Assembly (NCBI GenBank): GCA_016195275.1
Contig: JACPZZ010000001.1
Coordinates: 3,046-67,045, forward strand
DNA from: Candidatus Aenigmatarchaeota archaeon
GTDB lineage: Archaea; Aenigmatarchaeota; Aenigmatarchaeia; JACPZZ01
Length of the DNA stretch: 64,000 nt
Reading direction: 5' to 3'
Shown here: positions 1 to 64,000 of the stretch, piece after piece
How the letters are laid out: the number at the start of each line of letters is the position of its first letter
How positions within the stretch are numbered: the stretch's first letter is position 1
Translations under genes and position numbers: made by a program
Notes under the pieces: model-generated
Seen by the model: the letters and a program-made list of their open reading frames with translations, nothing else
Told to the model about the DNA's origin: nothing
Database searches by the model: none

Positions 1-575
1 TTTATGAGCCTTGTCATCTTTATACCCATGCCCTTGCTTCCGGGCTGGTTCGCTATATCTGTTCTGTTTACAGGATGCTCGTACAGCTGCAACAAAGTTC
101 TGTCTGTCAAAACGAGCCCGGAGATGTTTTTGCCTGTTGCTTCGCCTGATACTTGTTCGGTCTGAGGCTGGGTTAATTCTATCGCAGGCTGTGGTGTTTC
201 AATCTCTGCTTGCATATCTGCGTTTTCCTGTTGTGGCGTTTGGCGCGACGCTGCCGATTTACCAGTGCGTTGAGTAACATGGGTTACTGTTTCCCTGATT
301 GTTATCTGTGGTTTTGCCGGCTCCGGTTGTCCTGTTTCTTCCGGTTTTCCCGAATTTTGCAGTATGCCTTCAACCTGCTGCAGGAAATTGTTTATTGCCG
401 GATGCAGCCCTGCCCTTGTAATTTTCTCATGTTGACTGCTTGCTATTGGGCCTAAAAGCCCTTCGACTTCTCTGATGAAATCCTGTACCGGGGCGGGAAG
501 TTTTTCAAGTTCTATCAGTTCATCTGTTTCTGTGCCTAAAGAAAAAAGCTCCCTCAAGAGTTTACGTACAGCCAT
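1..575 (-). CDS. hypothetical protein, Gln/Pro/Glu-rich; the 3' end runs off the window
   Basis: Manual minus-strand translation from the ATG at 575..573 gives MAVRKLLRELFSLGTETDELIELEKLPAPVQDF... with no stop down to position 1. It is missing from the ORF track because no stop lies in the window. No family recognised. Confidence 0.4.
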   Translation of the reverse strand, partial: MAVRKLLRELFSLGTETDELIELEKLPAPVQDFIREVEGLLGPIASSQHEKITRAGLHPAINNFLQQVEGILQNSGKPEETGQPEPAKPQITIRETVTHVTQRTGKSAASRQTPQQENADMQAEIETPQPAIELTQPQTEQVSGEATGKNISGLVLTDRTLLQLYEHPVNRTDIANQPGSKGMGIKMTRLI

Positions 576-615
576 ATTTTTCCTTCTGATTTTATTTTGC
601 TTTCCAAATAATTAT

Positions 616-1644
616 CTATGCTGCTGCAGATTGGGAACCGTGTGTAGCTGTCCTGTAAAAATCTAGCTTATCGTAAAACTGGGTCGCTGTCAAATTGTTC
701 TGCTGTGTCACCCATTCTATGAATTCCAGCCCTTTTGCAGGGTCGACTGTGAATAATCCTAACATGTCCCTGTACGCCGTTGTTGGCTCATGGTCGCTGT
801 CCGGCACTCTTTTCAGGGCGCGGTATAAAACACCAGTCTTTTCTGGTGGGATACTGTTCCTAACAATTATCAACTCAGGATGGAACTCTGTATGCCCGCC
901 CAAAATATCCGCCAGTTCAGGGTCTTCCGCATATACAAGTTCAATCGAATTTACTGGCCCTGCGTATCTGGCCGTTTTCGTCACAGATATTTTTCCTTTT
1001 CTGCCACCTATTTCAAAGCCGTCCAATTGTGTAGCACCGTTTTTGTACGAGCTTAAATAACTCGCGACAGATGCTTTATTTTCGTCTGGAAACGCCTGAT
1101 AAACATCTTTGTAAGGTATCTCGCCTTTGCCTTCTATGGTTTTAATATACTCTCTAATTTTGTATCTCAAAGTGAGGTCAAAACTCGTGCCGAGTCCCTC
1201 TTTTTTTGCGTTTTTGGATAGGGTTATTAAGGATTGTGCGTGTTCTTTGCCTGCGTCTGTAAGCGCCAAAGACCCGGGCTTTACATAACCTTTATTTCTG
1301 GCGGATGTCAAGGCTGTGCTCAGTTGCCTGCTTGTATATTCCATGTGTGACATCAGATTTTCCCTGTCCGACGAGATTTGTGACAGGAGCACGAGCAAAC
1401 GTTCCAGTTTATTTTTCGGTCCAATCCCTGGTTGTAGGTCTGTCAATATTGCCTGTTCCGGCTGTGTCTCCATCGTGTCCGTTTTTGTTGAAGAGCTACT
1501 GGTTCTCACAAGCTCTTCGATACGTGATACAAACGTGTGGAATGCCCATGGAATCGATGCGGTTGGATCCGCATCCATTTCTCGATATAAGCTTTCGAGG
1601 GCTGCTTTTAGTCCTTCAAGCTCATTATGTGGTGTGTCGCCCAT
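616..1644 (-). CDS. hypothetical protein
   Basis: 342-aa ORF, co-oriented with the neighbouring ORF. No recognisable motif. Confidence 0.55.
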   Translation of the reverse strand: MGDTPHNELEGLKAALESLYREMDADPTASIPWAFHTFVSRIEELVRTSSSSTKTDTMETQPEQAILTDLQPGIGPKNKLERLLVLLSQISSDRENLMSHMEYTSRQLSTALTSARNKGYVKPGSLALTDAGKEHAQSLITLSKNAKKEGLGTSFDLTLRYKIREYIKTIEGKGEIPYKDVYQAFPDENKASVASYLSSYKNGATQLDGFEIGGRKGKISVTKTARYAGPVNSIELVYAEDPELADILGGHTEFHPELIIVRNSIPPEKTGVLYRALKRVPDSDHEPTTAYRDMLGLFTVDPAKGLEFIEWVTQQNNLTATQFYDKLDFYRTATHGSQSAAA

Positions 1645-1979
1645 GCTAAGGGATGGTTGGAAAGCTATAAATCTTACCTATGCGGGCTGTGTGAAGGAGC
1701 TGCTAACATGCGTTCGTCACCTGTCCTGCTCCGAGATTAAATACGACTGTGTTCTGGAACGGCTTGACAAAAGGAGGGGTGCGGCATTGACATCAAAATT
1801 GAAAAATTCTCGACGAGTTTTACGGGCCTGTTGCAAAAATGCGCGCCAGATGGTACCTGTGGTCGTGTGAAAAATGCGACGCCAAAGCCGGCTTCGGCCT
1901 GACCCATATGGAATGGGTTGACAGGAAAGACATTGACAAAATCAGGAAATTTTTTGGTTGAACTTTTAATAAAGGTCGC

Positions 1980-2768
1980 TCAGGCCCACATTTCCCTGAC
2001 TATTTCCGCTGAAATCCGGGCTATCATGCGTTCCGGTACAAAGACTTCCAAGGAAACTGTCTTATCATATTTTGTTTTTTTCAAATCATTTATTGTCTTA
2101 CGGAAATCGATCGACGCCACACCCACTGGCAAATGCTCGTCCATTTTGCCGTGGTTGTCGTGCATGTGCACGTGTTCGATTCGGTTGCCCAGTTTTCTGA
2201 TGTGCGCGGAGACGGATTTCATGCCGCCTTCTATGAAGGCGTGGCCGATGTCCAGATTGGCGCCCATGCCCCTGACTTTCGAAACGATGCGGCTGAAATC
2301 TTTCAACGACGGCATTTCAGTTGTGTTTTCCAGCATTACTGTCATGCTGCCACCGGCATAATCCACCAGGCTTTTCATGTTATCTATGTAATTTGCGATG
2401 ATCTCCCTGCGCATGGCTTTGTCTGATAAAACCGTGCTTTGCGAATGGGCGTGGAACGTTATTTTTTGCATGTTTATTTTTTTGCCTGCGTCGATGATTT
2501 TTTTGCATTCCTCTACCCAGGCTTTGCGAACTATTTCATGCGGGCTTCCCAGGTCTATCCACCACGGCGCGTGGCCCAGGACAAACATTTTGTGCCTGGC
2601 GATTATCCTGTTTATCCTTGGGGCCTTTTTTGCGATTGTCCTCGGGGCGCCGCCCGGCTCCTCGATGCCGACTTCAACAAAATCAAAATCAAGGGACGCT
2701 ATTTCCCTGATTTCCTGGACAACGTCGAAGGAAGGGTTTGTTGTGGTGCCGAACTTTGGCAGAGTCAT
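1980..2768 (-). CDS. xylose-isomerase-like TIM-barrel protein (sugar phosphate isomerase/epimerase or AP-endonuclease-2 family)
   Basis: 262 aa. The pattern of His/Asp/Glu metal ligands (HAHS, LENT, NLDIGH, HVHMHDN, SLE) is typical of this fold. Confidence 0.65.
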   Translation of the reverse strand: MTLPKFGTTTNPSFDVVQEIREIASLDFDFVEVGIEEPGGAPRTIAKKAPRINRIIARHKMFVLGHAPWWIDLGSPHEIVRKAWVEECKKIIDAGKKINMQKITFHAHSQSTVLSDKAMRREIIANYIDNMKSLVDYAGGSMTVMLENTTEMPSLKDFSRIVSKVRGMGANLDIGHAFIEGGMKSVSAHIRKLGNRIEHVHMHDNHGKMDEHLPVGVASIDFRKTINDLKKTKYDKTVSLEVFVPERMIARISAEIVREMWA

Positions 2769-3023
2769 AAAACTAGTTCTTTCAAGGCCAATTTAAAGGC
2801 CTTTTGGGTTCAACAAAAACGGCAACTTTATAGTTTCACAGTTTTAAAAACCTTACAACATTTTTAGATTAGAACTATCGACTTTTCTAAAATAAACAAG
2901 TGTGTGCGCCCACGAATTAGTGCAAATTCGCGTATCGTCTACATGCGTAAAAAGGTTCAACTTCGAATTTACTTTATTTAACTGTTCGATTATCACTTTG
3001 TTATTAGAATAACGATGGCGGAC

Positions 3024-3098
3024 GGGTCTATGGTCCAACCTGGTTAAGACGTCGCGTTCACATCGCGAAGGTTGAGAGTTCAAATCTCTCTGGACCCA
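3024..3098 (+). tRNA. tRNA-Val (anticodon CAC)
   Basis: Manual cloverleaf: GGGTCTA TG GTCC AACCTGGTTA AGAC G TCGCG TTCACAT CGCGA AGGTT GAGAG TTCAAAT CTCTC TGGACCC A. Confidence 0.9.
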
Positions 3099-3150
3099 AT
3101 CAAATCCCTTTCTTAAGAAGAAAGGTCTTTGAGAGCCCCAAAGAATCTTT

Positions 3151-3642
3151 TCACAAATTGGCCGACAGGTTGAATTTTGTTGATGCTATTTCTTCGCCGT
3201 TTTCCGCGTCGAAAATAACGGACACGACCTGGAAATTCTTGAGGAATATGCTGGCCTGCCACGTAGGACCGTTTTCCGTTTTGGAGTTTGTTGATGTGCG
3301 CAAAACCAGAACAATGCGCGATATGGAATTTTCATCTGTTTTGCCGCCGCACTTTTTCATAATGTCGTCCGCTTCCAGTCTGGTTCTCTCTATTTCCAAA
3401 GGCATTATCTCCGTCTCTTTCATCGGGGGCGACAAACCGGCAAATTCAAGGCTGTTTTCACGAAGGGAAAAAGACGCAAGTTCGTTGCGGGTTTTGTTGT
3501 AAAAATTGACTGTTGCCGTGTGGGCCGGCGATGACAGGGAACGCAAAATAAACATCACTGACGAAAGGAAGTAGTTTTCCGACTTTAATTCCGCGGCCTT
3601 ATCGCTGGCTCCTATCAGGCTTTTTATCTTTGGTATATCCAT
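3151..3642 (-). CDS. hypothetical protein
   Basis: 163-aa ORF between two tRNA genes. No motif recognised. Confidence 0.45.
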   Translation of the reverse strand: MDIPKIKSLIGASDKAAELKSENYFLSSVMFILRSLSSPAHTATVNFYNKTRNELASFSLRENSLEFAGLSPPMKETEIMPLEIERTRLEADDIMKKCGGKTDENSISRIVLVLRTSTNSKTENGPTWQASIFLKNFQVVSVIFDAENGEEIASTKFNLSANL

Positions 3643-3699
3643 TTAGACCAACGAACTAATACTTCAAATCAGCAGGATAAATAAATGCGTTGGTCGTTA

Positions 3700-3730
3700 G
3701 ACATAGATGCTCTGAGTATGCATCTATGTC
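3700..3730. repeat. 11-bp-stem hairpin 12 nt upstream of tRNA-Val(UAC)
   Basis: GACATAGATGC-tctgagtat-GCATCTATGTC. Confidence 0.7.
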
Positions 3731-3742
3731 AGCCTGCAACAC

Positions 3743-3815
3743 GGGCCTATGGTCTAGTGGTTAGGACGTCGCGTTTACACCGCGAAGATCGCTGGTTCGA
3801 ATCCGGCTGGGCCCA
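3743..3815 (+). tRNA. tRNA-Val (anticodon UAC)
   Basis: GGGCCTA TG GTCT AGTGGTTA GGAC G TCGCG TTTACAC CGCGA AGATC GCTGG TTCGAAT CCGGC TGGGCCC A. Confidence 0.9.
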
Positions 3816-3894
3816 CACCCCAAAACTAAGAGAGATTCCGCCGATGCGGAACTTGAATTAAATAAGTAAGGGAAAGGTAGACCGGTAGGAGACC

Positions 3895-3917
3895 GAAACA
3901 TACCTCTTGTATGTTTC
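3895..3917. repeat. GAAACAT/ATGTTTC hairpin about 10 nt upstream of tRNA-Ala
   Basis: GAAACATA-cctcttg-TATGTTTC. It belongs to the same arm family as the hairpins at 12833..13012 and 61780..61816. Confidence 0.65.
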
Positions 3918-3927
3918 AGTTTGAGCC

Positions 3928-4022
3928 GGGCCGGTAGATCAACGGTAGATCGCCACATTGGCATAAGGGAAAGAAAACTTCCAGAATTGTGGAGGCTTCG
4001 GGTTCGAATCCCGACCGGTCCA
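3928..4022 (+). tRNA. tRNA-Ala (anticodon GGC) with a canonical 23-nt intron (3964..3986, position 37/38)
   Basis: The acceptor GGGCCGG/CCGGTCC carries the G3:U70 Ala identity pair. The anticodon arm is CCACA TTGGCA^T...AA^T TGTGG. The bulge-helix-bulge reads TTGG|CA^T|AAG...CTT|CCAG|AA^T. The T arm is TCGGG TTCGAAT CCCGA. Confidence 0.85.
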
Positions 4023-4025
4023 AAT

Positions 4026-4151
4026 AAGCCTTCATAGGAAATCATAGATTTCCTATGCACGAAAATCTATGATTTTCGTTGTCTTTCGAAAGAAAGCCTT
4101 AACAGCGAAAATCAACGGATTTTCGCGTGTAGGAAACTAAAAGTTTCCTAC
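4026..4151. repeat. array of four short hairpins (GAAA/TTTC arm family) forming the 3' trailer of tRNA-Ala
   Basis: CATAGGAAATC-ata-GATTTCCTATG (4033..4057). CGAAAATC-tat-GATTTTCG (4060..4078). CGAAAATC-aacg-GATTTTCG (4106..4125). GTAGGAAAC-taaaa-GTTTCCTAC (4129..4151). Confidence 0.8.
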
Positions 4152-4170
4152 AGGGAAATGACGACACCCC

Positions 4171-5409
4171 ATGGGCGGACTGAGGGCGCTGCTTTTCCCG
4201 AATTACGCAAAAAGACTATTTATTAAGAGTTTTGGACAAAGACTAATCAGTGATCGAATGGAAAGTTTTGCTGTTCTGCTGATCGCGGCTGTGCTATTCC
4301 TTGGCTTCCTGTTTTTGGGGACGTATATGCTGGACGTACAATATTCCGGGCCTTCAGGAAAAAGGCCGTCTGCTGTGCGCATCGACTTAACGTCGTTCCC
4401 GCAATTCTTCCTCGGTTTTACAAAGGAGGACAAGGCAAGAACGATAAACTACGAAGATTTCTCCCTGGGTCTGGAATCTAACATGAAAATAAAGGAAGTC
4501 CTGGAGCAGGAAATATCCAGGGGTTTGTTCTCCAATGAAGAATTGTCCTTAGAAGTTGATTTAAACACTGCCACGGTGGCCGAAGCTGCGGGGGCCACCC
4601 TTGAATTTGAGGTCGTAAACACCAATAATTATGGAAATCTTGTTGTTTCATGGAACGGCAAAGAGTATTACAGCGACAAACCCGCTGTCGGCAAGATAAG
4701 CATCAAATTACCAAAAGAATCGCTGAAAAACGAGAACAGGCTTGCGGTAAAGTCCACAGGCCCGGGAGCACGCTTCTGGGCAGAGTCGGTTTATTCATTA
4801 AGGAACTTAAGACTTGATGTTGTCACGGTTTCAAAAAGAACGCTTTTCTTCGAGGTGTTTCCGGAAGAGGCCAGTGCATGGAGTTCTGGCGTGTTGAATT
4901 TCCGCAGGGCTGATTATTCCACCCAAACCGGCGTAATCAAGGCTTACGCAAACGGCAGGCTTGTTTACAACAGCTTTCCAAACGAAGCCGACAAAATTGA
5001 GATCGGGCCTGATGACATACGCCCTGGCACAAATATGATAAAATTCGAGTCGGAGGGCGGCACATTCTCCCTGAAAAATATTTTCCTGAATGTGTTTTTA
5101 TGGAAGAACCGCACTTCGGGCATAACGAAATCGTTTATGCTCAGCGAAGATGATTTGACGCTGTTGAACAGAAGCGGCTATTACGGCGTTGTGCAGATAA
5201 ACCTTGGAGAGGTGCTCAAGGCCGCGCCTATTGAAATAAAATTCCGCGGCAACAAGACGACGAAATCCGTTTTCATCACCGAATTGAAGGACCGCGTGAA
5301 TGCTACTTTTGGGACGGACCAGATCAGTATTGGAAACAACAGCATAACATTCTCAACAGACGGCTCGATGCGCGTTGATTCTGTTGATGTATTCATACAG
5401 GGTCGGTAG
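4171..5409 (+). CDS. membrane-anchored extracellular protein, function unknown
   Basis: 412-aa ORF. An N-terminal hydrophobic segment (FAVLLIAAVLFLGFLFLG) is followed by a beta-rich sequence. The stop abuts the next ORF. Confidence 0.55.
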   Translation: MGGLRALLFPNYAKRLFIKSFGQRLISDRMESFAVLLIAAVLFLGFLFLGTYMLDVQYSGPSGKRPSAVRIDLTSFPQFFLGFTKEDKARTINYEDFSLGLESNMKIKEVLEQEISRGLFSNEELSLEVDLNTATVAEAAGATLEFEVVNTNNYGNLVVSWNGKEYYSDKPAVGKISIKLPKESLKNENRLAVKSTGPGARFWAESVYSLRNLRLDVVTVSKRTLFFEVFPEEASAWSSGVLNFRRADYSTQTGVIKAYANGRLVYNSFPNEADKIEIGPDDIRPGTNMIKFESEGGTFSLKNIFLNVFLWKNRTSGITKSFMLSEDDLTLLNRSGYYGVVQINLGEVLKAAPIEIKFRGNKTTKSVFITELKDRVNATFGTDQISIGNNSITFSTDGSMRVDSVDVFIQGR

Positions 5410-5411
5410 GC

Positions 5412-6716
5412 TTGTCTGAGAAAGAAGACATCGAGAGGCGTGCACGGCTCATAGCGGACAGGAACAACGTGCCTGCGCCCGCGCCTGCAGCGCCGGTTGA
5501 CAGCCCGTGGAAAAAGATATTATACCGTGTCGTCTTGGTTTTAATCTATTTAATAACGATTTCCATTTTCAAATTCTGGGCAGCAGGATGGCTGTGGATA
5601 ACGGTCTTTGTTCTGATAGGGCTTTATTTATTCGCAAGCGGGCCGGCCGACACAACACAGTTTGTAACGTGGGCTGTTATTATCATTGTCTTGTTCGGCG
5701 GTTCTGGTTATTTGTTCACATTAAGCCCGTGGCGCAGCACGATAAACAATTACGTCGCAAGCGTCATGACTTCGTTCAATAAAATTGCTGAGGCTGCCGG
5801 CGATTTCACAGCGCAGGTAGACTGTTTGACGAAACCGACTCTGGAAAGATGCACTAAAATACCTGATGCCGGAACGACCCAGAAAACAAGGAAAGGCCTT
5901 GAGATAACAACGCTTTCCGCCGAGACTTCGGTGGCTGTTGGAAAAACGGCAAGGTTATTCGCTGCGATAAGGAATGAAGGAGAGGCCGATGCGGCTGTGA
6001 GAACCGCAAGGATGTACGGCGGCGAGGGCAAGGGATTCAAGTCTGCGGAAAATTTACAATGCTCCGGCTGCGCGATCGGGATAACGAACGAGGAAATAAT
6101 TCCTAATGCCAGGCGCGATTTAACTGCGGATATATCGATTCCCTGCGAGAAGATATCCACATTCCCTTATAGTTTGAATATTGAATATGAATACAGCGTG
6201 GGGGCGTCGTTGCCGATTGACGTGCTTAATTCAAAAGAATATGACGCAAAAATCGCTGATAAGGAACTGTTTTTAACACAGCCTGCGGCAGACTCGTCCA
6301 GCGGACCGGTGCGTGCGAGCATCGTTGTCGGCCTTGAAGGCTACCAGCCGATAAAAGGCGGGACCAAGAACATCCTTTTCGCTAAATTAAACAACCTGGG
6401 ATCCGGCCAGTTCAGGCTGAAAAGCGCTCAGCTGAAAACAGAATTTAACATATCCAACTGCAAGGTGAACGGCGCTGCTGTCAGCGACTCTAACAACCTT
6501 GTCGACCCGTCAGGCCGGTATTACGGGCCTGAAAAATTCATTTCAGTGAGCTGCGACATGAACGTTATGAATGTTGACGGGCAAAAAAGGTTTATCGCGA
6601 CAATAAACGCTATCTATGCTTACAACATAACAAGTTCTGCCAGCATGGCTGTGGATGAGACCGGTTTTGAATCGTGCAGGCCGACAACGACTGGCGGGGC
6701 GCCGCCCTCTCCGTGA
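5412..6716 (+). CDS. multi-pass N-terminal membrane domain plus an extracellular CARDB-like beta-rich domain protein
   Basis: 434 aa from a TTG start. There are three hydrophobic helices near the N-terminus. Segments such as ARLFAAIRNEGEADAA and ILFAKLNNLGSGQF resemble CARDB-type repeats. Confidence 0.55.
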   Translation: MSEKEDIERRARLIADRNNVPAPAPAAPVDSPWKKILYRVVLVLIYLITISIFKFWAAGWLWITVFVLIGLYLFASGPADTTQFVTWAVIIIVLFGGSGYLFTLSPWRSTINNYVASVMTSFNKIAEAAGDFTAQVDCLTKPTLERCTKIPDAGTTQKTRKGLEITTLSAETSVAVGKTARLFAAIRNEGEADAAVRTARMYGGEGKGFKSAENLQCSGCAIGITNEEIIPNARRDLTADISIPCEKISTFPYSLNIEYEYSVGASLPIDVLNSKEYDAKIADKELFLTQPAADSSSGPVRASIVVGLEGYQPIKGGTKNILFAKLNNLGSGQFRLKSAQLKTEFNISNCKVNGAAVSDSNNLVDPSGRYYGPEKFISVSCDMNVMNVDGQKRFIATINAIYAYNITSSASMAVDETGFESCRPTTTGGAPPSP

Positions 6717-6733
6717 CATCCTCCCACCACTAC

Positions 6734-6779
6734 ACAGGAAATCGTTGATTTCCTGTGCACGAAAACCATTGGGTTTTCG
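6734..6779. repeat. double-hairpin repeat, same family as 4033..4078 and 12608..12654
   Basis: ACAGGAAATC-gtt-GATTTCCTGT GCA CGAAAACC-att-GGGTTTTCG, directly after the stop codon of the 5412..6716 ORF. Confidence 0.8.
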
Positions 6780-7040
6780 TTGAAGCGTGTGGGCTTCCTG
6801 CGAGAGCGAAGTTGTATATCAGCCTACATCTTTCGGAGAGGTCTGACAGGACTGATTCCTGTTCTTCTGTTGGATTTATTTTTATCTGTTGCGTCAGTTG
6901 CATTACATCCCCTTTTGTTCTATGATGTATTTCTCTATTAGTTTATCCGAGATATGTCCGTGAGTTGAGACAAAATAGCTCCTTGTTTACGGTTCGCTCT
7001 CATCCCACCCGTAAACGGCGTGGATTTCCCGCTCACATTG

Positions 7041-7862
7041 TTAAGCCAGAACGGCAAGACGCAGCGTATCCCTTACGCCCGGCGCAAGACCGAGAATAAG
7101 AACCAAAATTTTGAAAAACGCCCTCAGTTCCCTGTTTTCTATTTCCCTGTCAAACGAATAAAGTACAAATCCTATCACCAACAGCTTCAGCGGAAATATG
7201 GCTGCCGGCCCGAAGGACTGCACCAACAATGCAGGCAGAAAATGTTGTTCCTTATAACCGAAGAAGCTCATTGACACAAATGTCGACGATGCGTCGAGCA
7301 TATGGGCGGATAAAATCAAGATATTTTCCTTTGTGACTATCTTAGGTAATTTTTTGCTAATCGCGAACATCGCCAGCGTGGATAATGAGAACGACAGTAT
7401 GATGTAAAATATGCCTGTGAAATTCCTCGCCTGCGAAAAAATGAATGCGATGATTAACGCTGACGGCAAAGCTGTTATAAATAAAAGGGTTTTCCAGTAT
7501 TCTATTTTGTAGAATTTTTGTATAACCAGAGCCGCGTACATGGAAACCAGGAACGCGGCGTACATCACAACCTGGATAAGCGGAGTTACCAGCAGAATGC
7601 TGCTTACTACTTTCATGTCGTCGAGTGTGTGAAGGCTGGAAGCAAGAATTGTGAAGGATGTGAGGACCGCAGCGAACTTTGCATCGACCTTTACGCGGTT
7701 TTTCAGGACTTTGGTGTAAAGCAGGTAATTTACGATGAAAAAAATCGCTGCATAGGTCACTGTGTTTACCGGGTTGTACTCGCCCGTCCTGTTGATTAAA
7801 GGGTAGATGAAGTAGGTGTTTATGAAATCTTCCAAAACCATGATTTTATATTTTGGTTCCAA
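7041..7862 (-). CDS. polytopic membrane protein, DUF63-like
   Basis: 273 aa with about 7 hydrophobic helices. The N-terminus (EDFINTYFIYPLINRTGEYNPVNTVTYA) resembles the archaeal DUF63 family as I recall it. Confidence 0.55.
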   Translation of the reverse strand: MEPKYKIMVLEDFINTYFIYPLINRTGEYNPVNTVTYAAIFFIVNYLLYTKVLKNRVKVDAKFAAVLTSFTILASSLHTLDDMKVVSSILLVTPLIQVVMYAAFLVSMYAALVIQKFYKIEYWKTLLFITALPSALIIAFIFSQARNFTGIFYIILSFSLSTLAMFAISKKLPKIVTKENILILSAHMLDASSTFVSMSFFGYKEQHFLPALLVQSFGPAAIFPLKLLVIGFVLYSFDREIENRELRAFFKILVLILGLAPGVRDTLRLAVLA

Positions 7863-7871
7863 ACTTATATT

Positions 7872-8744
7872 GTGAGAACCAGCTTTTTGCTTGCGTTGAT
7901 TGCGATGACCATAGTGGTTTCCGGATGCACCGACACTGTTGATGCAGGCAACGGAGGGCCGGATGCAATTAAAACCAACGAAGTTGTTGTCCTTGAAAGC
8001 GTCGAAGCTGTCCCAAATGAGATAAAGCCGGAAAGGAACTTCCTTCTCAGCGGATTTGCAACAAACAAGGCGAAAACAAAAATAAACAATATTGCGATAG
8101 ACCTGGCCGACTATTGCTCTTCGGTTTTTGATGTTGTAAAGACTTCATGCGCGCTGAATTCCTTTGACGGCTATCGCCACTGCTCGTTATCGCTGAATCT
8201 CGATGCGAGCAGCAAGTTCCAATGGAACTTCAAAGCCCCGCCTGCGAGCCGCACAGCAGGCCGGGATTTTGACTGCAACATGGTTGTAAAGACCAATTAT
8301 TCGTACAACGCTTACGGCTCTGTTGGTGTGATACTGGCCAATGACGCAGAGATAGCGGCCCGCGAAACAGGGCCTGCGCCTGTTACAGGCGACGGCCCGC
8401 TGAAAATTTACATAACCGTCGAGTCCGCGCAGCCTGTCGGGCGGGGCGAGACGTTTGACGTCAAGATTGTTTTGAAGAACGAGGGCGAAGGGGAAATTGA
8501 AAGGCCGGTACCGAGTTCCGGTATCAAGGTCAACAGGCCGGAAGGCCTGACAGGAAATTGCGACATGCCGGTTGCGATAACCATAACCAAGACGAAAAGG
8601 GAGTCTGAACCGATTTTCTGCTCATTTACGACACCGAACACGCTGCCGCCTCGTATCACAAAGTTTATCACAGCTGAGGCTGTTTACGATTACAAACTTA
8701 CAAGCTCCGTGCCTGTAAAACTGAAGGTAACCAAGGAATCTTAA
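7872..8744 (+). CDS. secreted lipobox protein (putative surface protein, CARDB-like)
   Basis: GTG start. Signal peptide plus lipobox: MRTSFLLALIAMTIVVSGC-TDT. Contains FDVKIVLKNEGEGEI, a CARDB-like strand pattern. Confidence 0.65.
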   Translation: MRTSFLLALIAMTIVVSGCTDTVDAGNGGPDAIKTNEVVVLESVEAVPNEIKPERNFLLSGFATNKAKTKINNIAIDLADYCSSVFDVVKTSCALNSFDGYRHCSLSLNLDASSKFQWNFKAPPASRTAGRDFDCNMVVKTNYSYNAYGSVGVILANDAEIAARETGPAPVTGDGPLKIYITVESAQPVGRGETFDVKIVLKNEGEGEIERPVPSSGIKVNRPEGLTGNCDMPVAITITKTKRESEPIFCSFTTPNTLPPRITKFITAEAVYDYKLTSSVPVKLKVTKES

Positions 8745-8840
8745 GGTTTAAATAAACGCGCAAGGAAACAATATATTACGGGTAGTTTAGAGTGTGCATG
8801 ACCTTTTCCAAAAAGGTCACTCAAAAGAGAATGTGAAAAA

Positions 8841-10259
8841 ATGCGATTTGCTATATTGGGAATAATTTTAGCCGTTATCGTTTCCGGATGCACCGACACT
8901 ACCAACGCATCAACAGGAACGGGCGGATCTGTTGTGATAAAATCATTTTCCGCTGACGAGACAAACATACTCGGCAATGACAAAGTAACACTGACTGCGG
9001 AAATAGAAAACACGGGCGATTCCAGAGCAACGGCTATTACGCTGCAGTTGCTTGAATTGGATGTAAAATGCACTGGGGCGGCCGTAACCGGCTGTGGTGA
9101 TTCTACACCAACGCAATGGGGCATAATTTCTGGGGATGTGTCAAAACAAATAAAATCCGGCCTTAGAATATCAACACCTGGCGAACAGACTGTCCCGATA
9201 CAAAACACGTGGAGGGTGCAGGCCCCCAAGATTCCCGCGAACATCGTGCAAACTTACGATGCGAAGACCAGAGTTTCTTACACCTATTCTACGTCCGCTT
9301 TGAAGCAGATAACAGTGATCACTTATGACGAATACCAGCGTGCCAAGGCTAAAGGAGAAACGTTCCCTGTCACTACAACAAAGTCTTCCAACGGTCCGTT
9401 GGGAATAGACGTCAAGGTTAATGAGCCTGTCAAGATAGAGGGTGGGACAACTAGTTTCATACTTACAATAATCGTTAACAATCTTGCAAATGGGTTCACA
9501 TTCACGGCCGGAACAGATGCAAATTTGCTAGCTAACAGGGACTGGATCAATGTCAACATTACGCTTCCGTCTGGACTTACAATGCTGGATACCGGGGATT
9601 GTACAACAATAACACGGCCCGGAGGCCTTGATGCACAACTTACCAGCAAGGGCAAGGCGTTTACGCTGTCCTGTGAGGTAAGCGCTACCGCACCAGCCGT
9701 TTCAACTGCCAGAACAGTTATCGTAGGAACCCAGTATGGCTATTTCACGGATTCTGCTAAGGTGAGCATAACCGTTACCGGAAAAACCAGTTACATTGTT
9801 GTACCGCCTGGACAGACACCACCTGCGGGCGGCGTTCCGGTTACACCAACACCTGGAGGTGTATTGGCTGATGTAACGCCGCCGTCGCCTGTGAAAGATA
9901 TTGCCACTACAAACCCTGTAAAGGAAACGAATGCGCAGGGCTTGGCTACAGGCAAATGGCTGACCACCTTAACCTTCACACAACCGGACGACAACGTAGC
10001 TGTTACAGCTTTTGAAATAGTGGTTGCCAAGAAAGACGCGCCCGGATTCCAGACACCAACCGCTGATAACTGGGCTGCGTTTGCCAAATATGCAACACCG
10101 CCGACTCCACAGAGCACAGGCAAACAGATAGCTGTAAGCAATGTGGTTTTGGATGGCAATACGCCTTACATTTTCTGTGTACGCGCAAAAGACGCTGCAG
10201 GCGGCCTTTCGTCTCTGGCCAATGCCTGCATAGAGAGGGTGACAACACAGGCCGGTTAA
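8841..10259 (+). CDS. secreted lipobox protein, paralogous N-terminus to 7872..8744
   Basis: MRFAILGIILAVIVSGC-TDT has the same lipobox context. It is followed by beta-rich domains and a Pro/Thr-rich linker (PPGQTPPAGGVPVTPTPGG). Confidence 0.65.
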   Translation: MRFAILGIILAVIVSGCTDTTNASTGTGGSVVIKSFSADETNILGNDKVTLTAEIENTGDSRATAITLQLLELDVKCTGAAVTGCGDSTPTQWGIISGDVSKQIKSGLRISTPGEQTVPIQNTWRVQAPKIPANIVQTYDAKTRVSYTYSTSALKQITVITYDEYQRAKAKGETFPVTTTKSSNGPLGIDVKVNEPVKIEGGTTSFILTIIVNNLANGFTFTAGTDANLLANRDWINVNITLPSGLTMLDTGDCTTITRPGGLDAQLTSKGKAFTLSCEVSATAPAVSTARTVIVGTQYGYFTDSAKVSITVTGKTSYIVVPPGQTPPAGGVPVTPTPGGVLADVTPPSPVKDIATTNPVKETNAQGLATGKWLTTLTFTQPDDNVAVTAFEIVVAKKDAPGFQTPTADNWAAFAKYATPPTPQSTGKQIAVSNVVLDGNTPYIFCVRAKDAAGGLSSLANACIERVTTQAG

Positions 10260-10272
10260 GGACAGCAGAATT

Positions 10273-11556
10273 TTATTTCACAAACTCGTCCAGGCCTTTT
10301 TGCCCGGATTTTTGCACTTCCCGATCTCCGTCAAACAGCGGCACGCCGTAAACGCCGTCATAGCCTGGTTTGAATTTTAACAAACCGCTTCTTGACCGGA
10401 TTATCGCGCTTGCGATTTTTTCGTGCGTGATTTTTTTTAAGTCGGCTTCATCCACGTTCATCAGTACGTTTAATTCAGTGCCGAAGCGCGAGATTATTTT
10501 ATCATGCTCTTCTGTGACTTTTTTCGAGTATAACGCATTCACACCGGTCACGTGAGAGATTATCTCGTACAACGATAATAATGTTTTGAAAGGGATAGCG
10601 TTTTCCGGAATGAAACCTGCTGGCCTATCTGCCAGTTGTTCTACACGGCTAAGCACGCCTATGGTTAACCTTCGTTTGCAGCGCGGGCAAATCCCACTGA
10701 TTTTTTTTGTCTCTTCAGGTTCGAACGCAACATTGCAGTCCCTGTGCCCGTCGAAATGGTATTTTCCGTATTCCGGCGAAGTTTCAATTGTATACAGAAA
10801 TTTTTCTTTGTTCTTGCTTTTGATAGCATTATGTATTTCTTCGTAAGTCGGTCTTTCTAAATCAAATACGTTCGCCTCTCTTCCAAGCCTCCACGGGTTG
10901 GCACTATGAGCATCAGAGGAACTCAGTAATGCAAACCTGTCCAATTTCGATAGTCTCCAATTCATGGAAGGATCGCTACTGAGACCGGTTTCGATTGCAA
11001 ATATGTTTTTTGTCTGATCCTTGTAACACTCTTTTATCGAATCAAATCCTGTTTTGCTTCCCCCGCAACCAAAAAATGGGGTCCAGTAATGGGCTGGGTA
11101 AACGAATATGTCTTTGGATATGCCCATCAATATCTCGACCAATTCTGGTGACGGTAAGCCGTTAAGAATGGGCCGACCGTCAGAAGAAAGGCCGCCATAT
11201 TTTTCCAATTTTTCATTTATCTGACCCATTGTTTCAAAGTCTGGCACATGAAACAAATGGTGAACCTTTCGTATTTTGCCATCTTGCTCGTATATAGTGG
11301 ACACTTCAGCGGTTATTATCCAAAAAATCCCATTGTATAAATAAACGCCCCTGTTTTCTGGCGGCCCCAATTTTTGTTTCAAAATTTTAAACCATTCTGG
11401 GTGGGTTGCGTCTCCAGTTCCCATCAGATTTAAACCTTTCAGCGCTGCGCCTTTGCTTATTGCTTCTAGATCCATCTGAGGGCTGGTTGCACGGGAGTAT
11501 TTACTATGTATCTGGAAATCGCATATAACCTGCATAATCATCTGTTTACTATCCAA
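10273..11556 (-). CDS. Endonuclease Q-like PHP-domain nuclease with a Zn ribbon
   Basis: The N-terminus DFQIHSKYSRATSPQMDLEAISKGAALKGLNLMGTGDATHPEW matches the EndoQ/COG1379 signature. An internal CPRCKRRLTIGVLSRV forms the zinc ribbon. Confidence 0.7.
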   Translation of the reverse strand: MDSKQMIMQVICDFQIHSKYSRATSPQMDLEAISKGAALKGLNLMGTGDATHPEWFKILKQKLGPPENRGVYLYNGIFWIITAEVSTIYEQDGKIRKVHHLFHVPDFETMGQINEKLEKYGGLSSDGRPILNGLPSPELVEILMGISKDIFVYPAHYWTPFFGCGGSKTGFDSIKECYKDQTKNIFAIETGLSSDPSMNWRLSKLDRFALLSSSDAHSANPWRLGREANVFDLERPTYEEIHNAIKSKNKEKFLYTIETSPEYGKYHFDGHRDCNVAFEPEETKKISGICPRCKRRLTIGVLSRVEQLADRPAGFIPENAIPFKTLLSLYEIISHVTGVNALYSKKVTEEHDKIISRFGTELNVLMNVDEADLKKITHEKIASAIIRSRSGLLKFKPGYDGVYGVPLFDGDREVQKSGQKGLDEFVK

Positions 11557-11559
11557 TGT

Positions 11560-12450
11560 TTAAATTGCCAGGTTGTATTTTGCTGGGTAAAACCAGTTCC
11601 CATCAGATTTTACATCCTCTGTTTTGATAACGAAACCTTTTGAATTGTATTTATGCAACATGTTTCGTATATGGCCTATTTTTCTTCCTAATAGCGGTAC
11701 CAGATCATTTGCTGTGAAATATCCCTTTGACTCTTGGATACTTCTCATGGAGGAGAAATAAATTTCGTTCACATGTTTTCTAGGAAACATTGACAGCTTT
11801 TTCAGGCCCACCAATTTATTAAGTTTATTACGCTTTTTTATGTGGCGCAAATTCAACATTTCGTTTAAACGTTCCAACCTCTCGAAAGAATTAATCTGTA
11901 TCTGCCAGCTTTTCCTCCAGACCCCGTTGGCGTGGCGGTATCGTCCATGCTGGTAAACCGAGCATTCGATGCCTATTTTTGACAGCAGCGTTCTAATATC
12001 ACAAATTAAATTGGACTGGCTTTCGCCTTCGACCACACATAACTTTATTCTTATGTAGTTGGCGTGCATGTTTACGGTTCCCTCATCGTCGATGATCTGT
12101 GATAAGAACTCCGCTATCTTGCTTTTGTTTAAACTGAATATGAATCCCGGCACGTGTGGGTTGTTTTCGACCTTCCTTCCAGGAATTAGTCCTATGTTTT
12201 CCAGACCTTTACCATATCTTGTTTGGTAAATAGATACGATCTTAACATCAGAATTTTTTGATTTCCTTCTTATGCTATATTTTAAATCTTTTCCAAAAAC
12301 ATTTTTAGCGTCCTTAATAAATCCGTAGATTAACCTACTATTAGAATTTGCATAATATGTTCTTCTCAGCCTATCCAAACAACCGTCGCCTAAAATGGCC
12401 CCGATTAATCTGACACCGCTTGTCGTGGTGAAATCAAATTCCTTTGGCAT
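11560..12450 (-). CDS. free-standing LAGLIDADG homing-endonuclease-like protein with a C-terminal winged-helix-like region
   Basis: Two LAGLIDADG blocks: VRLIGAILGDGCLD and IAEFLSQIIDDEGTVN. 296 aa, lying 3 nt from the EndoQ start and 71 nt from the tRNA-Ile 3' end. Confidence 0.75.
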   Translation of the reverse strand: MPKEFDFTTTSGVRLIGAILGDGCLDRLRRTYYANSNSRLIYGFIKDAKNVFGKDLKYSIRRKSKNSDVKIVSIYQTRYGKGLENIGLIPGRKVENNPHVPGFIFSLNKSKIAEFLSQIIDDEGTVNMHANYIRIKLCVVEGESQSNLICDIRTLLSKIGIECSVYQHGRYRHANGVWRKSWQIQINSFERLERLNEMLNLRHIKKRNKLNKLVGLKKLSMFPRKHVNEIYFSSMRSIQESKGYFTANDLVPLLGRKIGHIRNMLHKYNSKGFVIKTEDVKSDGNWFYPAKYNLAI

Positions 12451-12503
12451 TAATTCAGTTTTAACAAACTAGTTCTTCGCTTTTTCGATAGCGATGTTCC
12501 GAT

Positions 12504-12517
12504 AAAAAAATAAAAAA
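12504..12517 (-). terminator. oligo-T archaeal terminator after tRNA-Ile
   Basis: The minus strand reads ...CGGGCCCA CTCA TTTTTT A TTTTTTT immediately after the discriminator base. Confidence 0.6.
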
Positions 12518-12521
12518 TGAG

Positions 12522-12824
12522 TGGGCCCGACCGGAGTTTCCAAGCCTTTCCCTTTCCTGAAGGCCAAGGGTTTTCTTTTACCTTAAGGCTTTTCTTTTTC
12601 AAAGACAATGAAAACCATAGGTTTTCATGCATAGGAAATCATAGATTTCCTATGAAAGGCTTATTCGAACCGGCGACCTACGGCGTCTACGCAGCTTGAT
12701 CCGCAACGCCTTTGCGTTGCGCGCCTTATAAGACATGCGAGTTAGGAAATTGAAACCGGTGCATCCACAATAGCGCCGGTTTCCAGCTACAACACGTCGC
12801 TCTACCAAGCTGAGCTACAGGCCC
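12522..12824 (-). tRNA. tRNA-Ile (anticodon UAU) interrupted by three introns: 12794..12735 (60 nt, 29/30), 12725..12685 (41 nt, 37/38 or 38/39) and 12663..12536 (128 nt, T-loop 59/60)
   Basis: Exons join to a 74-nt cloverleaf: GGGCCTG TA GCTC AGCTTGGTA GAGC G ACGGT CTTATAA GCCGT AGGTC GCCGG TTCGAAT CCGGT CGGGCCC A. Intron 1 has a clean BHB (GCGA|CG^T ... TCGC|AT^G). Intron 3 is closed by AAGCCTTT/AAAGGCTT. Exon plus intron lengths sum exactly to 303 nt. Confidence 0.65.
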
Positions 12825-12832
12825 ACTGTTAA

Positions 12833-13012
12833 CTGAAACATATGCTGTTTGTATGCATATGTTTCTAGTTACTACGACTGAAGCATACCGAGGAAACTGA
12901 AACATACCGATACAGTATACGGTATGTTTCTAGCAGCCTATGCTTCCAGCTTTACGATATGCTTCTAGCTACTGACTGAAACATGCGCTATTGGTATTGC
13001 GCATGTTTCCAG
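12833..13012. repeat. array of CTGAARCAT...ATGYTTCYAG hairpins, partly nested, upstream of tRNA-Ile
   Basis: Hairpins at 12833..12868, 12897..12933 (nested inside the outer stem 12878..12949) and 12976..13012. An unpaired half-copy, CGATATGCTTCTAG, lies at 12955..12968. A conserved tail YAGYTRCTACG follows the copies. Confidence 0.8.
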
Positions 13013-13061
13013 TTGCTACGCTTTAATGAATTTCCGTCGCAAGCTTAAAAAGGGTTTGCTG

Positions 13062-13916
13062 TTACAGTTCGTACTTCTTGGTGTAGAATTTTTCGCCCTT
13101 GTCCAGATTCCGAAGCGGTTCCGGGAACAACGCCTCCAAACGTCCGTGAATTGCCGGAGAGGCTGCGAGTATTCCAAGGTCAACTATGTCCCATGATTTT
13201 TTACCGAAATTTGTGATTTTTAGCCCGCTTTCCACGGCTATTAAAGAAGCTGCGGCGTGGTCGAATATTTCTGTTAAGCCGTGGACAGCCGCGTCTATGC
13301 GACCCTGCGCTACCCTGCAAACGTCAAGCGCGGGTGAGAAATTAACCAGGCATACGTTAACATTCTCCTCCAGCTTCAACAGTTCCTTACGGTGATACTG
13401 AAACGTGCAGCCGACCAGGCATTCTTCCGTGGGCTTTTCCTTCGCGCTTTTTCCGATCAGTTTCCCGTTAAAAAATGCGCCGCCGCCTTTCTCGGATGTA
13501 AACGTCTCCCCGGTCATCGGGTTATATACTACCCCTACCATAGACTTTCCATTTTCGACGAGTGCGATTGAAACCGAGAAGTTGGGTATTCCAAACGAGA
13601 ATGCGCGTGTGCCGTCGATCGGGTCGACGACCCAAGTTTTGTTTCCTTTTTTAAACCCGGTTTCCTCCCCCAGAAAACCGTAGTCTGGATATTTTTCCAT
13701 AAGAAATTTTTTGATTGCGTTTTCGGATTCCAGATCCGCGTCCGTGACGACGTCCTTAATGTTTTTTGTTTTTACCTTAGGATTGTTGAATCTCTCCGAA
13801 AGTATTTTTCCTGCGGTTTCCGCCGCTTTGACCGCATCGTCCAGATGTGAATTCATAACTATTTTCAGATTATCGAACTTAAAAGGAAGACGCGTCATTT
13901 CAAATGTATGAAACAC
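13062..13916 (-). CDS. suhB: inositol monophosphatase / fructose-1,6-bisphosphatase family protein
   Basis: Motifs GFLGEETG, WVVDPIDGTRAF and FDHAAASLI (equivalent to WDxAA) are typical of the IMPase/FBPase family. Confidence 0.85.
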   Translation of the reverse strand: MFHTFEMTRLPFKFDNLKIVMNSHLDDAVKAAETAGKILSERFNNPKVKTKNIKDVVTDADLESENAIKKFLMEKYPDYGFLGEETGFKKGNKTWVVDPIDGTRAFSFGIPNFSVSIALVENGKSMVGVVYNPMTGETFTSEKGGGAFFNGKLIGKSAKEKPTEECLVGCTFQYHRKELLKLEENVNVCLVNFSPALDVCRVAQGRIDAAVHGLTEIFDHAAASLIAVESGLKITNFGKKSWDIVDLGILAASPAIHGRLEALFPEPLRNLDKGEKFYTKKYEL

Positions 13917-14807
13917 GGCATCGTAGAGTCTGTTGAAGAGGAGTTTGAAAACGCGGATTATCGTGTAGCTGCGGCAAAAGGGCTTTTCGATATGGTCGCG
14001 GCTGGACGCAATTCGCTCACTGTCAAAATCCTTGCGAACATAGATTCTGCGACAATGGGTGGGGCGTTGCGGTTATCTGCGGCCGCGTCGTCGCTGGATA
14101 CTAGGCCTATTTTCGTAGGCGTAAAAACCAGGAAAGGTGTTATTGAGGATTCTGTTTATCACAGGTTTGGGGTGCCGGCCGTTTCTTTGGCCGGATTGAA
14201 GGAAATTCTTTGCAACAGGGCATTAAATTATGTAGAGAAGGGCGGATCTGTTGTTTATGTCGACGGAGAAAAAATGAGGCGGCGGCGCGAGGCGCTGGGC
14301 CTCTCGTTAGGCAACGTTTCAATGAGCGTCGGCGTTTCGAGGAAATCGATTGCCGAGTACGAGAAAGGGGGCCGCACACGCCCGGAAATTGCGGAACGCA
14401 TAGAAAACGTTCTTGGAATACCTGTAACTATGAATAAATCACATTCAGAAAACTACAACAACAGGCATGAAAGGCTTTACGGCCTGGAGGCGTTTGTTGA
14501 CAGGAAACTAAAAAAGCTTGGCTTTGACACCACACCCATATCAGGGTCTGTTTTTAATATTGCGGCGCGGCACGACGATGTAATACTGGCAAACGTTTCG
14601 GAAAGCGGAAGAAATTTCCGCAGAAACGCTGTCATGCTTCATGGCATAGCCGAAGTAACCGGGAAACGCGCTGTTTTGGTTTCTGCTAAGTCTTCAAAAA
14701 ATTCCCTGGAAGGCGTGCCTGTGATAACTAGGGAGGAGTTAAACGATGTAGACGGCATTGAGAATTTCGAGGACATAGTCGACGAAAAGTTAAGCGCCGA
14801 CCTGTGA
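13908..14807 (+). CDS. archaeal HTH (XRE-type) transcriptional regulator, COG1395-like
   Basis: The central segment RRRREALGLSLGNVSMSVGVSRKSIAEYEKGGRTRPEIAERIENVLG is an XRE helix-turn-helix. The roughly 300-aa architecture is typical of the archaeal family. Confidence 0.7.
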   Translation: MKHGIVESVEEEFENADYRVAAAKGLFDMVAAGRNSLTVKILANIDSATMGGALRLSAAASSLDTRPIFVGVKTRKGVIEDSVYHRFGVPAVSLAGLKEILCNRALNYVEKGGSVVYVDGEKMRRRREALGLSLGNVSMSVGVSRKSIAEYEKGGRTRPEIAERIENVLGIPVTMNKSHSENYNNRHERLYGLEAFVDRKLKKLGFDTTPISGSVFNIAARHDDVILANVSESGRNFRRNAVMLHGIAEVTGKRAVLVSAKSSKNSLEGVPVITREELNDVDGIENFEDIVDEKLSADL

Positions 14808-14812
14808 TTATT

Positions 14813-14965
14813 ATGAAAGGACAGATGGAAATTTTTATTATAGTTGCTTTTGTAATTTCTGCGCTGTTTTTTGTTCGTGGGGTTATTACAGGCGATATTT
14901 CTTCCAACCTTTTAGGCGGCGTTTTTGCAGGCATTCTCATATTGGCTTTGATGACGGGCGCGTAG
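14813..14965 (+). CDS. small hydrophobic protein (50 aa), hypothetical
   Basis: Read manually: MKGQMEIFIIVAFVISALFFVRGVITGDISSNLLGGVFAGILILALMTGA, with two predicted TM helices. It is below the ORF-track size cutoff. Confidence 0.3.
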   Translation: MKGQMEIFIIVAFVISALFFVRGVITGDISSNLLGGVFAGILILALMTGA

Positions 14966-15094
14966 AACAATGGTCGCATGGTTCTGTCTGATGTGCGGTT
15001 GTTTTGGTTGAAATGCTGTTTTTGTCAGGATGGGTTGCTAAAGCATAAAATTTATATACCACCTAAGGGTATAACGGTATATGGGTTAAATACT

Positions 15095-15253
15095 ATGACT
15101 AAAGAAAAAATCACCATTAGATGCGAGTGTGGCAAAAAGATTAGTGGTTTCAGCCAAAAACACTTGGGGTGGAACAAAATTATACACGATAAATTCTCTA
15201 TCCGTCACCAAGAAACCATGAAATTGCTCAAAGAGAAGGGGCTATCAAAATAG
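15095..15253 (+). CDS. small hypothetical protein (52 aa)
   Basis: The internal Met (MTKEKITIRCECGKK...) is preferred. An AT-rich TATA-like box, AAATTTATATACC, lies about 40 nt upstream. Confidence 0.3.
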   Translation: MTKEKITIRCECGKKISGFSQKHLGWNKIIHDKFSIRHQETMKLLKEKGLSK

Positions 15254-15269
15254 TAGGAATTGATTAGTT

Positions 15270-15572
15270 ATGATCAACGCCAACTGGAAGAAATCGCTTA
15301 AAAAATATCTTATAGAAATCGTTCCTCATGCTATGAAACGGTCTATCGAAAGAAACTTCTCAATCGACAAGCTAAGAAAACTTTTATTTATGGGAAGATG
15401 GTTCGATGACCCGAAAAATGCTGATAAACGGTATATATGTATCTGCAAAGACGGTGAAGATTACTGGACAATATGCTTTGAGGTTTCCCATCCAGTAATA
15501 TTTATAATTACCTTTATACCATCAGATAATAGGGAGAAGCGGGCATTCGATAAAAAAAGTGATACTTTATGA
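15270..15572 (+). CDS. putative toxin, DUF4258-like
   Basis: 100 aa. The segment VPHAMKRSIERNFSIDKLRKLL resembles the H-A-x-x-R-x-x-x-R motif of DUF4258 toxins. A 4-nt ATGA overlap links it to the following gene. Confidence 0.45.
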   Translation: MINANWKKSLKKYLIEIVPHAMKRSIERNFSIDKLRKLLFMGRWFDDPKNADKRYICICKDGEDYWTICFEVSHPVIFIITFIPSDNREKRAFDKKSDTL

Positions 15573-15799
15573 TAAACTGTCCTCAATGCAAACATGCTAT
15601 GAAAATGGAATATCGGCCAATGACATTTACTATTAATCCAAATATTATTGTGCAAGATGTGAAAACTAATGTGTGCGGACGCTGTGGCATGGATAGCGTT
15701 TCGCAGGATGAGTACGAATTAGTTAGAAAAAAAGTTCATCGTGTTGCAAAAGTTGGCGGAAATTCATTAGTAGTTACCTATCTACACAAAGCTAACTGA
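15569..15799 (+). CDS. putative antitoxin, YgiT/MqsA-type zinc-finger protein
   Basis: CPQCKHAM...VCGRCGMDSVSQDEY is a CxxC...CxxC YgiT-type finger. The last 22 nt overlap the convergent transposase gene. Confidence 0.5.
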   Translation: MINCPQCKHAMKMEYRPMTFTINPNIIVQDVKTNVCGRCGMDSVSQDEYELVRKKVHRVAKVGGNSLVVTYLHKAN

Positions 15800-16782
15800 T
15801 AGCTGATTTTCCTCAGCAGCCCCACCCACCTATTCCTTCCAAGTTCAAGATCTATCCCGGCCATGCTCGCTGGCGTCATCCTTAACGCCATGTGCGGACG
15901 GACGAAGTTGTAGTAATTGCGGAAACCAGTCGAGAAGACCGCCTCACCGCCCTTAAACCCTCGCATGACCTTATCCCGCTCTCGGAACGTGCCGTGAAAC
16001 CGCTCTACGAGGTTGTTGTCAGGCTTCTTGCGGATAGTTTCCAGCCGTATATGCTGAACGCCTTTTAGCCAGTATTTGTGGGTGTGATATTCGTCCTTTA
16101 ACGCCTGTTCATAGCTGTTCAGACCGTCCGTAACCACGAACTTTGGGACGGTTCCGGCTGTCTCTTTGGCGAACCTTAGAATTTGGCTCGCCTCGCCTAT
16201 TGTTCGTCCATTGGTTACGTTGTTGGCTATCAAAAATCGGGTCTTTTCGTCAACCATGTTCCAGACCCACTTCTCCCTGCCTTCGGACTTGATAGCCTGC
16301 TCGTCCAGATGCCACGCCTCGCTTAGCCTCGGTTTTGGGTCTTTGGTATATTCATTGATCTTCTCTGTGAATTTGGTTATCCATTGCCTGACTGTTTCGT
16401 GGCTTACGACAACACCGTAGAACTGTTTTAGCGTATCTGCGATCTCACGCAACGACAAACCTTTGTAATACAAATCCATAGCCAGCGTTGCTATCTTGCT
16501 GTCAACGCTCAAACGTGCAAAAATGCTGTCTTTGATAAAGGTCTTTTTGCAGTCGAGACATTGAAACCTCTGCTTAACGCCGTTGGCTGTTTTCCTGTTG
16601 CCGTTTTTCTTGACGTTAACGGATTTGCAGTATTCACATTTCGTTTTATCCTCATCCGCAAACGGTATTGTGCTGTCGTCAACCTTAACCCTCATTTTCA
16701 GCAGAAATTCGACTGCGTGAATGTGCTTACATTTTTCTTTCCTATGAACGAAATCGGGATTTTGCTTGATTTTGTTATTCAT
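15778..16782 (-). mobile_element. DDE transposase gene (IS6/IS240-like, with an N-terminal zinc finger); IS boundaries not resolved
   Basis: 334 aa. Zn-finger CEYCKS...CLDCKK. Catalytic-core-like WHLDEQAIK...VVTDGLNSY...NNLVERFHGTFRERDK...YNFVRPHMAL. No convincing terminal inverted repeats found by eye. Confidence 0.75.
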
Positions 16783-16815
16783 TTTTTTACTCCACCATAT
16801 CTCTATATACTATAT

Positions 16816-16859
16816 AGTATATATACCCATTGGTATATATACTTACTGGTATATATACT
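16816..16859. promoter_or_regulatory. three copies of GGTATATATACT (one inverted, two direct) in the divergent transposase/ATPase intergenic region
   Basis: AGTATATATACC-catt-GGTATATATACT (a perfect 12-bp palindrome, 16816..16843), then tact-GGTATATATACT (16848..16859). Confidence 0.5.
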
Positions 16860-16888
16860 TGTAAGTTAATAATTTATGTTGATGCTAT

Positions 16889-18541
16889 ATGGGTGGACTA
16901 GGAGATCCGGTTATTGGTTCGGAGTTCATTAATAGGGAAGAAGAACTGGGAGTTCTGGATAGAAGGGTAGACTCTTTTATCAAAGAAGGGAAAAAGAGAA
17001 ACATTGCTGTGTTAGGGCTACGAAAGGTTGGGAAAACTTCTCTTATGCAACAATTTATAAAACACTACAAGAAAGAGTCTAACTTCTTAGCAATACCAAT
17101 TTATGTTCCAGAAGAAAACCCTAAAATTTTTGTAACCAAAGCCGTTGGTTTGACATTAATGTATTTGTTGAGAAAGAAGGGTCTCAGTATAGAATCTCCG
17201 ATAACGTTGAACTCTCTAGTAAATTTGGCGATAGCGGTTTTTCCAAAAACAGCTCAAACTGCTCTCGAAATATCTAGACAACCTGACATCAGTGAAGCTT
17301 TCAGTTCTGTTTTCGAACTATTCAAAATTGCACAAAAAGAATCGGGGTACTCAATTTTGGTTTGGTTAGACGAATTCCAAAGAATAGCCGATTACAAAAA
17401 ACATGTGAATGCTCCAATAGACACAATCAGAGAGATAGCTATGAACCAAGGAAAAGTCATGTATGTGATAGCTGGCTCTTCTATAGGCATGTTAACCAAG
17501 ATAATTGCGTCCACCGAGTCCCCGTTGTTTGGTCATTTTGAACAATTAAAATTGAAAGGATTTGATTTTGGTAATTCTAGAAAGCTGATATTACAAAGAC
17601 TTGATGGTTTGAGCATAGGAGAAAACGAAATAGGTTTCCTGTTCGAATTGACAGACGGCGTTCCTTTTTACATTGATCTACTTACATTCAGAATGAAAGA
17701 CCTAGCAACACAACACAGATACAAGTCGCTACCTACTAGCGTTTTGACCGATGCTCTTCTTTTAGAAGTATTCACTTCCAGTGGTGGTATATACTCTCAC
17801 TTAACCTCGCTCATAGACGAATCTTTGGGTAAGAAAGGACTCTCTAGATATCTGGAACTTATGAAGGCCATAGCCAGAGGTAATCATAGAAGTATAGACA
17901 TAGCTAGAAATTCTGAAATAGAATATACACAATTTCCAAAGTACATCAAACAGCTAATCGATTGGGATATAGTAATAAAGAAGGATGGAGAAGATACTTT
18001 TGGAACATATTATCTATCGGATACGTTGCTAGAATTTTGGCTAAAAGAGGTATTTTCGCTAAGAGAAGACGCTATAATTTCTGAAATATCTGAAAAAAGA
18101 AAACGTTTCAGGAGCAACGTAGAAAAAATAATTGAAGAATATAAAACACAGGTTGGGCTTGGGAACGAAGCCAGAATCAGAGAACTTTTCAAAGCGTTTG
18201 ATGGAAATATTTCGATTTTCGATAAAGTTCTACCAAAATTTGATTCTGTAACAATTATGAGATTACCGAACAATGAAGAGTTGGATGTTTTGGCAGTATC
18301 TAGTCAAGATAGATGGGCGGCTGAAGTAAAAGATATGCCAGTTGACGTTGGTGATATAAACGATTTCATTAGAAAAATTAATTTGTCGCCATTACCAATA
18401 AACCAAAAAATTCTAATCTGTCTTTTAGGAATAAACGAAGATGCACAAAAACTCGCTTTGAGTAATAAGATAGCCGTCTGGAAACTTGACGATGTGAATA
18501 TTCTAATGAAAGCTTACAGTAAATTTAGAATCACTATTTAG
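16889..18541 (+). CDS. archaeal ATPase family (PF01637-like) AAA+ protein with a C-terminal nuclease-like/DUF234-like domain
   Basis: FINREEELGVLDRR...IAVLGLRKVGKTSL (Walker A) ...VWLDEFQ (Walker B). 550 aa. Confidence 0.7.
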   Translation: MGGLGDPVIGSEFINREEELGVLDRRVDSFIKEGKKRNIAVLGLRKVGKTSLMQQFIKHYKKESNFLAIPIYVPEENPKIFVTKAVGLTLMYLLRKKGLSIESPITLNSLVNLAIAVFPKTAQTALEISRQPDISEAFSSVFELFKIAQKESGYSILVWLDEFQRIADYKKHVNAPIDTIREIAMNQGKVMYVIAGSSIGMLTKIIASTESPLFGHFEQLKLKGFDFGNSRKLILQRLDGLSIGENEIGFLFELTDGVPFYIDLLTFRMKDLATQHRYKSLPTSVLTDALLLEVFTSSGGIYSHLTSLIDESLGKKGLSRYLELMKAIARGNHRSIDIARNSEIEYTQFPKYIKQLIDWDIVIKKDGEDTFGTYYLSDTLLEFWLKEVFSLREDAIISEISEKRKRFRSNVEKIIEEYKTQVGLGNEARIRELFKAFDGNISIFDKVLPKFDSVTIMRLPNNEELDVLAVSSQDRWAAEVKDMPVDVGDINDFIRKINLSPLPINQKILICLLGINEDAQKLALSNKIAVWKLDDVNILMKAYSKFRITI

Positions 18542-18705
18542 TTGAACATAAAATAGCAACCGCCCCTGACAGCCGCCGTAGCAACCGTTGACCTGACAAA
18601 ACCGAAAACCGACAAGTATTTATATACGTGCATTTACATAAATTTAGTGATTAGATTATGAGGCGGGCAACGCCCGTTTCTTCGGTGGTTAGGGAGGTTT
18701 TTAGA

Positions 18706-20361
18706 ATGGTGAATGCAACAATGGCACAGATTGGCGGACAGCCTGTATTGATTTTGCCGGAAGGCGCTTTACGCACAACGGGCAAAGACGCGCAACGGAA
18801 CAATATTGCAGCGGCAAAGGCTGTGGGCGATGCGATACGCACAACACTGGGCCCGCGCGGCATGGATAAAATGCTCGTGGATTCTTTGGGCGATGTAGTG
18901 ATCAGCAACGACGGTGCCACGATTCTTAGCGAAATGGAAATAGAACACCCTGCAGCGAAGATGATGGTTGAAATATCGAAAACACAGGACGAGGAGGTTG
19001 GCGACGGAACGACAACTGTTGTTGTGCTGGCCGGAACAATGCTGAAAAAGGCTGAAGAATTATTGGACCAGGAGGTTCATCCTACGGTAATAACGAAAGG
19101 TTATCGGGTTGCGAAGGAAAAGGCACTTGAAGTTGTGAAGAGTGTTTCAAAATCAATTTCTGTCAACGACGAGGACAAACTTGTGCGCATCGCGATTACG
19201 GCAATGAGCAGCAAGGCCGTCGGGGAGAACCCGGAAAAACTTGCCCGCGTTGTTGTGCAGGCTGTCAAGGAAATTTCCGAAACAACCGACGGAAAAACTG
19301 TTATCGATGTTGAAAACGTCAAACTGGAAAAAAGACGGGGCGGCGGAATAATCGACACAGAGCTGATCAAAGGGATTGCGATTGACAAGGAGATTGTTCA
19401 CCCTTCAATGCCCAAGAAAGCCGAGAATGCGAAAATCGCTCTGTTGGACGCTGCGCTTGAAGTTAAAGAGCTGGAAACAGACGCGGAAATAAGGATAACG
19501 TCGCCGGAGCAGATGCAATCGTTCCTTGCAGAAGAGGAACGGATGTTAAAGGACATGGTTGAGAAGATCGCTGCCACGGGCGCCAATGTTGTGTTCTCGC
19601 AGAAAGGCATTGATGACGCTGCGCAGCATTACATGGCAAAGAAAGGAATACTGGCTGCGCGACGCGTGAAGAAATCCGATATGGACAAACTGGCAAGAGC
19701 GACAGGGGCAAAGGTCACTTCTAGCATCAATGACCTTAGCTCTGCGGATTTGGGTTTCGCAGGCTTGGTCGAAGAGAAAAAAGTTTCCGGCGAGCAGATG
19801 GTTTTCGTCCAGAAATGCAAAGATCCCAAAGCGGTTACGATATTGATACGCGGCGGTTCCGAGCATATTGTAGACGAAGTGGAACGCGCAGTAAACGACG
19901 CGATTAAAAGCGCTGCTGCTGCGATTGAAATGGGCAAGTATGTTGCGGGCGGCGGTGCGCCAGAGGCGGAAATAGCAAGAGTTTTGCGCAAATTCGCTGA
20001 AAGCTTCCCCGGACGCGAGCAACTCGCTATTAACGCGTTTGCCGATGCCATGGAAGTTATACCGAAAACATTGGCGGAAAACGCAGGGCTGGACACGATA
20101 GACATGCTGGTTAAGTTGCGTGCAGAACACGACGCGGGAAACGTTAATGCCGGTGTGGATGTTTTGAACGGAAGGATCAGCGACATGGAGAAGTTGAATG
20201 TCATCGACCCGCTGAAAACAAAGATACAGGCCATAAGCTCTGCGTCGGAGGCGGCGGAAATGATACTGCGAATAGACGACGTTATTTCAGCCAGCAAGTT
20301 AAACAAGGGCGGCGGCATGCCGCCCGGCGGAATGCCTGACATGTCCGGCGGCGAAATGTAA
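18706..20361 (+). CDS. ths: thermosome subunit (group II chaperonin)
   Basis: [42 protein letters not shown], and a C-terminal [17 protein letters not shown] tail. I placed the start at the ATG at 18706 because a GGGAGG lies about 10 nt upstream. The ATG at 18721 is also possible. Confidence 0.95.
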
Positions 20362-20847
20362 TAAAGTTTAACTTTATCTCCGAGAAGTCCCCTTTCGCAA
20401 GATGGGAGATGAAGGCGAACCGTATCGGAACACCACCAAGCCATGCGATTTATAAATTACTCGTGCCGAATAATACCATTGTCCACACGCAGGCGTAAAC
20501 GGTCGCAATAACGAATTTGCATGCATTCATGTGTTGCGTAAAGCCGAACTTGGCAAGAACATGCAGACAAACTACAAAGATTCTGCGTGTAATCCGTGAA
20601 TCAGGAAGCTTTGCGCGAAACGTGAAGTAGTTCACATAACTCCGCTTTCAAGCATTCAAATGCGATATGATTGTGTGCGAGAGGATGTTTTTGGCGACTC
20701 CCACAGTGATCTTCTGGCAGAATGGGTTATTCTCGGGTTGGAGAGACGAACAGGTGATTTAGGCCTTTCGCGCCGGGATCTGAGCATGAAACAGTAGCGC
20801 TTGACCGGTTTTAAAGTATTTATTGGTAGAAATCAAAATGTAAGTTA

Positions 20848-21342
20848 ATGAGCGAAACATCTGGTTCTGATGAATACGAAATTATAGCCATGACTCCGAT
20901 CAGGCGATTGGAAAGAAGGTTGGACCAGATAGAAGGCGGCACGAGTGCAAAGGAAATAAACAAGCTCGTTGATGAAATGATCGAACTAATCAAGGCCAAC
21001 CAACAGATAGTTGATGACCTGGTCAGGGCCAACCTTGATTTAAGAAATGAGATTTCCAGAATACCCGGCAAGATCGACGAGTTGATGGGAACGCTGAATG
21101 AATTTGTTTCGCTGCTTAAGGCGGCGTCGCAGGAAGAAGTTTCCGGCGGTTCCAGTGAAACGATGCGTCCGATTGCAGAGGGAATAAACCAGCTTGTTGA
21201 GTACACCAAGAAGACTGTTGAATCCAACCAGGCGATAATAAGCTCGCTGGACGAGATTGACAAAAGGCTGAAAAGGCTTTACGTTGTGCCGCCGAGGCCC
21301 ACGATAGGGACGACAACAAGCACATCTTTAATAAGGCGGTAA
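20848..21342 (+). CDS. coiled-coil protein, first gene of the pilus-like locus, function unknown
   Basis: 164 aa with heptad-like helical sequence. A TATA-like TTTAAAGTATTTATT lies about 30 nt upstream. Confidence 0.55.
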   Translation: MSETSGSDEYEIIAMTPIRRLERRLDQIEGGTSAKEINKLVDEMIELIKANQQIVDDLVRANLDLRNEISRIPGKIDELMGTLNEFVSLLKAASQEEVSGGSSETMRPIAEGINQLVEYTKKTVESNQAIISSLDEIDKRLKRLYVVPPRPTIGTTTSTSLIRR

Positions 21343-21366
21343 AATAAATTTAATGAAAGGGTTTTT

Positions 21367-21603
21367 ATGGCTAAGACTATAAAGGAAAATGTTTTTGTCG
21401 ATGTTTTTGTTCTGGTAATTGCGGCGATACTGGTTATCACCGGTTATCTTGTAATGATTCTTATGACAGGCATGCAGCAGGATAACGTTGCACGCGGCGT
21501 GCTGTTGCTTGCTTTGCTTACAATAGTATCGAGCATGATACAACTGGCTATGCTGGCCATGCTTGGAAAAATCAGGCAAAACTTGAAAGGTGGTAAGCAG
21601 TGA
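21367..21603 (+). CDS. small 2-TM membrane protein (module copy 1)
   Basis: 78 aa with two hydrophobic helices. Its stop overlaps the GTG start of the next gene (GTGA). Paralog of 22032..22268. Confidence 0.55.
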   Translation: MAKTIKENVFVDVFVLVIAAILVITGYLVMILMTGMQQDNVARGVLLLALLTIVSSMIQLAMLAMLGKIRQNLKGGKQ

Positions 21604-22031
21604 AAGGCATAACACCCGTAATTGCGCTTGTGATGCTGATGCTGATAACGGTTGGCATGGTAGGCATTGCCTACGCTTGGTTCTCTGGACTGCTGGTTAC
21701 TCAAACAGAGAAAGGTATTTCAGTACCGCCGGGCGGAGCTTACTGTGCAGGCGGAAAGATAAGCGTTCTGATACAGAACAACGGCGCGACGAGCAATGTG
21801 ATAGGCGCGGATGTCATTATTGCCCAGGTTGACGGCACTGATGTTCCTACAGATGGAGACTCAGGGCTCGACAACGAAAAAATGCCTGACACCGCCACCA
21901 TTGCACCTGGTTCTGCGGCATTAGTAATCCAGACATGGCAATGCGGCGGCGCAAGCTGCAGCTCGGGTTCGCACATTGTCCGTGTCGGTACGCGCACTGG
22001 CGTTGTCGAGTCGACAGCCTTCTGCAAGTAG
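21600..22031 (+). CDS. archaeal type IV pilin-like protein (class III signal peptide, Pilin_N/PF07790-like)
   Basis: N-terminus MKGITPVIALVMLMLITVGMVGIAYAWFSG. Confidence 0.75.
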   Translation: MKGITPVIALVMLMLITVGMVGIAYAWFSGLLVTQTEKGISVPPGGAYCAGGKISVLIQNNGATSNVIGADVIIAQVDGTDVPTDGDSGLDNEKMPDTATIAPGSAALVIQTWQCGGASCSSGSHIVRVGTRTGVVESTAFCK

Positions 22032-22268
22032 GTGAATTGTGTGGTAAAATCCAACGACCATAAAACCCTGACAAATACGTTTGTAACAGTTGTGGGTGTT
22101 TTGCTTGTAGTCGGCGGATATCTCCTGATAGGCGTGATGAGCGTACTCCCTGTCAGCGACAATGTGACCAAGGCGCTTGTGATGCTGGCTGTGCTCATAA
22201 TAATCTCAAGCATAACGCAGCTCGCGACGTTTTCGATCATCTCCAACGAAAAACGGGATAAAAAGTGA
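22032..22268 (+). CDS. small 2-TM membrane protein (module copy 2)
   Basis: 78 aa with the same topology and GYL motif as 21367..21603. Confidence 0.5.
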   Translation: MNCVVKSNDHKTLTNTFVTVVGVLLVVGGYLLIGVMSVLPVSDNVTKALVMLAVLIIISSITQLATFSIISNEKRDKK

Positions 22269-22273
22269 TTTTC

Positions 22274-22717
22274 ATGAGAAAAGGCATAACGCCCGTAATT
22301 GCCCTGGTAATGCTTATGCTGATCACAGTAGGCGTTGTGGGGCTTGCGTACGCATGGTTTTCCGGATTGGCTTCCACGCAGACGGAAAAGGGCATTTCGA
22401 TACCGCCGGGCGGGGCAAAATGCTATAAACTGGGCGGTATTAATTACGTTTCTGTAGCGATACAGAATAATGGGGCGGCTAGTAATCTTCTGAGAACAGA
22501 TTTCATTGTATCAACGATAAACGGCGTTGACTGCAGTTCGCACATAGCGACGTATTTCCCTGCTGCTGGAATAGCTCCGGGGGCCGGTGCGATTGTGTTT
22601 GCCGGCAGGGGCAGCGCCGCTCTTTGTGCTAACGGTTCAGCCTTTTCCGCAGGAACATACCCTGTGATGATCGGGACGCGCACGAACGTTGCGCAGACAC
22701 AGGTAATATGCACGTGA
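22274..22717 (+). CDS. archaeal type IV pilin-like protein, paralog of 21600..22031
   Basis: MRKGITPVIALVMLMLITVGVVGLAYAWFSGLASTQTEKGISIPPGG is nearly identical to its paralog over the first ~45 residues. Confidence 0.75.
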   Translation: MRKGITPVIALVMLMLITVGVVGLAYAWFSGLASTQTEKGISIPPGGAKCYKLGGINYVSVAIQNNGAASNLLRTDFIVSTINGVDCSSHIATYFPAAGIAPGAGAIVFAGRGSAALCANGSAFSAGTYPVMIGTRTNVAQTQVICT

Positions 22718-22805
22718 GCTTTGATAAAGAAAGCCTAACGGAAAGAAACTTTTTGGTGGGTCATATTTAATTTAACTGCCAACTAATAACTATCTAAGTG
22801 ATATT

Positions 22806-23450
22806 TTGAAAGGCCAGACCGAGGTAGTTACTTTCGTGCTTCTAGGCGGCGTAGTCGTCAGCCTTGTGGGCGCGGCTTACATGTGGGGCGCGCCTCTCAC
22901 TGAAAAAAGAAGCTCGTTAGCTGAGGCGGAAAGCATAAAGGCTTTTTTTTATGCCCTCAACAGCAAGATCAAGCAAATTGCGCAAACGTGCACCGGATCG
23001 TGCACGGAGACGATTGAACTTTCGCAGAAAGGGGTTTACAGCGCATTCAATGATGCGCAATTTTACCTTGACCAAGCCGAATGGTTTGAGTTCAACAACA
23101 GCGTAGTTCTGAACACGTCTGCGGCAAGAAATATTTACGCGCTTGACCGATGGATCGGCCTCAACACAGGCAACGTTGGGTACAGCGCGAACTTCGGCGA
23201 GCAGGAAGGCGTTTTGAAGGTAAGGATGTCAAAAAATCCGGCCGGAAACTATGAGGCTGTCTACCAGCTTTGGTACAGGGAAGTCGACACGCCGAACAGG
23301 GGGTTCAGGATAGATTTAGAGGTCGGCCCTGTGCAAAGCGCGACTTCTGGCAAAATTTCCATAACATTCGACGGCAGGTATGTCGTTGCCGGCGGCGCGG
23401 CCAACGGAAAGGATCTTGAGATAAGCATGGTAAAGATCAATTTCATATGA
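22806..23450 (+). CDS. pilin-like protein with a class III signal peptide
   Basis: TTG start. MKGQTEVVTFVLLGGVVVSLVGAAYMWG has the pattern K-G-Q followed by a hydrophobic helix. Confidence 0.5.
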   Translation: MKGQTEVVTFVLLGGVVVSLVGAAYMWGAPLTEKRSSLAEAESIKAFFYALNSKIKQIAQTCTGSCTETIELSQKGVYSAFNDAQFYLDQAEWFEFNNSVVLNTSAARNIYALDRWIGLNTGNVGYSANFGEQEGVLKVRMSKNPAGNYEAVYQLWYREVDTPNRGFRIDLEVGPVQSATSGKISITFDGRYVVAGGAANGKDLEISMVKINFI

Positions 23451-23528
23451 GCCTTCATCGTTGTGTTTGAAAAAGAAAGCCTCAATGGAAAGCTTTTGGT
23501 TTATCTTTCCGCGGACTGAAATGTTTTC

Positions 23529-23975
23529 ATGGCGAAATTTCTGCGCGGGCAGTACCAGATACTTGAGCAGGTCATACTGTTCGGCATAGGCCTGATAATA
23601 CTTACGAGCGTGTTTTCCATATTCAGCCTTCTTGGGGACAGGATAAACCTGGTTTCGGTGCACAACAATTTCCAGGAAGTGGGGCTGGCTGTGGCTTCGA
23701 ACCTAATTGAAGTTTACGGCCAGGGTAAATACTTCCACAATGCGAGCATTACGCTAGCGTTGCCGCGGGTTGTGGGAAACCGCCTATACCAGATAAGCAT
23801 AAACGACAACGGTGTGCACATCAACGCAACTGACAACGATGCTTACAGGGCATCTATAGGCGTGTACAACATTAACCGCACAGCAGGCTCTCTGTCAGGG
23901 GTGGAGTTAAGCGCGGCCTCTCCTATACGGCTTGTTTTTTACAACTCTACGAGGGAAGCGACACTGCGGAGATGA
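23529..23975 (+). CDS. pilin-like protein with a class III signal peptide
   Basis: MAKFLRGQYQILEQVILFGIGLIILTSVF has the pattern R-G-Q followed by a hydrophobic helix. Confidence 0.5.
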   Translation: MAKFLRGQYQILEQVILFGIGLIILTSVFSIFSLLGDRINLVSVHNNFQEVGLAVASNLIEVYGQGKYFHNASITLALPRVVGNRLYQISINDNGVHINATDNDAYRASIGVYNINRTAGSLSGVELSAASPIRLVFYNSTREATLRR

Positions 23976-24017
23976 CAGCAAACAGCTAATTTATACCAAA
24001 CAACGAAATAATTAATT

Positions 24018-27000
24018 ATGATGATAAAACTTAACACTCTGATGCGGAAGGCTGCGGCCAAAAAACCAATGGTGCAAAACGCACCGGTTGAAATAAAACA
24101 GGACGCGTCGAAGGCTGTTGTAAGGGCGATTTCCAAGGCTGTCCCGCCTGCAAGCGGCAAAAAATTAATTGTCCCCAGACAAAAAGTGAAACTTGTTGTA
24201 AAAAGACTTCTCGGCATCTCTTCCGGCAAAGAAAAGAAACCGGAAGACCCTTTTGAAGAACTTGTCAAAAATCCGCACGCATTGAAAAGGGCGGCAGAAA
24301 AGTACGGAGTTTCCGAAGCCTCTATAGAAGATATTTACAAACGCCTGCAAAGGCTGGAAGAGGGCAAGGGTGCGCATCTGGGAGCCGAAGACGCCATGAT
24401 GCTGCGAAACGAGCTGGCCTCGCTTAGAGCTGCGCCGGATTTCGGAAGGCTAAGCGACATAGACGAAATAAGGCAGGCTTTTTCAGAAATCGAAGGCAGG
24501 CTTGCCGGGGAGAGCGGCGCGGACAAGCTTCGCGAGGCGGAAATAGAGAGGGAAAGCATAATCAAATCAAAGGACGAGATTGAGAGAAAATATTACAAAA
24601 GGGAAATCGACGAGGCCACTTTCAAAAAAATGATGTCGGATTATGAACAGCAGCTGATAAAAACCGAATCCAAGATCAAAGCGTACAAGGCCGAAGGTAT
24701 TACATCGGAACCGCGGCCAAGCGTTAACATGAACAGGGTTTTTGAAAAATATGCCAAAGGGTTCAAGGCTGTTTATTTCCCTGCCTATCCGCAGATGGCT
24801 GTGCCGATGGCCATGCAGCCCGCCCAACAAACTGTGCAACAGACGCAAACATCCGAACTTATAAGGCCGCTCATAGCCGTGGAGAGCAGGACGATAATAT
24901 CGAAAAACGTCGTGGACGGCATGGAAATACCGGAACCCGAACGAAAAATTTCGCTAATGGAGACCGAAGAGCCGGAAAGCATGATGAACATAAACGTAGT
25001 TTACCCGCTGATACCGAGGGCTCCGGCCAAAGGGGAACTGGTTTACTCTTACACAAACATAAAATGGGATCCAAAAGAGAACGGGCTTGTTTACAGCTTG
25101 TTTGAGCCTGCTCTCACGCCGGAAGAAAAAAGGATATTAGCCAAGAGCAAAGAGTTGCTCGAAGAGAGGTTAAACATCGACCTGCGAAAACTTCGAAAGG
25201 TCGAAGCTGTAAACTATTTGATGAGACAAACGGATGAAGTTTTTTCCGTGATGGGCGTTAAGCTGGACCAGAAAAGGGTGGACGTGCTGAAATATTATAT
25301 CAGGCGTGATTTCGTCGGCCTGGAAAGAATAGACCCGATGATGAATGACCCAAACATAGAGGACATAAGCTGCGACGGAACGAACATACCTATCTACATA
25401 TTCCACAGGAATCCGTTGATAGGTTCCATAAGGACAAATGTAAAATTCCCTGACCAAAGATCCCTGGACACATTTACGGTGAAACTTGCGCAGAGAGCGG
25501 GCAAGGCCATATCTGTTGCAGAACCCCTGCTCGACGGGACATTGCCGGACGGTTCGCGCGTGCAAGCTACGCTAGGCACGGACATAGCAAGGCGCGGGTC
25601 CAATTTTTGCATCAAAGAAGGTTATGTGCAAATGTCTGACGGTTCAATCGAGGATATAAAAACGCTCTTTGAAAACTGGAAAAAATCCAATGGCGTTAGT
25701 ACCGATGAATTTGGAAATGAGCTTGCGGTTCCTATCAACTCCTACGCTGCCGGCGTCCATCATGACAGTTTAGAGCAAGAAAAAGGAAAGATTATCCAAA
25801 TATTAAAACTGCCGCCTCCCGAAAGGCTGGTCAGGGTTAGTTTCGCAGAGTGTGGTAAAACCAACTCGTGTTTAGAGGTAACCGAAAATCATATGTTTCA
25901 TGTCCTTACCGGGGCGGCGGGCATAGAAACACTAGAGTCCAATAAACTTAAGCCTGGCTTATGGGTTCCCGTTCCGGTACAGATTGAGGCCGAGGGCAAC
26001 CTTTCTGAAGAAGATTTTCTTGCCTCTGTTTTAAATTGTCTCAAAAACTCTGCCCCTGGCAGGGTTTATGTAAAAATTGACCAAAAAACCAAGCAGTATA
26101 TAACTTATTCTGATTCTCCCAATAAGCTGAAGGATATAAAAAGAGGCAAAACCACCAGCATGCCTATTGCAGAATTCCTGAAAAACTTGCAAATAAACAG
26201 GCAAAGCATTGATGATGTCAAGGCTGTTTATTGCATACTTAGAAACGGGAAAGAAGGCAGGGGGGCTGTTATAAGGGTGCCATTGAAATTAACGGAAAAA
26301 CTTGCTTATCTCGTGGGTTGGGTGGCGGGGGACGGGTCGCTTACTAAGGATAATATCAGCATACATACAGGCCTGAATGAAGATTATAAGAAATCAGTAA
26401 TGGGAACGATCAATGAATTATTTGGTATAAATGGTAAAACGTACAAAAATGATGAAAACAGAATTTATATCAATAGCAAAATCTTAGCAAAACTGATGCA
26501 TGAAGTTTTTGAGATTCCGTACGGTTACAAGTCTAGAAAAGTCGATGCGCCCAAGATTATCCAAAAATCAAAAAATATAATAGTTTCAAAGTTTTTACAA
26601 GGGCTGTTCGAGGCGGATGGAAGCCTTGGCAGCAACATCAATTTAACTACTTTTTCCAAGAATATGGCCACAAAAGTGATCTTCCTGCTTTCCCGTCTGG
26701 GTGTGTACTCTACCTTTAATACGGATGGAAATTGCCACAGGATTTATGTTCCTTCCGCCTATTACAGAAAGTTCTCGGAGAACGTGTTTTCCAACGATAA
26801 AATCGAAAACCTGGTGAAAAATCAAAAAAAGACGAAAATATCGAATGTCTTGCCGTCGCTCTTTTTGGATAATTTGCTGAAGCAATGTAAAGACAATGGA
26901 ATAAAATCGAATGCCATATCGCATATACTGCACCCTTCTGAGATAAGAAAAAGCGGAAAACTGACTTTTAGCAAAATCAAATCATTGAATACTTTGCTTA

Positions 27001-29582
27001 AGAGCCGCGTAGAAAATGATCTTACAAATGCCGTAGACAGGTTATTGAGGGGGGATCTGGAATTTAAAAGGGTGTCAAAAGTAGAGGTTTTAGACAACAA
27101 AAATGGATCGCCGGTCTATGATATCTCATGCAACCCTGTCACTTTTTACGTGGGCGGAAAAGATACGCCTCTGTTCGTGCACGATACAATAAGGAAATTC
27201 ACGGATGTGCCGCTGACACCCGTGGATATGATGAACTACGGGACAATAAACGCCACCGCGTTGGCTTACCTCTGGATGGCTGTGGAACAGGGCAAATCGG
27301 TTTTGATAGGCGGCTCAACGGCGTCCGGAAAGACAACTTTGCTTAACGTGCTTTCGCTTTTCATAAAGCCGACCAAAAAAATCGTTTCCATAGAAGACAG
27401 CGTGACCGGAGACTCCGAAATTCTGGTCAACAGGGGCGGGTCGTTTGAAAAATTGCCGATTGGAAAATTGGTGGACGAACAGATAGAGAAGTACGGCAAC
27501 GAAAAGGACGTCTTCGGCACGGAATACTGCCAAATGAATCCGGAGGGTGCGCAAGTTTTTGCCATGGATACCGAAGGGAAAATAAAACTTTGCCCGGTAA
27601 GATCCTTTGTCAGGCACCGTGTAAACAAAGACGTTCTTGAGGTCACAACAAGGGCCGGCAGGAGAATCAAAGTTACGGGTGACCATTCACTTTTTTCCCT
27701 GGACTTAAATGGAAAAATAGTTCCGGTAGAAGCGAGAAACCTGCTAAAGGAAAGTTTTATAGCGACGCCAAGAATATTGCCGCATAACACCGGAAGGCTG
27801 GAAAGCATCAACCTGTTTTCCAGAGTAAAAGATTTGGAAGGCGTATTCGTGGAAGGGGACGGATTGAAACATATCCCAATGCCGGAGTTGGTGAGGGCGG
27901 GCGCGACGGGATATCAAAAAAACAAATGCGTTACAGACGGCCTGCTTCCCGTGGAAATTTTCAGCAGGCTTGGCAACGCCGAAGAATTTGCCGGGGCGCC
28001 GGATGGACTTTCAATAAAGGCCGGGCGGGGAGGCAGGGGTGTGAAAGCTGTTCTCAAACTAACGGACGAGTTTTTGGTATTGGTCGGTCTTTGGCTTGCA
28101 GACGGGTGTTATGACAAAAATTCAGTTTTGATATCTGCTGCGAATGACGCCGAATGCAAATACTCCATAGAGCAGGCGGCATCCCAGTTGGGGCTGGGCT
28201 GCAAATACCATAGCGACGGGATAACGTACATTATAAACTCCGCCGTACTCAGACAGGCGATGGAAAAAACTCTCGGAATATGCGGCGGCGCGTATACGAA
28301 AAGGGTTCCCAACTGGGTGTACAATTTAGGGATTGAGCAGATTTCCTGCCTACTAAAAGGTTATTTCAGCGGGGACGGCTCGGTTTCAAAGGATGAGATA
28401 GAGGCAAGTTCTTCATCCATCGGACTGATTAAAGACATACACACCCTGATGCTAAGGCTGGGAATAATGTCGAGGTTTACTACCAAGATCAAAGAGCGCG
28501 ATAAAACCTATAGGATTCGGATAAGCGGCTCTGAAAACCTGAAGTTGTTCTGTGAAAAAATCGGTTTTTTGCAAAAATACAAGCAGGAAAAGCTGGCTAA
28601 CCGGTCCTTGGTCTTCGCAAACCATACCGTTACCGATGTTATTCCGGTTACGAAAGAATTTTTGAGCGCGCTGGCCGGGGAGGGCGCAATTTTTAACAGC
28701 AATTCATATTGGTACGGCAGTAAAATAGGCAGGAATGCCATGGGTAAAGCTGTTTTGCAGGGCGATGGCAAATTCTTGGACAAGGCAGCGCAGCTTGCAA
28801 ATTCGGATCTTCTCTGGGACGAGGTGCTGGAAATACGAAACCTAGGCAAAACAGACCTTTATGTTTATGACCTCAGCGTCCCGGGTTTTGAAAATTTCGT
28901 GTGCGAAAATGTGGTCGCACACAACACGCCGGAACTTAGGCTACCGCACCCTCACTGGGTGCCAGAGGTTGCGAGAACCGCGATATCCGCGACTGACGGA
29001 AAAAAGATGGGGGAGGTTGACATGTTCGACCTTTTGCGCGAAAGCCTGCGGCAAAGACCGGATTACATAATTGTCGGCGAGGTAAGAGGCAAAGAGGCGT
29101 ACGTCCTGTTCCAGCAGATGGCTTCGGGGCATCCCGGAATGTCAACTATACACGCTGACAGCATATCAAAGCTCGTGGACAGATTAACAACCCCCCCAAT
29201 AAGCCTGCCCGGCAACCTTATACAGAACCTTGACATACTGATATTCAGCGACACAACTTCGTTCAAGAACAAGAATGTGAGAAAGATAGACACCATAATG
29301 GAAATGTTGGGGTATGAAAACGGCGCGCCTGTCGGAAACGTCCTGTTCAAATGGGATCCTGTAAAAAATTATCTGCGCGTCGTGGGAAAAAGCGCCATAC
29401 TCAAAAAGATAGCATATTCGAGCAACATGTCGGAAAAGGCTGTGCGGGAGGAGATTTTAAACAGGGTAAAGGTTCTGGAATGGATGCAAGAAAGGGGCAT
29501 AAACGATTTCACTTCCGTGGCCAGGATATTCAGCATGTACAATTCCGACCCGGAAAAAGTCCTGAACGCGATTGGGCAGTAA
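24018..29582 (+). CDS. type II/IV secretion (FlaI/PilB/VirB11-KlbA-type) ATPase carrying two inteins; extein about 819 aa with a long coiled-coil N-terminal extension
   Basis: Extein motifs: ...ATLGTDIARRGSNF|TIRKF...GGSTASGKTTLLN (Walker A) ...KIVSIED|TPELRLPH (Walker B region) ...IIVGEVRGKEAYVLFQQMASGHPGMSTIHA. Confidence 0.9.
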   Translation: MMIKLNTLMRKAAAKKPMVQNAPVEIKQDASKAVVRAISKAVPPASGKKLIVPRQKVKLVVKRLLGISSGKEKKPEDPFEELVKNPHALKRAAEKYGVSEASIEDIYKRLQRLEEGKGAHLGAEDAMMLRNELASLRAAPDFGRLSDIDEIRQAFSEIEGRLAGESGADKLREAEIERESIIKSKDEIERKYYKREIDEATFKKMMSDYEQQLIKTESKIKAYKAEGITSEPRPSVNMNRVFEKYAKGFKAVYFPAYPQMAVPMAMQPAQQTVQQTQTSELIRPLIAVESRTIISKNVVDGMEIPEPERKISLMETEEPESMMNINVVYPLIPRAPAKGELVYSYTNIKWDPKENGLVYSLFEPALTPEEKRILAKSKELLEERLNIDLRKLRKVEAVNYLMRQTDEVFSVMGVKLDQKRVDVLKYYIRRDFVGLERIDPMMNDPNIEDISCDGTNIPIYIFHRNPLIGSIRTNVKFPDQRSLDTFTVKLAQRAGKAISVAEPLLDGTLPDGSRVQATLGTDIARRGSNFCIKEGYVQMSDGSIEDIKTLFENWKKSNGVSTDEFGNELAVPINSYAAGVHHDSLEQEKGKIIQILKLPPPERLVRVSFAECGKTNSCLEVTENHMFHVLTGAAGIETLESNKLKPGLWVPVPVQIEAEGNLSEEDFLASVLNCLKNSAPGRVYVKIDQKTKQYITYSDSPNKLKDIKRGKTTSMPIAEFLKNLQINRQSIDDVKAVYCILRNGKEGRGAVIRVPLKLTEKLAYLVGWVAGDGSLTKDNISIHTGLNEDYKKSVMGTINELFGINGKTYKNDENRIYINSKILAKLMHEVFEIPYGYKSRKVDAPKIIQKSKNIIVSKFLQGLFEADGSLGSNINLTTFSKNMATKVIFLLSRLGVYSTFNTDGNCHRIYVPSAYYRKFSENVFSNDKIENLVKNQKKTKISNVLPSLFLDNLLKQCKDNGIKSNAISHILHPSEIRKSGKLTFSKIKSLNTLLKSRVENDLTNAVDRLLRGDLEFKRVSKVEVLDNKNGSPVYDISCNPVTFYVGGKDTPLFVHDTIRKFTDVPLTPVDMMNYGTINATALAYLWMAVEQGKSVLIGGSTASGKTTLLNVLSLFIKPTKKIVSIEDSVTGDSEILVNRGGSFEKLPIGKLVDEQIEKYGNEKDVFGTEYCQMNPEGAQVFAMDTEGKIKLCPVRSFVRHRVNKDVLEVTTRAGRRIKVTGDHSLFSLDLNGKIVPVEARNLLKESFIATPRILPHNTGRLESINLFSRVKDLEGVFVEGDGLKHIPMPELVRAGATGYQKNKCVTDGLLPVEIFSRLGNAEEFAGAPDGLSIKAGRGGRGVKAVLKLTDEFLVLVGLWLADGCYDKNSVLISAANDAECKYSIEQAASQLGLGCKYHSDGITYIINSAVLRQAMEKTLGICGGAYTKRVPNWVYNLGIEQISCLLKGYFSGDGSVSKDEIEASSSSIGLIKDIHTLMLRLGIMSRFTTKIKERDKTYRIRISGSENLKLFCEKIGFLQKYKQEKLANRSLVFANHTVTDVIPVTKEFLSALAGEGAIFNSNSYWYGSKIGRNAMGKAVLQGDGKFLDKAAQLANSDLLWDEVLEIRNLGKTDLYVYDLSVPGFENFVCENVVAHNTPELRLPHPHWVPEVARTAISATDGKKMGEVDMFDLLRESLRQRPDYIIVGEVRGKEAYVLFQQMASGHPGMSTIHADSISKLVDRLTTPPISLPGNLIQNLDILIFSDTTSFKNKNVRKIDTIMEMLGYENGAPVGNVLFKWDPVKNYLRVVGKSAILKKIAYSSNMSEKAVREEILNRVKVLEWMQERGINDFTSVARIFSMYNSDPEKVLNAIGQ
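25608..27185 (+). mobile_element. intein 1 of the pilus ATPase (526 aa, LAGLIDADG homing endonuclease domain)
   Basis: Starts CIKEGYV after GSNF and ends PLFVHD before TIRKF. LAGLIDADG blocks: LAYLVGWVAGDGSL and SKFLQGLFEADGSL. The terminal residue is Asp (codon GAT at 27183..27185), not Asn. Confidence 0.85.
27399..28925 (+). mobile_element. intein 2 of the pilus ATPase (509 aa, LAGLIDADG homing endonuclease domain)
   Basis: Starts SVTGDSEILV after KIVSIED and ends NVVAHN before TPELRL. LAGLIDADG blocks: LVLVGLWLADGCY and LLKGYFSGDGSV. Confidence 0.85.
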
Positions 29583-29629
29583 TTTCACGCTTATTATTGA
29601 AAAATACCAACTTTTCGTTTAGTGACTCC

Positions 29630-30505
29630 ATGCTGAACAAAATAGCGTTCAAATACTTTGGCTGGCTCGTGAAGCCTTACCTCAAACATTTCGACCCGTT
29701 GAGGGAAGAATTGACAAAGGCCGACATGCGCATATCGCTGCACGAATACGTATCCAAAATGACGTTCGTCTCTTTTATGGTCCTGCTGCTCGGATGGCCC
29801 ACGCTTTCCTTTGTGTTGGGGCTTGCATTAGGGTATGCGCGCATCAGTTCGGTTGCTCTGGCAGTCACGCTTTCGTTCACCATATCCCTTATGCTAACCG
29901 TGGCGTCTTTTGTGGCCATGTACTATTATCCGTCGCTGTCTGCGAGCGGGAGGAAAAGAAAAATTGAAAATTCCCTGCCTTTCGGCACAATGTACATGGC
30001 CACCATAGCAAGTTCAGGCGCGCCGCCGGCCAAGATGTTTAAGATAATATCGGATTTTGCAGAGTTCGGAGAATTATCGCGGGAGGTTTCCAGGATATAT
30101 ACTGACATGGAAATATTCGGGATGGATATAAAGACCGCATTGCAAAAAGCGGCGGCTAGGACGCCGTCCGAGAAGTTCAAGGACCTCTTGTGGGGTTTGT
30201 CAACGATAATAACCACTGGGGGAAACATGAGCGATTACCTGCGCGAAAAATCCAAGGCTTACATGGCAGACTTCCGCAGAAGCATCAAGGATTATTCGGA
30301 ACAGATGTCCCTCTACATAGAAATGTACATAACGCTGATAATCGTAGGTTCTGTGTTTTTCCTTATCCTTAGCGCCGTGATGACCGCCATCTCTCCGACA
30401 TCGTCGATAATATCCATACAATTTTTCGTGATATTCATATTTCTCCCCATGATTTCGCTGGGGTTCATATTCCTTTCCAAGGGAATCTCGCCAACAGAGG
30501 ACTGA
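29630..30505 (+). CDS. FlaJ/TadC-like membrane platform protein (T2SSF domain), first half-gene
   Basis: I chose the start at the ATG at 29630, after the ATPase stop. Contains LPFGTMYMATIASSGAPPAKMF...DIKTALQKAAARTPSEKFKDLLWGLSTIITTGGNMSDYL. Confidence 0.75.
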   Translation: MLNKIAFKYFGWLVKPYLKHFDPLREELTKADMRISLHEYVSKMTFVSFMVLLLGWPTLSFVLGLALGYARISSVALAVTLSFTISLMLTVASFVAMYYYPSLSASGRKRKIENSLPFGTMYMATIASSGAPPAKMFKIISDFAEFGELSREVSRIYTDMEIFGMDIKTALQKAAARTPSEKFKDLLWGLSTIITTGGNMSDYLREKSKAYMADFRRSIKDYSEQMSLYIEMYITLIIVGSVFFLILSAVMTAISPTSSIISIQFFVIFIFLPMISLGFIFLSKGISPTED

Positions 30506-30506
30506 C

Positions 30507-31493
30507 ATGATAGACAAGATTAAAAAATACCTGCCGAAAACCGCGGATGAAAATGCCATTGCCATATATCCGATGATGCTGGCGCTGGCTTTGCTAATCA
30601 TAGGCATATTTTTCATAAAGACGGAGACTGGCACGCCGGACATAGGCGTAATAGGCAACCTGGTGTTTTTGTCTGTTCTTGTAATCGTAGGCCCGTACCT
30701 GATCAAAAGGTACCTGGACTATTCATGGATAAAAAGTTTAGAAGAGCAGTTTCCCAGCTTTTTAATGGACCTTGCCGAGTCTCAGCGGTCGGGGATGAAT
30801 TTGATACAAGCGCTGAGTTCTGCAGCGGATTCAAACTACGGAAAACTTACCCCGGAAATAAGGAGGATTGTCAACCATTACACATGGGGCGTGCCTTTTG
30901 AACGCGCGATCGAGATATTCATCAGCAGGACCGGAAATTCCGAGCTGATGACGCGCTCGATGAAGATAATCAAGGAAGCTTACGCGTCCGGCGGCAACAT
31001 AACATCCACACTGGATTCGGTTTCAAGGGATGTTTCTGTGATAAAGGACGCGGAAAAGGAAAAGAAGGCCGCATTGGGCCAGCATGTCATGGTAATGTAC
31101 GCGATATTTTTCATGTTCCTGATAATCGTGCTTGCGCTGACAAAGATTCTTATACCCATGTTCAAACAGCAGTCTTTCTCGCTGTCGGGTTCAAATTCGT
31201 TCGGTTTCAGCGACCCCTGCAGGCTTTGTCTGGGCTCGGGTGATCTTAACTGCACGCCATGCTCAATATACGGCGGTATTTGCAGCATGTTCGGAATAGG
31301 GGCCGGCGTCGGCTGCTACTACACTTCGTTGTTCTTCTCCATGCTCATGCTGCAGGGAATTTTCGGCGGGCTTGTTGCCGGACAAATAAGCGAAAACTCT
31401 GTTACGAGCGGCTTAAAACATTCAATGATAATGACAGGTATAGGGTTTGCCACGTTCAGCATACTAATAAGGATCGGCTTCCTCGGGTTTTGA
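30507..31493 (+). CDS. FlaJ/TadC-like membrane platform protein (T2SSF domain), second half-gene
   Basis: FPSFLMDLAESQRSGMNLIQALSSAA...PFERAIEIF...IIKEAYASGGNITSTLDSVSRDV. It also has a Cys-rich segment near the C-terminus. Confidence 0.8.
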   Translation: MIDKIKKYLPKTADENAIAIYPMMLALALLIIGIFFIKTETGTPDIGVIGNLVFLSVLVIVGPYLIKRYLDYSWIKSLEEQFPSFLMDLAESQRSGMNLIQALSSAADSNYGKLTPEIRRIVNHYTWGVPFERAIEIFISRTGNSELMTRSMKIIKEAYASGGNITSTLDSVSRDVSVIKDAEKEKKAALGQHVMVMYAIFFMFLIIVLALTKILIPMFKQQSFSLSGSNSFGFSDPCRLCLGSGDLNCTPCSIYGGICSMFGIGAGVGCYYTSLFFSMLMLQGIFGGLVAGQISENSVTSGLKHSMIMTGIGFATFSILIRIGFLGF

Positions 31494-31495
31494 AA

Positions 31496-32068
31496 ATGTC
31501 TTCAACAGTTAAAGGCCAATTTACAGTAGAGTTCATAATAGCCGTAGTGGCTTTCATAATCCTTGTTGTATATGTGATAAACTTTGTAAGCAGAGAAGTC
31601 CCTGCCTTCACCTCGCGCCACAATTCCGACTCGATAAAAGCAAGGGCGTTCCAGATATCGGAGTTCCTGATATTCGACGACGGCGCGTGGGACGCAGACC
31701 AGAACGATCCTCCGCGCACAGGCCTCTCGAGCGGGTATCACACCCTGAACAACACAAAGATAAAGTACCTGAATACTCTGTGTTCTACGGAAAACGGCTA
31801 CAAAAAAATACTTTCGAACCTTAACATAAACACGCATTTCACAATAACAGGGTACGCAGACTTCAAAAGTTACCTGCTGTCGGAAAACAGGTGCGCCGAT
31901 ATTTCAATCTTCGATTCCTCTTCCAAGCTTCTTTCGTGCCCGCCGGCCGGATCGCAGAACTGGGAATGCATGGTTACAAGAACAGATTCCACGGAAAGGC
32001 ACCAGATAGTTCGTTACGCCCCAAATACAACCGGCGGTGCCATAAACATTACGGTGGGTGTGTGGTAG
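31496..32068 (+). CDS. type IV pilin-like protein
   Basis: The internal ATG at 31496 gives MSSTVKGQFTVEFIIAVVAFIILVVYVINFV. This is G followed by QFTVE with Glu at +5, the classic prepilin pattern. Confidence 0.65.
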   Translation: MSSTVKGQFTVEFIIAVVAFIILVVYVINFVSREVPAFTSRHNSDSIKARAFQISEFLIFDDGAWDADQNDPPRTGLSSGYHTLNNTKIKYLNTLCSTENGYKKILSNLNINTHFTITGYADFKSYLLSENRCADISIFDSSSKLLSCPPAGSQNWECMVTRTDSTERHQIVRYAPNTTGGAINITVGVW

Positions 32069-32292
32069 TCAACTACCATCGAATAAATTCAACGGCTTGG
32101 TCTTATGGATACCAATTTAATCGCACTTCAAATTCCCCGAAAGGGGCAGAGCGCATTGGCTGTTTGTGAGAGAACTTGTGCAAGCCCAATCCGCTTGGAT
32201 AGCGATAATATGTTAGGCAATTTAAATATTTCGGTTACAGCGTTCCGATATGTCCAATTACTCAACGAGTTGAGGTCTCCGAGGCGATTATT

Positions 32293-34113
32293 ATGAAAGG
32301 CTTCGTACATATAATAGAAATAATCCTGTCGTTCTTGATGATACTTTTTGCGATGTCCCAGTTCTCCTCCCTATACACACAAGAAACGCCGTGGACAAGG
32401 AACTACCTTTCCCTGATATCCAAGGACATAATTTATACGGCAAATTTCCTGGGTGCTGACTGGCAGAATGCCTCTTTTGTTTCGTCGGCGCTGGAGAGTA
32501 TATTATTTTCCGATTTCATAGAATATGAGTTCGGCTTAAAAAACGCAATAAAGAGGAATATTATCGCAGGCTGTTTTTGCTCCTCTGGGGAGCTGGCAAA
32601 ACTGAAACAGCAATTGAGCGCATTCGATTTGAACGGGGCGAAGGTAAATTTCCAGGTTCTTGACATCGCGGGCGTGGCTGACTGGAACTCGCTGGACACA
32701 ATAATTTACGGAAATTATCAAAACATGGAAGCGAACAGGCAAAAAATACTCGACTTCCTGAAAAACGACAAAGGGCTGATGCTTTTATCGCCTTTGACAC
32801 AGGCGCAGATCGGTTCGGATTCTGTGCTGCGCGATGTATTCGGGTTAAAATGGATTACAAATCCTATTACAGGCTCGTCAACCGATGATATATTCGTGCC
32901 TAACTACGCGCAAAACGACAGCTATTACATCAAGAAATATTTCTACGGGTTTACGTCCAACGGCACTTCCAGCGTCCTGCTGTCGGATACGGGGCTGGGC
33001 CAGATTTCCTGTACCAATAACACGCACGAGGGTTCTCTGAAAACCAGGGATACGTCAAAAAAATTCTGGATAATTGACAGTTCCCAAAAGCCGGCCGGCG
33101 GGACGCATTGCGATTATGTCCTGTTTGTAGACGAGAACTCCGACAACAACATAGATTCAAACGAAGGGCCGTATATCGCCGGCGACGATTTTATTTTGAA
33201 CGGCTATTCGATGAAATTAAAAAGCATAAATACCGAAATTTACAACGAGAAGGTTGAAACAGAAACAGGGGCGGGCTGGGAGTTGGCCTCGGCTAATAGC
33301 CTGTGCACAGGCGAAGGAGATGATCTGTGCTCAGAAGACGAGGCTGTCTGGACGGATGACAGAGACAACACAATAACCATAACGCTCAATGTCAACAGGC
33401 CGGACAATTATGAAGTCTGGCTGCGGTCTTGGCGCGGCGCGAGCCCGGAGGAAAAGGAACAGGAGTATACAGTGTCTGTTGACGGCGGGGCCGAGGTTTT
33501 AGTAGACCCTTTTGTGCAGAGGGATCCTTCACCAACGGCTTTGTGGGGATGGAACCGTGTCGAAAATCCTGAAGGTTTCACAGTATTTCTGGACTTGGGA
33601 ACGCATACAATAAGCTTGAGAACACCAAAGGCCATAGAGGAACCGAAATGGAAAAGTTCTGCGGTTGACTGGTTATTTTTGCGCAACACAACTTTCGACG
33701 CGAAAAACAGCGTGGATTTTTCATTCAACCGCAATTATAAGTTTGTAGATTTTTCGCAGGCTGGACCTTACCCAAACGATGAAAAGGTTGACAGAATCGC
33801 GGTCGGCAGCGAAAACGAATACACGGACGGGGTGAATGACATCGGCCCTGTGGCCGCTGTCATTGTAAAAGACGGCGTGACAGAAAGAAGGGCCGGGCGC
33901 GCGGCATGGTTTGCGGCCAACCAGGGCGGCGAGGATTTCAAGAACCTTGTGCGCGCGGCTGTTGTGTGGGCGGCACAAAAAGAGCTTATAACCATAAAAA
34001 ACCCTTCTTTAGGCGGAAGCTCGACGCAATCGTACACGATACTGGAGACCGGCGATATGTTAAACCCGCACCGGATTTTTGTAACTCTGTGGTATTCGAG
34101 AAGGTTTGATTGA
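32293..34113 (+). CDS. large pilin-like or pilus-associated extracellular protein
   Basis: The N-terminus MKGFVHIIEIILSFLMILFAMSQF is class-III-signal-like. It is followed by about 580 aa of beta-rich sequence. Confidence 0.55.
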   Translation: MKGFVHIIEIILSFLMILFAMSQFSSLYTQETPWTRNYLSLISKDIIYTANFLGADWQNASFVSSALESILFSDFIEYEFGLKNAIKRNIIAGCFCSSGELAKLKQQLSAFDLNGAKVNFQVLDIAGVADWNSLDTIIYGNYQNMEANRQKILDFLKNDKGLMLLSPLTQAQIGSDSVLRDVFGLKWITNPITGSSTDDIFVPNYAQNDSYYIKKYFYGFTSNGTSSVLLSDTGLGQISCTNNTHEGSLKTRDTSKKFWIIDSSQKPAGGTHCDYVLFVDENSDNNIDSNEGPYIAGDDFILNGYSMKLKSINTEIYNEKVETETGAGWELASANSLCTGEGDDLCSEDEAVWTDDRDNTITITLNVNRPDNYEVWLRSWRGASPEEKEQEYTVSVDGGAEVLVDPFVQRDPSPTALWGWNRVENPEGFTVFLDLGTHTISLRTPKAIEEPKWKSSAVDWLFLRNTTFDAKNSVDFSFNRNYKFVDFSQAGPYPNDEKVDRIAVGSENEYTDGVNDIGPVAAVIVKDGVTERRAGRAAWFAANQGGEDFKNLVRAAVVWAAQKELITIKNPSLGGSSTQSYTILETGDMLNPHRIFVTLWYSRRFD

Positions 34114-34717
34114 CATGGATTTTTGTCCGAGGTGCGGCAAGGAAAACGAATTGATCGACGGTTTGTGCAGGGATTGTTTTGAAAAAACGAACGTGTTGGC
34201 CGAGTTCAAAGGGAATTTCGTGCAATGTTCCATATGCAAGCGATGGCTCTCCAAAGGGTCCTGGAAAAATTTTGACGAGTTTGTCAAGGACCATATCAAA
34301 CATAAGGGCACGCTAACCGGTTTTGAGGCCGACTACCACGGGAATTATTATACTATAAAATATTCCATAGATTACAAAAAAAATATTTTTGACGGAGAGC
34401 TGGAAGTGCATTCTTCGGTCAGGAGAATAACGTGCCAGAACTGTTCACGGGCCCGGGGAGGATATTACGAGGTCATGATACAGTTGAGAGGAAACTGGAA
34501 AAAACCTTTTGAGCACGCCAGCTGGGTCGGGACTTCTAAAACAGAACAGAAAAAAGAAGGCGTGGACCTTTACGTGATAAAATATGCGGAAGGTGCGAAA
34601 CTGGTAACGTTCTTCAAGAAGCGTTTTCGTCCCGAGGTTAAAGAATCGTCTTCCATGGCTGGCATGAAAGACGGCAGACACATCAGCAGGAAGACTATTA
34701 TGCTTAGGTTCAAATAA
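34106..34717 (+). CDS. NMD3-family protein (archaeal 60S/50S biogenesis-factor homolog)
   Basis: CPRCG...GLCRDCF...CSICKRW...CQNCSR is the four-CxxC N-terminal arrangement typical of NMD3. Confidence 0.65.
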   Translation: MIDMDFCPRCGKENELIDGLCRDCFEKTNVLAEFKGNFVQCSICKRWLSKGSWKNFDEFVKDHIKHKGTLTGFEADYHGNYYTIKYSIDYKKNIFDGELEVHSSVRRITCQNCSRARGGYYEVMIQLRGNWKKPFEHASWVGTSKTEQKKEGVDLYVIKYAEGAKLVTFFKKRFRPEVKESSSMAGMKDGRHISRKTIMLRFK

Positions 34718-34754
34718 TAGGAATGTAGATTAAGCTTGAATACATTGTGATATT

Positions 34755-35300
34755 ATGTCTCAGTTATACGTTGTTACTGGTGGGCCTAGTACTGGCAAAA
34801 CCCTGACGCTTGGTTATTTGGAACGAAGGGGTTTTTACGTTGTCTATGAGGCTGCAAGGATTATCATTGACGAGGATATGGCTAAAGGAAGGAGTTTGGC
34901 AGAAATAAGAGCGGATGAGATAGCGTTTCAGCGCAGAGCCCTGGAAATGAAAATTGAAGTTGAGAAAACTGTCCCGAGGGACAGGACTGTTTTTTTAGAT
35001 CGTGGCGTACCAGACAGTGTTCCATATTTACAAGTTTGCAGTGTTGACGTCATGGACGAAGTAAAACAAATTCTTGGGGATCAAAAACGATATCGCAGAG
35101 TATTTCTGATGGAGCATATCGGATTCAAAGGAGATTATGCGCGCACTGAAGATGGGTACAAATCACGGCTGTTAAGCAGATTATTGAAAGAAGTGTATCA
35201 AGAATTAGGTTACGATGTTGTTGACGTTCCTCCACTGCCTGCTGGCAGCGTTGAAGCATCGATAATTCAAAGAGGGGAATTTATTTTAAAAAGCCTTTAG
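34755..35300 (+). CDS. P-loop NTPase (AAA_28/NadR-like ATPase)
   Basis: YVVTGGPSTGKTLTLGYLERRGFYVVYEAAR (Walker A) and VFLDRG (Walker B-like). Confidence 0.6.
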   Translation: MSQLYVVTGGPSTGKTLTLGYLERRGFYVVYEAARIIIDEDMAKGRSLAEIRADEIAFQRRALEMKIEVEKTVPRDRTVFLDRGVPDSVPYLQVCSVDVMDEVKQILGDQKRYRRVFLMEHIGFKGDYARTEDGYKSRLLSRLLKEVYQELGYDVVDVPPLPAGSVEASIIQRGEFILKSL

Positions 35301-35401
35301 CCTGTACATTAACCTTCGCTTTTATGCTTGGGTTTGGATAGAGTCACAGACTCCAGTACGGAAGCGTCAGGTTATCTGTTCGCTGACAGATTTTAGGGCT
35401 A

Positions 35402-35450
35402 TTAGAAAACCTTTGGTTTTCTAATTGAGAAAATCTAACGATTTTCTCAA
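35402..35450. repeat. double-hairpin repeat, second copy at 63246..63292
   Basis: TTAGAAAACC-ttt-GGTTTTCTAA TTGAGAAAATC-taac-GATTTTCTCAA. Confidence 0.8.
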
Positions 35451-35828
35451 CGGTCACCGTTGCTTGTCGCGGGCTTGTAAACTCAAGCCCGAGCCCGAAA
35501 ACATTATGGAGTTCCTATACCGTTTACGGTCAATTCATCTACGGACTAAAGTCCATAGTTTTATTGACCAATGATAAACAAATTCGGCTCGCCTACGTTG
35601 AACATACTGAACCAAGAGCGGGATAAATTAAACGTAAAAAATGATGTTGGGTTGACTTTCAAAGGCCAGAATTTTAGAGTCCCCTACACTAAAACTTGGG
35701 GGTGTGGATAAAGACAGCCCCCTGACAATGAAAGACGATTTCAATAGGATCGAAATAGCGATAAACATGGGCTCTTTTTCCAAAGAGTATGATATAAAAG
35801 TCGGGGACCAAATAACTGTGATGGTGAA

Positions 35829-36113
35829 ATGATGGAAGAACAGCAGGAGCGTGTGCGATTACCGCGGCAGGGTGAAGTAATGGGTTCGGTTATAGAGCTG
35901 TTGGGCGGGGACAGGTTCAGGGTTGATTGCGCTGACGGGAAAGTTCGCATATGCAGGATACCAGGAAAGTTAAGGAAAAAAGTCTGGATACGCCCCAACG
36001 ATGTCGTGCTGGTCGAGCCGTGGAAGATCCAAGGCGATAAACGCGCCGATGTTGTGTGGAGATACACAGGCACGCAGGTTTCATGGCTCAAGAAACAGGG
36101 TTACGTGAAATAA
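35829..36113 (+). CDS. eif1a: translation initiation factor aIF-1A
   Basis: GEVMGSVIELLGGDRFRVDCADGKVRICRIPGKLRKKVWIRPNDVVLVEPW is the S1-like OB fold of eIF1A. Confidence 0.9.
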   Translation: MMEEQQERVRLPRQGEVMGSVIELLGGDRFRVDCADGKVRICRIPGKLRKKVWIRPNDVVLVEPWKIQGDKRADVVWRYTGTQVSWLKKQGYVK

Positions 36114-36147
36114 ACCGTACATCATTAAAATTTTACGAAGGATTTGC

Positions 36148-36642
36148 GTGATAGAGCTTGTAAAATTGCCGGAAGAAAGGAAAGCCGTTGTAATAGGCAA
36201 GAACGCCAGCGTAAAAAAAGGCATAGAAAAGATTACGGGTACGGAAATAACAATCGATGACGATGTCAAGATCGCGGGTGAAAATTCTATCGGGATAATG
36301 GATGCGAAAAACATAGTAATGGCGATCGGCCGCGGGTTCTCGCCGGAGAAGGCGTTAAAACTTTCGGGCGGCGAAAATGTGCTTGAGATTGTCAACTTGA
36401 AAGGGTACAACCCGAAGAAAAGGGTTACACAAAAGGCGCGTGTCATAGGTACGAAAGGCAAGACGAGGAAATTGCTCGAACAATTTACAGGCTGTGATGT
36501 TTCGGTATACGGCGATACAATATCAATCATAGGGGGCTGGGAATCCGCTGACATAGCAAAGCAGGCCGTCGAACAGCTTTTGTCAGGCCGCTCGCATGCT
36601 TCTGTATACAGATTCCTGGAAAAGAATGCTGTGGACAAATAA
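36148..36642 (+). CDS. KH-domain RNA-binding protein (Dim2/Pno1-like)
   Basis: GTG start. Two KH-like segments: VIGKNASVKKGIEKITG and VIGTKGKTRKLLEQFTG. Sitting next to aIF-1A is typical synteny. Confidence 0.8.
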   Translation: MIELVKLPEERKAVVIGKNASVKKGIEKITGTEITIDDDVKIAGENSIGIMDAKNIVMAIGRGFSPEKALKLSGGENVLEIVNLKGYNPKKRVTQKARVIGTKGKTRKLLEQFTGCDVSVYGDTISIIGGWESADIAKQAVEQLLSGRSHASVYRFLEKNAVDK

Positions 36643-36702
36643 ATTTCCCGTTGAACTTGGGAAAATTTATATATTATGACTGCTTATAATTAAGGGATTT
36701 CT

Positions 36703-39700
36703 TTGAGCGATAAAACAATAGAAAAGGCCGAGAAGGTCAAAAGCGCACAGGAGATGTCGCGGGACCAGAGGGAAATTTCCGTTTCGGAGTTTTTTGAGAA
36801 AAACAGACATCTTCTCGGCTATGACAACAAGGTGAAGGCGTTATTGACCGTTGTTAGAGAGGCTGTCGATAACAGCCTTGATGCTTGTGAAACGGCGCGC
36901 ATAGTCCCTGACATAAAAGTTTCTGTTAAGCCTGTTAATGACGTGAAGGACAGATACGTTATATTAGTCGAGGATAACGGGCCCGGGATTGTAAAACAAA
37001 ATATTGGCCGTGTGTTCGGAAAACTGTTGTTCGGGTCAAAATTTCATAAGCTTATCCAATCATTGACCGGGGACGAGCCTGTTTTTGTGATACGAAACGG
37101 CAAAACCGAAATAATACCGATAGGAAACCTAGTAAATTCTTACCTTCAACCCGAAGAAACTGAAAAGAACGTGTTAGATCATGATCTTCTTGTACCGGCT
37201 TTCGACCGTGAAACATACAAATACAGATTCGCGAGAGTGAGCCATGTAATACGGCACAAAAGGGAAAATGAGATTGTTAAGCTTACTTTAAACACAGGAA
37301 GGACTCTTAAAGTAACAGGTTGCCACAGCATATTCTCAATAAATCCTGCGACTGGCGGGCTTGAAGAAACCGAGGCAAGAAACCTAAAAATCGGGGACTA
37401 TATAGCGATTCCCAAAAAGCTGCCTTCTTTAGAGATTTCCGAAATTAACCTTCTGGACTACTTAAGTTACGAGCATATCAAAGACAACTGGGCTTACGTT
37501 TACGGCATAAACGGCGGTATTTTTGAAAAACTTATTGAAGGTGCTGAGGCTGTGCATAAAAAGACGGACAAGAGCAGAAAATATTACAGGCTGTTTACCG
37601 GAAACAAAGAACCCGTAGACATATTAGACGACAGCATGAAACAATACATGAACAAAAACTTCCTGCCAATTCAGCTTGTGCTAAAGCTGGGGCTGAAAGA
37701 CGCGGTAAAAGGCGGTTTCATCAAAACTTATTGTCGTGGCAAGGAGACGAGAATACCTGTTTCTCTGGAAATGACGGACAAACTGGCCAGGTTCTTGGGG
37801 TTGTTCGTGGCAGAAGGTCACAGCGATAAAAGGCAGATAGCACTGACCTTCGGCAGGCATGAAGACCATCTTATTGACGAAGTTCTTAATTTCGCAAGAA
37901 TATTCGGTTTGAATACCACCCTAGAACACAGAAAAAATTCCATTAGGATCAAGCTGTTTGGTAATATGTTCGTAAAATTTGTATCCGATGTTTGTGGTGT
38001 GGGCGCCCACAACAAAAAAGTGCCGGAGTTTGTTTTCAGAGCCGGCCACATCATGCGCCAGCACTTCTTGGACGCTATTTACCAAGGCGACGGCCACAAA
38101 GTGAAAGGAAGGAATAACATAATGCTCAATACAGTTAGCAAACGGCTTGCGAATGAAATAATGTACCTGTGGTCCATGCAAGGCATAGCCGCCTGCATAA
38201 CCAGCCGAACAAATAAGAACGGTTTAGGCAGATTCCCTTCTACCTGTTACGTAGTCAATGTTTACGGGAACGATATAAACAAATCCTTTGTTTATTCTTG
38301 CCCGAATACGGAAAGGACAGCAAGACAGATAGAATACGAGTCTGTAAAACAAATCTCCATAAACTCCAACCAATTGGTTAAGAGTAAGCTTATCGAGTCT
38401 GATATATTGATGGTTAAAATCAGGAACATTGAAACAATAAACGAAGGGCACGATCTCGTCTATGACCTTTCAGTTACAAAATCCGAAAATTTCGTTGGCG
38501 GTTTCGGGGGAATTGCATGCCACAACAGCCGCGGACAACAGGGCATAGGCATTTCGGGCGCAGTGCTTTATTCACAATTAACGAGCGGCAAGCCCTCTAA
38601 AATTGTTACGTCCACAGGCGACGGCAAGACGCATTACATGGACCTGATGATCGATACGTTCAAAAATGAGCCGGAAATTCTCAAGGAAGAGATAAAGGAA
38701 GGAAAAAGTTGGCACGGCGTCAAAGTCGAAATGGAGGTGGAGGGAAAGTACGTTGAACACCAGCAGTCAATTTCGGAGTATCTGAAACAAACGGCGATGT
38801 CAAATCCCTACGCAGAAATAATTTACGACTCGCCCAACGGCAAAATTAAATTTGAACGCTCGGTAAAAACGCTTCCCGAGGAGCCGAAATCGATTAAACC
38901 GCATCCGCACGGCGTAGAAATAGGAATTTTGAGGCGAATGCTCAAAACGACAGAAGCGCGCACGCTAACAGGGTTTTTCACAAGCGATTTTTCCAGGGTC
39001 GGCCAAAGCTCTGCAAAAGAAATAATAAGGCTTGCAAAGCTTGGCGACGATGTGGGCCCGAAAAACATAGACGGCCCGCAGGTAGAAAAGCTGTTTCAGG
39101 CAATACAACAGGTGCAATTGATAAAACCTCAGTTGGATTGTTTATCGCCTCTCGGGGAAAAATTAATAGAGGAGGGTTTGAAGAAACAACTGAAGCCCGA
39201 GTATGTTGTTGCAATAACGAGGCCGCCGGATGTTTACCGAGGAAACCCGTTCCAGATTGAATGTTGCACGGGGGATACAAAAATAATTTTGGAAAACGGG
39301 TCGGTTGTTGACATAAAAAATTACATCGAAAACGGTATGTTCAAAAAATACGACAAAGTGCTGTCAATGACAAAGGATCTAAAGATAAAACCCCAGAAGG
39401 TTCACGCTGTGCAAAAATTCAAAAATGTGCACAAGATCCTGAAGATAGAAACCAGGACAGGAAGGGTGCTTAAATTAACCCAGAACAACGAGCTTCCAAC
39501 GATAATCAACGGAGAAATAATATGGAAAGCAGCCGGCGAACTCGGGGCCGGGGATTTTGTAGCAACCCCGAGGAGACTGGCCGTTGACGGGAGAAAACCT
39601 CACATTTTGGAGTTAATGGACGAAGATTGTGTAAAGGTACATGATATAGAGGCTGTAAGATATTTGATGTCCAAATGCGCATCGAAATTTTACGGTATCA

Positions 39701-41361
39701 AGAATGTTGCAAAAAATCTTGGAATAGATTACAACACCCTAAAAAGTTACAACCGGAAGAACTCGTCAGTCGGCAGGCCGACACTTTCGACACTGAGAAA
39801 ATTGTGCGAGTTGTCAGGTTCCGATTACCCCGGCACGATGAAATCTGTCAAAGAAATATCCTACGCAGACAACGGTTTTCCGAATCCTGTGAAGATAACA
39901 GTGCCGGACGTATGCGAAGACCTGCTTTATGTACTGGGGCTGCTAAATTCCGATGGTTATATTAGCAAACGAGAAATCGTGTTTACAAATATCGATCCCA
40001 CGCTGCACGAGGCGTTTGCTCAAAAAACTGAAAAGTTATTCGGTATTAAAGTAAAAAGCTATAGACCGTTCACATCGTCGTTCTCAAATAAAACCGTGTA
40101 TAATGTGTTGCGGGTCCTTGAGGATCATCTTCCGGAGTTGGACGACAGTCTTATAGTTTCTTGGCTTAAAGGCGTTGCCGACGGGGATGGGTGGGTGGCC
40201 TGTAGAAAAGGAAAAATCAGATCTATAGGCATTGCCACCGCAAAAAGAAATGAGGCGGAATTTGTGCAAACAATGCTTTTGAGGTTGGGTATACAATCGA
40301 AAATTGAAAGGCAGCTTCCTAGCAACACCGTAGGAAAGACAGGGGACAGGATCATAAAAACATTGAAGCCGAAGGATAACATAGTCATATACGATTTCTG
40401 GAACGTTGCAAAGTTCGCCTCTTTAGTTGGTTTCAGACAGCAAAAAATGGCGAGAAGGCTCGCTGAATCCATTGTTAACACGATAGACTGCAAGCAACAG
40501 CATGATGTATTGGATGTTGGCGTATTACTCAAACGGCTGAGGCAAGAAAATGGCTTATTCCAACATTCCTTGTGCTTTTCGGATCAGACGATAAGGCAGG
40601 CGGAAAAATCTAACCGGATGCTAACGCGCAACAACTTACAGTCGTTGCTGACCTCGAAGCAGCTTAAGGGTGATGCCTACGGAGCCTTAAAGCTGCTGGC
40701 ATTCTCGGATATTCTGTGGGACAGGATAATCGGTATAACAGAGGTCCCACACGAAGAATATGTTTATGATCTTACTATGGAATCGGATAATTTTGTAGCC
40801 GACAATATCGTGATGCATAACTGCGGCATCGCTTATGGTGGCGAGCTGCCGGCGGAGTCTGTTGCGACATTGTACAGGTTCGCGAACCGTGTTCCGCTAA
40901 TGTACCAGGCCGGCGATTGCGCGCTGGCGAAGGCTGTTAGTGAAATTGAATGGCGCAGATACGGGCTGGAACAGGGTTCCGGTGCGTCATTGCCGACGGG
41001 CCCTGTTGTAATATTCATTCATATCGCGTCTGTTTGGGTGCCTTTTACATCCGAATCGAAAGAGGCGATTGCCTCATACCCGGAAATAATCAAGGAAGTA
41101 AAACTCGCACTCCAGGACGCCGGGCGAAAAATGAGCATTTACGTGAACAAGAAGAGAAGGGCCGGCGAGGCTGCGATGAGGATAAGCCTGTTTGAAAAAT
41201 ACATACCAGAAGTTTCCGACGCATTGGCAAGGTTAAGCGGCGCAGACAAACATAAAATCGCCTCTAAGCTTGAAAATATGCTAAAGAAGGGAAAAATCGT
41301 AATAGAGGATACGGGAGAACAGGAAGAGGACAAAAAAACCGCCAAGGAAGAGGATGAATAA
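36703..41361 (+). CDS. top6B: DNA topoisomerase VI subunit B carrying two inteins (extein about 543 aa)
   Basis: TTG start. GHKL motifs: VREAVDNSLDA, VEDNGPGI, GKLLFGSKFHKLIQ|SRGQQGIGISGAVLYSQ. Transducer: GNPFQIE|CGIAYGG. Confidence 0.92.
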   Translation: MSDKTIEKAEKVKSAQEMSRDQREISVSEFFEKNRHLLGYDNKVKALLTVVREAVDNSLDACETARIVPDIKVSVKPVNDVKDRYVILVEDNGPGIVKQNIGRVFGKLLFGSKFHKLIQSLTGDEPVFVIRNGKTEIIPIGNLVNSYLQPEETEKNVLDHDLLVPAFDRETYKYRFARVSHVIRHKRENEIVKLTLNTGRTLKVTGCHSIFSINPATGGLEETEARNLKIGDYIAIPKKLPSLEISEINLLDYLSYEHIKDNWAYVYGINGGIFEKLIEGAEAVHKKTDKSRKYYRLFTGNKEPVDILDDSMKQYMNKNFLPIQLVLKLGLKDAVKGGFIKTYCRGKETRIPVSLEMTDKLARFLGLFVAEGHSDKRQIALTFGRHEDHLIDEVLNFARIFGLNTTLEHRKNSIRIKLFGNMFVKFVSDVCGVGAHNKKVPEFVFRAGHIMRQHFLDAIYQGDGHKVKGRNNIMLNTVSKRLANEIMYLWSMQGIAACITSRTNKNGLGRFPSTCYVVNVYGNDINKSFVYSCPNTERTARQIEYESVKQISINSNQLVKSKLIESDILMVKIRNIETINEGHDLVYDLSVTKSENFVGGFGGIACHNSRGQQGIGISGAVLYSQLTSGKPSKIVTSTGDGKTHYMDLMIDTFKNEPEILKEEIKEGKSWHGVKVEMEVEGKYVEHQQSISEYLKQTAMSNPYAEIIYDSPNGKIKFERSVKTLPEEPKSIKPHPHGVEIGILRRMLKTTEARTLTGFFTSDFSRVGQSSAKEIIRLAKLGDDVGPKNIDGPQVEKLFQAIQQVQLIKPQLDCLSPLGEKLIEEGLKKQLKPEYVVAITRPPDVYRGNPFQIECCTGDTKIILENGSVVDIKNYIENGMFKKYDKVLSMTKDLKIKPQKVHAVQKFKNVHKILKIETRTGRVLKLTQNNELPTIINGEIIWKAAGELGAGDFVATPRRLAVDGRKPHILELMDEDCVKVHDIEAVRYLMSKCASKFYGIKNVAKNLGIDYNTLKSYNRKNSSVGRPTLSTLRKLCELSGSDYPGTMKSVKEISYADNGFPNPVKITVPDVCEDLLYVLGLLNSDGYISKREIVFTNIDPTLHEAFAQKTEKLFGIKVKSYRPFTSSFSNKTVYNVLRVLEDHLPELDDSLIVSWLKGVADGDGWVACRKGKIRSIGIATAKRNEAEFVQTMLLRLGIQSKIERQLPSNTVGKTGDRIIKTLKPKDNIVIYDFWNVAKFASLVGFRQQKMARRLAESIVNTIDCKQQHDVLDVGVLLKRLRQENGLFQHSLCFSDQTIRQAEKSNRMLTRNNLQSLLTSKQLKGDAYGALKLLAFSDILWDRIIGITEVPHEEYVYDLTMESDNFVADNIVMHNCGIAYGGELPAESVATLYRFANRVPLMYQAGDCALAKAVSEIEWRRYGLEQGSGASLPTGPVVIFIHIASVWVPFTSESKEAIASYPEIIKEVKLALQDAGRKMSIYVNKKRRAGEAAMRISLFEKYIPEVSDALARLSGADKHKIASKLENMLKKGKIVIEDTGEQEEDKKTAKEEDE
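37060..38526 (+). mobile_element. Top6B intein 1 (489 aa, LAGLIDADG domain), inserted in the ATP-lid motif
   Basis: Starts SLTGDEPVFV and ends GIACHN followed by SRGQQGIG. Blocks: LARFLGLFVAEGHS and RQHFLDAIYQGDGHK. Confidence 0.85.
39262..40821 (+). mobile_element. Top6B intein 2 (520 aa, LAGLIDADG domain)
   Basis: Starts CCTGDTKIIL and ends NIVMHN followed by CGIAYGG. Blocks: LLYVLGLLNSDGYI and IVSWLKGVADGDGWV. Confidence 0.85.
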
Positions 41362-41363
41362 AA

Positions 41364-42443
41364 ATGGCAGGCGAAGCGGTTAAAAAACTCGATAACCTGG
41401 GGAAGAAATTAGTCAAGGACATAGAAGAGGAGAAAAACCCCTCAATGACAATACCTTTACGGGCGCTGTCCAATGTTGTTTTCGACCGCCAAGACAGAAC
41501 CCTGAGAATAGGCGACAAGACTTTTGTAAGGTCCTTTTTCAATGTTGCGCACGCGAGGAAATTCTTACAGACCGTGGAAGTAGGGGCGATAAGCAAAGAC
41601 CTGTTAAACAACAACAAGCACGCCTCGCTGAGAGACGTGTTCTACATGGCTAAACGGACAATCCCGAACACAAAGATAAACGTTGTCGATGAACAACAGG
41701 AATCTGATAATGCGGTTGAAGATTTGGAAATGATAACCGGCTCGTGGCGCGAGCAGCTGCACATCAATGCGAACAAGTTGGGCGCTGTCGCAGGAAACGT
41801 GGTCGTCGAAGATGCCGGGGACACGATTGACTGGTCTAAATTAGGGTCCGGCGGCTGGTCGATACCTTCGAACATAGAAGAGCTGAAATTCAAGAAAGTT
41901 GATGCGAAATATGTCATATACATGGAAAAAGCGGCTGTGTGGGAACGATTAAACGAGGACAAGGTTTGGAAAAAATTAAACTGCATAATAATATCGTCGC
42001 AGGGGCAGGCGACCCGGGGGATAAGAAGAATGCTGCAAATACTCTCAACGCAATACAAATTGCCGATATATGTGCTTACAGACTTTGATCCCTGGGGAAT
42101 CTACATATATTCCGTGTTAAAATTCGGTTCCATTAACCTTGCCCATATTTCAGACCGGCTGTCGATTCCTAATGCAAAATTCCTTGGAATAACTGCTGAC
42201 GACATAGAAAAATACGACCTGAAAAAGCATTTCATCAATTTCAAGGACGTTGATTTTTCCAGGTTAGATCAGATAGGCTCGTATGACTGGTTTAAGAACA
42301 ACAAGGACTGGCAAAGGCAATTCAAGATGATGAAAGACTGGAAAGCGAAAGCTGAAATACAGGCATTGTCGGCGCGCGGCATTTCTTTCATTTCGGACAA
42401 ATACCTGCCTGACAAGATAAAAAACGAGGACTGGCTGGACTAA
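41364..42443 (+). CDS. top6A: DNA topoisomerase VI subunit A (Spo11 family)
   Basis: It sits directly after top6B. LRDVFYMAK holds the catalytic Tyr region. The Toprim segment is YVLTDFDPWGIYIYSVLKFGS. Confidence 0.92.
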   Translation: MAGEAVKKLDNLGKKLVKDIEEEKNPSMTIPLRALSNVVFDRQDRTLRIGDKTFVRSFFNVAHARKFLQTVEVGAISKDLLNNNKHASLRDVFYMAKRTIPNTKINVVDEQQESDNAVEDLEMITGSWREQLHINANKLGAVAGNVVVEDAGDTIDWSKLGSGGWSIPSNIEELKFKKVDAKYVIYMEKAAVWERLNEDKVWKKLNCIIISSQGQATRGIRRMLQILSTQYKLPIYVLTDFDPWGIYIYSVLKFGSINLAHISDRLSIPNAKFLGITADDIEKYDLKKHFINFKDVDFSRLDQIGSYDWFKNNKDWQRQFKMMKDWKAKAEIQALSARGISFISDKYLPDKIKNEDWLD

Positions 42444-42934
42444 AGGCGTCTTGTTAATTCAATGAACAGCTGTGTCAGCACAAGAATGACAGCTACAACG
42501 GCTACGATTGCTATCATCGGGCTTGGCGTTGTTTCATGCACGCTTCTTTCAACGAAAAACTCAAATGTCGCATTACCCTTTTTATCCGATTGCGATGCAG
42601 CAAATTCTATGGCATAATTTCCGCCTTCCGGGAACGTGTATCTGAAAATAGCAACGCTGTCTTGTTTTGCTTGGAACGATTCCGGCGGGAAAAGCGCCGT
42701 GTCTGTTTTCGATATCCTGATAATAAGCCTGTCCGGCACGGCCAAATCTCCTGTTGTAGCGTTGTACATGGCCAATGTCATGGTTACATAGTCCAAAGAT
42801 TTCGGCGCTGCCAGATCCATACCAAACTCGAACAGGAAACCGTTAGATTCTTTTGTGTATTTTACACCCGAATCCGCGTAAGAGTAGCTTGCCATCAAGA
42901 TAACCAAAATTATCGCAGGCAGAAAAGTTTTCAC
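42440..42934 (-). CDS. secreted protein with a C-terminal membrane anchor, function unknown
   Basis: Signal-like MKTFLPAIILVILMASYSYA and a C-terminal helix IAIVAVVAVILVLTQLFI. Confidence 0.5.
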   Translation of the reverse strand: MKTFLPAIILVILMASYSYADSGVKYTKESNGFLFEFGMDLAAPKSLDYVTMTLAMYNATTGDLAVPDRLIIRISKTDTALFPPESFQAKQDSVAIFRYTFPEGGNYAIEFAASQSDKKGNATFEFFVERSVHETTPSPMIAIVAVVAVILVLTQLFIELTRRL

Positions 42935-43162
42935 AATATCTGTATTAAGTATGGGCTGCGCGGGTAATATATTTCCGTTTAATGGCGTTCCTCATCTATT
43001 ACAGCATGCTCGACCTGCAAAAATTGTCCGGCAGGCTTGACCATTCTATCCTGCTGGTCTTGATAATTTTTGTCTGGCTCGCATTCAGGTTGTACGACGC
43101 GGCAGGGTGAAAAACGTCATAAAATCGGACGCGCTCTGACCGGCCGCAGACTGCCAAACTAA

Positions 43163-43172
43163 GCTATTTAAC
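43163..43172 (+). promoter_or_regulatory. candidate TATA box for tRNA-Asn
   Basis: GCTATTTAAC lies about 35 nt upstream of the tRNA 5' end. Confidence 0.4.
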
Positions 43173-43202
43173 CTTACACCGGATAAACTAGATTCTAGTG
43201 CT

Positions 43203-43382
43203 GCCCCGGTAGCTCAGACTTCTTTGCCGCTTTAAAGGCAACGAGAAGGAGCAATAGGTAGAGCGCATGGCTGTTAACTGCGAAAGCTACGCTGTGTCTT
43301 TCGGTTGGCTGCGACCATGAGGTACTGTTATCGGGCTGCCCGAAAAACAGGCACAACGGTTGTTCGAGTCAACCCTGGGGCG
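43203..43382 (+). tRNA. tRNA-Asn (anticodon GUU) interrupted by three introns: 43218..43254 (37 nt, D-loop 15/16), 43277..43313 (37 nt, 37/38) and about 43324..43356 (33 nt, variable loop 47/48)
   Basis: The spliced 73-nt product is GCCCCGG TA GCTC AGTAGGTA GAGC G CATGG CTGTTAA CCATG AGGTC GGTTG TTCGAGT CAACC CTGGGGC G. The D-loop intron has a perfect BHB (GCTC|AG^A|CTTCT...AGAAG|GAGC|AA^T). Lengths sum exactly (73 + 107 = 180). Confidence 0.75.
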
Positions 43383-43385
43383 CAC

Positions 43386-43399
43386 TTATTTTTTTATTC
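43386..43399 (+). terminator. oligo-T terminator after tRNA-Asn
   Basis: TTATTTTTTTATTC begins 4 nt after the discriminator base. Confidence 0.6.
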
Positions 43400-43463
43400 T
43401 ATTAATAGACGGCCCAGACCCGTTGACCAACTAGTTAATTAAACCAGCTTTTTAACTTCTTTT

Positions 43464-43685
43464 ATGATATTAGCGAATTACAAAGACAGATCCGGCGAGA
43501 AAATAAAGATAAGAACGCCTAAAATCGGCGATGCGAAAGAGATGGCCGGAAGCTACTACAGGAAAAGTTTGGAAACTCACAAACAACTCCTGAAAAGTGG
43601 GGAAATATACCCTATCGTGGACAGCGATGGAGTTAGAAGATGCTGTGATTGCGGGTTTGAGTTGGATAGCCTGATTGAGGATTGA
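43464..43685 (+). CDS. small hypothetical protein
   Basis: 73-aa ORF with no motif apart from a CCDC cluster. Confidence 0.3.
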   Translation: MILANYKDRSGEKIKIRTPKIGDAKEMAGSYYRKSLETHKQLLKSGEIYPIVDSDGVRRCCDCGFELDSLIED

Positions 43686-43687
43686 TA

Positions 43688-44509
43688 TTATGGACTGGAT
43701 AACCGAGCAGCCATGTTATAACTATTTATTGGGTGTAAGAAACGGCGACTATAAATCTGCTGGCCTTTGATTCCAAGTTTTTCAATAACATCTTTTACAG
43801 TGTGTTCACCAAATCTTTGACTTTTATTTTTTGATACTGGTTTTTCGGCCTTCGTTTTCCCCGATTTGCCAGAATATATCTCCCATAATTCTTTATTCTT
43901 TTTGATCAAACTTTGTGCTTTCTCCGTTAAAGCTACGCCAAAATTTTCCACAGGTCGTACCAATTCTAGGCTTCTGCAGAGATAGTGATCTAATATCTGC
44001 GTTGGATCTCCAATCACAGTCTTCATAACTTTATCTGATTCGCCGAGCAAGATATCACACGTTCTTAAAAACTTGCTCATAAAAGCTGGCTGGTCTGGCG
44101 TGGAGGAGACGATTACAGCCGACAGAACTATTCCTAGCGAGTTTTCCAAGCCTTCCAGGCCAAAACTTCGGGAAAGCTCATCCCAATAGTTGTCAAGGAG
44201 AATTGATGCCATGTCCTGATTTGTTATTGTTGTCAGGTTATTTCTTAAAAGCTTGTCCTCTAACTTCTCTGTGAATATGGCCAACCTTTCATCCTTTATT
44301 TCGATTATCCCTGCGTTCTTCAAATGTTCCATGTCTCTGTTAAAGCTGGGGAACATTGCAGAAACTATGTCAACCGGAGCAGAACCTCCTGCCTTGAACA
44401 TGAACCACAGTACATCTGATAACTCATTGATTTTTGGCGATAATTTTAGAAATTCTTTTGAGAAGGTTTGCCTTGTCAGTTCGACTATATCTTCTTTTAC
44501 CACTCTCAT
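43688..44509 (-). CDS. unknown-function protein, paralog family member 3 (winged-helix-like N-terminus, basic tail)
   Basis: 273 aa. Shares ELTRQTFSKEFLKLSPKI...TPDQPAFMSKFLRT with 44534..45253. Confidence 0.6.
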   Translation of the reverse strand: MRVVKEDIVELTRQTFSKEFLKLSPKINELSDVLWFMFKAGGSAPVDIVSAMFPSFNRDMEHLKNAGIIEIKDERLAIFTEKLEDKLLRNNLTTITNQDMASILLDNYWDELSRSFGLEGLENSLGIVLSAVIVSSTPDQPAFMSKFLRTCDILLGESDKVMKTVIGDPTQILDHYLCRSLELVRPVENFGVALTEKAQSLIKKNKELWEIYSGKSGKTKAEKPVSKNKSQRFGEHTVKDVIEKLGIKGQQIYSRRFLHPINSYNMAARLSSP

Positions 44510-44533
44510 TACTTTTAATTCATCCTAAAGAAT

Positions 44534-45253
44534 TTATACGAATTCCATCTCTTCTTTTACTCTTATAGGCTCCTCGGTCTCAACGGGTTTTTCTTCCTTT
44601 TTCGCCACCGGCTTTATTTTGATATCTTTCTTTTTGCTGCTGTAGAGCTCTGATAGTTCATTGTCCATCTGTATTAACTGCTTAGCTTTTTCAGAAAGAG
44701 CCACTCCGACATTTCCAAAAGGCTCTACAAGGTCGAGAGGGAAAATATAGTTGTCCAAAACCAACCTCGGGTTGCCGAGCACGCCTTCCAGTTTCAACTC
44801 TCCAATAATGTTGGCAGAGGTTCGCAGTACTTTGCTCATAAAAGCTGGCTGGTCTGGCGTGGAGTTCGCGATTATTCCCGACAGTGTTGCCGATAGCGAA
44901 TTTACAAATTCCTCCATCCCAAAACTGTCCAGCAATTTGTCTAAATAGTTGTCTAATAGTATCGATGTAACATCAGATTCTGTTATATCCCTCAAATCTT
45001 TACTCAACAGTTTTTCCTCAAACTTTTCCTTGAGAACTACCAGGTCGCTATTCATTTCGATCAAGCCTGCTTTGATCATCCCCTGTGAATCTTCATTGAA
45101 ATTTGGAAATCTTACAGATATGGCATTCGTATGGGTGAAACCGCCTGTCTTAAAAACAAACCATAGGATTTCTGAAATTTCTCGTATTTTTGGCATCAAT
45201 CGAAGGAACTCTTTTGAGAAGGTTTGCCTTGTCAGTTCGACTATCCTTTCCAT
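44534..45253 (-). CDS. unknown-function protein, paralog family member 2 (Lys/Glu-rich tail)
   Basis: 239 aa. MERIVELTRQTFSKEFLRLMPKI...TPDQPAFMSKVLRT...KKKDIKIKPVAKKEEKPVETEEP. Confidence 0.6.
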   Translation of the reverse strand: MERIVELTRQTFSKEFLRLMPKIREISEILWFVFKTGGFTHTNAISVRFPNFNEDSQGMIKAGLIEMNSDLVVLKEKFEEKLLSKDLRDITESDVTSILLDNYLDKLLDSFGMEEFVNSLSATLSGIIANSTPDQPAFMSKVLRTSANIIGELKLEGVLGNPRLVLDNYIFPLDLVEPFGNVGVALSEKAKQLIQMDNELSELYSSKKKDIKIKPVAKKEEKPVETEEPIRVKEEMEFV

Positions 45254-45606
45254 GGTATTATTTTACCCATAAAAGTTAAATACCCATGTTTTGTAAGAAC
45301 CCTATAGGGTAGTATCACCAAATTACATAATTTGAGGGGTGGTGATACCAAGTGATAGTTAGTAACTCTGGGTTATTAAGGTTTGCTTCAAAGTGCTTTA
45401 GGCTGGTGCCAAAGGTGATGCCAGAATATTCTTCCAAAAAGGAATATAACCAAAGATAGAAGAGCGAGGCTGCCACTTCATCTGTAAAGAGGAAATATGG
45501 TGATAATGTAAGTTCAGGGGGATGAGGCTCACGGCTTTTGTTTACATGTGGACAGAGATTCAAGGGGTTTTATTGTAGGATTTATACAGAGCAAATACCT
45601 ATCGAT

Positions 45607-46374
45607 TCAAACCCACGGAAAGTACTGCCTTAACTTTCTCAACCTCCCTTCCTCTTCTTTACTGTAATATTTTATCACAGGTTTTTCTGTCGGTTTTTCA
45701 ACAGGCTTTTCTTCTTTCTCAACCGCTTCTGGCTTATATTCTTCTTGATAAGCCTTAAAAACTTCTTCGTCGTTGCTAATCCTTTTCACAGCTTTTTCGG
45801 AGAGGTTTATCATAATTCCATCTTCTATTTTTATAAGGCCCAGAAATCTATTCAGATAATAATTAAGAATTTCCTTGCATTCAATAGGCGGGGCATTCCA
45901 TGTCCTGGTGGACTCCCTGTATATACGCCCAACAAACGCAGGCTTTTCGGGAGTTGCGTATCTGATGATTAAGGATAGCACGGTTGTTATGAAATCCGTT
46001 AATTTGTTTCTGCAAAATCCTATTAGCTTTTGTCCGGCATACCCGAATGTCAGCTCAGCAAACATATCTTTTGTCAACGGCTCTTTGTCTATGATAAAAT
46101 TTGCAAACTGTTTATCCAAAGATAAAAAAACGTTTGTGTCTTTATTTTTGCCAAGTGTCCCGAGCGCATGCCACACAATCAGCTTCATTTCAGAAAGAAA
46201 CATGATTTTATTTTCAATGGCCTCATCGACTTCAAGCTGGAATGTTACAAATTTCATAGGCACGACAGCTCCAATCTTGTGCAACGCCCACAGTATATCT
46301 ATATAACCCAATGCTCTGGGCGAAAGCTTGAGAAGATCTTCGGCAAATACAGCTTCAACCCTTCTAAGTTCCAT
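45607..46374 (-). CDS. unknown-function protein, divergent paralog family member 1 (Glu/Lys/Pro-rich tail)
   Basis: 255 aa. LLKLSPRALGYIDILWAL...ATPEKPAFVGRIYRES...EEYKPEAVEKEEKPVEKPTEKP. It starts 34 nt downstream of the MinD/ParA gene. Confidence 0.6.
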   Translation of the reverse strand: MELRRVEAVFAEDLLKLSPRALGYIDILWALHKIGAVVPMKFVTFQLEVDEAIENKIMFLSEMKLIVWHALGTLGKNKDTNVFLSLDKQFANFIIDKEPLTKDMFAELTFGYAGQKLIGFCRNKLTDFITTVLSLIIRYATPEKPAFVGRIYRESTRTWNAPPIECKEILNYYLNRFLGLIKIEDGIMINLSEKAVKRISNDEEVFKAYQEEYKPEAVEKEEKPVEKPTEKPVIKYYSKEEEGRLRKLRQYFPWV

Positions 46375-46408
46375 ATATGGATATTAATTTCGAAGATTAA
46401 AATGATTA

Positions 46409-47266
46409 TTACGCGCCTCTCCCCAATTTTTTAAAGTATCCTAAAAACCTTTTTATCAAGCCCGGCTTTTCTTTGGGTTCTATGGCAGGCTCTCTGAACG
46501 ACTCACCAAATCTCCCAACGCCTTTATCTTTTTCCGGTTTTTCTCCAACCAGACTTGCGGCGAGTTGTATATATGCTTGGCTTGCCCTGGAACCAGGATT
46601 TGATAATATTACCGGGGTTTTTGAGTTCACGCTCTGTAGAATACTTTCATCCTCCGGAATAGACCCAATTATAGGTAAGGCTGTTAATCTTTCTACTTCA
46701 CTTTCTGATAGCTCATAATCCTTTCCTTTTACTCTGTTCATTAAAACACCAATGGGTTCGATATCGGCAACACCGTCCTGGGTCAGCTTAATGGAGAGGT
46801 TCACGATTTTTGCAACGTCAACCGCCGAAGGTATGAAAGGATTCGCAATAAAAAGCACTTTATCACATGCCTTCAAAGCCATCAAAGCCTCTCTATCAAT
46901 ACCAGGCGCAGAGTCAAGCAATACGATGTCAAACATTTCCGACAAATTCTTTATAGTTTTTGTAAAAAGTTCATGGTCTATTCCTTGTAGATCCTGTATA
47001 TTCAAAGAAGCTGGTATTATCCGAAGACCGGAAGGATGGATGTACAATGCTCCAGCCAACGATGCCCTGTTCTGCAAAACTGAATTTAGTGTTATTGGTG
47101 TAATGTAAATTCCAAGATATAAACCAATATGGGCCGTGGTAAGATTACAGTCCACCAGGGCAACTTTTTTATTAAAGTGCTCTGTTAGGGCTAATCCAAG
47201 GTTTATAGCAGTCGTCGTTTTCCCAGCCCCGCCTTTTCCGCTAACTATACCGATAATCCTACCCAA
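46409..47266 (-). CDS. MinD/ParA-family deviant Walker A ATPase with a C-terminal amphipathic helix
   Basis: GIVSGKGGAGKTTTAINLG (deviant Walker A) and IVLLDSAPG (Walker B). The C-terminus PGLIKRFLGYFKKLGRG resembles a MinD membrane-targeting sequence. Confidence 0.85.
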   Translation of the reverse strand: MGRIIGIVSGKGGAGKTTTAINLGLALTEHFNKKVALVDCNLTTAHIGLYLGIYITPITLNSVLQNRASLAGALYIHPSGLRIIPASLNIQDLQGIDHELFTKTIKNLSEMFDIVLLDSAPGIDREALMALKACDKVLFIANPFIPSAVDVAKIVNLSIKLTQDGVADIEPIGVLMNRVKGKDYELSESEVERLTALPIIGSIPEDESILQSVNSKTPVILSNPGSRASQAYIQLAASLVGEKPEKDKGVGRFGESFREPAIEPKEKPGLIKRFLGYFKKLGRGA

Positions 47267-47320
47267 AGCATCACACCACTGATTTTAGATTGATCCTGAG
47301 CTTTAAATGGTTTTTGTATT

Positions 47321-47644
47321 TTAATTTTCCTTGTTGGATGGTTTTTGAGGCGGCGCGATAGAAACTAGTGGCTGAGAATCTGCTTTTAGCGCATCGTTGT
47401 TTTGATTTTTCCCCTTTCTTTCAATTTCTTCTGAATAATGCTTTCGCACGTTTTCATCCCAAGCTTCCATTAAGCCATAACCAAGCATTGTTGCCATGCC
47501 TGCAATTGCGGCCCTTAAATTAATGCCGATCAATGGGATGCCTGAAAGGGTGATCACAACATCTGCGTTAATAACAACCCCTGTATCCAGAATAGCATTC
47601 AGAAGGTCCACCAGTTTGTAATTCAAGTCTCTTTTCGGTTCCAT
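47321..47644 (-). CDS. gvpM: gas vesicle protein, GvpA-family minor component (GvpJ/GvpM-like)
   Basis: LVDLLNAILDTGVVINADVVITLSGIPLIGINLRAAIAGMATM is the GvpA/J/M core. I cannot separate J from M by eye. Confidence 0.75.
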   Translation of the reverse strand: MEPKRDLNYKLVDLLNAILDTGVVINADVVITLSGIPLIGINLRAAIAGMATMLGYGLMEAWDENVRKHYSEEIERKGKNQNNDALKADSQPLVSIAPPQKPSNKEN

Positions 47645-47648
47645 TCAA

Positions 47649-48461
47649 TCAACCCACAAAATGGAAGGGGGGCCAGGGCCCAGAAAATCGAACAGATAGT
47701 CCATGTATTTTATTGGTCTCTTCCAAGAACTTGCCTAAGGCTTCGATTTTGCTATTATGCACGAGACAGGATAGATTTAGAATCATCTCTTTGTCTTTCC
47801 ATTTTCCATCTTCTATATTAATTGTTTTTTCGGCTTTCATTTCTTCCGCAGAGTCTTTAACCTGATCACAAATTTTTTTAGAATATTCTTTATAATATTC
47901 CTCCACCTTCCTCCTTGTTTCATTGATAACTATCAGCTCAAGTTTTTTCTGAAGAACGTAAGCAATGCCCTTGGGCTTCGTTTCAATGTCCATTTTTAAC
48001 CTTTGAATTTCCTCGTTGGTGCTTTCAATTTCTTGGCTAGTGGAACCAGTATCCATGAAAATTTGAATATCGTATTCTGCTTTTCCGTCTAATCTTTCTA
48101 AACTGTTTTTAAGCTTGTGATACTCCGCGCTTAACCATTTCCTTACGTCATCCTCGGTTCCTTTGATTATAGTGTCAAAGGCAAACGGAACGACAGCGCC
48201 GAATTTTTTTGCTGCTGCGTCAATCGTATACAGATGCGAAAAAAGCCACGATTTCACCTCTTCCTCTTTGTTTGATTTGTATGGTTTAGCCAAGCATTTG
48301 TGGACTATGACGCCTATGTCCTTATATAGTATGGCATACACCCTATTATTCCCTATTCCTATGTTCCCAAAACCGGTTTCTGCGCCGCAATTGGTTACAC
48401 AATAGAGATATACGCCTTCGCCAACACTCTCTTCACATTTAACATCATTCACTTTTTTCAC
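47649..48461 (-). CDS. gvpL: gas vesicle protein GvpL/GvpF family
   Basis: GVYLYCVTN...FGNIGIGNNRVYAILYKDIGVIVH...FSGPWPPFHFV. Confidence 0.8.
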   Translation of the reverse strand: MKKVNDVKCEESVGEGVYLYCVTNCGAETGFGNIGIGNNRVYAILYKDIGVIVHKCLAKPYKSNKEEEVKSWLFSHLYTIDAAAKKFGAVVPFAFDTIIKGTEDDVRKWLSAEYHKLKNSLERLDGKAEYDIQIFMDTGSTSQEIESTNEEIQRLKMDIETKPKGIAYVLQKKLELIVINETRRKVEEYYKEYSKKICDQVKDSAEEMKAEKTINIEDGKWKDKEMILNLSCLVHNSKIEALGKFLEETNKIHGLSVRFSGPWPPFHFVG

Positions 48462-48762
48462 CCTGTGGTTCCAAATACACCAACTTCAGAAACATGTTGC
48501 TCAAGGTTTCTCTTAATTTTTCCCTGTTTTTAAAATGATTTTCCCCTTCAACCTTCATCTCTATGCCATTGTCAGAATTTGTAACTACAATCACCGGGAA
48601 TCTTTTGATGGAATGCTTCTTTATGTACCTTACAAAATCCATTTCCCTGGCCCCTATCTTGTCCACATGAATTTTGCTTTCTTCGTGGAGTTCATCGAGA
48701 ATGCCCTCTGCCAATTGCGTATCTTTATCTTTTATGCTGTATATCAACCTTGTAATTATCAT
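48445..48762 (-). CDS. hypothetical protein within the gvp operon
   Basis: 105-aa ORF whose stop overlaps the gvpL start. No known Gvp family recognised. Confidence 0.5.
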   Translation of the reverse strand: MIITRLIYSIKDKDTQLAEGILDELHEESKIHVDKIGAREMDFVRYIKKHSIKRFPVIVVTNSDNGIEMKVEGENHFKNREKLRETLSNMFLKLVYLEPQGEKSE

Positions 48763-48766
48763 GCCG

Positions 48767-49297
48767 TTACCTTTTCTTCATTTTTACAGACAAAAAACCT
48801 TTCTCTTCACCTTTCCTGTATTCTATTTCTACATCTTTGACATAGCATTTTAATGGAACTTCTTTACGATATTTTCCATCTTTTGTTTCTATGATAAGCT
48901 TTTTACCTATAGGGTAGACTTTTAAATCGCTTTCTTCTACAGGCGGGGTTTCCTCCCACACAACTATAGTCTTAATGTCCTCTTCTTTCTTAGGAATTTC
49001 TCCTGTTACCAGCGTTCTTACAGAATAAGAATATTCTATACGCGGTTTGCCTGACCATCCTTTCTCCAGCCTAGACTTTATCTCTTTATCGGTTTCTTCA
49101 ACCCTTTTCTGGAGTTCTGGGGACGCTTTGATTAACTTGCTTACAAATTTTCCTAACCCGGGGATAAAGTTGCCCACGAGTTCCTCTACCGAAGAGATTT
49201 CAGGCTTCTTTTCCTTCTCTTTTTCAAGTTTTTCTGTTTTCTTTTCAAGTTCCTCTATCCTTTCCTTGTCTTTTTTCTTTTTTTTCATTCGCTTCAC
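48767..49297 (-). CDS. GvpH-like / Hsp20-like protein with a Lys/Glu-rich N-terminus
   Basis: 176 aa. The C-terminal ...LIIETKDGKYRKEVPLKCYVKDVEIEYRKGEEKGFLSVKMKK resembles the alpha-crystallin beta7-beta9 pattern. Size and position fit GvpH. Confidence 0.45.
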   Translation of the reverse strand: MKRMKKKKKDKERIEELEKKTEKLEKEKEKKPEISSVEELVGNFIPGLGKFVSKLIKASPELQKRVEETDKEIKSRLEKGWSGKPRIEYSYSVRTLVTGEIPKKEEDIKTIVVWEETPPVEESDLKVYPIGKKLIIETKDGKYRKEVPLKCYVKDVEIEYRKGEEKGFLSVKMKKR

Positions 49298-49300
49298 TCT

Positions 49301-49615
49301 TCATTCGTATGCGGCTACTTTCCCCTCGTTTTGAATGTCCATCTCTCCTATAGCGCTGTTCACTATTTTGTCAAGATCGCCGTTAATGGAATTAACTGTG
49401 TCCTCGAGGTCATTTTCTTTTTTGATATGCCTGATGGTATCATCTAAATCTATCAGGGCATTGCCTAATTTTTCAACTTCTTCTCCGGTCAACCTGCCCA
49501 ACTCCATCCTTCTTATTGCCTGATGCTCTAATGCGTCTTTGATTATCTCAACAAGTGTAATTACTAAACCAAGCAATCCCTTTTTGAGGTTATCCTCATC
49601 GATTTTGACAGTCAT
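49301..49615 (-). CDS. gvpK: gas vesicle protein GvpK
   Basis: LKKGLLGLVITLVEIIKDALEHQAIRRMELGRLTGEEVEKLGNAL. I placed the start at the ATG that forms an ATGA overlap with the upstream stop. The track start at 49651 is the alternative. Confidence 0.8.
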   Translation of the reverse strand: MTVKIDEDNLKKGLLGLVITLVEIIKDALEHQAIRRMELGRLTGEEVEKLGNALIDLDDTIRHIKKENDLEDTVNSINGDLDKIVNSAIGEMDIQNEGKVAAYE

Positions 49616-49947
49616 GCCATCACAGCAACCCTTTTCTTGCATTTTGGGCAACCATGTCCTTCAAAAAACCTTTTTCCTATCAATTCTCCACACGTGGGGC
49701 AATACGTCAAGTCTCCTTGTTCTCTCAGCGCTTTCCATCCTGGAGCATCATAATTAACTCCTGAAGGAAATTCCAGGCCGTACTTTGCTGCTGTTGCGAG
49801 CGAAGCCAGGGTTGCCCTTATTTTTATTCCCAGCAGTTCGGTGCCAGCAACTGATACAACAATGTCCGCGTTTATGACTATGCCTTTGTCTAAAAGTTTA
49901 ATTAACGCTTCAGGAAGCGTCATGACTTCTCTATTATGTGTTATCAT
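49612..49947 (-). CDS. gvpJ: GvpJ-like (GvpA-family) protein fused to a C-terminal CxxC...CxxC zinc ribbon
   Basis: LPEALIKLLDKGIVINADIVVSVAGTELLGIKIRATLASLATAAKYG is the GvpA/J core. The C-terminus is ...YCPTCGELIGKRFFEGHGCPKCKKR. Confidence 0.75.
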   Translation of the reverse strand: MITHNREVMTLPEALIKLLDKGIVINADIVVSVAGTELLGIKIRATLASLATAAKYGLEFPSGVNYDAPGWKALREQGDLTYCPTCGELIGKRFFEGHGCPKCKKRVAVMA

Positions 49948-50324
49948 AGCGCTTTTCCCTCATTTCTATTTGAGGTGGCGGATTTTAACCTCATTCCGTA
50001 CAATCTTTTTTTTGGTTGTATATCAGAATATCTGGGCCTTGCAGGGATTGTTGAAAATTTGCATCCCAACCTGTCTCCTCTTTTTTCAGGTTGTGATGAA
50101 AACGCTGAAGGGTTTAAGTTTTTTGGCCTGCCCGCTTTCTTCATAACCATTAATCGTTTATTGAGATTCACTTTTCTAGCGTATCGAATACTGTTCTGGA
50201 TTAGACTTGACCTCGCCCTGTCCCTCCACATCTGCATTTTCTTTTTCGTTTTTGCTATTATATTTTTTCTGCGCACGCCTGTCCTCATAATTTTGCCAAC
50301 GGAGAAATTTCCTATAGGTCCCAT
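49944..50324 (-). CDS. highly basic hypothetical protein in the gvp operon (possible GvpI analog)
   Basis: 126 aa, very Lys/Arg-rich. It fills the gap between gvpG and gvpJ exactly, with overlapping start and stop codons on both sides. Confidence 0.4.
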   Translation of the reverse strand: MGPIGNFSVGKIMRTGVRRKNIIAKTKKKMQMWRDRARSSLIQNSIRYARKVNLNKRLMVMKKAGRPKNLNPSAFSSQPEKRGDRLGCKFSTIPARPRYSDIQPKKRLYGMRLKSATSNRNEGKAL

Positions 50325-50614
50325 TATGCAACGCCTCCTAATATGTCCATCCTCTGGTCTAATTTCATCTCCCTTGCTTTTACACCCAGTTCCAGCTTCT
50401 CTCTCAAATCAGCATCAATTATTTTGTAATCTTCTTCAGTCCTTTCTCCAATTTCAAAAAGCAATCTGTTTTCTTTTATCATATCTTTGATTTTCGGAGG
50501 ATCATACGCTTCCTTATAGGCAAAATCCCGTATGAGTTTGAATAAAGCAATAGTGTCGAAGGGCAGTATGGAAATGCCAAGAAGCCTTAAAACAATATCA
50601 TCTATGATGAACAC
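50324..50614 (-). CDS. gvpG: gas vesicle protein GvpG
   Basis: MFIIDDIVLRLLGISILPFDTIALFKLIRDFAYKEAYDP...FEIGERTEEDYKIIDADLREKL matches the GvpG pattern. Confidence 0.7.
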   Translation of the reverse strand: MFIIDDIVLRLLGISILPFDTIALFKLIRDFAYKEAYDPPKIKDMIKENRLLFEIGERTEEDYKIIDADLREKLELGVKAREMKLDQRMDILGGVA

Positions 50615-51277
50615 CTACTCGCCTCCTCCTATTTTTATTTTTACAAAATTGTATGGTGGCCAAGGTCCGGTATACTGAATCTTTGGAGCGAGCATTTTTT
50701 CCACCTCATCCACTTCTTTGGAAAATTCCTTAATTTTATTTTTTTCAACCAAGAATGACGCATTCAGGAGCAGCCTCTCGCTAAATAGTTTGGCGTTAAC
50801 AGACTCTACGGCTTTTTTCTTAAGCGACTCAAAAATATACGAAGCGAACTGGATTTTCTTTTCTCCAAGCAATTCCATAAGTTCTTTGCCCAAGACGATC
50901 TTAATTCCGAGCTCAACTTTGTTGTCTAATAATGCCAAAGATTTTTTAATCGCATCATAGCTTTTCTCTAGCACCGAAAGCAGGACTTCTTTATCTTTAA
51001 ATGCCATGCCAAACGCCATCGGTATCACCGTATGTTCTTTCATAACCAGAGTGGCAACTTCATTGTGCGCTTTTATGTTTTCTTCGGTTGATTGATAATC
51101 TGTCAGGGGCGTGTCGCTTACAACAGCGGATATTCCTTTATAAGGAATGGTATAGACTTCGCTGAAATTTCCAATTCCCTTGTTGCCAAAACTTGCTGGT
51201 TTCTCGGTGTTGGCAATTATGCAGTAAACATATTTTCTTTCTTCTATTACGGGATCTTTTCCTGTTTTCTTACTCAT
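50615..51277 (-). CDS. gvpF: gas vesicle protein GvpF
   Basis: KYVYCIIAN...FGNKGIGNFSEVYTIPYKGISAVVSD...YTGPWPPYNFV. Confidence 0.85.
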   Translation of the reverse strand: MSKKTGKDPVIEERKYVYCIIANTEKPASFGNKGIGNFSEVYTIPYKGISAVVSDTPLTDYQSTEENIKAHNEVATLVMKEHTVIPMAFGMAFKDKEVLLSVLEKSYDAIKKSLALLDNKVELGIKIVLGKELMELLGEKKIQFASYIFESLKKKAVESVNAKLFSERLLLNASFLVEKNKIKEFSKEVDEVEKMLAPKIQYTGPWPPYNFVKIKIGGGE

Positions 51278-52121
51278 AGTTAATCATCTGTTTTTTATTT
51301 CTATAATCTGACAACAAGAATTTGGTCAGAATGCCGCTGATCTTGATATGTTCCTCAAGGCTATCTTTTACTTCATGCAAAGAAATATCAACAAGTTTGT
51401 AGATCTTCTTTTTTACAACATACTCATATTGTATCATGCCCTTCTTTTCCAAAGTATGAAGGAGTGGGTATATCGTGCCTGGGCTGAGAAATACGTTGAA
51501 GTTTTTATGCACCGCCTTTATCATATCCGTACCACACATGGGCTTATTCATTAGCAAAGCAAAGATTATCATTTTCAAATCGTTTTTCACATACCGCTCT
51601 ATGGAATCATCTTTGATAACCTTGTCAATAGACTCGGACGATAAAATTGAAATATCGCCTGACGTGAGTATTAGCTTGTCATGATGTGCCACTAAATCCT
51701 TGATAATGGCTGGGTCTATCTTTGTAACATCATATACGCATGATATTGAAGAATTCTTTTGGAATCCCTCTGTCAGGCACTTTTCGTATTTGGCGTGGTC
51801 TTCTTTAGCGATTGAGGCAGCGTCAAAAATTATCTTCAGCTTTCTTTTGCCAGGTTTTAGCGTGCTTAATTTTTCCGGTCTTAATATGGATATATTTGCT
51901 CCCAGTCCATTAAATTTTTTCATTCCGCTGTCAGGGTCGTCATTGGTTACATAGATCACTTTTTCATTTTTTTCTGTTGTAGCCAAAAGTGATGCTTGAA
52001 GCGCACCTTTGTCAATATCCGGGGTATAAAAAACTAAGCCGTGCTTAAAATTGCCCATATCAGATAAAATTGATTTTACATCCAATTTTCCCGAGTTCAT
52101 ACTATTTACCCCTCTCATCAA
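51270..52121 (-). CDS. putative gvp regulator: N-terminal KaiC/RecA-like domain without an obvious P-loop, plus a C-terminal PadR-type winged helix
   Basis: The C-terminus IIFALLMNKPMCGTDMIKAVHKNFNVFLSPGTIYPLLHTLEKKGMIQYEY is a PadR signature. Paralog of 54895..55896. Confidence 0.6.
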   Translation of the reverse strand: MMRGVNSMNSGKLDVKSILSDMGNFKHGLVFYTPDIDKGALQASLLATTEKNEKVIYVTNDDPDSGMKKFNGLGANISILRPEKLSTLKPGKRKLKIIFDAASIAKEDHAKYEKCLTEGFQKNSSISCVYDVTKIDPAIIKDLVAHHDKLILTSGDISILSSESIDKVIKDDSIERYVKNDLKMIIFALLMNKPMCGTDMIKAVHKNFNVFLSPGTIYPLLHTLEKKGMIQYEYVVKKKIYKLVDISLHEVKDSLEEHIKISGILTKFLLSDYRNKKQMINYE

Positions 52122-52404
52122 TCAAGTCTGACCTGCGTCTTACCATTATTTGCCTGTAGTTCAAAAGTTTACCGCCAGGGCTGAACTCCAATTCATACCT
52201 ACCGAGAAGATCCTGAGTGTCCGGAACAGCCTTTCTTTCCAATGTTTCTATCACAGCTTTCCATCCCTGGTCATCTTTGACAACACTCACAATTTGTTCT
52301 ACCGGCTTGTTTACCAAATCTTTCAATGCAGAAAGCCCCAATTTACCTATCTCCACCGGACTCTTTTTCTCCTGTATTATCTCACGGGATGTAGATTTTT
52401 TCAT
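52102..52404 (-). CDS. gvpO: gas vesicle protein GvpO
   Basis: VEQIVSVVKDDQGWKAVIETLERKAVPDTQDLLGRYELEFSPGGKLLNYRQIMVRRRSD matches the GvpO pattern. Confidence 0.75.
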   Translation of the reverse strand: MKKSTSREIIQEKKSPVEIGKLGLSALKDLVNKPVEQIVSVVKDDQGWKAVIETLERKAVPDTQDLLGRYELEFSPGGKLLNYRQIMVRRRSDLIDERGK

Positions 52405-52747
52405 TTACGATCTCCACCGGCTTGCCGATCCAAGTTTTTATCCCCGCTACTATATCATAACCTTCTAATTTTTCTGCTAATTTGTAGTATTTAACAAATC
52501 TGTAAAGCCTTTGGAGGGTCGACTTGCCACGACCTAGAGGTATGACATCAACCGTGTGATCAGGTTTAATACAAGTATAAAAAGTTTCCTTTACCGATTC
52601 CCCGTCCTTTTTTGCTGTCACAACAATAATTTCTGTGTCGTGAAAACCAACCGGTGCCGGCTTCCTAGGAAGGCTGCTTATCCTTACAATTTTTACGTTG
52701 CTTATTACTCCCCGGTCTTTTTTCAAGTTTTTCTCTTTTTGAACCAT
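52382..52747 (-). CDS. unknown protein in the gvp operon, short paralog
   Basis: 121 aa. Shares a domain of about 110 aa with the C-terminus of 52749..53459 (VKIV.I....RKP.....D..II......G...K.TFY..I.P...........K.......F..YYKLA..LE.YD...). Confidence 0.6.
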   Translation of the reverse strand: MVQKEKNLKKDRGVISNVKIVRISSLPRKPAPVGFHDTEIIVVTAKKDGESVKETFYTCIKPDHTVDVIPLGRGKSTLQRLYRFVKYYKLAEKLEGYDIVAGIKTWIGKPVEIVNEKIYIP

Positions 52748-52748
52748 A

Positions 52749-53459
52749 TCAAATTACCTCCGGGATTACAATTTTACCAGAGCTGTCTATTTTAACCGTT
52801 TTTCCCTTCCACCCCTTGGATTCCTCAATAACATCGTATTCTTCCAAGTTATCCGCCAGCTTGTAATACCGAAGGAAATTGATGAATTTTTGCTGGGTAG
52901 GAGTCTTCGCACGGCCATATTTTATACCGAGCATCCCGCCCGGCTCAATATAAGCGTAAAATGTTTTTTTCTCTTTTTTCCCTTCGGGAGTTTTTATTGT
53001 TATGATTATCGCGTCAGATTCTGAACTAAAAGCCGCGGGTTTTTTCCTCCACATATCCCTGATCTTTACAATTTTCACATCCTCTATCACGGGTTTTCTT
53101 AATCCGGCTTTGAATTTTTCCTTCTTCGGCTCTTGTAATTTCGGTTTTTCTTTCGGCTTGGACGGCTTTCTCACAACCTCCTCCTTTTCAACTCTGGTTT
53201 CTGGTTTTTCCGGCTCTTTAATCAGTCCTTCCGGAATTTCTATTATGGGTTGCGTGGGAATTTCTCTATGTTTTTCTAGTTCTAAAACCACAGTTTCTTT
53301 AATCTCTGCAGCAGCTTTAGGTTCCTCTATCCAAACCTCTTCTTTTCCCTCTACGTCAACTTTGCTAATCTCCTCTTTTTCTTTGATTTGATCCCTGAGG
53401 AGCTCAATCTCTTCCTCTTTTAATCTTTGCTTAGATGTTTCAGATGCCTGCCAAGTCAC
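52749..53459 (-). CDS. unknown protein in the gvp operon, long paralog with a Glu/Lys-rich N-terminal region
   Basis: 236 aa. About 120 aa of low-complexity E/K/P-rich sequence precede the shared C-terminal domain. Confidence 0.6.
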   Translation of the reverse strand: MTWQASETSKQRLKEEEIELLRDQIKEKEEISKVDVEGKEEVWIEEPKAAAEIKETVVLELEKHREIPTQPIIEIPEGLIKEPEKPETRVEKEEVVRKPSKPKEKPKLQEPKKEKFKAGLRKPVIEDVKIVKIRDMWRKKPAAFSSESDAIIITIKTPEGKKEKKTFYAYIEPGGMLGIKYGRAKTPTQQKFINFLRYYKLADNLEEYDVIEESKGWKGKTVKIDSSGKIVIPEVI

Positions 53460-54526
53460 TAAATCACACTTTTTATAATTTCTAATTTTTTTGAAAGATC
53501 AGCCGTCCCCTTTGTCTTGGTAACAATTATATCGGTAAGGATTTGCTCTAAATTCTCTGAACCGGATTCTTTAACCGCTTGTCCAACCATGATGGCGGCC
53601 CTTGTGCCCGGCCTTTCCGCTTCTGGTAATTTTGCCCTTAATGTCCTGACTGCTTTCACAATTTCCTTGGCTAATTTTGTTGATACTTCAGAGCGGACCT
53701 CAACGATTTTAACCTCGGTATCAAAGTCGTAGAAATCCATATACACCCCTATCATTCTATCCAATAAAGCGTCTTGAGGTCTGTGCACGCCGGCATATTC
53801 AACAGGATTGCTTGTGAATATTGCCCTAAAATCAGGGTGGACTTTTACGTATCTTTCTTTCCCGAAATGGGTGGGAAGTTCCAATATGCCTTCTTGAAAA
53901 ACAGAAAGCAAAACATTGTTTGCTACCGGCAAACTCCTGGAAAATTCATTGTAAACTAAAGTGAAGCCAAACTTGCAAGCTATCGTAAGAGGGTTGTCAA
54001 CCCAATCAGCGCTCAGTGTGTCGTGGGATTTGAAAACATTATGGATATATTTGTCCCTCAAACTTTCAACTTCTACTTGAGAATAACCTCCGATCAGGTC
54101 TGTAGTTGTCATCTGTCCGTCCCCATTTATCCATACTGTGGACCTGCCCAGCTCTTTTGCCACTTGCATTGCTATCGTTGTTTTTCCACACCCCGTGGGA
54201 CCAATTATGTGGACAGGATGCCCGATCTTGAGCCATATTTTTATCCTTTTTTTTAATTGCTTAATTTCGGGTGTTTCCACAAAGTTTTTAATTTGAGGAA
54301 CAAGGTAAGCAGGATTTTCTTTAATAGGTAGACCTTCGACCCCTATTTCATCCGTGGGGGCCAGCGGTCTGATGTAAGATGAAGTTTCCTTAGCCCTTAA
54401 TTGATTAAGACGATGAGGCCTCAGGCCCATGATCTTTTTAAATTGCCTTTCTTTCCTTTTCGTTTGTATATCTTTGTGAACTTGCTCACCAATAACTTTT
54501 CGAGGATGATCAGACGGTTTTTCCAT
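53459..54526 (-). CDS. gvpN: gas vesicle protein GvpN (AAA+ ATPase, MoxR/CbbQ-like)
   Basis: HPVHIIGPTGCGKTTIAMQVAKELG (Walker A), LVYNEFSRS (Walker B), 355 aa. Confidence 0.9.
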   Translation of the reverse strand: MEKPSDHPRKVIGEQVHKDIQTKRKERQFKKIMGLRPHRLNQLRAKETSSYIRPLAPTDEIGVEGLPIKENPAYLVPQIKNFVETPEIKQLKKRIKIWLKIGHPVHIIGPTGCGKTTIAMQVAKELGRSTVWINGDGQMTTTDLIGGYSQVEVESLRDKYIHNVFKSHDTLSADWVDNPLTIACKFGFTLVYNEFSRSLPVANNVLLSVFQEGILELPTHFGKERYVKVHPDFRAIFTSNPVEYAGVHRPQDALLDRMIGVYMDFYDFDTEVKIVEVRSEVSTKLAKEIVKAVRTLRAKLPEAERPGTRAAIMVGQAVKESGSENLEQILTDIIVTKTKGTADLSKKLEIIKSVI

Positions 54527-54649
54527 TACATTACCTTTTTTATGATCGTTATTAGGATAGATAAGGTTTTTGTTTTGATTATTGTATCGAATTTCGATTT
54601 TAAAAATGAAAAATAAGCTTAAATATAGCCAAATTTAATTAATTAAATA

Positions 54650-54700
54650 GATTAATTAGATTAAGCTGGTTAACTAAGTTGAATTAACTGGATTAATTAG
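54650..54700. promoter_or_regulatory. four copies of a G(A/G)TTAA(T/C)TAAG-like motif in the divergent gvp intergenic region
   Basis: GATTAATTAG (54650..54659), GGTTAACTAAG (54668..54678), GAATTAACTG (54681..54690), GATTAATTAG (54691..54700). Confidence 0.4.
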
Positions 54701-54709
54701 CGTGATGAG

Positions 54710-54892
54710 ATGTTTAAATTAGAACGGAAGACGTCTATAGAAAAGCAAATGGCATGCGACATTTGTGAAAAAGCCACAGGCAAAGGCAGCCCGATGAATG
54801 TTTTCAGGTCGCCTCTTGCCTATACACATATTATCAACGTCTGTGACAACTGTATCCCCAATTTTCCCAAATCATTTATTAAGAAGGGTTAA
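54710..54892 (+). CDS. small zinc-ribbon protein, hypothetical
   Basis: 60 aa with CDICEK...CDNC, directly upstream of the PadR-like regulator. Confidence 0.35.
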   Translation: MFKLERKTSIEKQMACDICEKATGKGSPMNVFRSPLAYTHIINVCDNCIPNFPKSFIKKG

Positions 54893-54894
54893 AC

Positions 54895-55896
54895 ATGATG
54901 AGAGAAAAAATGTCAATTCCGGCGGACGGGAGTATAATAATTTCAAATAAATTGGGCTGGGGCGACCGCTTGCTTTTATTATACGGGGATAATGTAGATC
55001 CCTGTCCTGTCTTCCAATCTTTTGTAAATAACGGGTTAGCTGATGGGAATCTCTGCCTGTACGCTTTTGACGCTACTAGTAATAAATTATTCTTGGGGGA
55101 GGGGGGAGAAGGTCCCAATCTTCGTGCAGTCCCTTTGAGAAAACATGGCCCGGATTTATTAGAAAAATTTTATAACAATCTTAGAACGATAACTACTCGT
55201 ATCAATGCTGGAGAGCATAATGGGCTAAGGATATTGATAGATTTTGGTAAAATAATCAATAGTTCCAATTCAACAGATATCATAGATTGTGAAAGAGAAA
55301 TTTTAAGAAAAACCAAACAATCTTCGCGTATGATGAAAAAATCTTGGTCCAAACTAGGTTTCAAGCGTTATAAAAACGCATTTAAAGAGAAATTTCCAAT
55401 CATCGCACTCACAGCGTATAACATCACATCTATTGATAATGAAAGCATTGAAACTTTAATAGGCCTGCATGATAAAATTGTGGTTTCTGAACAAAATAAA
55501 TTTATCGCACTTTTGCCAAATTTTACTGGCAATCGAGAGATAAGCGTGAAAAATTCTTTAGACATTATTTCAAAAGAAGCTGTAGAAGAGTTTGTTAAAA
55601 AGAATCTTGAGAGCATAATATTGGCGATGTTGTATGGAAAAGCAATGTGTGGTTATGATATGATTAAAATAATCTCCATGCGTTACCATACCTTTGTAAC
55701 CCAGGGAACTGTTTACTCTATCCTATATTCCCTTGAGAAAGGGGGAATTTTAAAAAAAGAGACCATGCCTGATAATAAAACAAAGGTATTTATTTTGACT
55801 GAAAATGGAAGAAATGTTGCCAAAAATAAGCTAACGGAGTTCACCAAGATTTTAGAGTACACGTTTTCCATTTTAAAATTGAACAATCAATTTTAA
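54895..55896 (+). CDS. putative gvp regulator, paralog of 51270..52121 (degenerate KaiC/RecA-like N-domain plus a PadR-type winged helix)
   Basis: C-terminus ILAMLYGKAMCGYDMIKIISMRYHTFVTQGTVYSILYSLEKGGILKKE. N-terminus GDRLLLLYGDNVDPCPVFQSFVNNGLADGNLCLYAF. Confidence 0.6.
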   Translation: MMREKMSIPADGSIIISNKLGWGDRLLLLYGDNVDPCPVFQSFVNNGLADGNLCLYAFDATSNKLFLGEGGEGPNLRAVPLRKHGPDLLEKFYNNLRTITTRINAGEHNGLRILIDFGKIINSSNSTDIIDCEREILRKTKQSSRMMKKSWSKLGFKRYKNAFKEKFPIIALTAYNITSIDNESIETLIGLHDKIVVSEQNKFIALLPNFTGNREISVKNSLDIISKEAVEEFVKKNLESIILAMLYGKAMCGYDMIKIISMRYHTFVTQGTVYSILYSLEKGGILKKETMPDNKTKVFILTENGRNVAKNKLTEFTKILEYTFSILKLNNQF

Positions 55897-56076
55897 AAAA
55901 GTTTTTTTCTCGTGTCGAAACTGGATACAGATCACGATATTCTTTTTAGATGATCTTTTGATATGTAATTTAAAAGATAATGCTTAAAACAGCCCATTTC
56001 TATATTCTGATTAAAGTGTTAGAGACGAGAAAAGGCGAGTCTCTGATAATATATAAAATTGATAGGAGGGCTATAA

Positions 56077-56304
56077 GTGGCAACACCAACTGGGCCAAAC
56101 GTTTCAAGTTTGGCTGAAGTATTGGACAGAATTTTGGATAAGGGAGTAGTAGTAGATGCATGGGTAAGAGTGAATCTAGTCGGCATAGAGATACTATCCA
56201 TAGAGGCTAGAATTGTGGTAGCGTCGGTGGACACATTCTTGCATTATGCAGAAGAAATGACCAAGATAGAACAGGCGGCATTGGCAGTTCCTGTTCCTGC
56301 CTAA
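56077..56304 (+). CDS. gvpA: major gas vesicle structural protein GvpA
   Basis: GTG start 8 nt after [59 protein letters not shown] is the canonical GvpA sequence. Confidence 0.95.
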
Positions 56305-56370
56305 ATTTGAAATTTGGGATGAGCTGAAAAGCGATGAGTCCATTTAATAATTATTAGGGAGGAGTATGAA

Positions 56371-56658
56371 ATGACAGATAAAGAAACAGCAACTGGGACG
56401 ACTGTAAAAACGTTACAGGGGGATATAAAGAAAGAACTCCGAGACTTTGAGGCGAACAGCAAAGAATTCAACAATAGTGTTAAGGACCTTCACGAAGCTA
56501 TGGAAATGAAAGCACACGAGTGGCAAGAATACATGTCCAAAGAATTCAAGCCTTCACTTCAAAGGATGCACGGAGCTGTAAGAAAACTGGTAACAAGGAT
56601 GGAGAAAAAATCGAGCGAATTTCAAGAATATGCAAAGGTGGATTTTTGGGGAGAATAA
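56371..56658 (+). CDS. small helical protein after gvpA (positional GvpC candidate)
   Basis: 95 aa with a GGGAGG Shine-Dalgarno. Predicted all-helical and charged, with repeated E(W/F)QEY(M/A)(S/K) elements. Confidence 0.5.
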   Translation: MTDKETATGTTVKTLQGDIKKELRDFEANSKEFNNSVKDLHEAMEMKAHEWQEYMSKEFKPSLQRMHGAVRKLVTRMEKKSSEFQEYAKVDFWGE

Positions 56659-56704
56659 CCCCATTTAATTTTTTAATTGTGGTTTAAACTAACGGAGGAA
56701 GAAA

Positions 56705-56974
56705 ATGATATTCGGAACTGGTATAGATTTGGGATTAGCCCTATTGCTGGCCGTCGTGTTCGTAAAATATGCGGGCATAAAGCTGGGCAACAGGCCATTG
56801 AATCTTCTAACTGCAGGTGCGATGTTTTTCATACTAGCGGGGGTTCTCAATGGAGCGAACCTAGGTTTTACATTGCCAGCAATAGTTGACACAGCCCTGA
56901 ACACCATAGGCGCAATAGCGGTTGTACTAGGAGTTCTTTGGTCGGCTTGTTTGTTGACAACAGCCAAGAAATAA
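56705..56974 (+). CDS. small 3-TM membrane protein
   Basis: 89 aa with a GGAGG Shine-Dalgarno and hydrophobic helices throughout. Confidence 0.5.
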   Translation: MIFGTGIDLGLALLLAVVFVKYAGIKLGNRPLNLLTAGAMFFILAGVLNGANLGFTLPAIVDTALNTIGAIAVVLGVLWSACLLTTAKK

Positions 56975-57284
56975 GATTCCGGAGTACAGGTGTGGGATGG
57001 CAGGACTTGGGGTAAAGGAGCGTTTGATAGCTTGCCAAGAATTTAAACCAGAGCTCTTCTAAAATTGTCACAATCGCTTCAAAATACACGTGGAACGTGG
57101 GTGGGAAAATGGGCTTTGTTAAATACGCTGAAAAATTAACCGCAATTTGGTGGGTAAAATGGTGAAAAATGGCAGATAAATCAAAAAGTCACTATTTGAG
57201 AAGGGCTAGGGCGTTTCGGCGTAGAAGCATTTCCCGCGCTATGAATAATGGGTATAATAGTTATAGTTGATCAGGGCAAAATAA

Positions 57285-57617
57285 ATGACTAAAAGTACGC
57301 AGGGAGTTTACCTGAGAAGGCTCGGTGCACAAAGACATAGAACTAGCATGCTAAATAAGATCGGAGATTTTAAAAGAGAGAACGTTTATCCGAAGTTCAC
57401 ACTCATGCACGCTGCATGGAAAGAAGAAAACATCGCAGAACTGAAAAAACGAGTATATCCTAAACTCACCCAAGCTCACGCTGGTTATAAACCCAAACTT
57501 CTACCTTCCTTCACCAAGCAAGGGCGCATGAATTGGAAAAAATGGCATAAGAAAAGTTATCTGGATAAAATCGCATATGCCGAGGGCAGACTGAAAAAGG
57601 AAGAGTTAACTATCTAA
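57285..57617 (+). CDS. basic hypothetical protein with an internal VYPK-x-T-x-x-HA repeat
   Basis: 110 aa. ENVYPKFTLMHAAWK and KRVYPKLTQAHAGYK. Confidence 0.4.
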   Translation: MTKSTQGVYLRRLGAQRHRTSMLNKIGDFKRENVYPKFTLMHAAWKEENIAELKKRVYPKLTQAHAGYKPKLLPSFTKQGRMNWKKWHKKSYLDKIAYAEGRLKKEELTI

Positions 57618-57654
57618 TGACGCTTATTTTACATCGAAAACCAAAATATTTATT

Positions 57655-58140
57655 ATGTCAAATACTGAAGATCCAATAAAACCCCTGAGGGAAATAAATG
57701 TTCTTGGAAAGGGAGAGACTAAACAGCCTTTCCCGATTTCAGGAATGAAATGGAAGGGGTTATATTATTTTATTTTTGTGGATGATTTACAGCAACTATT
57801 AAAAATCAATGAAACATATAAATCTATTCGAAAACCAAAATTACTAGAACCTTTACGAGAAGTAAGATTAGTGGGTGGGGGAAATGTCGTAGGATATAAG
57901 CCTTTTCTGTACAAAGGTAGGCAATGTGTATGTATTCTTGTAGAACATCTTAAGCGATTAATAAAAATAAACAGAGAATATAGAAAACTATTGCGAAAGG
58001 GGATACGTAAAAGACCTAGGCCAAGGAAGATAATAGAAGTAAAACCCAAGCACACTGAGTTAATAGAAAAAGGGCTAGAAGCTAAAAAATTAAACCGAAG
58101 AAAAAGAAAATACCGAAGAAAGTTAAGCCTAAACCTGTAA
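57655..58140 (+). CDS. hypothetical protein with an internally duplicated domain of about 50 aa and a basic tail
   Basis: PLREINVLGKGE...YYFIFVDDLQQLLKINETYK is repeated as PLREVRLVGGGN...CVCILVEHLKRLIKINREYR. Confidence 0.5.
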   Translation: MSNTEDPIKPLREINVLGKGETKQPFPISGMKWKGLYYFIFVDDLQQLLKINETYKSIRKPKLLEPLREVRLVGGGNVVGYKPFLYKGRQCVCILVEHLKRLIKINREYRKLLRKGIRKRPRPRKIIEVKPKHTELIEKGLEAKKLNRRKRKYRRKLSLNL

Positions 58141-58472
58141 AAAGGATCAGGAAAAGCCCAAAGAAAAAAATTAGAAAAATAAAACCTAAGCCAAGAAAAA
58201 TTGTTAGGCCGAAGAAACGAGTCAAGAGAAGCGCTAGAAAACCAAAGTCTATTCCTAAGAAGAAAAGAAAGATTACAAAACCAAAGAAAGTTAAGAACGT
58301 CAAGCGTGCAAAGAAGCCCAAAAAAGTTTCTAGAAAAATTAAAAGAGGGCTAGAAAAAATAAAGAAAAAGGTTGTGCAAAGGAAAAAAATTATGAAGCCT
58401 AAGATCATTAAGTCACAAGCATCGAAATTGCTTAAGACTTTAAAAAGAATCTTTACAATAGAAAGAGTGTGA
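58086..58472 (+). other. Lys-rich (KPK/KKP repeat) ORF of 128 codons in the -1 frame with no usable start codon; possible frameshifted continuation of 57655..58140
   Basis: The frame opens at 58086, inside the A6 run 58084..58089. It reads KIKPKKKKIPKKVKPKPVKRIRKSPKKKIRKIKPKPRK... to TGA at 58470..58472. Confidence 0.45.
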
Positions 58473-58474
58473 AT

Positions 58475-58762
58475 ATGCCTGTAAGAGTGGATAGAAACCG
58501 CCTTAAAGAGTCTTTGGACACAGTTATATTGTCGTTTCTGAATAAGAACGCAATGAACGATAAAGATATACCAGAGCTTATTTATAAAAAATTCGGGGTA
58601 TATTTCAGTAATAAAACAATCAACGAATTTCTTGCTTCTTTGGAAAAGAATAAGCTGATAAAGGGCGCAATTGCAAAAAAGGAAAAGATATATTCCATAA
58701 CTGAAAATGGGAAAAAGGCAATCAAAGTGACAGGTAAATTATTGAAAGAACTTGGCTTGTGA
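58475..58762 (+). CDS. small winged-helix (PadR/MarR-like) DNA-binding protein
   Basis: LDTVILSFLNKNAMNDKDIPELIYKKF...INEFLASLEKNKLIKG. Confidence 0.5.
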   Translation: MPVRVDRNRLKESLDTVILSFLNKNAMNDKDIPELIYKKFGVYFSNKTINEFLASLEKNKLIKGAIAKKEKIYSITENGKKAIKVTGKLLKELGL

Positions 58763-59038
58763 TTGCTTTCTCTTTTTCTTATATTTCTTGGCCTCTACTA
58801 ATTCCTTCTCTATCCATCGCACTCCTTTCAGAATTAAAGCCAAAATAAATACTGGTGCTCCCAGTATTACAAATAAAAACAGCCCAAAACCAAGTAGAAT
58901 TAAACCAACGATCAACAACGGTACCCCTATCATTGCGGATAAAGCTAAAAATCCTAGAAACGTGCCAGCCAACGCCAACAACCCCAAACCAATGATTATT
59001 AGGACTACTGCTGATAGAATCTTTCTCAATATTTTCAT
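58739..59038 (-). CDS. small polytopic membrane protein
   Basis: 99 aa with 3 hydrophobic helices and a basic C-terminus. Confidence 0.45.
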   Translation of the reverse strand: MKILRKILSAVVLIIIGLGLLALAGTFLGFLALSAMIGVPLLIVGLILLGFGLFLFVILGAPVFILALILKGVRWIEKELVEAKKYKKKRKQSQAKFFQ

Positions 59039-59044
59039 ATATCA

Positions 59045-59342
59045 GTATTGTTCTTCGTGATAAATGCCATCGTTCTGTCTTGTCGATAGTGGTGGGTCTT
59101 GTCTTGCTTGCAACTATATGCTCAATCCCCTTGTCAATACAAAACTGCTTGAACGCGGATGTACGATTAGTATCATGGAATTGAGTTCCTTGGTAGGTCA
59201 ATGTCTGTACAGGAAATCCAAACCTTTCGCCAGCCTTTTCCAACAGCAATTGCGTTTTTGAATGGAGAGATGCCTCCTTCCGACTCAGACTGGATAAAGT
59301 ACCATGTAATAGATGCTGTATTGACAAGTTTGGGTCTTGCAC
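59045..59342 (-). pseudogene. fragment of an rve-type (DDE) integrase/transposase core
   Basis: ...LTYQGTQFHDTNRTSAFKQFCIDKGIEHIVASKTRPTTIDKTERWH resembles the TDNG.EF...GI.H...P.TNGK.ER region. The N-terminal catalytic Asp residues are absent. Confidence 0.5.
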
Positions 59343-59487
59343 AGCGTGAAGTCACCACAAATCGCAAAGGTAAAAATTTCAGGTATGCCTACAGATTGAC
59401 TGAAACAGCTCACGACTCGCTAAGGATTTAGAGGCTGAGCTAAATGAAGACACCGTCTGAAAAAGTGACCGAAAAAGCGAATTTAAC

Positions 59488-59703
59488 TCATTGTTTCTTT
59501 AAAAGACCGGTTTTGGATGCGTAATAGCCCGCGGCTACAAGTAATAAAATAACACCCGCGATTGTATGCACGGAATGGTCAAGGTCAAGACCAATACCTG
59601 AACTTACATGCACATTATGTGGGGCCAACAAATAGAAAGCGCCTAGGATTGCTAGTATAACTAGAACCACCCAGTCTGCTTGCTTGGGTTTTTGCTCTGG
59701 CAT
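59488..59703 (-). CDS. small 2-TM membrane protein
   Basis: 71-aa ORF with two hydrophobic helices. Confidence 0.4.
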   Translation of the reverse strand: MPEQKPKQADWVVLVILAILGAFYLLAPHNVHVSSGIGLDLDHSVHTIAGVILLLVAAGYYASKTGLLKKQ

Positions 59704-59836
59704 GATTACTTTTTGTTTTTATTGCTTATAAACTTCGGCAGGGTAACATAGGTAATTATATTCTTAACGCCCTCGTTAAGTAAGGAAGAATGCCAATCGC
59801 TGTAGATGACAGAAGCGTCATATTCACCCGACTTGA

Positions 59837-60394
59837 TTAAAATAACGGCTGTCTAATCTGCCTAGAACGCTCCAAAATTTCAAGCTTTAATTTGTTTATC
59901 ATTTCCTCTTCTACGCTTGTATGAACAGTTTTTAACCCGCAGTTCGGGCATACCATTTCCCAATGCTCATTGTTCGGAACACGCTCTATAAAACCTCTGA
60001 CTTTGATCTCCGTTAAGTGGGTAATTCCACAGTTCCGGCATTTCATCAAAACCTGAGCCATGCCTTCCAGCGTTTTCACAAGGCCCAGCTTGGTTTCTAT
60101 CTCAGCGTCCAAGGCTTTGTTATGTTCTTTCAGCTTTATTGCATCCTGAATATGGCCGACCATGTTTTCTTTAACGAATTGATTGAGAAGTTTCATCCAC
60201 TCCCTGTACCATCCAATGTATGCATTGTAATAGTTTGCAACCGTTTCCCTGTCCAATCCCAGTATTTCCCGAATCTGTTCTGTTGTAACTATTTTAGGCA
60301 TGTAAACCCCTACCATGTAGCCATACGTATACGCTTTATACCGGAAAAACATCGCGTTTTTCCGCAGTATTTCCGCATTTATACTAATTTTCAC
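59837..60394 (-). CDS. hypothetical zinc-ribbon protein
   Basis: CRNCG...CPNCG. The true start may be the internal MPKIVTTEQ. Confidence 0.45.
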   Translation of the reverse strand: MKISINAEILRKNAMFFRYKAYTYGYMVGVYMPKIVTTEQIREILGLDRETVANYYNAYIGWYREWMKLLNQFVKENMVGHIQDAIKLKEHNKALDAEIETKLGLVKTLEGMAQVLMKCRNCGITHLTEIKVRGFIERVPNNEHWEMVCPNCGLKTVHTSVEEEMINKLKLEILERSRQIRQPLF

Positions 60395-60488
60395 TAATTA
60401 GATAATACCGGAATATCAAAAACATATCACGGCGGATTAAAATACGCGCCCGAAATCTCCCAGTTGACTTTCAAAATCGATCCTCTTT

Positions 60489-61754
60489 ATGGCAAAACCT
60501 CACATCAACGTTGTTTTTGTCGGCCACGTAGATCACGGCAAATCCACTTTGGTAGGCCGAATTCTATACGACTCCGGAAAAATCCGCGAGGATGAGATTA
60601 ACAAATTAAAAGCCATTGCCAAAGAAGTCGGCAAAGAGACTTTCGAGTTTGCATTTGTGATGGACGTAACCAAAGAGGAAAGGGAACGAGGCGTCACGAT
60701 TGACATAAACTGGAAGGAAATTGACACGCCAAAAAACTACATAACTATTATCGATGCGCCCGGACACCGCGACTTCATAAAAAACATGATAACGGGCGCA
60801 AGCGATGCCGACGCTGCCGTATTGGTTGTTGATGCGGACGCGGGCTTGCAGCAGCAGACAAAAGAGCATCTTTTTTTAACGCGCACGCTTGGAATAGACC
60901 AGCTGGTTGTCGCGGTAAATAAAATGGACAAAGTAGGATATGCGAAAGACAAGTTTGATAGGATAAAAAACGAGATTGAAAAACTTTCGAAACTTGTCGG
61001 GTACCAAAACATCGATTTTATTCCCGTTTCCGCGTATGTCGGCGACAATGTTGTCAAGAAATCCGATAAATTGGGCTGGTACAACGGACTGACGCTGTTT
61101 GAGACGCTCGACAAATTAAAGGAACCGGAGAAGCCGGTTAACAAGCCTTTACGCATGCCTGTTGACAAAGTTTACAGCATCAAAGGCATTGGAACAGTTC
61201 CGATTGGCCGCATAGAGACCGGAAAAATGAAAATCGGTGACGCGGTAGCGTTTGAACCGTCCGGCGCAAGGGGCGAAGTCAAATCCATCGAGATGCATCA
61301 CAAACAGTTAACGGAAGCGCAGCCCGGAGACAACATCGGGTTTAACGTGAAAGGCGTTGACAACAAGCAGATCAAACGGGGCGATGTGATGGGAACACCT
61401 GCAAACGTTCCAACGGTTGTCGGCACAAAAGGCTGGATAGAAGCGAAGATTGTAGTTTTAGACCACCCAAACGGCATATCCGCAGGGCATGTGCCATCAA
61501 TGTTCGTACACACAGCCGACGTGCCTGTCCGCATCATCGAAATAATAAGCAGGATAGACCCCGCTTCCGGCCAGGAGGTTGAAAAAAACCCGAAGGTCGT
61601 AAAAACAGGCGAGGCCGCTATATTGAAAATGCAGCCGCTTGTGCCTGTGGTAATAGAAAAGTCCTCGTTCATACCGCAATTGTCCAGATTTGCGTTACGC
61701 GAGGGCGGGATGACAATAGCTGCGGGTGTATGCACAGAGATTAATAAAGGTTGA
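60489..61754 (+). CDS. tuf: translation elongation factor aEF-1 alpha
   Basis: VVFVGHVDHGKSTLVGRILY, IIDAPGHRDF, NKMD and SAY motifs. 421 aa. Confidence 0.97.
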   Translation: MAKPHINVVFVGHVDHGKSTLVGRILYDSGKIREDEINKLKAIAKEVGKETFEFAFVMDVTKEERERGVTIDINWKEIDTPKNYITIIDAPGHRDFIKNMITGASDADAAVLVVDADAGLQQQTKEHLFLTRTLGIDQLVVAVNKMDKVGYAKDKFDRIKNEIEKLSKLVGYQNIDFIPVSAYVGDNVVKKSDKLGWYNGLTLFETLDKLKEPEKPVNKPLRMPVDKVYSIKGIGTVPIGRIETGKMKIGDAVAFEPSGARGEVKSIEMHHKQLTEAQPGDNIGFNVKGVDNKQIKRGDVMGTPANVPTVVGTKGWIEAKIVVLDHPNGISAGHVPSMFVHTADVPVRIIEIISRIDPASGQEVEKNPKVVKTGEAAILKMQPLVPVVIEKSSFIPQLSRFALREGGMTIAAGVCTEINKG

Positions 61755-61779
61755 CAGCTAGAAACAGATGGGTATGGGG

Positions 61780-61816
61780 CTGAAACATATGCCATACGAA
61801 AAGCATATGTTTCTAG
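61780..61816. repeat. CTGAAACAT...ATGTTTCTAG hairpin 7 nt upstream of tRNA-Phe
   Basis: CTGAAACATATGC-catacgaaaa-GCATATGTTTC(T)AG followed by TTACGAC, then the tRNA. Confidence 0.8.
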
Positions 61817-61823
61817 TTACGAC

Positions 61824-61897
61824 GGGTTCGTAGCTCAATCCGGGAGAGTACACGGCTGAAGCCCGTGCTGTTGGGGGTTCAAATCCCTCCGAACCCA
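61824..61897 (+). tRNA. tRNA-Phe (anticodon GAA)
   Basis: GGGTTCG TA GCTC AATCCGGGA GAGT A CACGG CTGAAGC CCGTG CTGTT GGGGG TTCAAAT CCCTC CGAACCC A. Confidence 0.9.
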
Positions 61898-62117
61898 CTG
61901 TTTCATTTTCTCCTTCAATGAATTTTTTTACGTGGTCTGCTTCATTACTGCAACGCCCTAACAGGCTTGAGAACAAAACATTTGGCAGGCGTACCTTCCA
62001 ACACCAACTCAAGCGCCCGGTGTGCGCTGGAACCCACAACGATTCTTTGCTTGTTGATCTTACGGCAGATGCAAACGACGCGTTCTCCCTGAATGCCATC
62101 GTTGACACCTGTAAGAA

Positions 62118-62426
62118 TCATGCAATTACCTTCTTTTCCTTTACGAGCTCATCGATAATCTTGATCGCAGTCTCAATGTCTATCCCAACTTCAGACGCAA
62201 CTTCGTCAGCGTAGATATTAGGTTTTTGTTTAATAATTCTGAGAACCTCGGATTTTATTTTCGCGGTAGGAAGTTTCTTGGGAACAACGAACTCGAATTC
62301 GCGAAGCTTTGAACGCACTGCATCTCTCAAAAAATCCGCTACATTGAGATAATAGCCAAGCTTAACCAACTGCTCTAACCGCTCCCTTTCCGTCTCTGCT
62401 AAACGAACGCCGGACACTGCTTCCAT
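62118..62426 (-). CDS. ribbon-helix-helix (CopG-like) plus winged-helix transcriptional regulator
   Basis: VRLAETERERLEQLVKLGYYLNVADFLRDAVRSKL is an RHH. The C-terminus is IYADEVASEVGIDIETAIKIIDELVKEKKV. Confidence 0.55.
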   Translation of the reverse strand: MEAVSGVRLAETERERLEQLVKLGYYLNVADFLRDAVRSKLREFEFVVPKKLPTAKIKSEVLRIIKQKPNIYADEVASEVGIDIETAIKIIDELVKEKKVIA

Positions 62427-62601
62427 ACAAGCTTAATGGAACCGCTGCCTTAAATTGTTTACGGTTGTAAACGTCCGATACGAAGAGAATTGTGCCCGTG
62501 GCTATGACACTTCGGGACCAAGAGTTATGATCCTAGGGTAGAAAACGCCCCGAACTGCTCTTTTTATATTGAATTTTGGATATTCATTGATGGTTGTTAT
62601 T

Positions 62602-63213
62602 ATGCAGAAAAAAGAAGAATCGGAGCTGGAAGAGAACGCTTACGTAGAGGACAAAAGTTTTACAGAACTCGGTAAAGGTGAACCCCTAAAAGGCGAGCTG
62701 ATTGAAAACCGCGTCATAGTTTTTTCGCACCCTCTGCTGAATGAATTTTTTGAGCATGGATACGGAAAATTCGCGGAAAACCGCTTGGAACTTTCTTTTG
62801 TTGAAGCTCTTTACCTAGCTGACAAAGGAAAACTTGTTGTAACCGCCAAAGGCAGGAAATTGAATTTCGAAGAGCTTTTAAAAATTGCGAACGAAACGGA
62901 CAGGGAGATACACACAACTTACACTGTTTACAAGGATCTCCGTGAAAGAGGGTTAACGATCAAAACCGGTTACAAATTCGGCTGCCACTTCCGCGTTTAT
63001 GAGCGCGGGGTCAAAATAAAGCGCGGTCCGAAAGAAGCGCACGAACACACTAAATGGATTGTACACGCTGTTGCCGAAGATTACACATGCTCGTTCCCTG
63101 AATTGTCGCGCGCTGTGCGATTGGCGCATAACATACGCGCCAAAATGCTTTGGGCCGTGGTCGATCAGGAAAACGACGTGACGTACTACCAGATATTGCG
63201 GATCAAGCCGTGA
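62602..63213 (+). CDS. endA: tRNA-splicing endonuclease EndA (single catalytic-unit length, about 200 aa)
   Basis: YTVYKDLRERGLTIKTGYKFGCHFRVYERG...HEHTKWIVHAV...ELSRAVRLAHNIRAKMLWAVVD holds the catalytic Tyr/His/Lys regions. The ATG at 62590 and the TTG at 62569 are alternative starts. Confidence 0.85.
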   Translation: MQKKEESELEENAYVEDKSFTELGKGEPLKGELIENRVIVFSHPLLNEFFEHGYGKFAENRLELSFVEALYLADKGKLVVTAKGRKLNFEELLKIANETDREIHTTYTVYKDLRERGLTIKTGYKFGCHFRVYERGVKIKRGPKEAHEHTKWIVHAVAEDYTCSFPELSRAVRLAHNIRAKMLWAVVDQENDVTYYQILRIKP

Positions 63214-63229
63214 AACAGACAGTCATAAA

Positions 63230-63314
63230 CTGAAGCATATCGTAATTAGAAAACCTATGGTTTTCTAATTGAGAAAACAGCTGTTTTCTCAATACTGTAT
63301 CGATATGCTTCTAG
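63230..63314. repeat. nested hairpin element: the outer stem CTGAAGCATATCG/CGATATGCTTCTAG encloses the double hairpin 63246..63292
   Basis: The inner hairpins TTAGAAAACC-tat-GGTTTTCTAA and TTGAGAAAAC-agc-tGTTTTCTCAA match 35402..35450. The conserved tail TTGTTACG follows. Confidence 0.8.
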
Positions 63315-63317
63315 TTG

Positions 63318-64000
63318 TTACGCCTTCTCTGTTCTGCCGCCGATTTCCTTTTTCCCGGACAATAACGCCAGCATGGCATACAGGTTTAAAAAAATCTGCA
63401 ACCCTGAAAGGGCGACGAAGGAGGGCAAGGAAAATACCACGTCTTTTGGCTTTAGGAATTTTATGGCCGAACATAGGTATGTTATGAAGCCGGCAAGCGC
63501 GGCAAGCGCGAAATACTGGTTAGACGTTAAAATAAAAAGCGACATGAAGGCTGCTGAAATGGGGGGCACGTAACCGAACACTATTCCAAGCGGCGCCAGT
63601 GTAAACCAGTCTTTTAGCCTGAATTCACGCAACAGTTTGCTGATTTCTGCCTGCTCTCCAAGGGTCCACCTGAGCTGCTGCTTTAGGTACCATTTGAATT
63701 TTGGCGGGGCCTGTTCGCGGCATTTGGCATCTACAACGGAAACTTTTTTCCCGGCAAGGTAAAGCCGGAATGTCATGTTCGCGTCTTCCAAAACAGCCTT
63801 CCTGAAGCCGCCTATTGCATGCAAGGTTTTTTTGCTTATCACATAATTCTTTCCTTGTATTATTCCAGTGCCCAAAAAGCGCGAAAATACGTATTGTGCA
63901 TAGTTCGTGAACGCTGTTTGCAGCCTGAAAACCATGGCGGTTGGGGTTGAACCTTCTTCGACCGTAATGCCTGTGGCAACCCCGTGTTCGCCTATGGAAC
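63318..64000 (-). CDS. family 2 glycosyltransferase; the 5' end runs off the window
   Basis: EDANMTFRL...QQLRW is the GT2 ED and Q-x-x-RW pair, followed by C-terminal TM helices. The frame stays open upstream of the annotated Met to position 64000. Confidence 0.75.
   Translation of the reverse strand, partial: SIGEHGVATGITVEEGSTPTAMVFRLQTAFTNYAQYVFSRFLGTGIIQGKNYVISKKTLHAIGGFRKAVLEDANMTFRLYLAGKKVSVVDAKCREQAPPKFKWYLKQQLRWTLGEQAEISKLLREFRLKDWFTLAPLGIVFGYVPPISAAFMSLFILTSNQYFALAALAGFITYLCSAIKFLKPKDVVFSLPSFVALSGLQIFLNLYAMLALLSGKKEIGGRTEKA

Follow-up and report, generated by a model that had tools for sequence, protein, structure and literature searches.

A probable three-intron tRNA-Ile(UAU) gene in an Aenigmatarchaeota archaeon, with two introns apparently derived from repeated hairpin elements

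Introduction

Archaeal tRNAs with three introns are known from the Thermoproteales, namely the tRNA-Glu(UUC) of Pyrobaculum calidifontis and the tRNA-Pro(UGG) of P. islandicum (PMC4390854). As in the gene described here, a bulge-helix-bulge, strict or relaxed, marks the boundaries of each of their introns. The present gene differs from these multi-intron tRNAs of the Crenarchaeota in lineage (DPANN), in isoacceptor and in the possession of a 128-nt intron with a repeat nested inside it. The preliminary description of the locus had set it against the Thermoproteales background; three-intron tRNAs are indeed known there, but the organism is a member of the Aenigmatarchaeota (DPANN), lineages in which tRNA disruption is frequent. 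DPANN lineages show raised tRNA gene disruption, and DPANN endonucleases with an extra loop are associated with disrupted tRNA genes (PMC5829648).

The nearest experimental precedent is the in vitro cleavage described for ARMAN-2 (Micrarchaeota), whose epsilon2 endonuclease cuts the 25-nt 37/38 intron of pre-tRNA-Ile(UAU) and also the 13-nt 59/60 intron of pre-tRNA-Cys (PMC3239211). Both systems belong to the DPANN, combine a tRNA-Ile(UAU) AUA decoder with an anticodon-loop intron, and include a 59/60 intron with a relaxed motif. In ARMAN the two positions lie in different genes and the introns are short, whereas here a single gene has introns at both positions as well as a third one. Single-intron tRNA-Ile(UAU) genes akin to that of ARMAN are present in the Micrarchaeota loci L037, L070 and L101. 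A tRNA-Ile(UAU) without TiaS has been described for ARMAN, Nanoarchaeum and Korarchaeum (PMC3239211, PMC6000648), and elsewhere in archaea a tRNA-UAU is rare, occurring in 2/167 genomes (PMC6000648). The UAU anticodon, originally emphasized as rare, was already known from these three groups. Because DPANN tRNA disruption and tRNA-Ile(UAU) without TiaS had both been described, the combination is less surprising than was first assumed. Three-intron archaeal tRNAs, 59/60 introns and tRNA-Ile(UAU) in DPANN are, in short, already known.

The origin of non-canonical archaeal tRNA introns is an unsolved question (PMC4090602). In Thermoproteales, homologous introns occupy differing positions of different tRNAs, according to the accounts of Fujishima 2010 given in PMC4090602 and PMC4390854. 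The present locus resembles the transposable introns of those accounts in that one family (family A, below) is found both at tRNA-Ile 59/60 and at tRNA-Ala 37/38; it differs from them, as far as those accounts go, in that the families also occur in trailers, leaders and intergenic DNA and carry nested insertions. At the tRNA-Thr(GGU) locus of Caldiarchaeum subterraneum, heterogeneity in the form of an intron-number polymorphism has been ascribed to mobile DNA (PMC3293823). Both cases display variation in intron number at a single tRNA locus within a population or clade, with a 1.8-kb recombinase-encoding element in Caldiarchaeum as against non-coding hairpin repeats of 30-130 nt here.

A eukaryotic three-intron case shares the isoacceptor, almost the same layout and the question of intron-dependent modification of U34 and U36. 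A different endonuclease complex acts there, and there is no sign of common intron descent. The action of yeast Pus1 on pre-tRNA-Ile(UAU) provides the model for intron-dependent anticodon modification (PMC9602550).

The locus analyzed here is most probably (at a probability of roughly 0.85) a functional three-intron tRNA-Ile(UAU) gene that serves as the AUA decoder, with an old intron 2 and recent, repeat-derived introns 1 and 3. Gene structure, junction geometry, orthology, exon conservation and repeat homology, all directly observed, carry this reading. What appears to be new is the identity of intron 1 as a copy of a leader hairpin, and the membership of intron 3 in a family common to tRNA-Ala introns and trailers, with a repeat nested inside.

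Results

Four exons and the spliced tRNA

The gene lies on the minus strand at 12824..12522 of the window, the term used here for the whole 64-kb stretch of DNA analyzed (64,000 nucleotides). It comprises the following segments, whose lengths (30+60+9+41+21+128+14) add up to 303 nt exactly as originally described.

12795..12824, minus strand: exon 1 (30 nt), acceptor 5' strand, D arm, G26 and positions 27-29; identical in 7/7 orthologs
12735..12794, minus strand: intron 1 (60 nt), site 29/30, strict bulge-helix-bulge, placed by junction geometry
12726..12734, minus strand: exon 2 (9 nt), positions 30-38, GTCTTATAA, holding the anticodon TAT
12685..12725, minus strand: intron 2 (41 nt), site 38/39, or 37/38 with C38, relaxed bulge-helix-bulge, present in every ortholog
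12664..12684, minus strand: exon 3 (21 nt), anticodon stem 3' strand, variable loop, T stem 5' strand and T loop to A59
12536..12663, minus strand: intron 3 (128 nt), in the T loop at site 59/60, family A, placed by geometry and homology
12522..12535, minus strand: exon 4 (14 nt), T60, T stem 3' strand, acceptor 3' strand and discriminator A73
12504..12517, minus strand: oligo-T terminator T6 A T7, CCA not encoded; a similar T tract follows every ortholog

The 5' part of the locus reads as a normal acceptor strand and D arm, and the 3' end, TCCGGTCGGGCCCA, is followed by the T6 and T7 runs. Joining the four exons yields the 74-mer GGGCCTGTAGCTCAGCTTGGTAGAGCGACGGTCTTATAAGCCGTAGGTCGCCGGTTCGAATCCGGTCGGGCCCA, which ARAGORN calls tRNA-Ile(tat) and whose minimum-energy structure in RNAfold is a cloverleaf at -30.3 kcal/mol. 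Read from the sequence, U8, A14, G18G19, A21, U33 and A37 are in place, together with G53-U54-U55-C56, A58, C61, the G15:C48 pair and A73, so that all universally conserved nucleotides are present. The body is of class I and of isoleucine type (A73, 5-nt variable loop, A37) with the anticodon UAU, and the anticodon arm GACGGTCTTATAAGCCGTAGGTC is identical in the Micrarchaeota tRNA-Ile(UAU) genes L070 and L101 once their introns are removed. A TAG (Leu) anticodon, obtained with other cut sites, is ruled out by the short variable loop and class I body. The proposal of a tRNA-Ile(UAU) split by three introns is sustained by the ARAGORN call and the cloverleaf, and chance is a poor explanation, since seven orthologs give the same 74-mer.

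Without splicing, the gene is missed by ARAGORN, with and without the intron option, and by Rfam at gathering and permissive thresholds; the permissive search of the unspliced locus returns weak chance matches only (snoRNA, miRNA, CRISPR-DR54). Among the other tRNAs of the window, Val-CAC, Val-UAC and Phe-GAA are found by both programs, and tRNA-Ala(GGC) (3928-4022), with a canonical 23-nt intron, is found by Rfam and, only with introns allowed, by ARAGORN. Neither tiaS nor tRNA-Ile2(CAU) was seen within the 64-kb window, across four other tRNAs found by ARAGORN and 26 scanned ORFs.

Because the sequence comes from a metagenome bin and the region is repeat-rich, a chimeric contig assembled from tRNA fragments and repeats was considered. 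Such an artefact is extremely improbable. Two Logan assemblies from different runs (SRR12113409, SRR12113410) reproduce the locus at 100% identity, one of them (L002) spanning the whole tRNA gene. The EndoQ-family and LAGLIDADG-like proteins are 100% identical to those of an NCBI Candidatus Aenigmarchaeota MAG (69-kb contig, HY051_00090), and the assemblies L133, L134 and L135 independently show a family A intron at the same site.

Geometry of the exon-intron junctions

The cut rule, which places the cut after the second base of the bulge, was checked on the tRNA-Ala intron of the window and then applied to each junction. In that intron, a central helix UUGG/CCAG is flanked by the bulges CA^U and AA^U (the caret marks the cut), and the rule does reproduce, as had been claimed, the canonical 23-nt intron reported by ARAGORN -i.

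Intron 1 is bounded by an outer helix of 3 bp (AGA/TCT), a central helix with 4/4 pairs (GCGA/TCGC), the bulges CG^T and AT^G, and an inner helix of 4 bp (GTTG/TAAC). The strict motif proposed for it holds in every element, and the site is empty in relatives. At intron 3, the T stem (5 bp) acts as the outer helix, followed by a central helix with 3/4 pairs (TTCG/GGAA, with a G-G mismatch), the bulges AA^T and AC^T, and an inner helix of 9 bp, resulting in a motif that is strict but for the central mismatch. The recomputed geometry agrees with the earlier 3/4 helix at 59/60, and relatives L016, L027 and L136 lack the intron.

Intron 2 has a relaxed motif. Its central helix of 4 bp, TTAT/GTAG, consists of U.G, U-A, A-U and U.G, thereby pairing U33-U36 with the intron sequence GUAG; the bulges are AA^G and AC^G, and the inner helix has just 2-3 bp. 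The outer helix is 2 nt out of register, and U31 and C32 must loop out. When all 8 cut pairs that leave a 7-nt anticodon loop were tested, a 4/4 central helix was obtained at 38/39 only, the canonical 37/38 pair giving 1/4. The 38/39 cut produces the loop CUUAUAA (A38). With introns 1 and 3 removed, ARAGORN finds a tRNA-Ile(tat) with a 41-nt intron and the loop CUUAUAC (C38). Both A38 and C38 are possible because the motif is relaxed, and the anticodon is UAU under either placement. Of the original account of intron 2, the length of 41 nt, the anticodon and the unique 4/4 helix at 38/39 stand, but the exact cut is not fixed by the sequence.

In a thermodynamic fold of the whole precursor, part of the intron 1 central helix forms, and the motifs of introns 2 and 3 do not. 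The intron 1 motif needs the D stem open, and U33 is common to the motifs of introns 1 and 2, rendering these mutually exclusive. Cutting is therefore probably sequential.

The geometry also bears on the view that the gene is functional, with at least one interruption handled otherwise than by cis-splicing with the endonuclease, either through a 14-nt 3' piece supplied in trans or through the action of other nucleases on the long T-loop insert. Nanoarchaeum and Caldivirga do possess split and tri-split tRNAs (PMC4390854), and the 128-nt insert carries terminator-like hairpins with T-rich tails. All pieces are nevertheless collinear on one strand within 303 nt and share a single terminator; the longest T run in intron 3 is T4; and a well-formed motif at 59/60 is shared by three intron families. 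Processing of this kind is accordingly very unlikely, and cis-splicing of all three introns is the preferred reading.

A guide RNA in intron 3, considered by eye on the model of the Haloferax tRNA-Trp intron, was rejected, as neither a C box (RUGAUGA) nor a D box (CUGA) is found; the H/ACA reading likewise lacks a pseudouridylation pocket.

Intron occupancy among orthologs

A pattern scan with GTAGCTCAGNNNGGTAGAGCGACG, covering one genome per species, identified at least five Aenigmatarchaeota loci with an identical exon 1, and contigs encoding the closest EndoQ homologs supplied three further versions of the gene. Eight complete genes were parsed (the window and seven orthologs). They range from 136 to 303 nt in length and contain the same 74-mer with 0-1 differences, the sole exon difference being U65C in two genes, which turns a G.U into a G-C pair. 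Identity in the flanking EndoQ and HTH proteins is only 56-84% between the window and its relatives. Because the 74-mer is near-invariant against this divergence, the exons appear to be under strong purifying selection. In all ortholog loci the tRNA has a divergent HTH regulator on one side and EndoQ on the other; in the window, an inositol-monophosphatase gene and a LAGLIDADG-like gene are added within this HTH - tRNA - EndoQ arrangement, one on each side.

Each ortholog contains two or three introns, spread over four sites.

Site 29/30: occupied in the window only
Site 38/39: occupied in 8/8 genes
Site 44/45: occupied in L016, L022, L027, L032 and L136
Site 59/60: occupied in the window (128 nt), L133 (80), L132 (125), L022 (38) and L032 (65)

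Intron 1 is absent from 8/8 relatives (L016, L022, L027, L032, L100, L132, L133, L136), in which the exon 1-exon 2 join is contiguous, GAGCGACG being followed directly by GTCTTATAA. In L016, L027 and L136 the exon 3-exon 4 join is contiguous as well (GGTTCGAA followed directly by TCCGG), without intron 3. Introns 1 and 3 are validated by relatives that read through these joins. At the level of sequence, such empty sites provide the strongest support, short of RNA data, for the inserts as introns of a gene under selection. Intron 2 is filled in all relatives of the clade, so the empty-site comparison covers introns 1 and 3. The contig of the closest relative, L131 (EndoQ 84% identical), ends before the tRNA, and intron 1 is seen in a single independent copy.

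The 59/60 introns belong to three unrelated sequence families: A (window, L133), B (L132) and C (L022, L032). All three combine the T stem with a 3/4 central helix, a pair of 3-nt bulges and an inner helix. The inner helix has 6-9 bp in the window, L133, L132 and L022, whereas that of L032 is broken by an extra T after 3 bp. Comparison of the window with L133 shows a G-C to G.U change in one inner-helix pair, which keeps the pairing, and a change in one bulge base.

The ends of intron 2, GGC.CG and AAGCTG(T)GCGTAGAC, are conserved across orthologs. Its internal hairpin varies and stays self-complementary, with CGCAACGC/GCGTTGCG in the window, CGCAAGC/GCTTGCG in L016 and CGTGACGCG/CGCGTCACG in L133. 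The intron of the Micrarchaeota tRNA-Ile(UAU) genes is strict, lies at 37/38 and has TAAG or TGAG plus a bulge at the end of its 3' part. In Aenigmatarchaeota, intron 2 has a variable TAAG or CAAG upstream of the invariant GUAG, a remnant that fits a one-base shift of the splice sites relative to Micrarchaeota.

The orthologs also bear on the possibility that the locus is a decaying pseudogene, the remains of a tRNA-Ile gene that was broken up by mobile hairpin repeats and yields no tRNA. In favor of such decay, introns 1 and 3 are copies of dispersed repeats (see below), the motifs of introns 2 and 3 are imperfect, and standard tools are blind to the gene. Against it, the 74-mer shows 0-1 differences from its orthologs despite proteins that differ by 16-44%, every insertion lies in a correctly phased bulge-helix-bulge, and the terminator and a conserved promoter-like upstream motif are kept. 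With two or three introns in each relative, an interrupted gene is what the clade normally has. The pseudogene explanation is thus unlikely, if less so than the other alternatives weighed here, and the functional three-intron gene is retained as the preferred reading.

Origin of introns 1 and 3

The preliminary description had missed that introns 1 and 3 come from repeat families recurring near other tRNA genes of the window. The elements concerned within the two introns are as follows.

12752..12783, minus strand: 32-nt GAAAC...GTTTC hairpin inside intron 1, of the tRNA-leader hairpin family
12606..12654, minus strand: 49-nt double-hairpin module nested in intron 3, missing from the L133 intron

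Only six GAAAC...GTTTC hairpins occur in the 64 kb, and all are tRNA-linked. The leader element consists of GTAGYAACTRGAAAC, 22 nt and GTTTCAGTT. Intron 1 aligns without gaps, flanks included, with the leader hairpins of tRNA-Ile, tRNA-Phe and tRNA-Ala; judged by this alignment, it is a copy of the tRNA-leader hairpin element. An interpretation of the GAAAC...GTTTC units as a degenerate CRISPR array was rejected, the would-be spacers being palindromic themselves.

Apart from a 49-nt block, intron 3 runs collinear with the 59/60 intron of L133 (80 nt), with which it shares 94% identity over 67 nt. The block corresponds to the double-hairpin module, with the consensus CAYAGGAAATC-N3-GATTTCCTRTG-C-AYGAAAAYC...GRTTTTCRT. 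Other copies are present in the window at 4033-4079 and 6733-6780 and, inverted, at 4105-4152. Nine metagenome contigs also carry the module, in positions that are untranslated or intergenic and with compensating changes in both stems; no match was found among the viral contigs scanned. Since the module is absent from L133 and has copies elsewhere, it is a dispersed repeat that has been inserted within the intron.

Once the module is removed, family A can be aligned with two tRNA-Ala introns, the 37/38 intron of L027 and the shorter one of the window, and also with the 3' trailer of the window tRNA-Ala. A further family A copy, intergenic on L126, has a second module nested in a hairpin loop. 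Homologous introns therefore occupy different positions in non-orthologous tRNAs, namely tRNA-Ile 59/60 (window, L133) and tRNA-Ala 37/38. In family B, the L132 intron begins with 36 nt that match the 3' trailer of the window tRNA-Val(CAC) at 94% identity, and this start also resembles the tRNA-Ala trailer of L027. Repeat families of 30-130 nt are thus located in tRNA leaders, 3' trailers and intergenic DNA, and also within the hairpin loops of one another. Open-access text yielded no report of such intron families in leaders, trailers or intergenic DNA, or of their nesting.

The cassette junctions were checked for a common target and for target-site duplication: some share C-N-A-A^T, and others do not. 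The LAGLIDADG-like ORF just downstream (11560-12450) was considered as an intron mobilizer and dismissed; its three homologs, at 44-46% identity, also adjoin EndoQ genes, with no tRNA nearby.

From the comparison with the orthologs, introns 1 and 3 are probably recent, lineage-specific gains built from small repeated hairpin elements. A broader proposal, that the small mobile hairpin cassettes of this clade are now creating non-canonical tRNA introns and that insertions compatible with a bulge-helix-bulge survive, is tentative and judged at somewhat less than even odds.

Upstream region and proposed maturation

Two further features lie upstream of the gene.

12835..13009, minus strand: 5' leader with three GAAAC...GTTTC hairpins (12835-12865, 12899-12930, 12978-13009)
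13043..13054, minus strand: putative BRE/TATA-like promoter CCCTTTTTAAGC, about 220 nt upstream, inferred only

The nearest leader hairpin stops 10 nt ahead of tRNA position 1. Upstream of the orthologs L132, L133 and L136 the motif CTTTTTAAGCTTG is conserved as well, nearer to the gene than in the window.

We infer transcription, cleavage, ligation, the order of splicing and any intron role, all pathway steps being taken from the known archaeal pathway. Transcription from the promoter-like CCCTTTTTAAGC would produce a long precursor with the three-hairpin leader, the 303-nt body and the oligo-T stop. The archaeal tRNA-splicing endonuclease would then cut the three bulge-helix-bulge motifs (29/30, 38/39, 59/60) at six bulges, and an RtcB-type ligase would join the four exons. 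The leader would be trimmed and CCA added. Intron 2, old and clade-wide, may serve intron-dependent anticodon modification, a speculation suggested by its retention in every relative and its pairing with U34-A35-U36.

Discussion

ARAGORN and Rfam both miss the gene, and a genome survey could for this reason wrongly infer that AUA is not read. Reasons of this kind often lie behind reports of incomplete tRNA sets in DPANN (PMC5829648).

The added value of the locus is the evolutionary picture of introns 1 and 3 arising from repeats, set among related genomes that display gain, loss and swapping of introns. With one orthologous gene, four sites and both filled and empty states, the clade offers a good natural system for the study of intron gain. 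Three unrelated families at one site, along with introns traceable to repeats outside introns, make the origin of introns directly testable. If the cassette proposal is true, the turnover of families at 59/60 and the nesting of repeats would be snapshots of active intron gain, and the splicing endonuclease would act as a tolerance system for cassette insertions. The clade-wide retention of an intron that pairs with the anticodon parallels the situation in eukaryotes, where the intron is needed for U34/U36 modification, preventing the misreading of AUG.

Besides its tRNA genes, the window also encodes EF-1alpha, a thermosome subunit and gas-vesicle proteins.

Double-hairpin module

A module of two successive hairpins, with a GGAAATC stem followed by a GAAAAYC stem, recurs in the window, including one copy nested in intron 3 of the tRNA-Ile(UAU) gene, and is accompanied by related single hairpins.

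4033-4079: double-hairpin module
4105-4152: double-hairpin module, inverted
6733-6780: double-hairpin module
12606-12654: double-hairpin module, within intron 3
35401-35425: related single hairpin
63244-63270: related single hairpin

In the window and in related metagenome contigs (L122-L130), the modules are scattered across intergenic and untranslated regions, and their stems show compensating changes between copies. On L126, one module is nested within the second-hairpin loop of another. Comparison with Rfam gave no match to the module, and none was found in viral contigs. An IS6/IS240-type DDE transposase gene (15778-16782, minus strand) lies 3 kb from tRNA-Ile, with no sign of a link to the hairpin repeats.

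Hairpins flanking tRNA genes

A second kind of element, the GAAAC...GTTTC hairpin, occupies tRNA leaders, while pyrimidine/purine hairpin cassettes of two sequence families, A and B, form tRNA 3' trailers.

3895-3917, plus: leader hairpin of tRNA-Ala
12835-12865, minus: leader hairpin of tRNA-Ile
12899-12930: leader hairpin of tRNA-Ile
12978-13009: leader hairpin of tRNA-Ile
61782-61813, plus: leader hairpin of tRNA-Phe
3099-3150: cassette, 3' trailer of tRNA-Val-CAC
4023-4104: cassette (family A, with modules), 3' trailer of tRNA-Ala
L027 7263-7200, minus: cassette (family B), 3' trailer of tRNA-Ala in a relative

Most leader elements measure 31-32 nt. For tRNA-Ala, tRNA-Phe and tRNA-Ile, the nearest element ends exactly 10 nt upstream of tRNA position 1, a spacing kept at tRNA-Phe even though that copy is reversed in orientation. 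tRNA-Val(UAC) carries a 31-nt hairpin of another type (3700-3730), 12 nt upstream. Similar leader hairpins occur in the relatives L022, L032, L016 and L133, some nested one within another. The elements are possibly a leader-processing signal, a spacing signal, or a mobile element preferring a certain site.

The trailers of the orthologous tRNA-Ala genes differ in content, with family A and double-hairpin modules in the window versus family B in L027, yet both begin at the same point, directly 3' of CCAAA. This replacement of one family by the other behind a common start means that the trailer cassettes are exchanged at one fixed site.

Introns of tRNA-Ile in relatives

Five relatives (L016, L022, L027, L032 and L136) carry a variable-loop intron at 44/45 in tRNA-Ile. 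The outer helix of its motif is formed by GAC, the final three bases of the 38/39 intron, paired with GUC of the variable loop. This pairing implies that the 44/45 intron would have to be excised ahead of the 38/39 intron. The tRNA-Ile of the window is without the 44/45 intron and still keeps the GUAGAC end. In L022, L027 and L100, compared with L016 and L032, the hairpin loop of intron 2 (38/39) contains a 38-nt palindromic insertion, a further case of insertion into a hairpin loop.

LAGLIDADG-like ORF and inteins

11560-12450, minus: free-standing LAGLIDADG-like ORF (NCBI HY051_00090), inserted between tRNA-Ile and the EndoQ gene
24018-29582, plus: very long ORF, host gene for a type II/IV secretion-family ATPase, split by intein sequence
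36703-41361, plus: very long ORF, host gene for topoisomerase VI subunit B, split apparently by two inteins

HY051_00090 is missing in most relatives and present in the closest, L131; database homologs of its protein number just three, at 44-46% identity. An intron-homing role was considered and rejected, since on the two homolog contigs examined of the three (P0122, P0124) the gene lies immediately upstream of EndoQ, with no tRNA nearby. HY051_00090 and EndoQ appear to form an uncommon gene pair, and HY051_00090 does not look like an intron-homing enzyme. The inteins in both very long ORFs contain LAGLIDADG homing-endonuclease domains. Selfish elements abound in this genome at all three levels, DNA, RNA and protein.

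Other genes of the window

13062-13916, minus: inositol-monophosphatase-family gene, between an HTH regulator and tRNA-Ile
47649-48461, minus: GvpL/GvpF
50615-51277, minus: GvpL/GvpF
53459-54526, minus: GvpN

The inositol-monophosphatase-family gene occupies the HTH-tRNA interval in the window, L132 and L136, and is absent from it in L133/L135, L022, L032 and L016; it is a presence/absence marker whose clade split differs from the intron pattern. The three gas-vesicle genes are unexpected in a DPANN-type archaeon, presumed to be a small-genome symbiont.

Follow-up and report, generated by a model that had tools for sequence, protein, structure and literature searches.

Hairpin repeat modules inside and outside the tRNA introns of a groundwater Aenigmarchaeota genome

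Introduction

Bacteria and haloarchaea carry short, abundant and perfectly paired intergenic hairpins, the REP/BIME and PATE-type elements, which are related to IS200/IS605. Pairs of these elements are common, and they are often found behind stop codons or in the spacers of convergent genes. They can nest, and they have neither terminal inverted repeats (TIR) nor target-site duplications (TSD).

How archaeal tRNA introns are acquired, notably at non-canonical positions, is stated as unsolved in reviews (PMC4090602, PMC5829648). Intron 'transposition' in the tRNA genes of Thermoproteales (Fujishima et al. 2010, Mol Biol Evol 27:2233) implies late intron gain, as summarised in PMC4090602; according to the same summary the endonuclease of these organisms tolerates non-canonical sites and the mechanism of transposition is not established. 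For Caldiarchaeum, a model has been put forward in which tRNA genes are disrupted by integrating mobile elements (Sugahara et al. 2012, PMC3293823). In eukaryotes, the introners of algae and fungi are transposon-derived spliceosomal introns (PMC11282704).

Here we analyse a stretch of 64,000 nucleotides (the window) from a groundwater Candidatus Aenigmarchaeota genome (DPANN), a tiny archaeon with several families of small, perfectly paired hairpins in its non-coding DNA. As in Thermoproteales, similar intron sequences are found in different tRNA genes at different positions. Unlike Thermoproteales, the host belongs to another phylum; measured against the summary in PMC4090602, the repeats also lie outside tRNA genes (in trailers, after coding sequences, before genes), they are modular, with double hairpins of 49-50 nt nested in a backbone, and orthologous empty and filled sites are available. 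The modules resemble REP and PATE elements in being short, perfect, intergenic hairpins with many copies. They differ from them in that copies also sit inside tRNA genes, from which they are predicted to be spliced out, in that their orientation follows transcription, and in that we found no Y1 transposase (TnpA/RAYT) among the window ORFs scanned and no conserved flanking tetranucleotide. With introners they share near-identical copies in unrelated genes and insertions that would persist since they are removed as introns (PMC11282704); here, however, a protein endonuclease and a bulge-helix-bulge (BHB) motif stand in place of the spliceosome, the elements are much smaller, and an element does not bring both splice-site determinants. 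With Caldiarchaeum the locus shares population or lineage heterogeneity of introns at one tRNA locus, ascribed to mobile DNA, but the element there is 1.8 kb long, encodes a recombinase and involves tRNA fragments (PMC3293823), whereas here we find non-coding hairpin repeats of 50-130 nt and no duplication of tRNA fragments.

Results

A tRNA-Ile gene with three introns

The locus and the gene for the splicing enzyme comprise the following features.

12522-12824, minus strand: tRNA-Ile(UAU) gene, three introns, perfect cloverleaf after splicing
12735-12794, minus strand: intron 1, 60 nt, position 29/30, a 'delta' hairpin CTGGAAAC-stem-loop-stem-GTTTCA
12685-12725, minus strand: intron 2, 41 nt, beside the anticodon loop (~38/39), old and not made of repeat
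12536-12663, minus strand: intron 3, the feature under study, a 128-nt T-loop intron at position 59/60
62569-63213, plus strand: tRNA-splicing endonuclease EndA, alpha-type subunit, with Pfam domains tRNA_int_endo_N and tRNA_int_endo

The tRNA gene is seen neither by ARAGORN, in default or intron mode, nor by Rfam, and its exon structure was worked out by hand. Removal of the three introns leaves a sequence of 74 nt that ARAGORN folds into a flawless tRNA-Ile(UAU), so that a canonical tRNA is restored, as is expected for BHB introns. The exons are conserved in five other genomes: they are identical to those of the window in L013, L016, L029 and L030 and differ by one base in L014. Neighbouring proteins (IMPase) are 59-71% identical across these genomes; the exons are all but constant and the introns differ, four intron positions being filled in varying combinations among the six genomes compared.

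Intron 2 is found in all six genomes with a covarying hairpin, the loop of which contains a nested hairpin in L029. Intron 1 is missing in all five orthologs and is unique to the window genome. Read from the sequence, it has a strict hBHBh' motif (H = GCGA/UCGC, bulges CG^U and AU^G, h' = GUUG/UAAC). Its closest relative is a hairpin just upstream of the tRNA-Ile gene of L013, to which it is 86% identical over 36 nt in inverted orientation.

A repeat-induced chimera could in principle have placed such an element in a tRNA gene, and short-read contigs do break at it: that of L011 breaks within the repeat and starts inside the alpha module described below. We give this explanation a negligible chance. 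An independent Logan assembly (L012) runs from exon 1 through all three introns to the downstream ORF and is identical to the window, and orthologs in other MAGs carry introns at the same position.

The organism encodes a splicing endonuclease of its own. EndA matches M. jannaschii EndA over its full length and has, relative to it, a 6-residue Lys-containing insertion just ahead of the conserved EHxK motif; the alpha subunit of N. equitans bears a longer insertion at this site. EndA is the enzyme expected to excise the window introns.

The T-loop intron is layered

The following elements lie within intron 3.

12606-12654, minus strand: alpha module, 49 nt, two perfect hairpins, 73 bits with the covariance model
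12654-12662, minus strand: 5' arm of the closing helix, AAGCCTTTC, which is the left end of the backbone repeat
12542-12550, minus strand: 3' arm of the closing helix, GAAAGGCTT, outside the repeat and followed by GGAA (pairing with the T-loop) and the 3' bulge

The first ~100 nt of the intron are repeat DNA in two layers. The alpha hairpins read CATAGGAAATC-TAT-GATTTCCTATG and ATGAAAACC-TAT-GGTTTTCAT, and what is left when alpha is subtracted is backbone that can be aligned with copies devoid of alpha. The intron is composed of a backbone of ~45 nt, (T)AAGCCTTT-CTTT-loop-AAAGAAAAG-CCTTAAGGTAAAAGAAAAC, whose left end falls directly at the 5' splice site, of the 49-nt double-hairpin alpha nested within it, and of a locus-specific 3' tail of ~25 nt that contributes the 3' arm of the closing helix as well as the strand pairing with the T-loop.

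The exon-intron junction is a BHB-like motif of relaxed form. Its outer helix is the 5-bp T-stem and its inner one the closing helix of 9 bp; between them lie the bulges AA^U and AC^U and a central helix, UUC/GAA, that has 3/4 pairs and a G.G mismatch. The T-stem and the closing helix both form in the minimum free energy fold. The 59/60 intron of L013 has the same junction geometry, with compensatory changes in the inner helix and covariation in the closing helix (AAATCCCTT/AAGGGATTT). Given the perfect tRNA left after splicing, the conserved exons, the covarying closing helix and the EndA gene in the window, we take intron 3 to be most probably a true intron of the endonuclease (bulge-helix-bulge) type, layered in its build. 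In the pre-tRNA, the T-stem, UUC/GAA, the two 3-nt bulges and the 9-bp closing helix would offer the splice sites to EndA, and the exons would be joined by RtcB-type ligation. Since the central helix has only 3/4 pairs and a G.G mismatch, an endonuclease of relaxed specificity would be required. The alpha hairpins would occupy the distal end of the intron and play no role in splicing.

The haloarchaeal tRNA-Trp intron holds a C/D-box sRNA. No C or D boxes were seen by eye in alpha or in the backbone, and an sRNA of this kind within intron 3 was set aside.

Copies of the repeat in the window

Members of these hairpin families elsewhere in the window, and the tRNA-Ala gene next to some of them, are listed below.

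3928-4022, plus strand: tRNA-Ala(GGC) with a 23-nt intron at 37/38
4024-4152, plus strand: tRNA-Ala trailer, a backbone repeat bearing alpha (4033-4081) and its sister module beta (4103-4152)
6733-6782, plus strand: alpha copy, 16 nt beyond the stop codon of CDS 5412-6716
35401-35450, plus strand: gamma double hairpin, a distant family member between convergent genes, 42 bits
63232-63312, no strand given: an outer GAAGCATATCG...CGATATGCTTC hairpin whose loop encloses a gamma double hairpin (63244-63293); it immediately follows the EndA gene
12835-13009, no strand given: three delta hairpins (12835-12865, 12899-12930, 12978-13009) just upstream of tRNA-Ile
3895-3917 and 61782-61813: further delta-like hairpins, upstream of tRNA-Ala and tRNA-Phe respectively

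The initial annotation had proposed that the tRNA-Ile intron, the tRNA-Ala trailer and an intergenic spacer share one repeat, and our results confirm it. Hairpin 1 of alpha, AGGAAATCNNNGATTTCCT, occurs exactly three times in the window (4036, 6736, 12633), far beyond chance: shuffled sequences yield 0.02 expected occurrences and 0/100 reach three. The similarity between intron and trailer, put by eye at ~85% over ~75 nt, is recovered by BLAST at 87.5% over 56 nt (E=3e-10), and a global alignment from AATAAGCC through AAGCCT has 74 identities in 95 columns, with nearly all differences in the last ~12. The copy noted after the stop codon of an unrelated CDS was likewise found, at 73 bits. That the element begins after AAT is true of about half of the copies (AATAAGCC in 4/8) and not of the remainder.

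The family in other Aenigmarchaeota

Besides the 64-kb window, the sample consisted of fragmented MAGs, in pieces of 3-13 kb. A search for the exact alpha pattern returned 10 sites from three species-representative MAGs, and 8 metagenome contigs carry it as well; all are Aenigmarchaeota. A covariance model gave 25 matches of at least 59 bits, most of which are the sequences used to build it. An alignment of 23 copies has 99.5% of its stem cells paired, and both sides change in 9/20 pairs, a level reached by 0/500 shuffles; slid controls are 34-52% paired. The cores GGAAA/TTTCC and GAAAA/TTTTC are invariant, the loops are free and the stem ends covary. Searches of Rfam by gathering threshold and by E-value assigned the element and the intron to no known family and returned just chance microRNA-like matches to long hairpins. 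Neither alpha nor beta has a match in IMG/VR, and a viral origin was rejected on this basis.

The modules recur in and around tRNA genes. Alpha lies in introns at 37/38 of tRNA-Met (L002) and tRNA-Arg (L004), and in the variable arm of a class II tRNA (L001). The backbone serves as the tRNA-Ala trailer in four genomes and is found at non-tRNA sites as well; as an intron it occupies 59/60 of tRNA-Ile (window, L013) and 37/38 of tRNA-Ala (L027), tRNA-Val (L026, L027) and tRNA-Met (L002). Delta is present in tRNA-Leu genes of L006 and L009. Neither the class II tRNA of L001 nor the tRNA-Arg of L004 yielded a strict motif in a BHB scan; drawn by hand, the latter has a central helix with 4/4 pairs and no adjacent inner helix. 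For L001, L006 and L009 no exact splice sites were assigned; ARAGORN accepts many alternative deletions and mislabels several of these genes.

Selected function as an alternative

The placement of the copies raises the question of whether the hairpins are selected motifs, that is, RNA signals for 3' ends, stability or processing, or protein binding sites, whose presence in introns is incidental or itself functional (for example as a stable excised RNA). Every placeable alpha copy (20/20, a count that rests on crude gene calls) has hairpin 1 ahead of hairpin 2 when read in the direction in which its host or neighbour is transcribed. Typically the copies lie immediately behind a stop codon, in the spacer of convergent genes or 20-30 nt ahead of a start codon. 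The motif is exact across genomes whose proteins are only 60-80% identical, and the invariant cores, free loops and covarying stem ends described above are in line with such a role. On the other hand, the copies are precisely present or absent at orthologous sites (see below), they nest in each other's loops, and assemblies break in the hairpins, as in L011. Moreover, G.U pairs are nearly absent from the stems (4/437 cells), which would be unusual if the constraint acted purely on RNA and agrees with a palindrome that is read on both strands of the DNA. We regard selection alone as an unlikely account, bearing in mind that function and mobility are compatible, as in REP elements; sense orientation and invariant stem cores fit a selected RNA or DNA function too.

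Empty and filled sites

In L025, L026 and L027 the orthologous tRNA-Ala trailer consists of backbone without alpha and beta. Comparison of the window trailer with that of L025 opens one clean gap of 49 nt at alpha, AAGCCTT^TCTTT; gaps of 49-50 nt in these trailers were opened by affine-gap pairwise alignment and not by MAFFT. The outer hairpin at 63232-63312 has an 'empty' copy at 4326-4357 of L025, and in L020 beta lies within the loop of alpha hairpin 2. The spacer that holds alpha at 6733 does not exist in L013 and L014, where the two convergent genes abut or overlap. On these alignments, alpha and beta are precise insertions.

Dispersed copies that are present or absent at orthologous sites are also what a MITE would leave. 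Nevertheless, the MITE model was rejected. No consistent TSD was found, the empty/filled comparisons for alpha, beta and gamma showing at most 1-2 nt of ambiguity; a possible 5-nt duplication (GTTTG) concerns a different nested hairpin (L003 vs L008). There are no TIRs, each module being two independent hairpins and not one inverted pair, and the flanks of the DDE transposase gene at 15778-16782 are AT-rich and unrelated to the modules. The initial annotation had called for counting the copies and defining a target pattern: many dispersed copies were found, and no consistent flanking motif emerged, as the left flank is CCTT(T) in 8 and CCT in 3 of ~20 copies and unrelated in the others. No candidate mobilising enzyme was identified among the window ORFs scanned. 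On the L019 metagenome contig, the N-terminus of an ORF beside an alpha copy looks TnpB-like by eye.

Alpha sits at one place in most backbone copies. This shared position could reflect composite spread or gene conversion and not repeated site-specific insertion.

History of the introns

The T-loop intron is restricted to part of the lineage, as the ortholog comparison suggested by the initial annotation bears out: L014 and L016 lack it. The same annotation had read the locus as intron gain by a mobile, BHB-competent repeat. The dispersed, insertion-prone repeat stands; the competence does not, and neither, most probably, does the creation of this intron by alpha. If an intact tRNA-Ile gene had recently received the whole T-loop intron in a single event, as a self-contained BHB-competent repeat, the absence of the intron from L014 and L016 would follow readily. 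So would the left end of the repeat (T/AAGCC), which falls exactly at the 5' splice site in tRNA-Ile, in tRNA-Met of L002 and in the class II tRNA of L001, and the existence of a copy after a CDS in another MAG (L007) that is 95% identical over 99 nt. Yet GAAAGGCTT and the GGAA strand, which close the intron and pair with the T-loop, are confined to the intron copy and missing in every non-tRNA copy (L007, L020) and in the trailers, so that the repeat alone cannot form the splice motif. In addition, L029 and L030 have an unrelated type of intron at 59/60, and L013, the nearest available ortholog, has at this very site an intron of 125 nt with the same backbone and a covarying closing helix, and no alpha. 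A single insertion consequently appears improbable to us, and alpha most likely entered a pre-existing intron and did not create one.

Our preferred reading, to which we assign a probability of about 0.65, is that of a layered BHB intron in which alpha is nested in an older backbone intron, accompanied by a delta-derived intron 1. By comparison of the genomes, a backbone-type intron at 59/60 would already have been present in the common ancestor of the window genome and L013. Alpha would have come later, at AAGCCTT^TCTTT, the same type of site as in the tRNA-Ala trailer. Intron 1 would be the newest, from a delta hairpin of the kind lying just upstream of tRNA-Ile. Intron 1, which the initial annotation had not flagged, is a clearer case than intron 3 of de novo gain from a hairpin repeat. 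The two unrelated intron types at 59/60, in relatives about equally distant from the window (EndoQ 68-69% identical), are compatible with more than one succession of gain, loss and replacement. The L028 lineage is closer, its EndoQ being 84% identical.

Discussion

Insertions into an intron would be tolerated, since the intron is excised, and a hairpin module entering a tRNA would persist as a new intron wherever a BHB can form around it. By analogy with REP and PATE elements, our best guess for their mobility is hairpin-guided insertion at the DNA level or gene conversion between copies. Spread at the RNA level would instead have hairpin RNAs ligated into cut RNA loops by endonuclease and RtcB chemistry and then copied back to DNA. 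Such a route would account for the strict sense orientation in transcribed regions and for the several insertions in loops (T-loop, anticodon loop, variable loop, hairpin loops). However, alpha in the backbone and intron 1 sit in stems, intron 1 has the opposite orientation to its closest relative, no reverse transcriptase was found among the ORFs scanned, and the mechanism is without precedent; we consider it very unlikely. It is pure speculation that the LAGLIDADG-like ORF adjoining tRNA-Ile is involved in the spread of the repeats; this ORF has no sequence match in PDB and a weak Pfam match.

A broader proposal, which we offer tentatively and consider somewhat less probable than its opposite, is that this clade harbours an archaeal counterpart of introners: modules of 45-50 nt would insert where DNA can form hairpins, among other places in the T-, anticodon- and variable-arm regions of tRNA genes, and there become or enlarge endonuclease-spliced introns.

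As the tRNA-Ile gene escaped default ARAGORN and Rfam, the tRNA sets of DPANN MAGs are probably under-called. In this lineage, intron sequences can be traced to repeat families that are also present outside tRNA genes, which directly links archaeal tRNA introns to insertion-prone repeat DNA. Closely related genomes offer states with and without individual modules and introns, and 'intron transposition' thereby moves from an inference based on similarity to a question that can be tested by population genomics and simple biochemistry. If the parallel with introners is true, most tRNA introns of the lineage would descend from intergenic repeats, and the lineage would provide a natural system of empty and filled sites for working out how archaeal tRNA introns are gained.

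Modular architecture of the repeats

The initial annotation held that the 128-nt T-loop intron of tRNA-Ile is a copy of a hairpin repeat also found as the tRNA-Ala trailer and in a spacer at 6734..6779. The repeat at these three sites is real. The pattern of its first hairpin occurs exactly 3 times in the window against 0.02 expected, BLAST matches the tRNA-Ile intron to the trailer at 87.5% over 56 nt (E=3e-10), a likeness that the alignment extends from AATAAGCC to AAGCCT, and the third copy lies 16 nt past a stop codon. The tRNA-Ala(GGC) gene itself (3928-4022) has a canonical intron of 23 nt.

What the copies most conspicuously share is a double-hairpin module, alpha. Alpha (49 nt) consists of the hairpins CAYAGGAAATC-loop-GATTTCCTRTG and CAYGAAAAYC-loop-GRTTTTCRTG, both perfect, and then TTG; beta is a 50-nt sister of equal architecture in reverse complement, and gamma (49 nt; at 35401 and 63244) is a more distant module. 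Across 23 aligned copies the stems are paired at 99.5% of positions (34-52% in slid-partner controls), 9 of 20 stem pairs are altered on both sides, and G.U pairs are nearly missing (4 of 437 cells). This scarcity of G.U points to very young copies, or to a palindrome under constraint in both strands, more than to a purely RNA-level fold. Once alpha and beta are removed, the remaining sequences align as a second repeat of ~45 nt, the backbone, with the consensus (T/C)AAGCCTTT-CTTT-loop-AAAGAAAAG-CCTTAAGG(T/G)AAAGAAAC.

Delta, the third family (CTRGAAAC-stem-loop-stem-GTTTCAG), immediately precedes tRNA genes:

12835-13009, three tandem copies before tRNA-Ile (one in the relative L013)
3895-3917, copy before tRNA-Ala
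61782-61813, copy before tRNA-Phe

Delta is a perfect hairpin of either orientation, CTGAAAC + 6-7 bp + loop + GTTTCTAG, that sits 8-15 nt 5' of many tRNA genes (window and the loci L001, L006, L008 and L009). Promoter activity, leader processing or merely a preferred landing site are candidate roles.

A tRNA-Ile gene with three introns

The stretch around 12536-12663 (minus strand) is not called as a tRNA by default ARAGORN or Rfam. Read on the minus strand from 12824, it comprises acceptor and D-arm, an anticodon loop CUUAUAA, and T-arm with acceptor 3' strand, with three inserts between them:

12794-12735, minus strand, intron 1, 60 nt, position 29/30
12725-12685, minus strand, intron 2, 41 nt, adjoining the anticodon loop
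12663-12536, minus strand, intron 3, 128 nt, T-loop, position 59/60

Removing the inserts leaves 74 nt with a flawless tRNA-Ile(UAU) fold in ARAGORN. The whole intron-bearing gene is identical in L012, an independent assembly from another sequencing run; another assembly, L011, breaks within the repeat. The UAU anticodon (loop 12726-12734) reads AUA, and the gene is kept in all six genomes examined. Archaea usually use an agmatidine-modified CAU tRNA-Ile2 for AUA.

At the intron 3 junction the outer helix is the 5-bp T-stem. U54-U55-C56 pair with GAA near the intron 3' end, G57 is opposite a G, AA↓U and AC↓U form the bulges, and a 9-bp inner helix pairs AAGCCUUUC with GAAAGGCUU; RNAfold returns the T-stem and the closing helix with a 6x6 internal loop between them. 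The junction of intron 3 is a relaxed BHB that would need a tolerant endonuclease. The window encodes EndA (62569-63213, plus strand), which can be aligned over its full length with the alpha4 enzyme of M. jannaschii and, relative to it, carries a Lys-containing 6-residue insertion just ahead of the conserved EHxK motif. At this same place the alpha subunit of N. equitans carries a longer one. Broad substrate specificity has been tied to inserts close to the catalytic histidine (PMC5829648). Directly 3' of the EndA gene lies a gamma nested in another hairpin (63232-63312).

The repeat had also been described as BHB-competent, which does not hold: the closing-helix 3' strand and the GGAA strand are missing from all non-tRNA copies, and the repeat alone is therefore not splice-competent.

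Probable intron gain and module insertion

Five tRNA-Ile orthologs (L013, L014, L016, L029, L030) were recovered through the conserved neighbours IMPase and EndoQ. Their exons are identical save one L014 base, and their intron content varies.

Introns of tRNA-Ile in the six genomes
Intron 2, next to the anticodon loop: 6/6 genomes
Variable-region intron: L014, L016, L029, L030
T-loop intron (59/60), backbone type: window (128 nt), L013 (125 nt)
T-loop intron (59/60), unrelated type AGCTGAC...GTCAGCCGATCA: L029 (38 nt), L030 (65 nt)
No T-loop intron (59/60): L014, L016
Intron 1 (29/30): window only

Intron gain by insertion of the repeat, as first proposed, agrees with the dispersal of the repeat and with the absence of a T-loop intron from L014 and L016, but L013 already has a backbone intron without alpha at that site. 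The L013 intron has the backbone in common with the window, a different double hairpin further downstream, and compensatory changes in the closing helix (AAATCCCTT/AAGGGATTT vs AAGCCTTTC/GAAAGGCTT in the window). On the simplest reading, the last ancestor shared by the window genome and L013 already carried a backbone-type intron at 59/60, and alpha entered it afterwards. Intron 1 is the best example in this set of a recent intron built from an intergenic hairpin. Its strict BHB has GCGA/UCGC as central helix and the bulges CG↓U and AU↓G, and it matches, inverted, the delta hairpin directly 5' of the L013 gene (86% over 36 nt).

Empty sites and nested copies support an origin of the modules by insertion. 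At the orthologous tRNA-Val/tRNA-Ala locus taken from three relatives (L025, L026, L027), the backbone directly follows tRNA-Ala without alpha or beta; pairwise alignment of the window with L025 gives a single clean 49-nt gap at AAGCCTT^TCTTT, and beta sits between CCTTAA and GGGAAA in the window trailer. At 63232-63312 gamma lies within the loop of a GAAGCATATCG...CGATATGCTTC hairpin, of which L025 has an empty copy. The alpha at 6733 occupies a 325-nt spacer between convergent genes that abut or overlap in L013 and L014. Nesting recurs in L020, where the loop of alpha hairpin 2 holds a beta module, and in L029, where the intron 2 loop holds another hairpin.

Past the tRNA-Ala trailer, a ~35-nt block GATGACGACACCCCATGGGCGGACTGAGGGCGC followed by a T-run is nearly identical in four genomes, the flanking proteins being 60-80% identical:

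4153-4190, window
~4888-4925, L025
~4900-4935, L026
~4775-4815, L027

Its GAUGA ... CUGA within GCCC/GGGC suggests a small RNA of k-turn or C/D-like type, transcribed together with the tRNAs. The window copy lacks the 5' GCCCG, and the block has no Rfam match.

Distribution in tRNA genes and spacers

Among species-representative genomes, only three related groundwater MAGs of Aenigmarchaeota had the double-hairpin pattern, with 10 loci between them; a metagenome scan added 8 contigs, and the viral contigs scanned gave no match. Alpha lies in 37/38 introns of tRNA-Met (L002, as backbone + alpha + beta, like the window trailer) and tRNA-Arg(CCU) (L004); in L001 it occupies the variable-arm region of a class II tRNA. 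L026 and L027 both have the backbone as the 37/38 intron of tRNA-Val(CAC), and L027 also has it as that of tRNA-Ala(GGC), its two introns having GGTCTTT(C/G)AATGTCCCAAA in common. Delta hairpins interrupt the tRNA-Leu genes of L006 and L009. Outside tRNAs, backbone + alpha follows a CDS in L007 (99 nt at 95% identity with the window intron) and lies upstream of a gene in L020. Alpha has the sense of the host or adjacent transcript in all 20 placeable copies, an orientation that fits either selection or an RNA-linked function, or else a mechanism tied to transcription.

A ~110-nt composite of an alpha subfamily with CACAGG stems precedes different genes in L006, L009 and L017; it comprises a GGnnCCAAAA...TTTTGGnnCC hairpin, alpha and then TTGTTTTACAAAAGGGATTTGG, and ends 20-30 nt ahead of the start codon. 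Its A/T-rich tail could be a portable promoter. In L019/L021 (metagenome ERZ1292632/ERZ1292629) alpha is flanked on both sides by another hairpin repeat, GAAAACCCACGA...TCGTGGGATGAAAGCG, with a 409-aa ORF downstream (N-terminus MLGLKYRIYPSEIQQQ...) that is TnpB/IS605-OrfB-like by eye only.

Neighbouring genes

A free-standing LAGLIDADG-like ORF (11560-12450, minus strand; 296 aa, two motifs, weak Pfam LAGLIDADG_3 match) lies directly 3' of tRNA-Ile. It is at the same place in the closest relative, L028 (2-484), and absent there from L013, L014, L029 and L030. LAGLIDADG_3 ORFs also adjoin tRNA-Ile in L016 (7098-7928, opposite orientation) and the intron-bearing tRNA-Val(CAC) in L027 (2687-3538). 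The tRNA-adjoining ORF looks like a mobile homing-endonuclease-type gene tied to tRNA loci.

Two giant intein-bearing ORFs (24018-29582 and 36703-41361, plus strand) are also present: a type II/IV secretion ATPase (T2SSE) that contains an intein and LAGLIDADG domains, and topoisomerase VI subunit B (two matched stretches each, Intein_splicing and LAGLIDADG_3), followed by Topo VI A at 41364-42443. A gas-vesicle cluster (44500-54600, minus strand) encodes a GvpA-type Gas_vesicle protein, two GvpF/L, an AAA_5 GvpN-like ATPase, a ParA/MinD-like ATPase and PadR/MEDS regulators; its GC is 0.38-0.40 vs 0.44-0.48 and its GC skew is reversed. Unexpected in a DPANN archaeon, it may have been horizontally acquired.

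A DDE transposase-like ORF (15778-16782, minus strand; IS240/IS66/rve matches) adjoins a cluster of AT-rich overlapping palindromes TATATAC... (16804-16871) and is unrelated to the hairpin families. Fragments of similar transposases occur close to the tRNA-Ile locus of L029 and of L030.

Mode of spread and precedent

In the 64-kb window and the relatives' pieces the modules showed no TIRs, consistent target-site duplication or uniform flanking motif, and no reverse transcriptase or Y1 transposase was found among the ORFs scanned. Hairpin loops are the site of many insertions, but in the backbone alpha sits in a stem, as does intron 1. As the mode of spread we favour, with low confidence, a DNA process guided by hairpins in the manner of REP/PATE elements, or else gene conversion between repeat copies.

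The initial observation is confirmed and its interpretation is partly supported. The closest precedent for these introns is the intron 'transposition' inferred in Thermoproteales, whose mechanism is still termed unknown (PMC4090602, PMC5829648). Compared with that system, what is new here is the DPANN host, the occurrence of intron sequences also outside tRNA genes, their modular and nested build, and the presence of both empty and filled orthologous sites.

Follow-up and report, generated by a model that had tools for sequence, protein, structure and literature searches.

The 64,000 nucleotides of DNA analysed here (the window) are archaeal. They encode aEF-1alpha (60489-61754) and the tRNA splicing endonuclease EndA (62590-63213), and the EF-1alpha is 84-87% identical to Candidatus Aenigmarchaeota MAG proteins. 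About 88% of the window is coding; the TATA box of EndA lies about 25 nt before its ATG, and promoters of this genome appear to abut the start codons. Hairpins of one recurring design (family 1) end a few nucleotides from the 5′ ends of three tRNA genes, with gaps of 8 nt for tRNA-Ile (at 12824), 7 nt for tRNA-Phe (at 61824) and 8 nt for tRNA-Ala (at 3928). The identities of these three neighbours, first proposed from the sequence alone, were borne out, for tRNA-Ala once its intron had been removed and for tRNA-Ile once three introns had been taken out by hand. The tRNA at 3928-4022 is tRNA-Ala(GGC) after removal of a canonical intron, and tRNA-Ile(UAU) has introns at about 12735-12794, 12685-12725 and 12536-12663, the third of which is located in the T-loop and carries hairpins of a second family (family 2). 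In its unspliced form tRNA-Ile(UAU) was detected neither by ARAGORN nor by Rfam, and the ortholog of the tRNA-Ala gene in the relative L002 is labelled Pro by standard tRNA finding. Hairpin insertions in this lineage can thus conceal tRNA genes from standard finders, which is of practical relevance for annotation.

Family-1 units measure 37-45 nt, and seven to eight of them are present in the 64-kb window. The repeat of about 45 nt consists of AA-CTGAARCAT, about 6 variable base pairs enclosing a loop, and ATGYTTC-Y-AG-TT, followed by a tail RYNACG. It is asymmetric, with a bulge on the 3′ arm and the tail on the 3′ side, and both sides are constant within the element. The motif CTGAARCAT-N8-38-ATGYTTC has six matches in the window where 0.01 are expected, and none of 100 dinucleotide shuffles of the window reached six. 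The hairpin positions listed in an earlier sequence-only reading all proved correct on reading the sequence, and their number is far above chance. That reading had also described foot and tail as conserved. This is supported. The exact tail (T/C)AG(T/C)T(A/G)(C/T)TACG occurs three times in the window (at 12866, 13010 and 63312), and the copy at 3895 has no tail; a tail with one mismatch precedes tRNA-Phe. The features are collected in Table 1.

Table 1. Hairpin units and associated tRNA genes in the window, with the evidence on which each assignment is based (CM, covariance model).
Feature	Position	Strand	Basis
Variant leader hairpin GACATAGATGC..GCATCTATGTC + AG, 12 nt before tRNA-Val(UAC)	3700..3730	+	L002 leader compared
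Short family-1 unit, 9-bp stem GAAACATAC	3894..3919	-	CM 36.3 bits on -
Family-2 module CATAGGAAATC.., ACGAAAATC.., GCGAAAATC.., TGTAGGAAACT.. in tRNA-Ala 3′ trailer	4030..4152	+	Homology (family D4)
tRNA-Ile(UAU), three introns	12522..12824	-	Hand-spliced sequence is tRNA-Ile(tat) by ARAGORN
Variant family-1 unit TTGAAACCGGTGC..GCGCCGGTTTCCAG + CTACAACACG, inside tRNA-Ile intron 1	12743..12796	+	CM
Family-1 unit 1, CTGAAACATATGC-loop-GCATATGTTTC-T-AG hairpin (12833-12868) + tail TTACTACG	12833..12876	+	CM 65.8 bits
Composite unit	12878..12968	+	Sequence reading, folding; inner unit CM 52.7 bits
Family-1 unit 3, hairpin 12976-13012, inner stem ATGCGC/GCGCAT, tail TTGCTACG	12976..13020	+	CM 57.6 bits
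Family-1 unit, hairpin 61780-61816 + tail TTACGAC	61780..61823	+	CM 50.5 bits; six orthologous leaders compared
tRNA-Phe	61824-61898	+ (unit strand)	Adjoins family-1 unit tail
Family-1 unit CTGAAGCATATCG..CGATATGCTTCTAG + TTGTTACG between convergent EndA and glycosyltransferase genes	63230..63322	+	L010 comparison

The region 12826-13030 holds an array that folds with z = -8 to -9 on either strand. The head of its first unit faces the 5′ end of tRNA-Ile, which is encoded on the opposite strand. The composite unit encloses a complete inner unit (12897-12933), and its outer 5′ arm CTGAAGCATA (12878-12887) can pair either with 12940-12949 or with 12957-12968, the latter being the partner favoured by RNAfold. 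An orphan 3′ arm with its tail (ATATGCTTCTAGCTAC) is found at 12957-12972. The covariance model added one copy that the earlier reading had missed, the variant unit inside tRNA-Ile intron 1 (30.4 bits on the + strand compared with 15.9 on the - strand), and no others in the window. At tRNA-Phe, the tail of the unit abuts G+1 at 61824, and a conserved, older 5′ arm CTAGAAACAGATG lies upstream of the unit at 61758-61770. The 11-bp hairpin upstream of tRNA-Val(UAC) was likewise confirmed.

Two of the copies differ from their first description. The one at 3895 has the position and the proximity to tRNA-Ala(GGC) ascribed to it, but it is in the opposite orientation, with its head towards the tRNA, and lacks both bulge and tail. 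The stem at 63230..63314, correctly placed and described as an outer stem, is an ordinary unit into whose loop, at GTA|TAC, a 48-nt family-2 double hairpin (about 63244-63293) has been inserted; no target duplication was seen at this insertion. An orthologous copy in L010 (880-960) is uninterrupted.

Family 2 (CATAGGAAATC.., ACGAAAAYC..) tends towards tRNA trailers, the T-loop intron of tRNA-Ile and the 3′ ends of genes. The module in the tRNA-Ala trailer has homologs at 12600-12663, which is the first part of the T-loop intron, and at 6730-6790, and related hairpins are found at 35401-35450. An in-frame insertion of a family-2 double hairpin lengthens NMD3 of L020 by 17 residues, which three orthologs do not have; such an insertion into coding sequence is documented for family 2 and not for family 1. 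Several hairpin-repeat families, family 1 among them, have expanded in this sub-clade; GAAA-type 5′ arms are common to several of the families, and we also observed the variants GACTCATAC and CTTTT-cca-AAAAG. The density of perfect hairpins of at least 9 bp is 0.47 per kb within the clade, compared with 0.033 in distant relatives and about 0.05 in shuffled sequence. A sample gathered through EF-1alpha, not through the motif, gave 0.42 hairpins per kb, mostly in the 8-10% of the DNA that is non-coding.

We aligned 18 clean units from 8 genomes, which share a 13-bp stem with one bulged 3′ pyrimidine. Of the stem cells in this alignment, 95.3% are paired, and both sides have changed in 8 of the 13 stem pairs. 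Double changes fill 39 cells, compared with 12.2 in column shuffles, and none of 500 shuffles reached the observed value; when the partner columns were slid by 1-3 positions, pairing fell to 27-45%. These results substantiate the compensatory changes that had been noticed in the inner stem. A covariance model, as proposed at that time, was built from the alignment. The conclusion drawn from those changes, selection for an RNA function, is weakened by two further observations, although the covariation itself is real. G.U pairs are very few, with one wobble within the 10 core pairs of all 18 units and nearly all remaining pairs Watson-Crick, and the loops occur in “flip” and “flop” forms that are reverse complements of each other among different copies. 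Stems and loops of this kind point to palindrome dynamics at the DNA level rather than to old, selected RNA helices. The non-Watson-Crick pairs (5 T.G versus 3 A.C/C.A) were too few to assign a functional strand from the asymmetry between G.U and A.C, and this approach was dropped.

No Rfam 15 family matches the family-1 hairpins. At the gathering score only tRNAs were returned, and the two further matches at E <= 0.1 are far below that score and overlap no family-1 hairpin. H/ACA or C/D sRNAs, K-turns and CRISPR repeats were ruled out: the hairpins lack ACA and C/D boxes, spacers are missing and the Rfam search was negative.

The repeat is restricted to a sub-clade of Candidatus Aenigmatarchaeota (DPANN archaea), of which about 280 kb from a handful of MAGs were examined. 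Covariance model R1 finds matches in the window and in its close relatives L002-L005 and L008-L010, finds weaker variants in four further clade genomes (L020-L026), and finds none in 90 kb of distant Aenigmatarchaeota-like contigs whose EndA is 53-60% identical. A scan of GTDB for the motif plus tail, with one genome per species, picked up six loci from five Aenigmatarchaeota MAGs and, in addition, two bacterial contigs. The latter we attribute to chance because these matches are non-palindromic and equal in number to the expected chance count. IMG/VR contained no match to the repeat, and a viral origin was rejected on this ground.

Within the window, a family-1 element is present in 3 of the 5 spacers upstream of tRNA genes but in only 1 of 41 other intergenic spacers (hypergeometric p ~0.0025), and one further copy outside these spacers is located in a tRNA intron. 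The proximity to tRNA genes noted earlier is therefore non-random within the window. The wider motif search suggested at the time produced matches in the clade in addition to this enrichment, but the copies are not confined to tRNA leaders. Some lie in tRNA trailers (L002 at 4168, and L009) and others between protein genes (63230 in the window, 642 and 3124 in L008, 172 and 880 in L010). The element is enriched at tRNA genes, yet it is not leader-specific. Orientation within contigs gave no usable signal of replication: five of six independent comparisons agree in strand, which is not significant, and GC skew, considered as an indicator of replication direction, tracks the gene strand only.

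Orthologous sites of close relatives differ in the presence of the element, copies are nested and in tandem, and blocks have moved between loci. A 51-nt unit follows tRNA-Val(CAC) in L002 but not in the window, and the leader hairpin of tRNA-Val(UAC) in the window is absent in L002, with the TATA box conserved. An array of about 150 nt between the 3′ end of tRNA-Phe and the EndA TATA box is present in L009 and L010 and absent in L026. The tRNA-Ile leader array of the window is homologous over about 145 nt to this array in L009, which occupies a different locus. At tRNA-Asn, L026 alone has a 34-nt hairpin with its tail inserted exactly at +1, as judged against L020 and L022, and no target duplication was seen there. 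Six orthologous spacers between EF-1alpha and tRNA-Phe all contain strong hairpins, but their families, numbers and sequences differ, which indicates rapid turnover. Near-identical units are also found at unrelated loci of different genomes. None of the insertions compared revealed a target-site duplication or a defined target sequence.

A source of mobility was sought among the transposases. A phmmer search of about 205 kb, a fraction of each genome, with the TnpA proteins of IS608 and ISDra2, both confirmed as Pfam Y1_Tnp, yielded no match with an E-value below 0.4. One TnpB was found, in L020, and the hairpins at the ends of its element are unrelated to the repeats. A link to IS200/IS605 was dropped for these two reasons, and no transposase or nuclease tied to the elements was found in the clade sequence examined.

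On balance, the hairpins are probably small, non-autonomous palindromic repeats of the REP, MITE or RPE type, which are mobile or duplicative and persist where the transcript is discarded. A MITE-like element near tRNA genes was among the functions listed in the sequence-only reading, and it is the one that fits best. HUH transposases (REP/RAYT, IS200/IS605) recognise folded single strands, and their elements have a conserved foot, bulge and tail. By analogy, the conserved foot, bulge and tail of the family-1 unit, combined with its free inner stem, match the anatomy of such HUH-recognised elements. On the folded single strand, the propagation machinery would then recognise the foot, the one bulged pyrimidine and the tail beside the stem, and recognition of this kind would keep the pairing while the inner stem varies.

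Copies would persist at those sites where the genome tolerates them, presumably tRNA 5′ leaders (removed by RNase P), introns (removed by EndA), trailers and the 3′ ends of convergent genes. In a genome that is so densely coding, and whose promoters appear to abut the start codons, these would be the permissive sites, and tolerance of discarded transcript parts would account for the association with tRNA genes. The near-constant gap to +1 would at least in part be the element's own tail: TTACGAC or TTGTGAC abuts G+1 of the tRNA, and in the one clean filled/empty pair, at tRNA-Asn, the insertion abuts +1 exactly. This exact abutment hints that insertion may be targeted to the boundaries of tRNA genes. 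An RNA-level benefit, such as capping the 3′ end of the upstream mRNA or keeping the leader off the tRNA body, would be secondary, if there is any.

The hairpins might instead be a cis-acting RNA element of pre-tRNA 5′ leaders, a stem about 8-10 nt before +1 that aids RNase P or another nuclease forming the 5′ end, or protects or insulates the precursor; this we judge to be unlikely, though with an appreciable chance of being right. Of the 14 clade tRNAs with a leader hairpin, 12 show a distance of 9-12 nt between the end of the stem and +1, all six tRNA-Phe leaders have kept one, and the differences between the window and L009 at this site are compensatory. TATA-like boxes about 25-35 nt upstream of the foot, as read from the sequence, would place the hairpin in the primary transcript. 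However, copies are also found in introns, in trailers and in spacers between protein genes, and leader copies occur in both orientations, with the tail next to the tRNA at tRNA-Phe of the window and tRNA-Ala of L002 and the head next to it at tRNA-Ile and tRNA-Ala of the window, in L005 and at tRNA-Gln of L003. Such mixed orientation argues against an RNA signal read by a processing enzyme, for which a single orientation would be expected.

Nor is the element conserved at orthologs. No such hairpin is present at tRNA-Val(UAC) of L002, at tRNA-Asn of L020 and L022 or at tRNA-Val(CAC) of the window, all tRNAs of more distant relatives lack them, other orthologs carry different hairpins, and arrays of 3-4 units have no obvious function as a ruler. 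Because orthologous tRNAs lack the element, a dedicated role in tRNA processing is unlikely, and 5′-leader processing or stability, suggested earlier as one possible function, is not supported as the main one. The regular spacing to +1 is nevertheless tighter than neutral insertion predicts. In head-first copies the 8-nt spacer is not conserved, so the regularity is only partly accounted for; it is the strongest argument for a functional or targeting component. Together with the presence of a hairpin in all six tRNA-Phe leaders, this tight spacing could reflect a function.

It is quite improbable that the hairpins are non-mobile, host-selected RNA stem-loops that arise locally and cap transcript ends as stabilisers, punctuation or terminator-like structures. 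The near-identical units at unrelated loci of different genomes do not agree with local origin, and the asymmetric unit lies in both orientations relative to transcription; the scarcity of G.U pairs and the in-frame position of the sister family within a coding sequence also count against it. Its appeal comes from the distribution of family-1 and family-2 hairpins in the window, which occupy 3 of 7 convergent but 0 of 9 divergent spacers between coding sequences and directly follow the stop codons of EF-1alpha and EndA. This distribution resembles that of bacterial REPs, which stabilise mRNA (PMC3733652).

Template-switch (quasi-palindrome) errors, which could create or perfect inverted repeats in situ as a mutational by-product, free of selection or transposition, would produce the almost perfectly Watson-Crick stems, the flip and flop loops and the extra arms duplicated in leaders (for example 61758-61770 and 12957-12968). 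As a full account they are very hard to credit, since they leave unexplained the foot, bulge and tail conserved across unrelated loci and genomes, the 145-nt block common to different loci, the restriction to one clade and the roughly tenfold enrichment of hairpins. Least probable of all, and barely worth entertaining, are DNA-level palindromes bound by a protein, such as promoter or regulator sites for tRNA transcription, which would suit the position between TATA-like boxes and +1 and a hairpin centre that, in several genes, reads as lying about 26 nt before +1, but not the free variation of inner stem and loop with pairing kept, the copies in introns and at gene 3′ ends, or the clear TATA boxes upstream of the hairpins, which are orthologous to those of hairpin-free genes. 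These boxes also rule out a promoter in which the hairpin centre would be the TATA box and the 5′ arm the BRE.

If the hairpins are small mobile repeats tolerated in discarded RNA, they may have supplied the material from which new tRNA introns arose in this lineage, a tentative proposal that we consider possible but doubtful. Because EndA or RNase P would remove it, the cell would tolerate a mobile hairpin that inserted within a tRNA gene or directly at its border, and such insertions would turn into introns or leaders. Introns with a family-1 hairpin at their core are found in tRNA-Ile (intron 1 of the window), tRNA-Gln (L003), tRNA-Asn (L020 and L026) and one further tRNA (L002, 2331-2390), and a module of about 47-95 nt is common to the T-loop intron of tRNA-Ile and the trailer of tRNA-Ala. 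The tRNA-Asn(GUU) orthologs of three close relatives differ in both the number and the position of their introns. In L020 and L026, a canonical intron is built round a family-1 hairpin, whereas the gene of L022 lacks an intron at the canonical site and has introns in the D-arm and the T-arm instead. In minimum free energy (MFE) folds of four intron contexts, the hairpin forms the distal helix of the intron; these folds do not resolve a canonical 3-4-3 bulge-helix-bulge (BHB) motif, the structure cut by EndA, from the foot and flanks of the unit itself.

The searchable literature yielded no account of repeats of this kind in Aenigmatarchaeota or other DPANN archaea. If our reading is correct, a genome-reduced DPANN archaeon, in which little selfish DNA would be expected, harbours a REP/MITE-like system of palindromic repeats in an unusual niche, the discarded parts of tRNA precursors. 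Introns have been acquired at many positions of archaeal tRNA genes, and how this came about is a long-standing question. As the same modules are found in leaders, trailers, intergenic DNA and introns, and as their presence differs among relatives, the route by which introns are gained becomes testable, and the repeat may help to explain it.

Among known systems, bacterial REPs are extragenic and located mostly downstream of genes, with clusters that fold into larger structures and occasional copies inside genes (PMC3733652). All of these traits recur in the present repeats, which also resemble REPs in being imperfect palindromes of 35-45 nt with a conserved foot, a stem bulge and a conserved unpaired flank. 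The definition of REPs as short (20-40 nt), repeated extragenic palindromes applies here as well, with units of 37-45 nt and a hairpin density in the clade about ten times that of shuffled sequence and of distant relatives. REPs carry a conserved unpaired GTAG (or CGTC) tag; read as its reverse complement, the tail gives CGTAG(Y)AA in roughly half the units, while other units have CGTAAC, CGTCGT or CGTGGC. In REPs this GTAG abuts the stem, whereas here it is offset by 3 nt, is not universal and is absent from the nested copies. The present repeats further differ in their archaeal (DPANN) host, in their niche in tRNA leaders and introns, and in arrays that are tandem or nested rather than inverted pairs. 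REPs are mobilised by RAYT Y1 transposases, whose genes the repeats typically flank, whereas the 205 kb searched here, a fraction of each genome, contained no Y1 match, and membership of the REP/RAYT system cannot be claimed.

With Rickettsia palindromic elements (RPEs) and other prokaryotic MITEs the hairpins share their small size, their palindromic, non-autonomous nature and their spread within one lineage, and they are polymorphic at orthologous sites of close relatives. RPEs also insert in frame into protein genes, as the sister family has done in NMD3 of L020. RPEs and MITEs usually measure 100-500 bp and have terminal inverted repeats and target duplications. The present units, in contrast, are 37-52 nt long, no target duplication was seen at 63230 or at the tRNA-Asn +1 insertion, and the ends of the TnpB element of L020, which would be expected to match if it were a parent IS, are unrelated.

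Transposing tRNA introns of Thermoproteales place related sequences at different positions and in different tRNAs (reviewed in PMC4090602). Here, too, orthologous tRNAs differ in intron number and position, but the sequence shared among introns is a defined hairpin repeat, copies of which lie outside tRNA genes as well, in leaders, trailers, intergenic DNA and one coding sequence. The GC clusters of yeast mitochondria (mobile palindromic hairpins; PMC4478555) are 30-50 nt long and located between genes and in introns. They share with the present repeats the tandem or nested arrays and the rapid turnover of presence and absence among close relatives, and differ from them in host, in base composition and in a TAG-type target duplication that was not demonstrated here. 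Judged by these analogies, the repeats of this archaeal lineage would work most like bacterial REPs, Rickettsia RPEs and yeast mitochondrial GC clusters.

A second family of hairpin repeats, with sequences of the types CATAGGAAATC.., ACGAAAAYC.. and ATTAGAAAACC.., is present in the window. Its hairpins are found at the 3' ends of genes, in a T-loop intron and a tRNA trailer, and also within a unit of the first family, the ~45-nt palindromic repeat, where they occupy the loop. A homologous module is common to the tRNA-Ala trailer and the T-loop intron of tRNA-Ile. Hairpins of this second family stand at the start of non-coding stretch 35301-35740, one of three stretches of 440-530 nt that are unusually long for such a dense genome and in which Rfam returned no match.

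Coding sequence is affected as well. In L020, a contig of a related genome, a second-family double hairpin of 51 nt sits within the NMD3 gene as an in-frame insertion and adds 17 residues that three orthologs lack. On the same contig, a TnpB (OrfB_IS605/Cas12f-like) gene separates the GGR gene from that of PheRS, an insertion relative to L022, and the TnpB ORF contains hairpins resembling the second family.

Small hairpins of a third type, xxCTTTT-cca-AAAAGxx, are repeated across genomes and occupy intergenic DNA, a tRNA trailer and a tRNA intron. Separately, overlapping AT-rich palindromes (GTATATATAC repeats) cluster in a divergent intergenic region of the window and bear no relation to the hairpin families.

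Coordinates of the features discussed (window or contig of a related genome)
Feature	Location	Strand	Remark
tRNA-Ile(UAU)	window 12522-12824	-	three introns, one ~128 nt in T-loop
LAGLIDADG ORF	window 11560-12450	-	296 aa
tRNA-Asn(GUU)	L020 9201-9319		canonical intron only
tRNA-Asn(GUU)	L026 about 9098-9243		D-loop and canonical introns
tRNA-Asn(GUU)	L022 about 9766-9908		D-arm and T-arm introns
Second-family hairpins	window 4030-4152, 6730-6790, 12600-12663, 35401-35450, 63244-63293		
NMD3 double hairpin	L020 3471-3522		
TnpB gene	L020 18539-19798		
Hairpins in TnpB	L020 19386-19431		
xxCTTTT-cca-AAAAGxx	window 8799-8819; L002 5219; L003 2262; L005 1086; L022 6262		
AT-rich palindromes	window 16795-16871		
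Non-coding stretches	window 35301-35740, 42935-43463, 20362-20847		
Small ORFs	window 61899-62568	-	
EndA	window 62590-63213	+	207 aa

The intron-rich tRNA-Ile(UAU) gene received no call at all from ARAGORN or Rfam, and ARAGORN wrongly called the L002 ortholog of tRNA-Ala(GGC) as Pro(TGG). Directly downstream of tRNA-Ile lies a free-standing LAGLIDADG-domain ORF; L024, a further related contig, carries another, and its topoisomerase VI subunit B contains an intein. Among three close relatives (L020, L026 and L022), orthologous tRNA-Asn(GUU) genes vary in both the number and the position of their introns.

Two small ORFs separate tRNA-Phe from the tRNA splicing endonuclease gene, EndA, in the window. 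For one of them there is a weak match to RHH/MarR. The second overlaps tRNA-Phe as listed and matches nothing in Pfam. L009 and L026 lack both ORFs, and there the EndA promoter comes directly after tRNA-Phe. The length of EndA itself is that of the strict homotetrameric type. Despite this small size, introns in the tRNAs here occupy non-canonical positions (anticodon stem, T-loop and D-arm), for which a broad-specificity enzyme is normally required.
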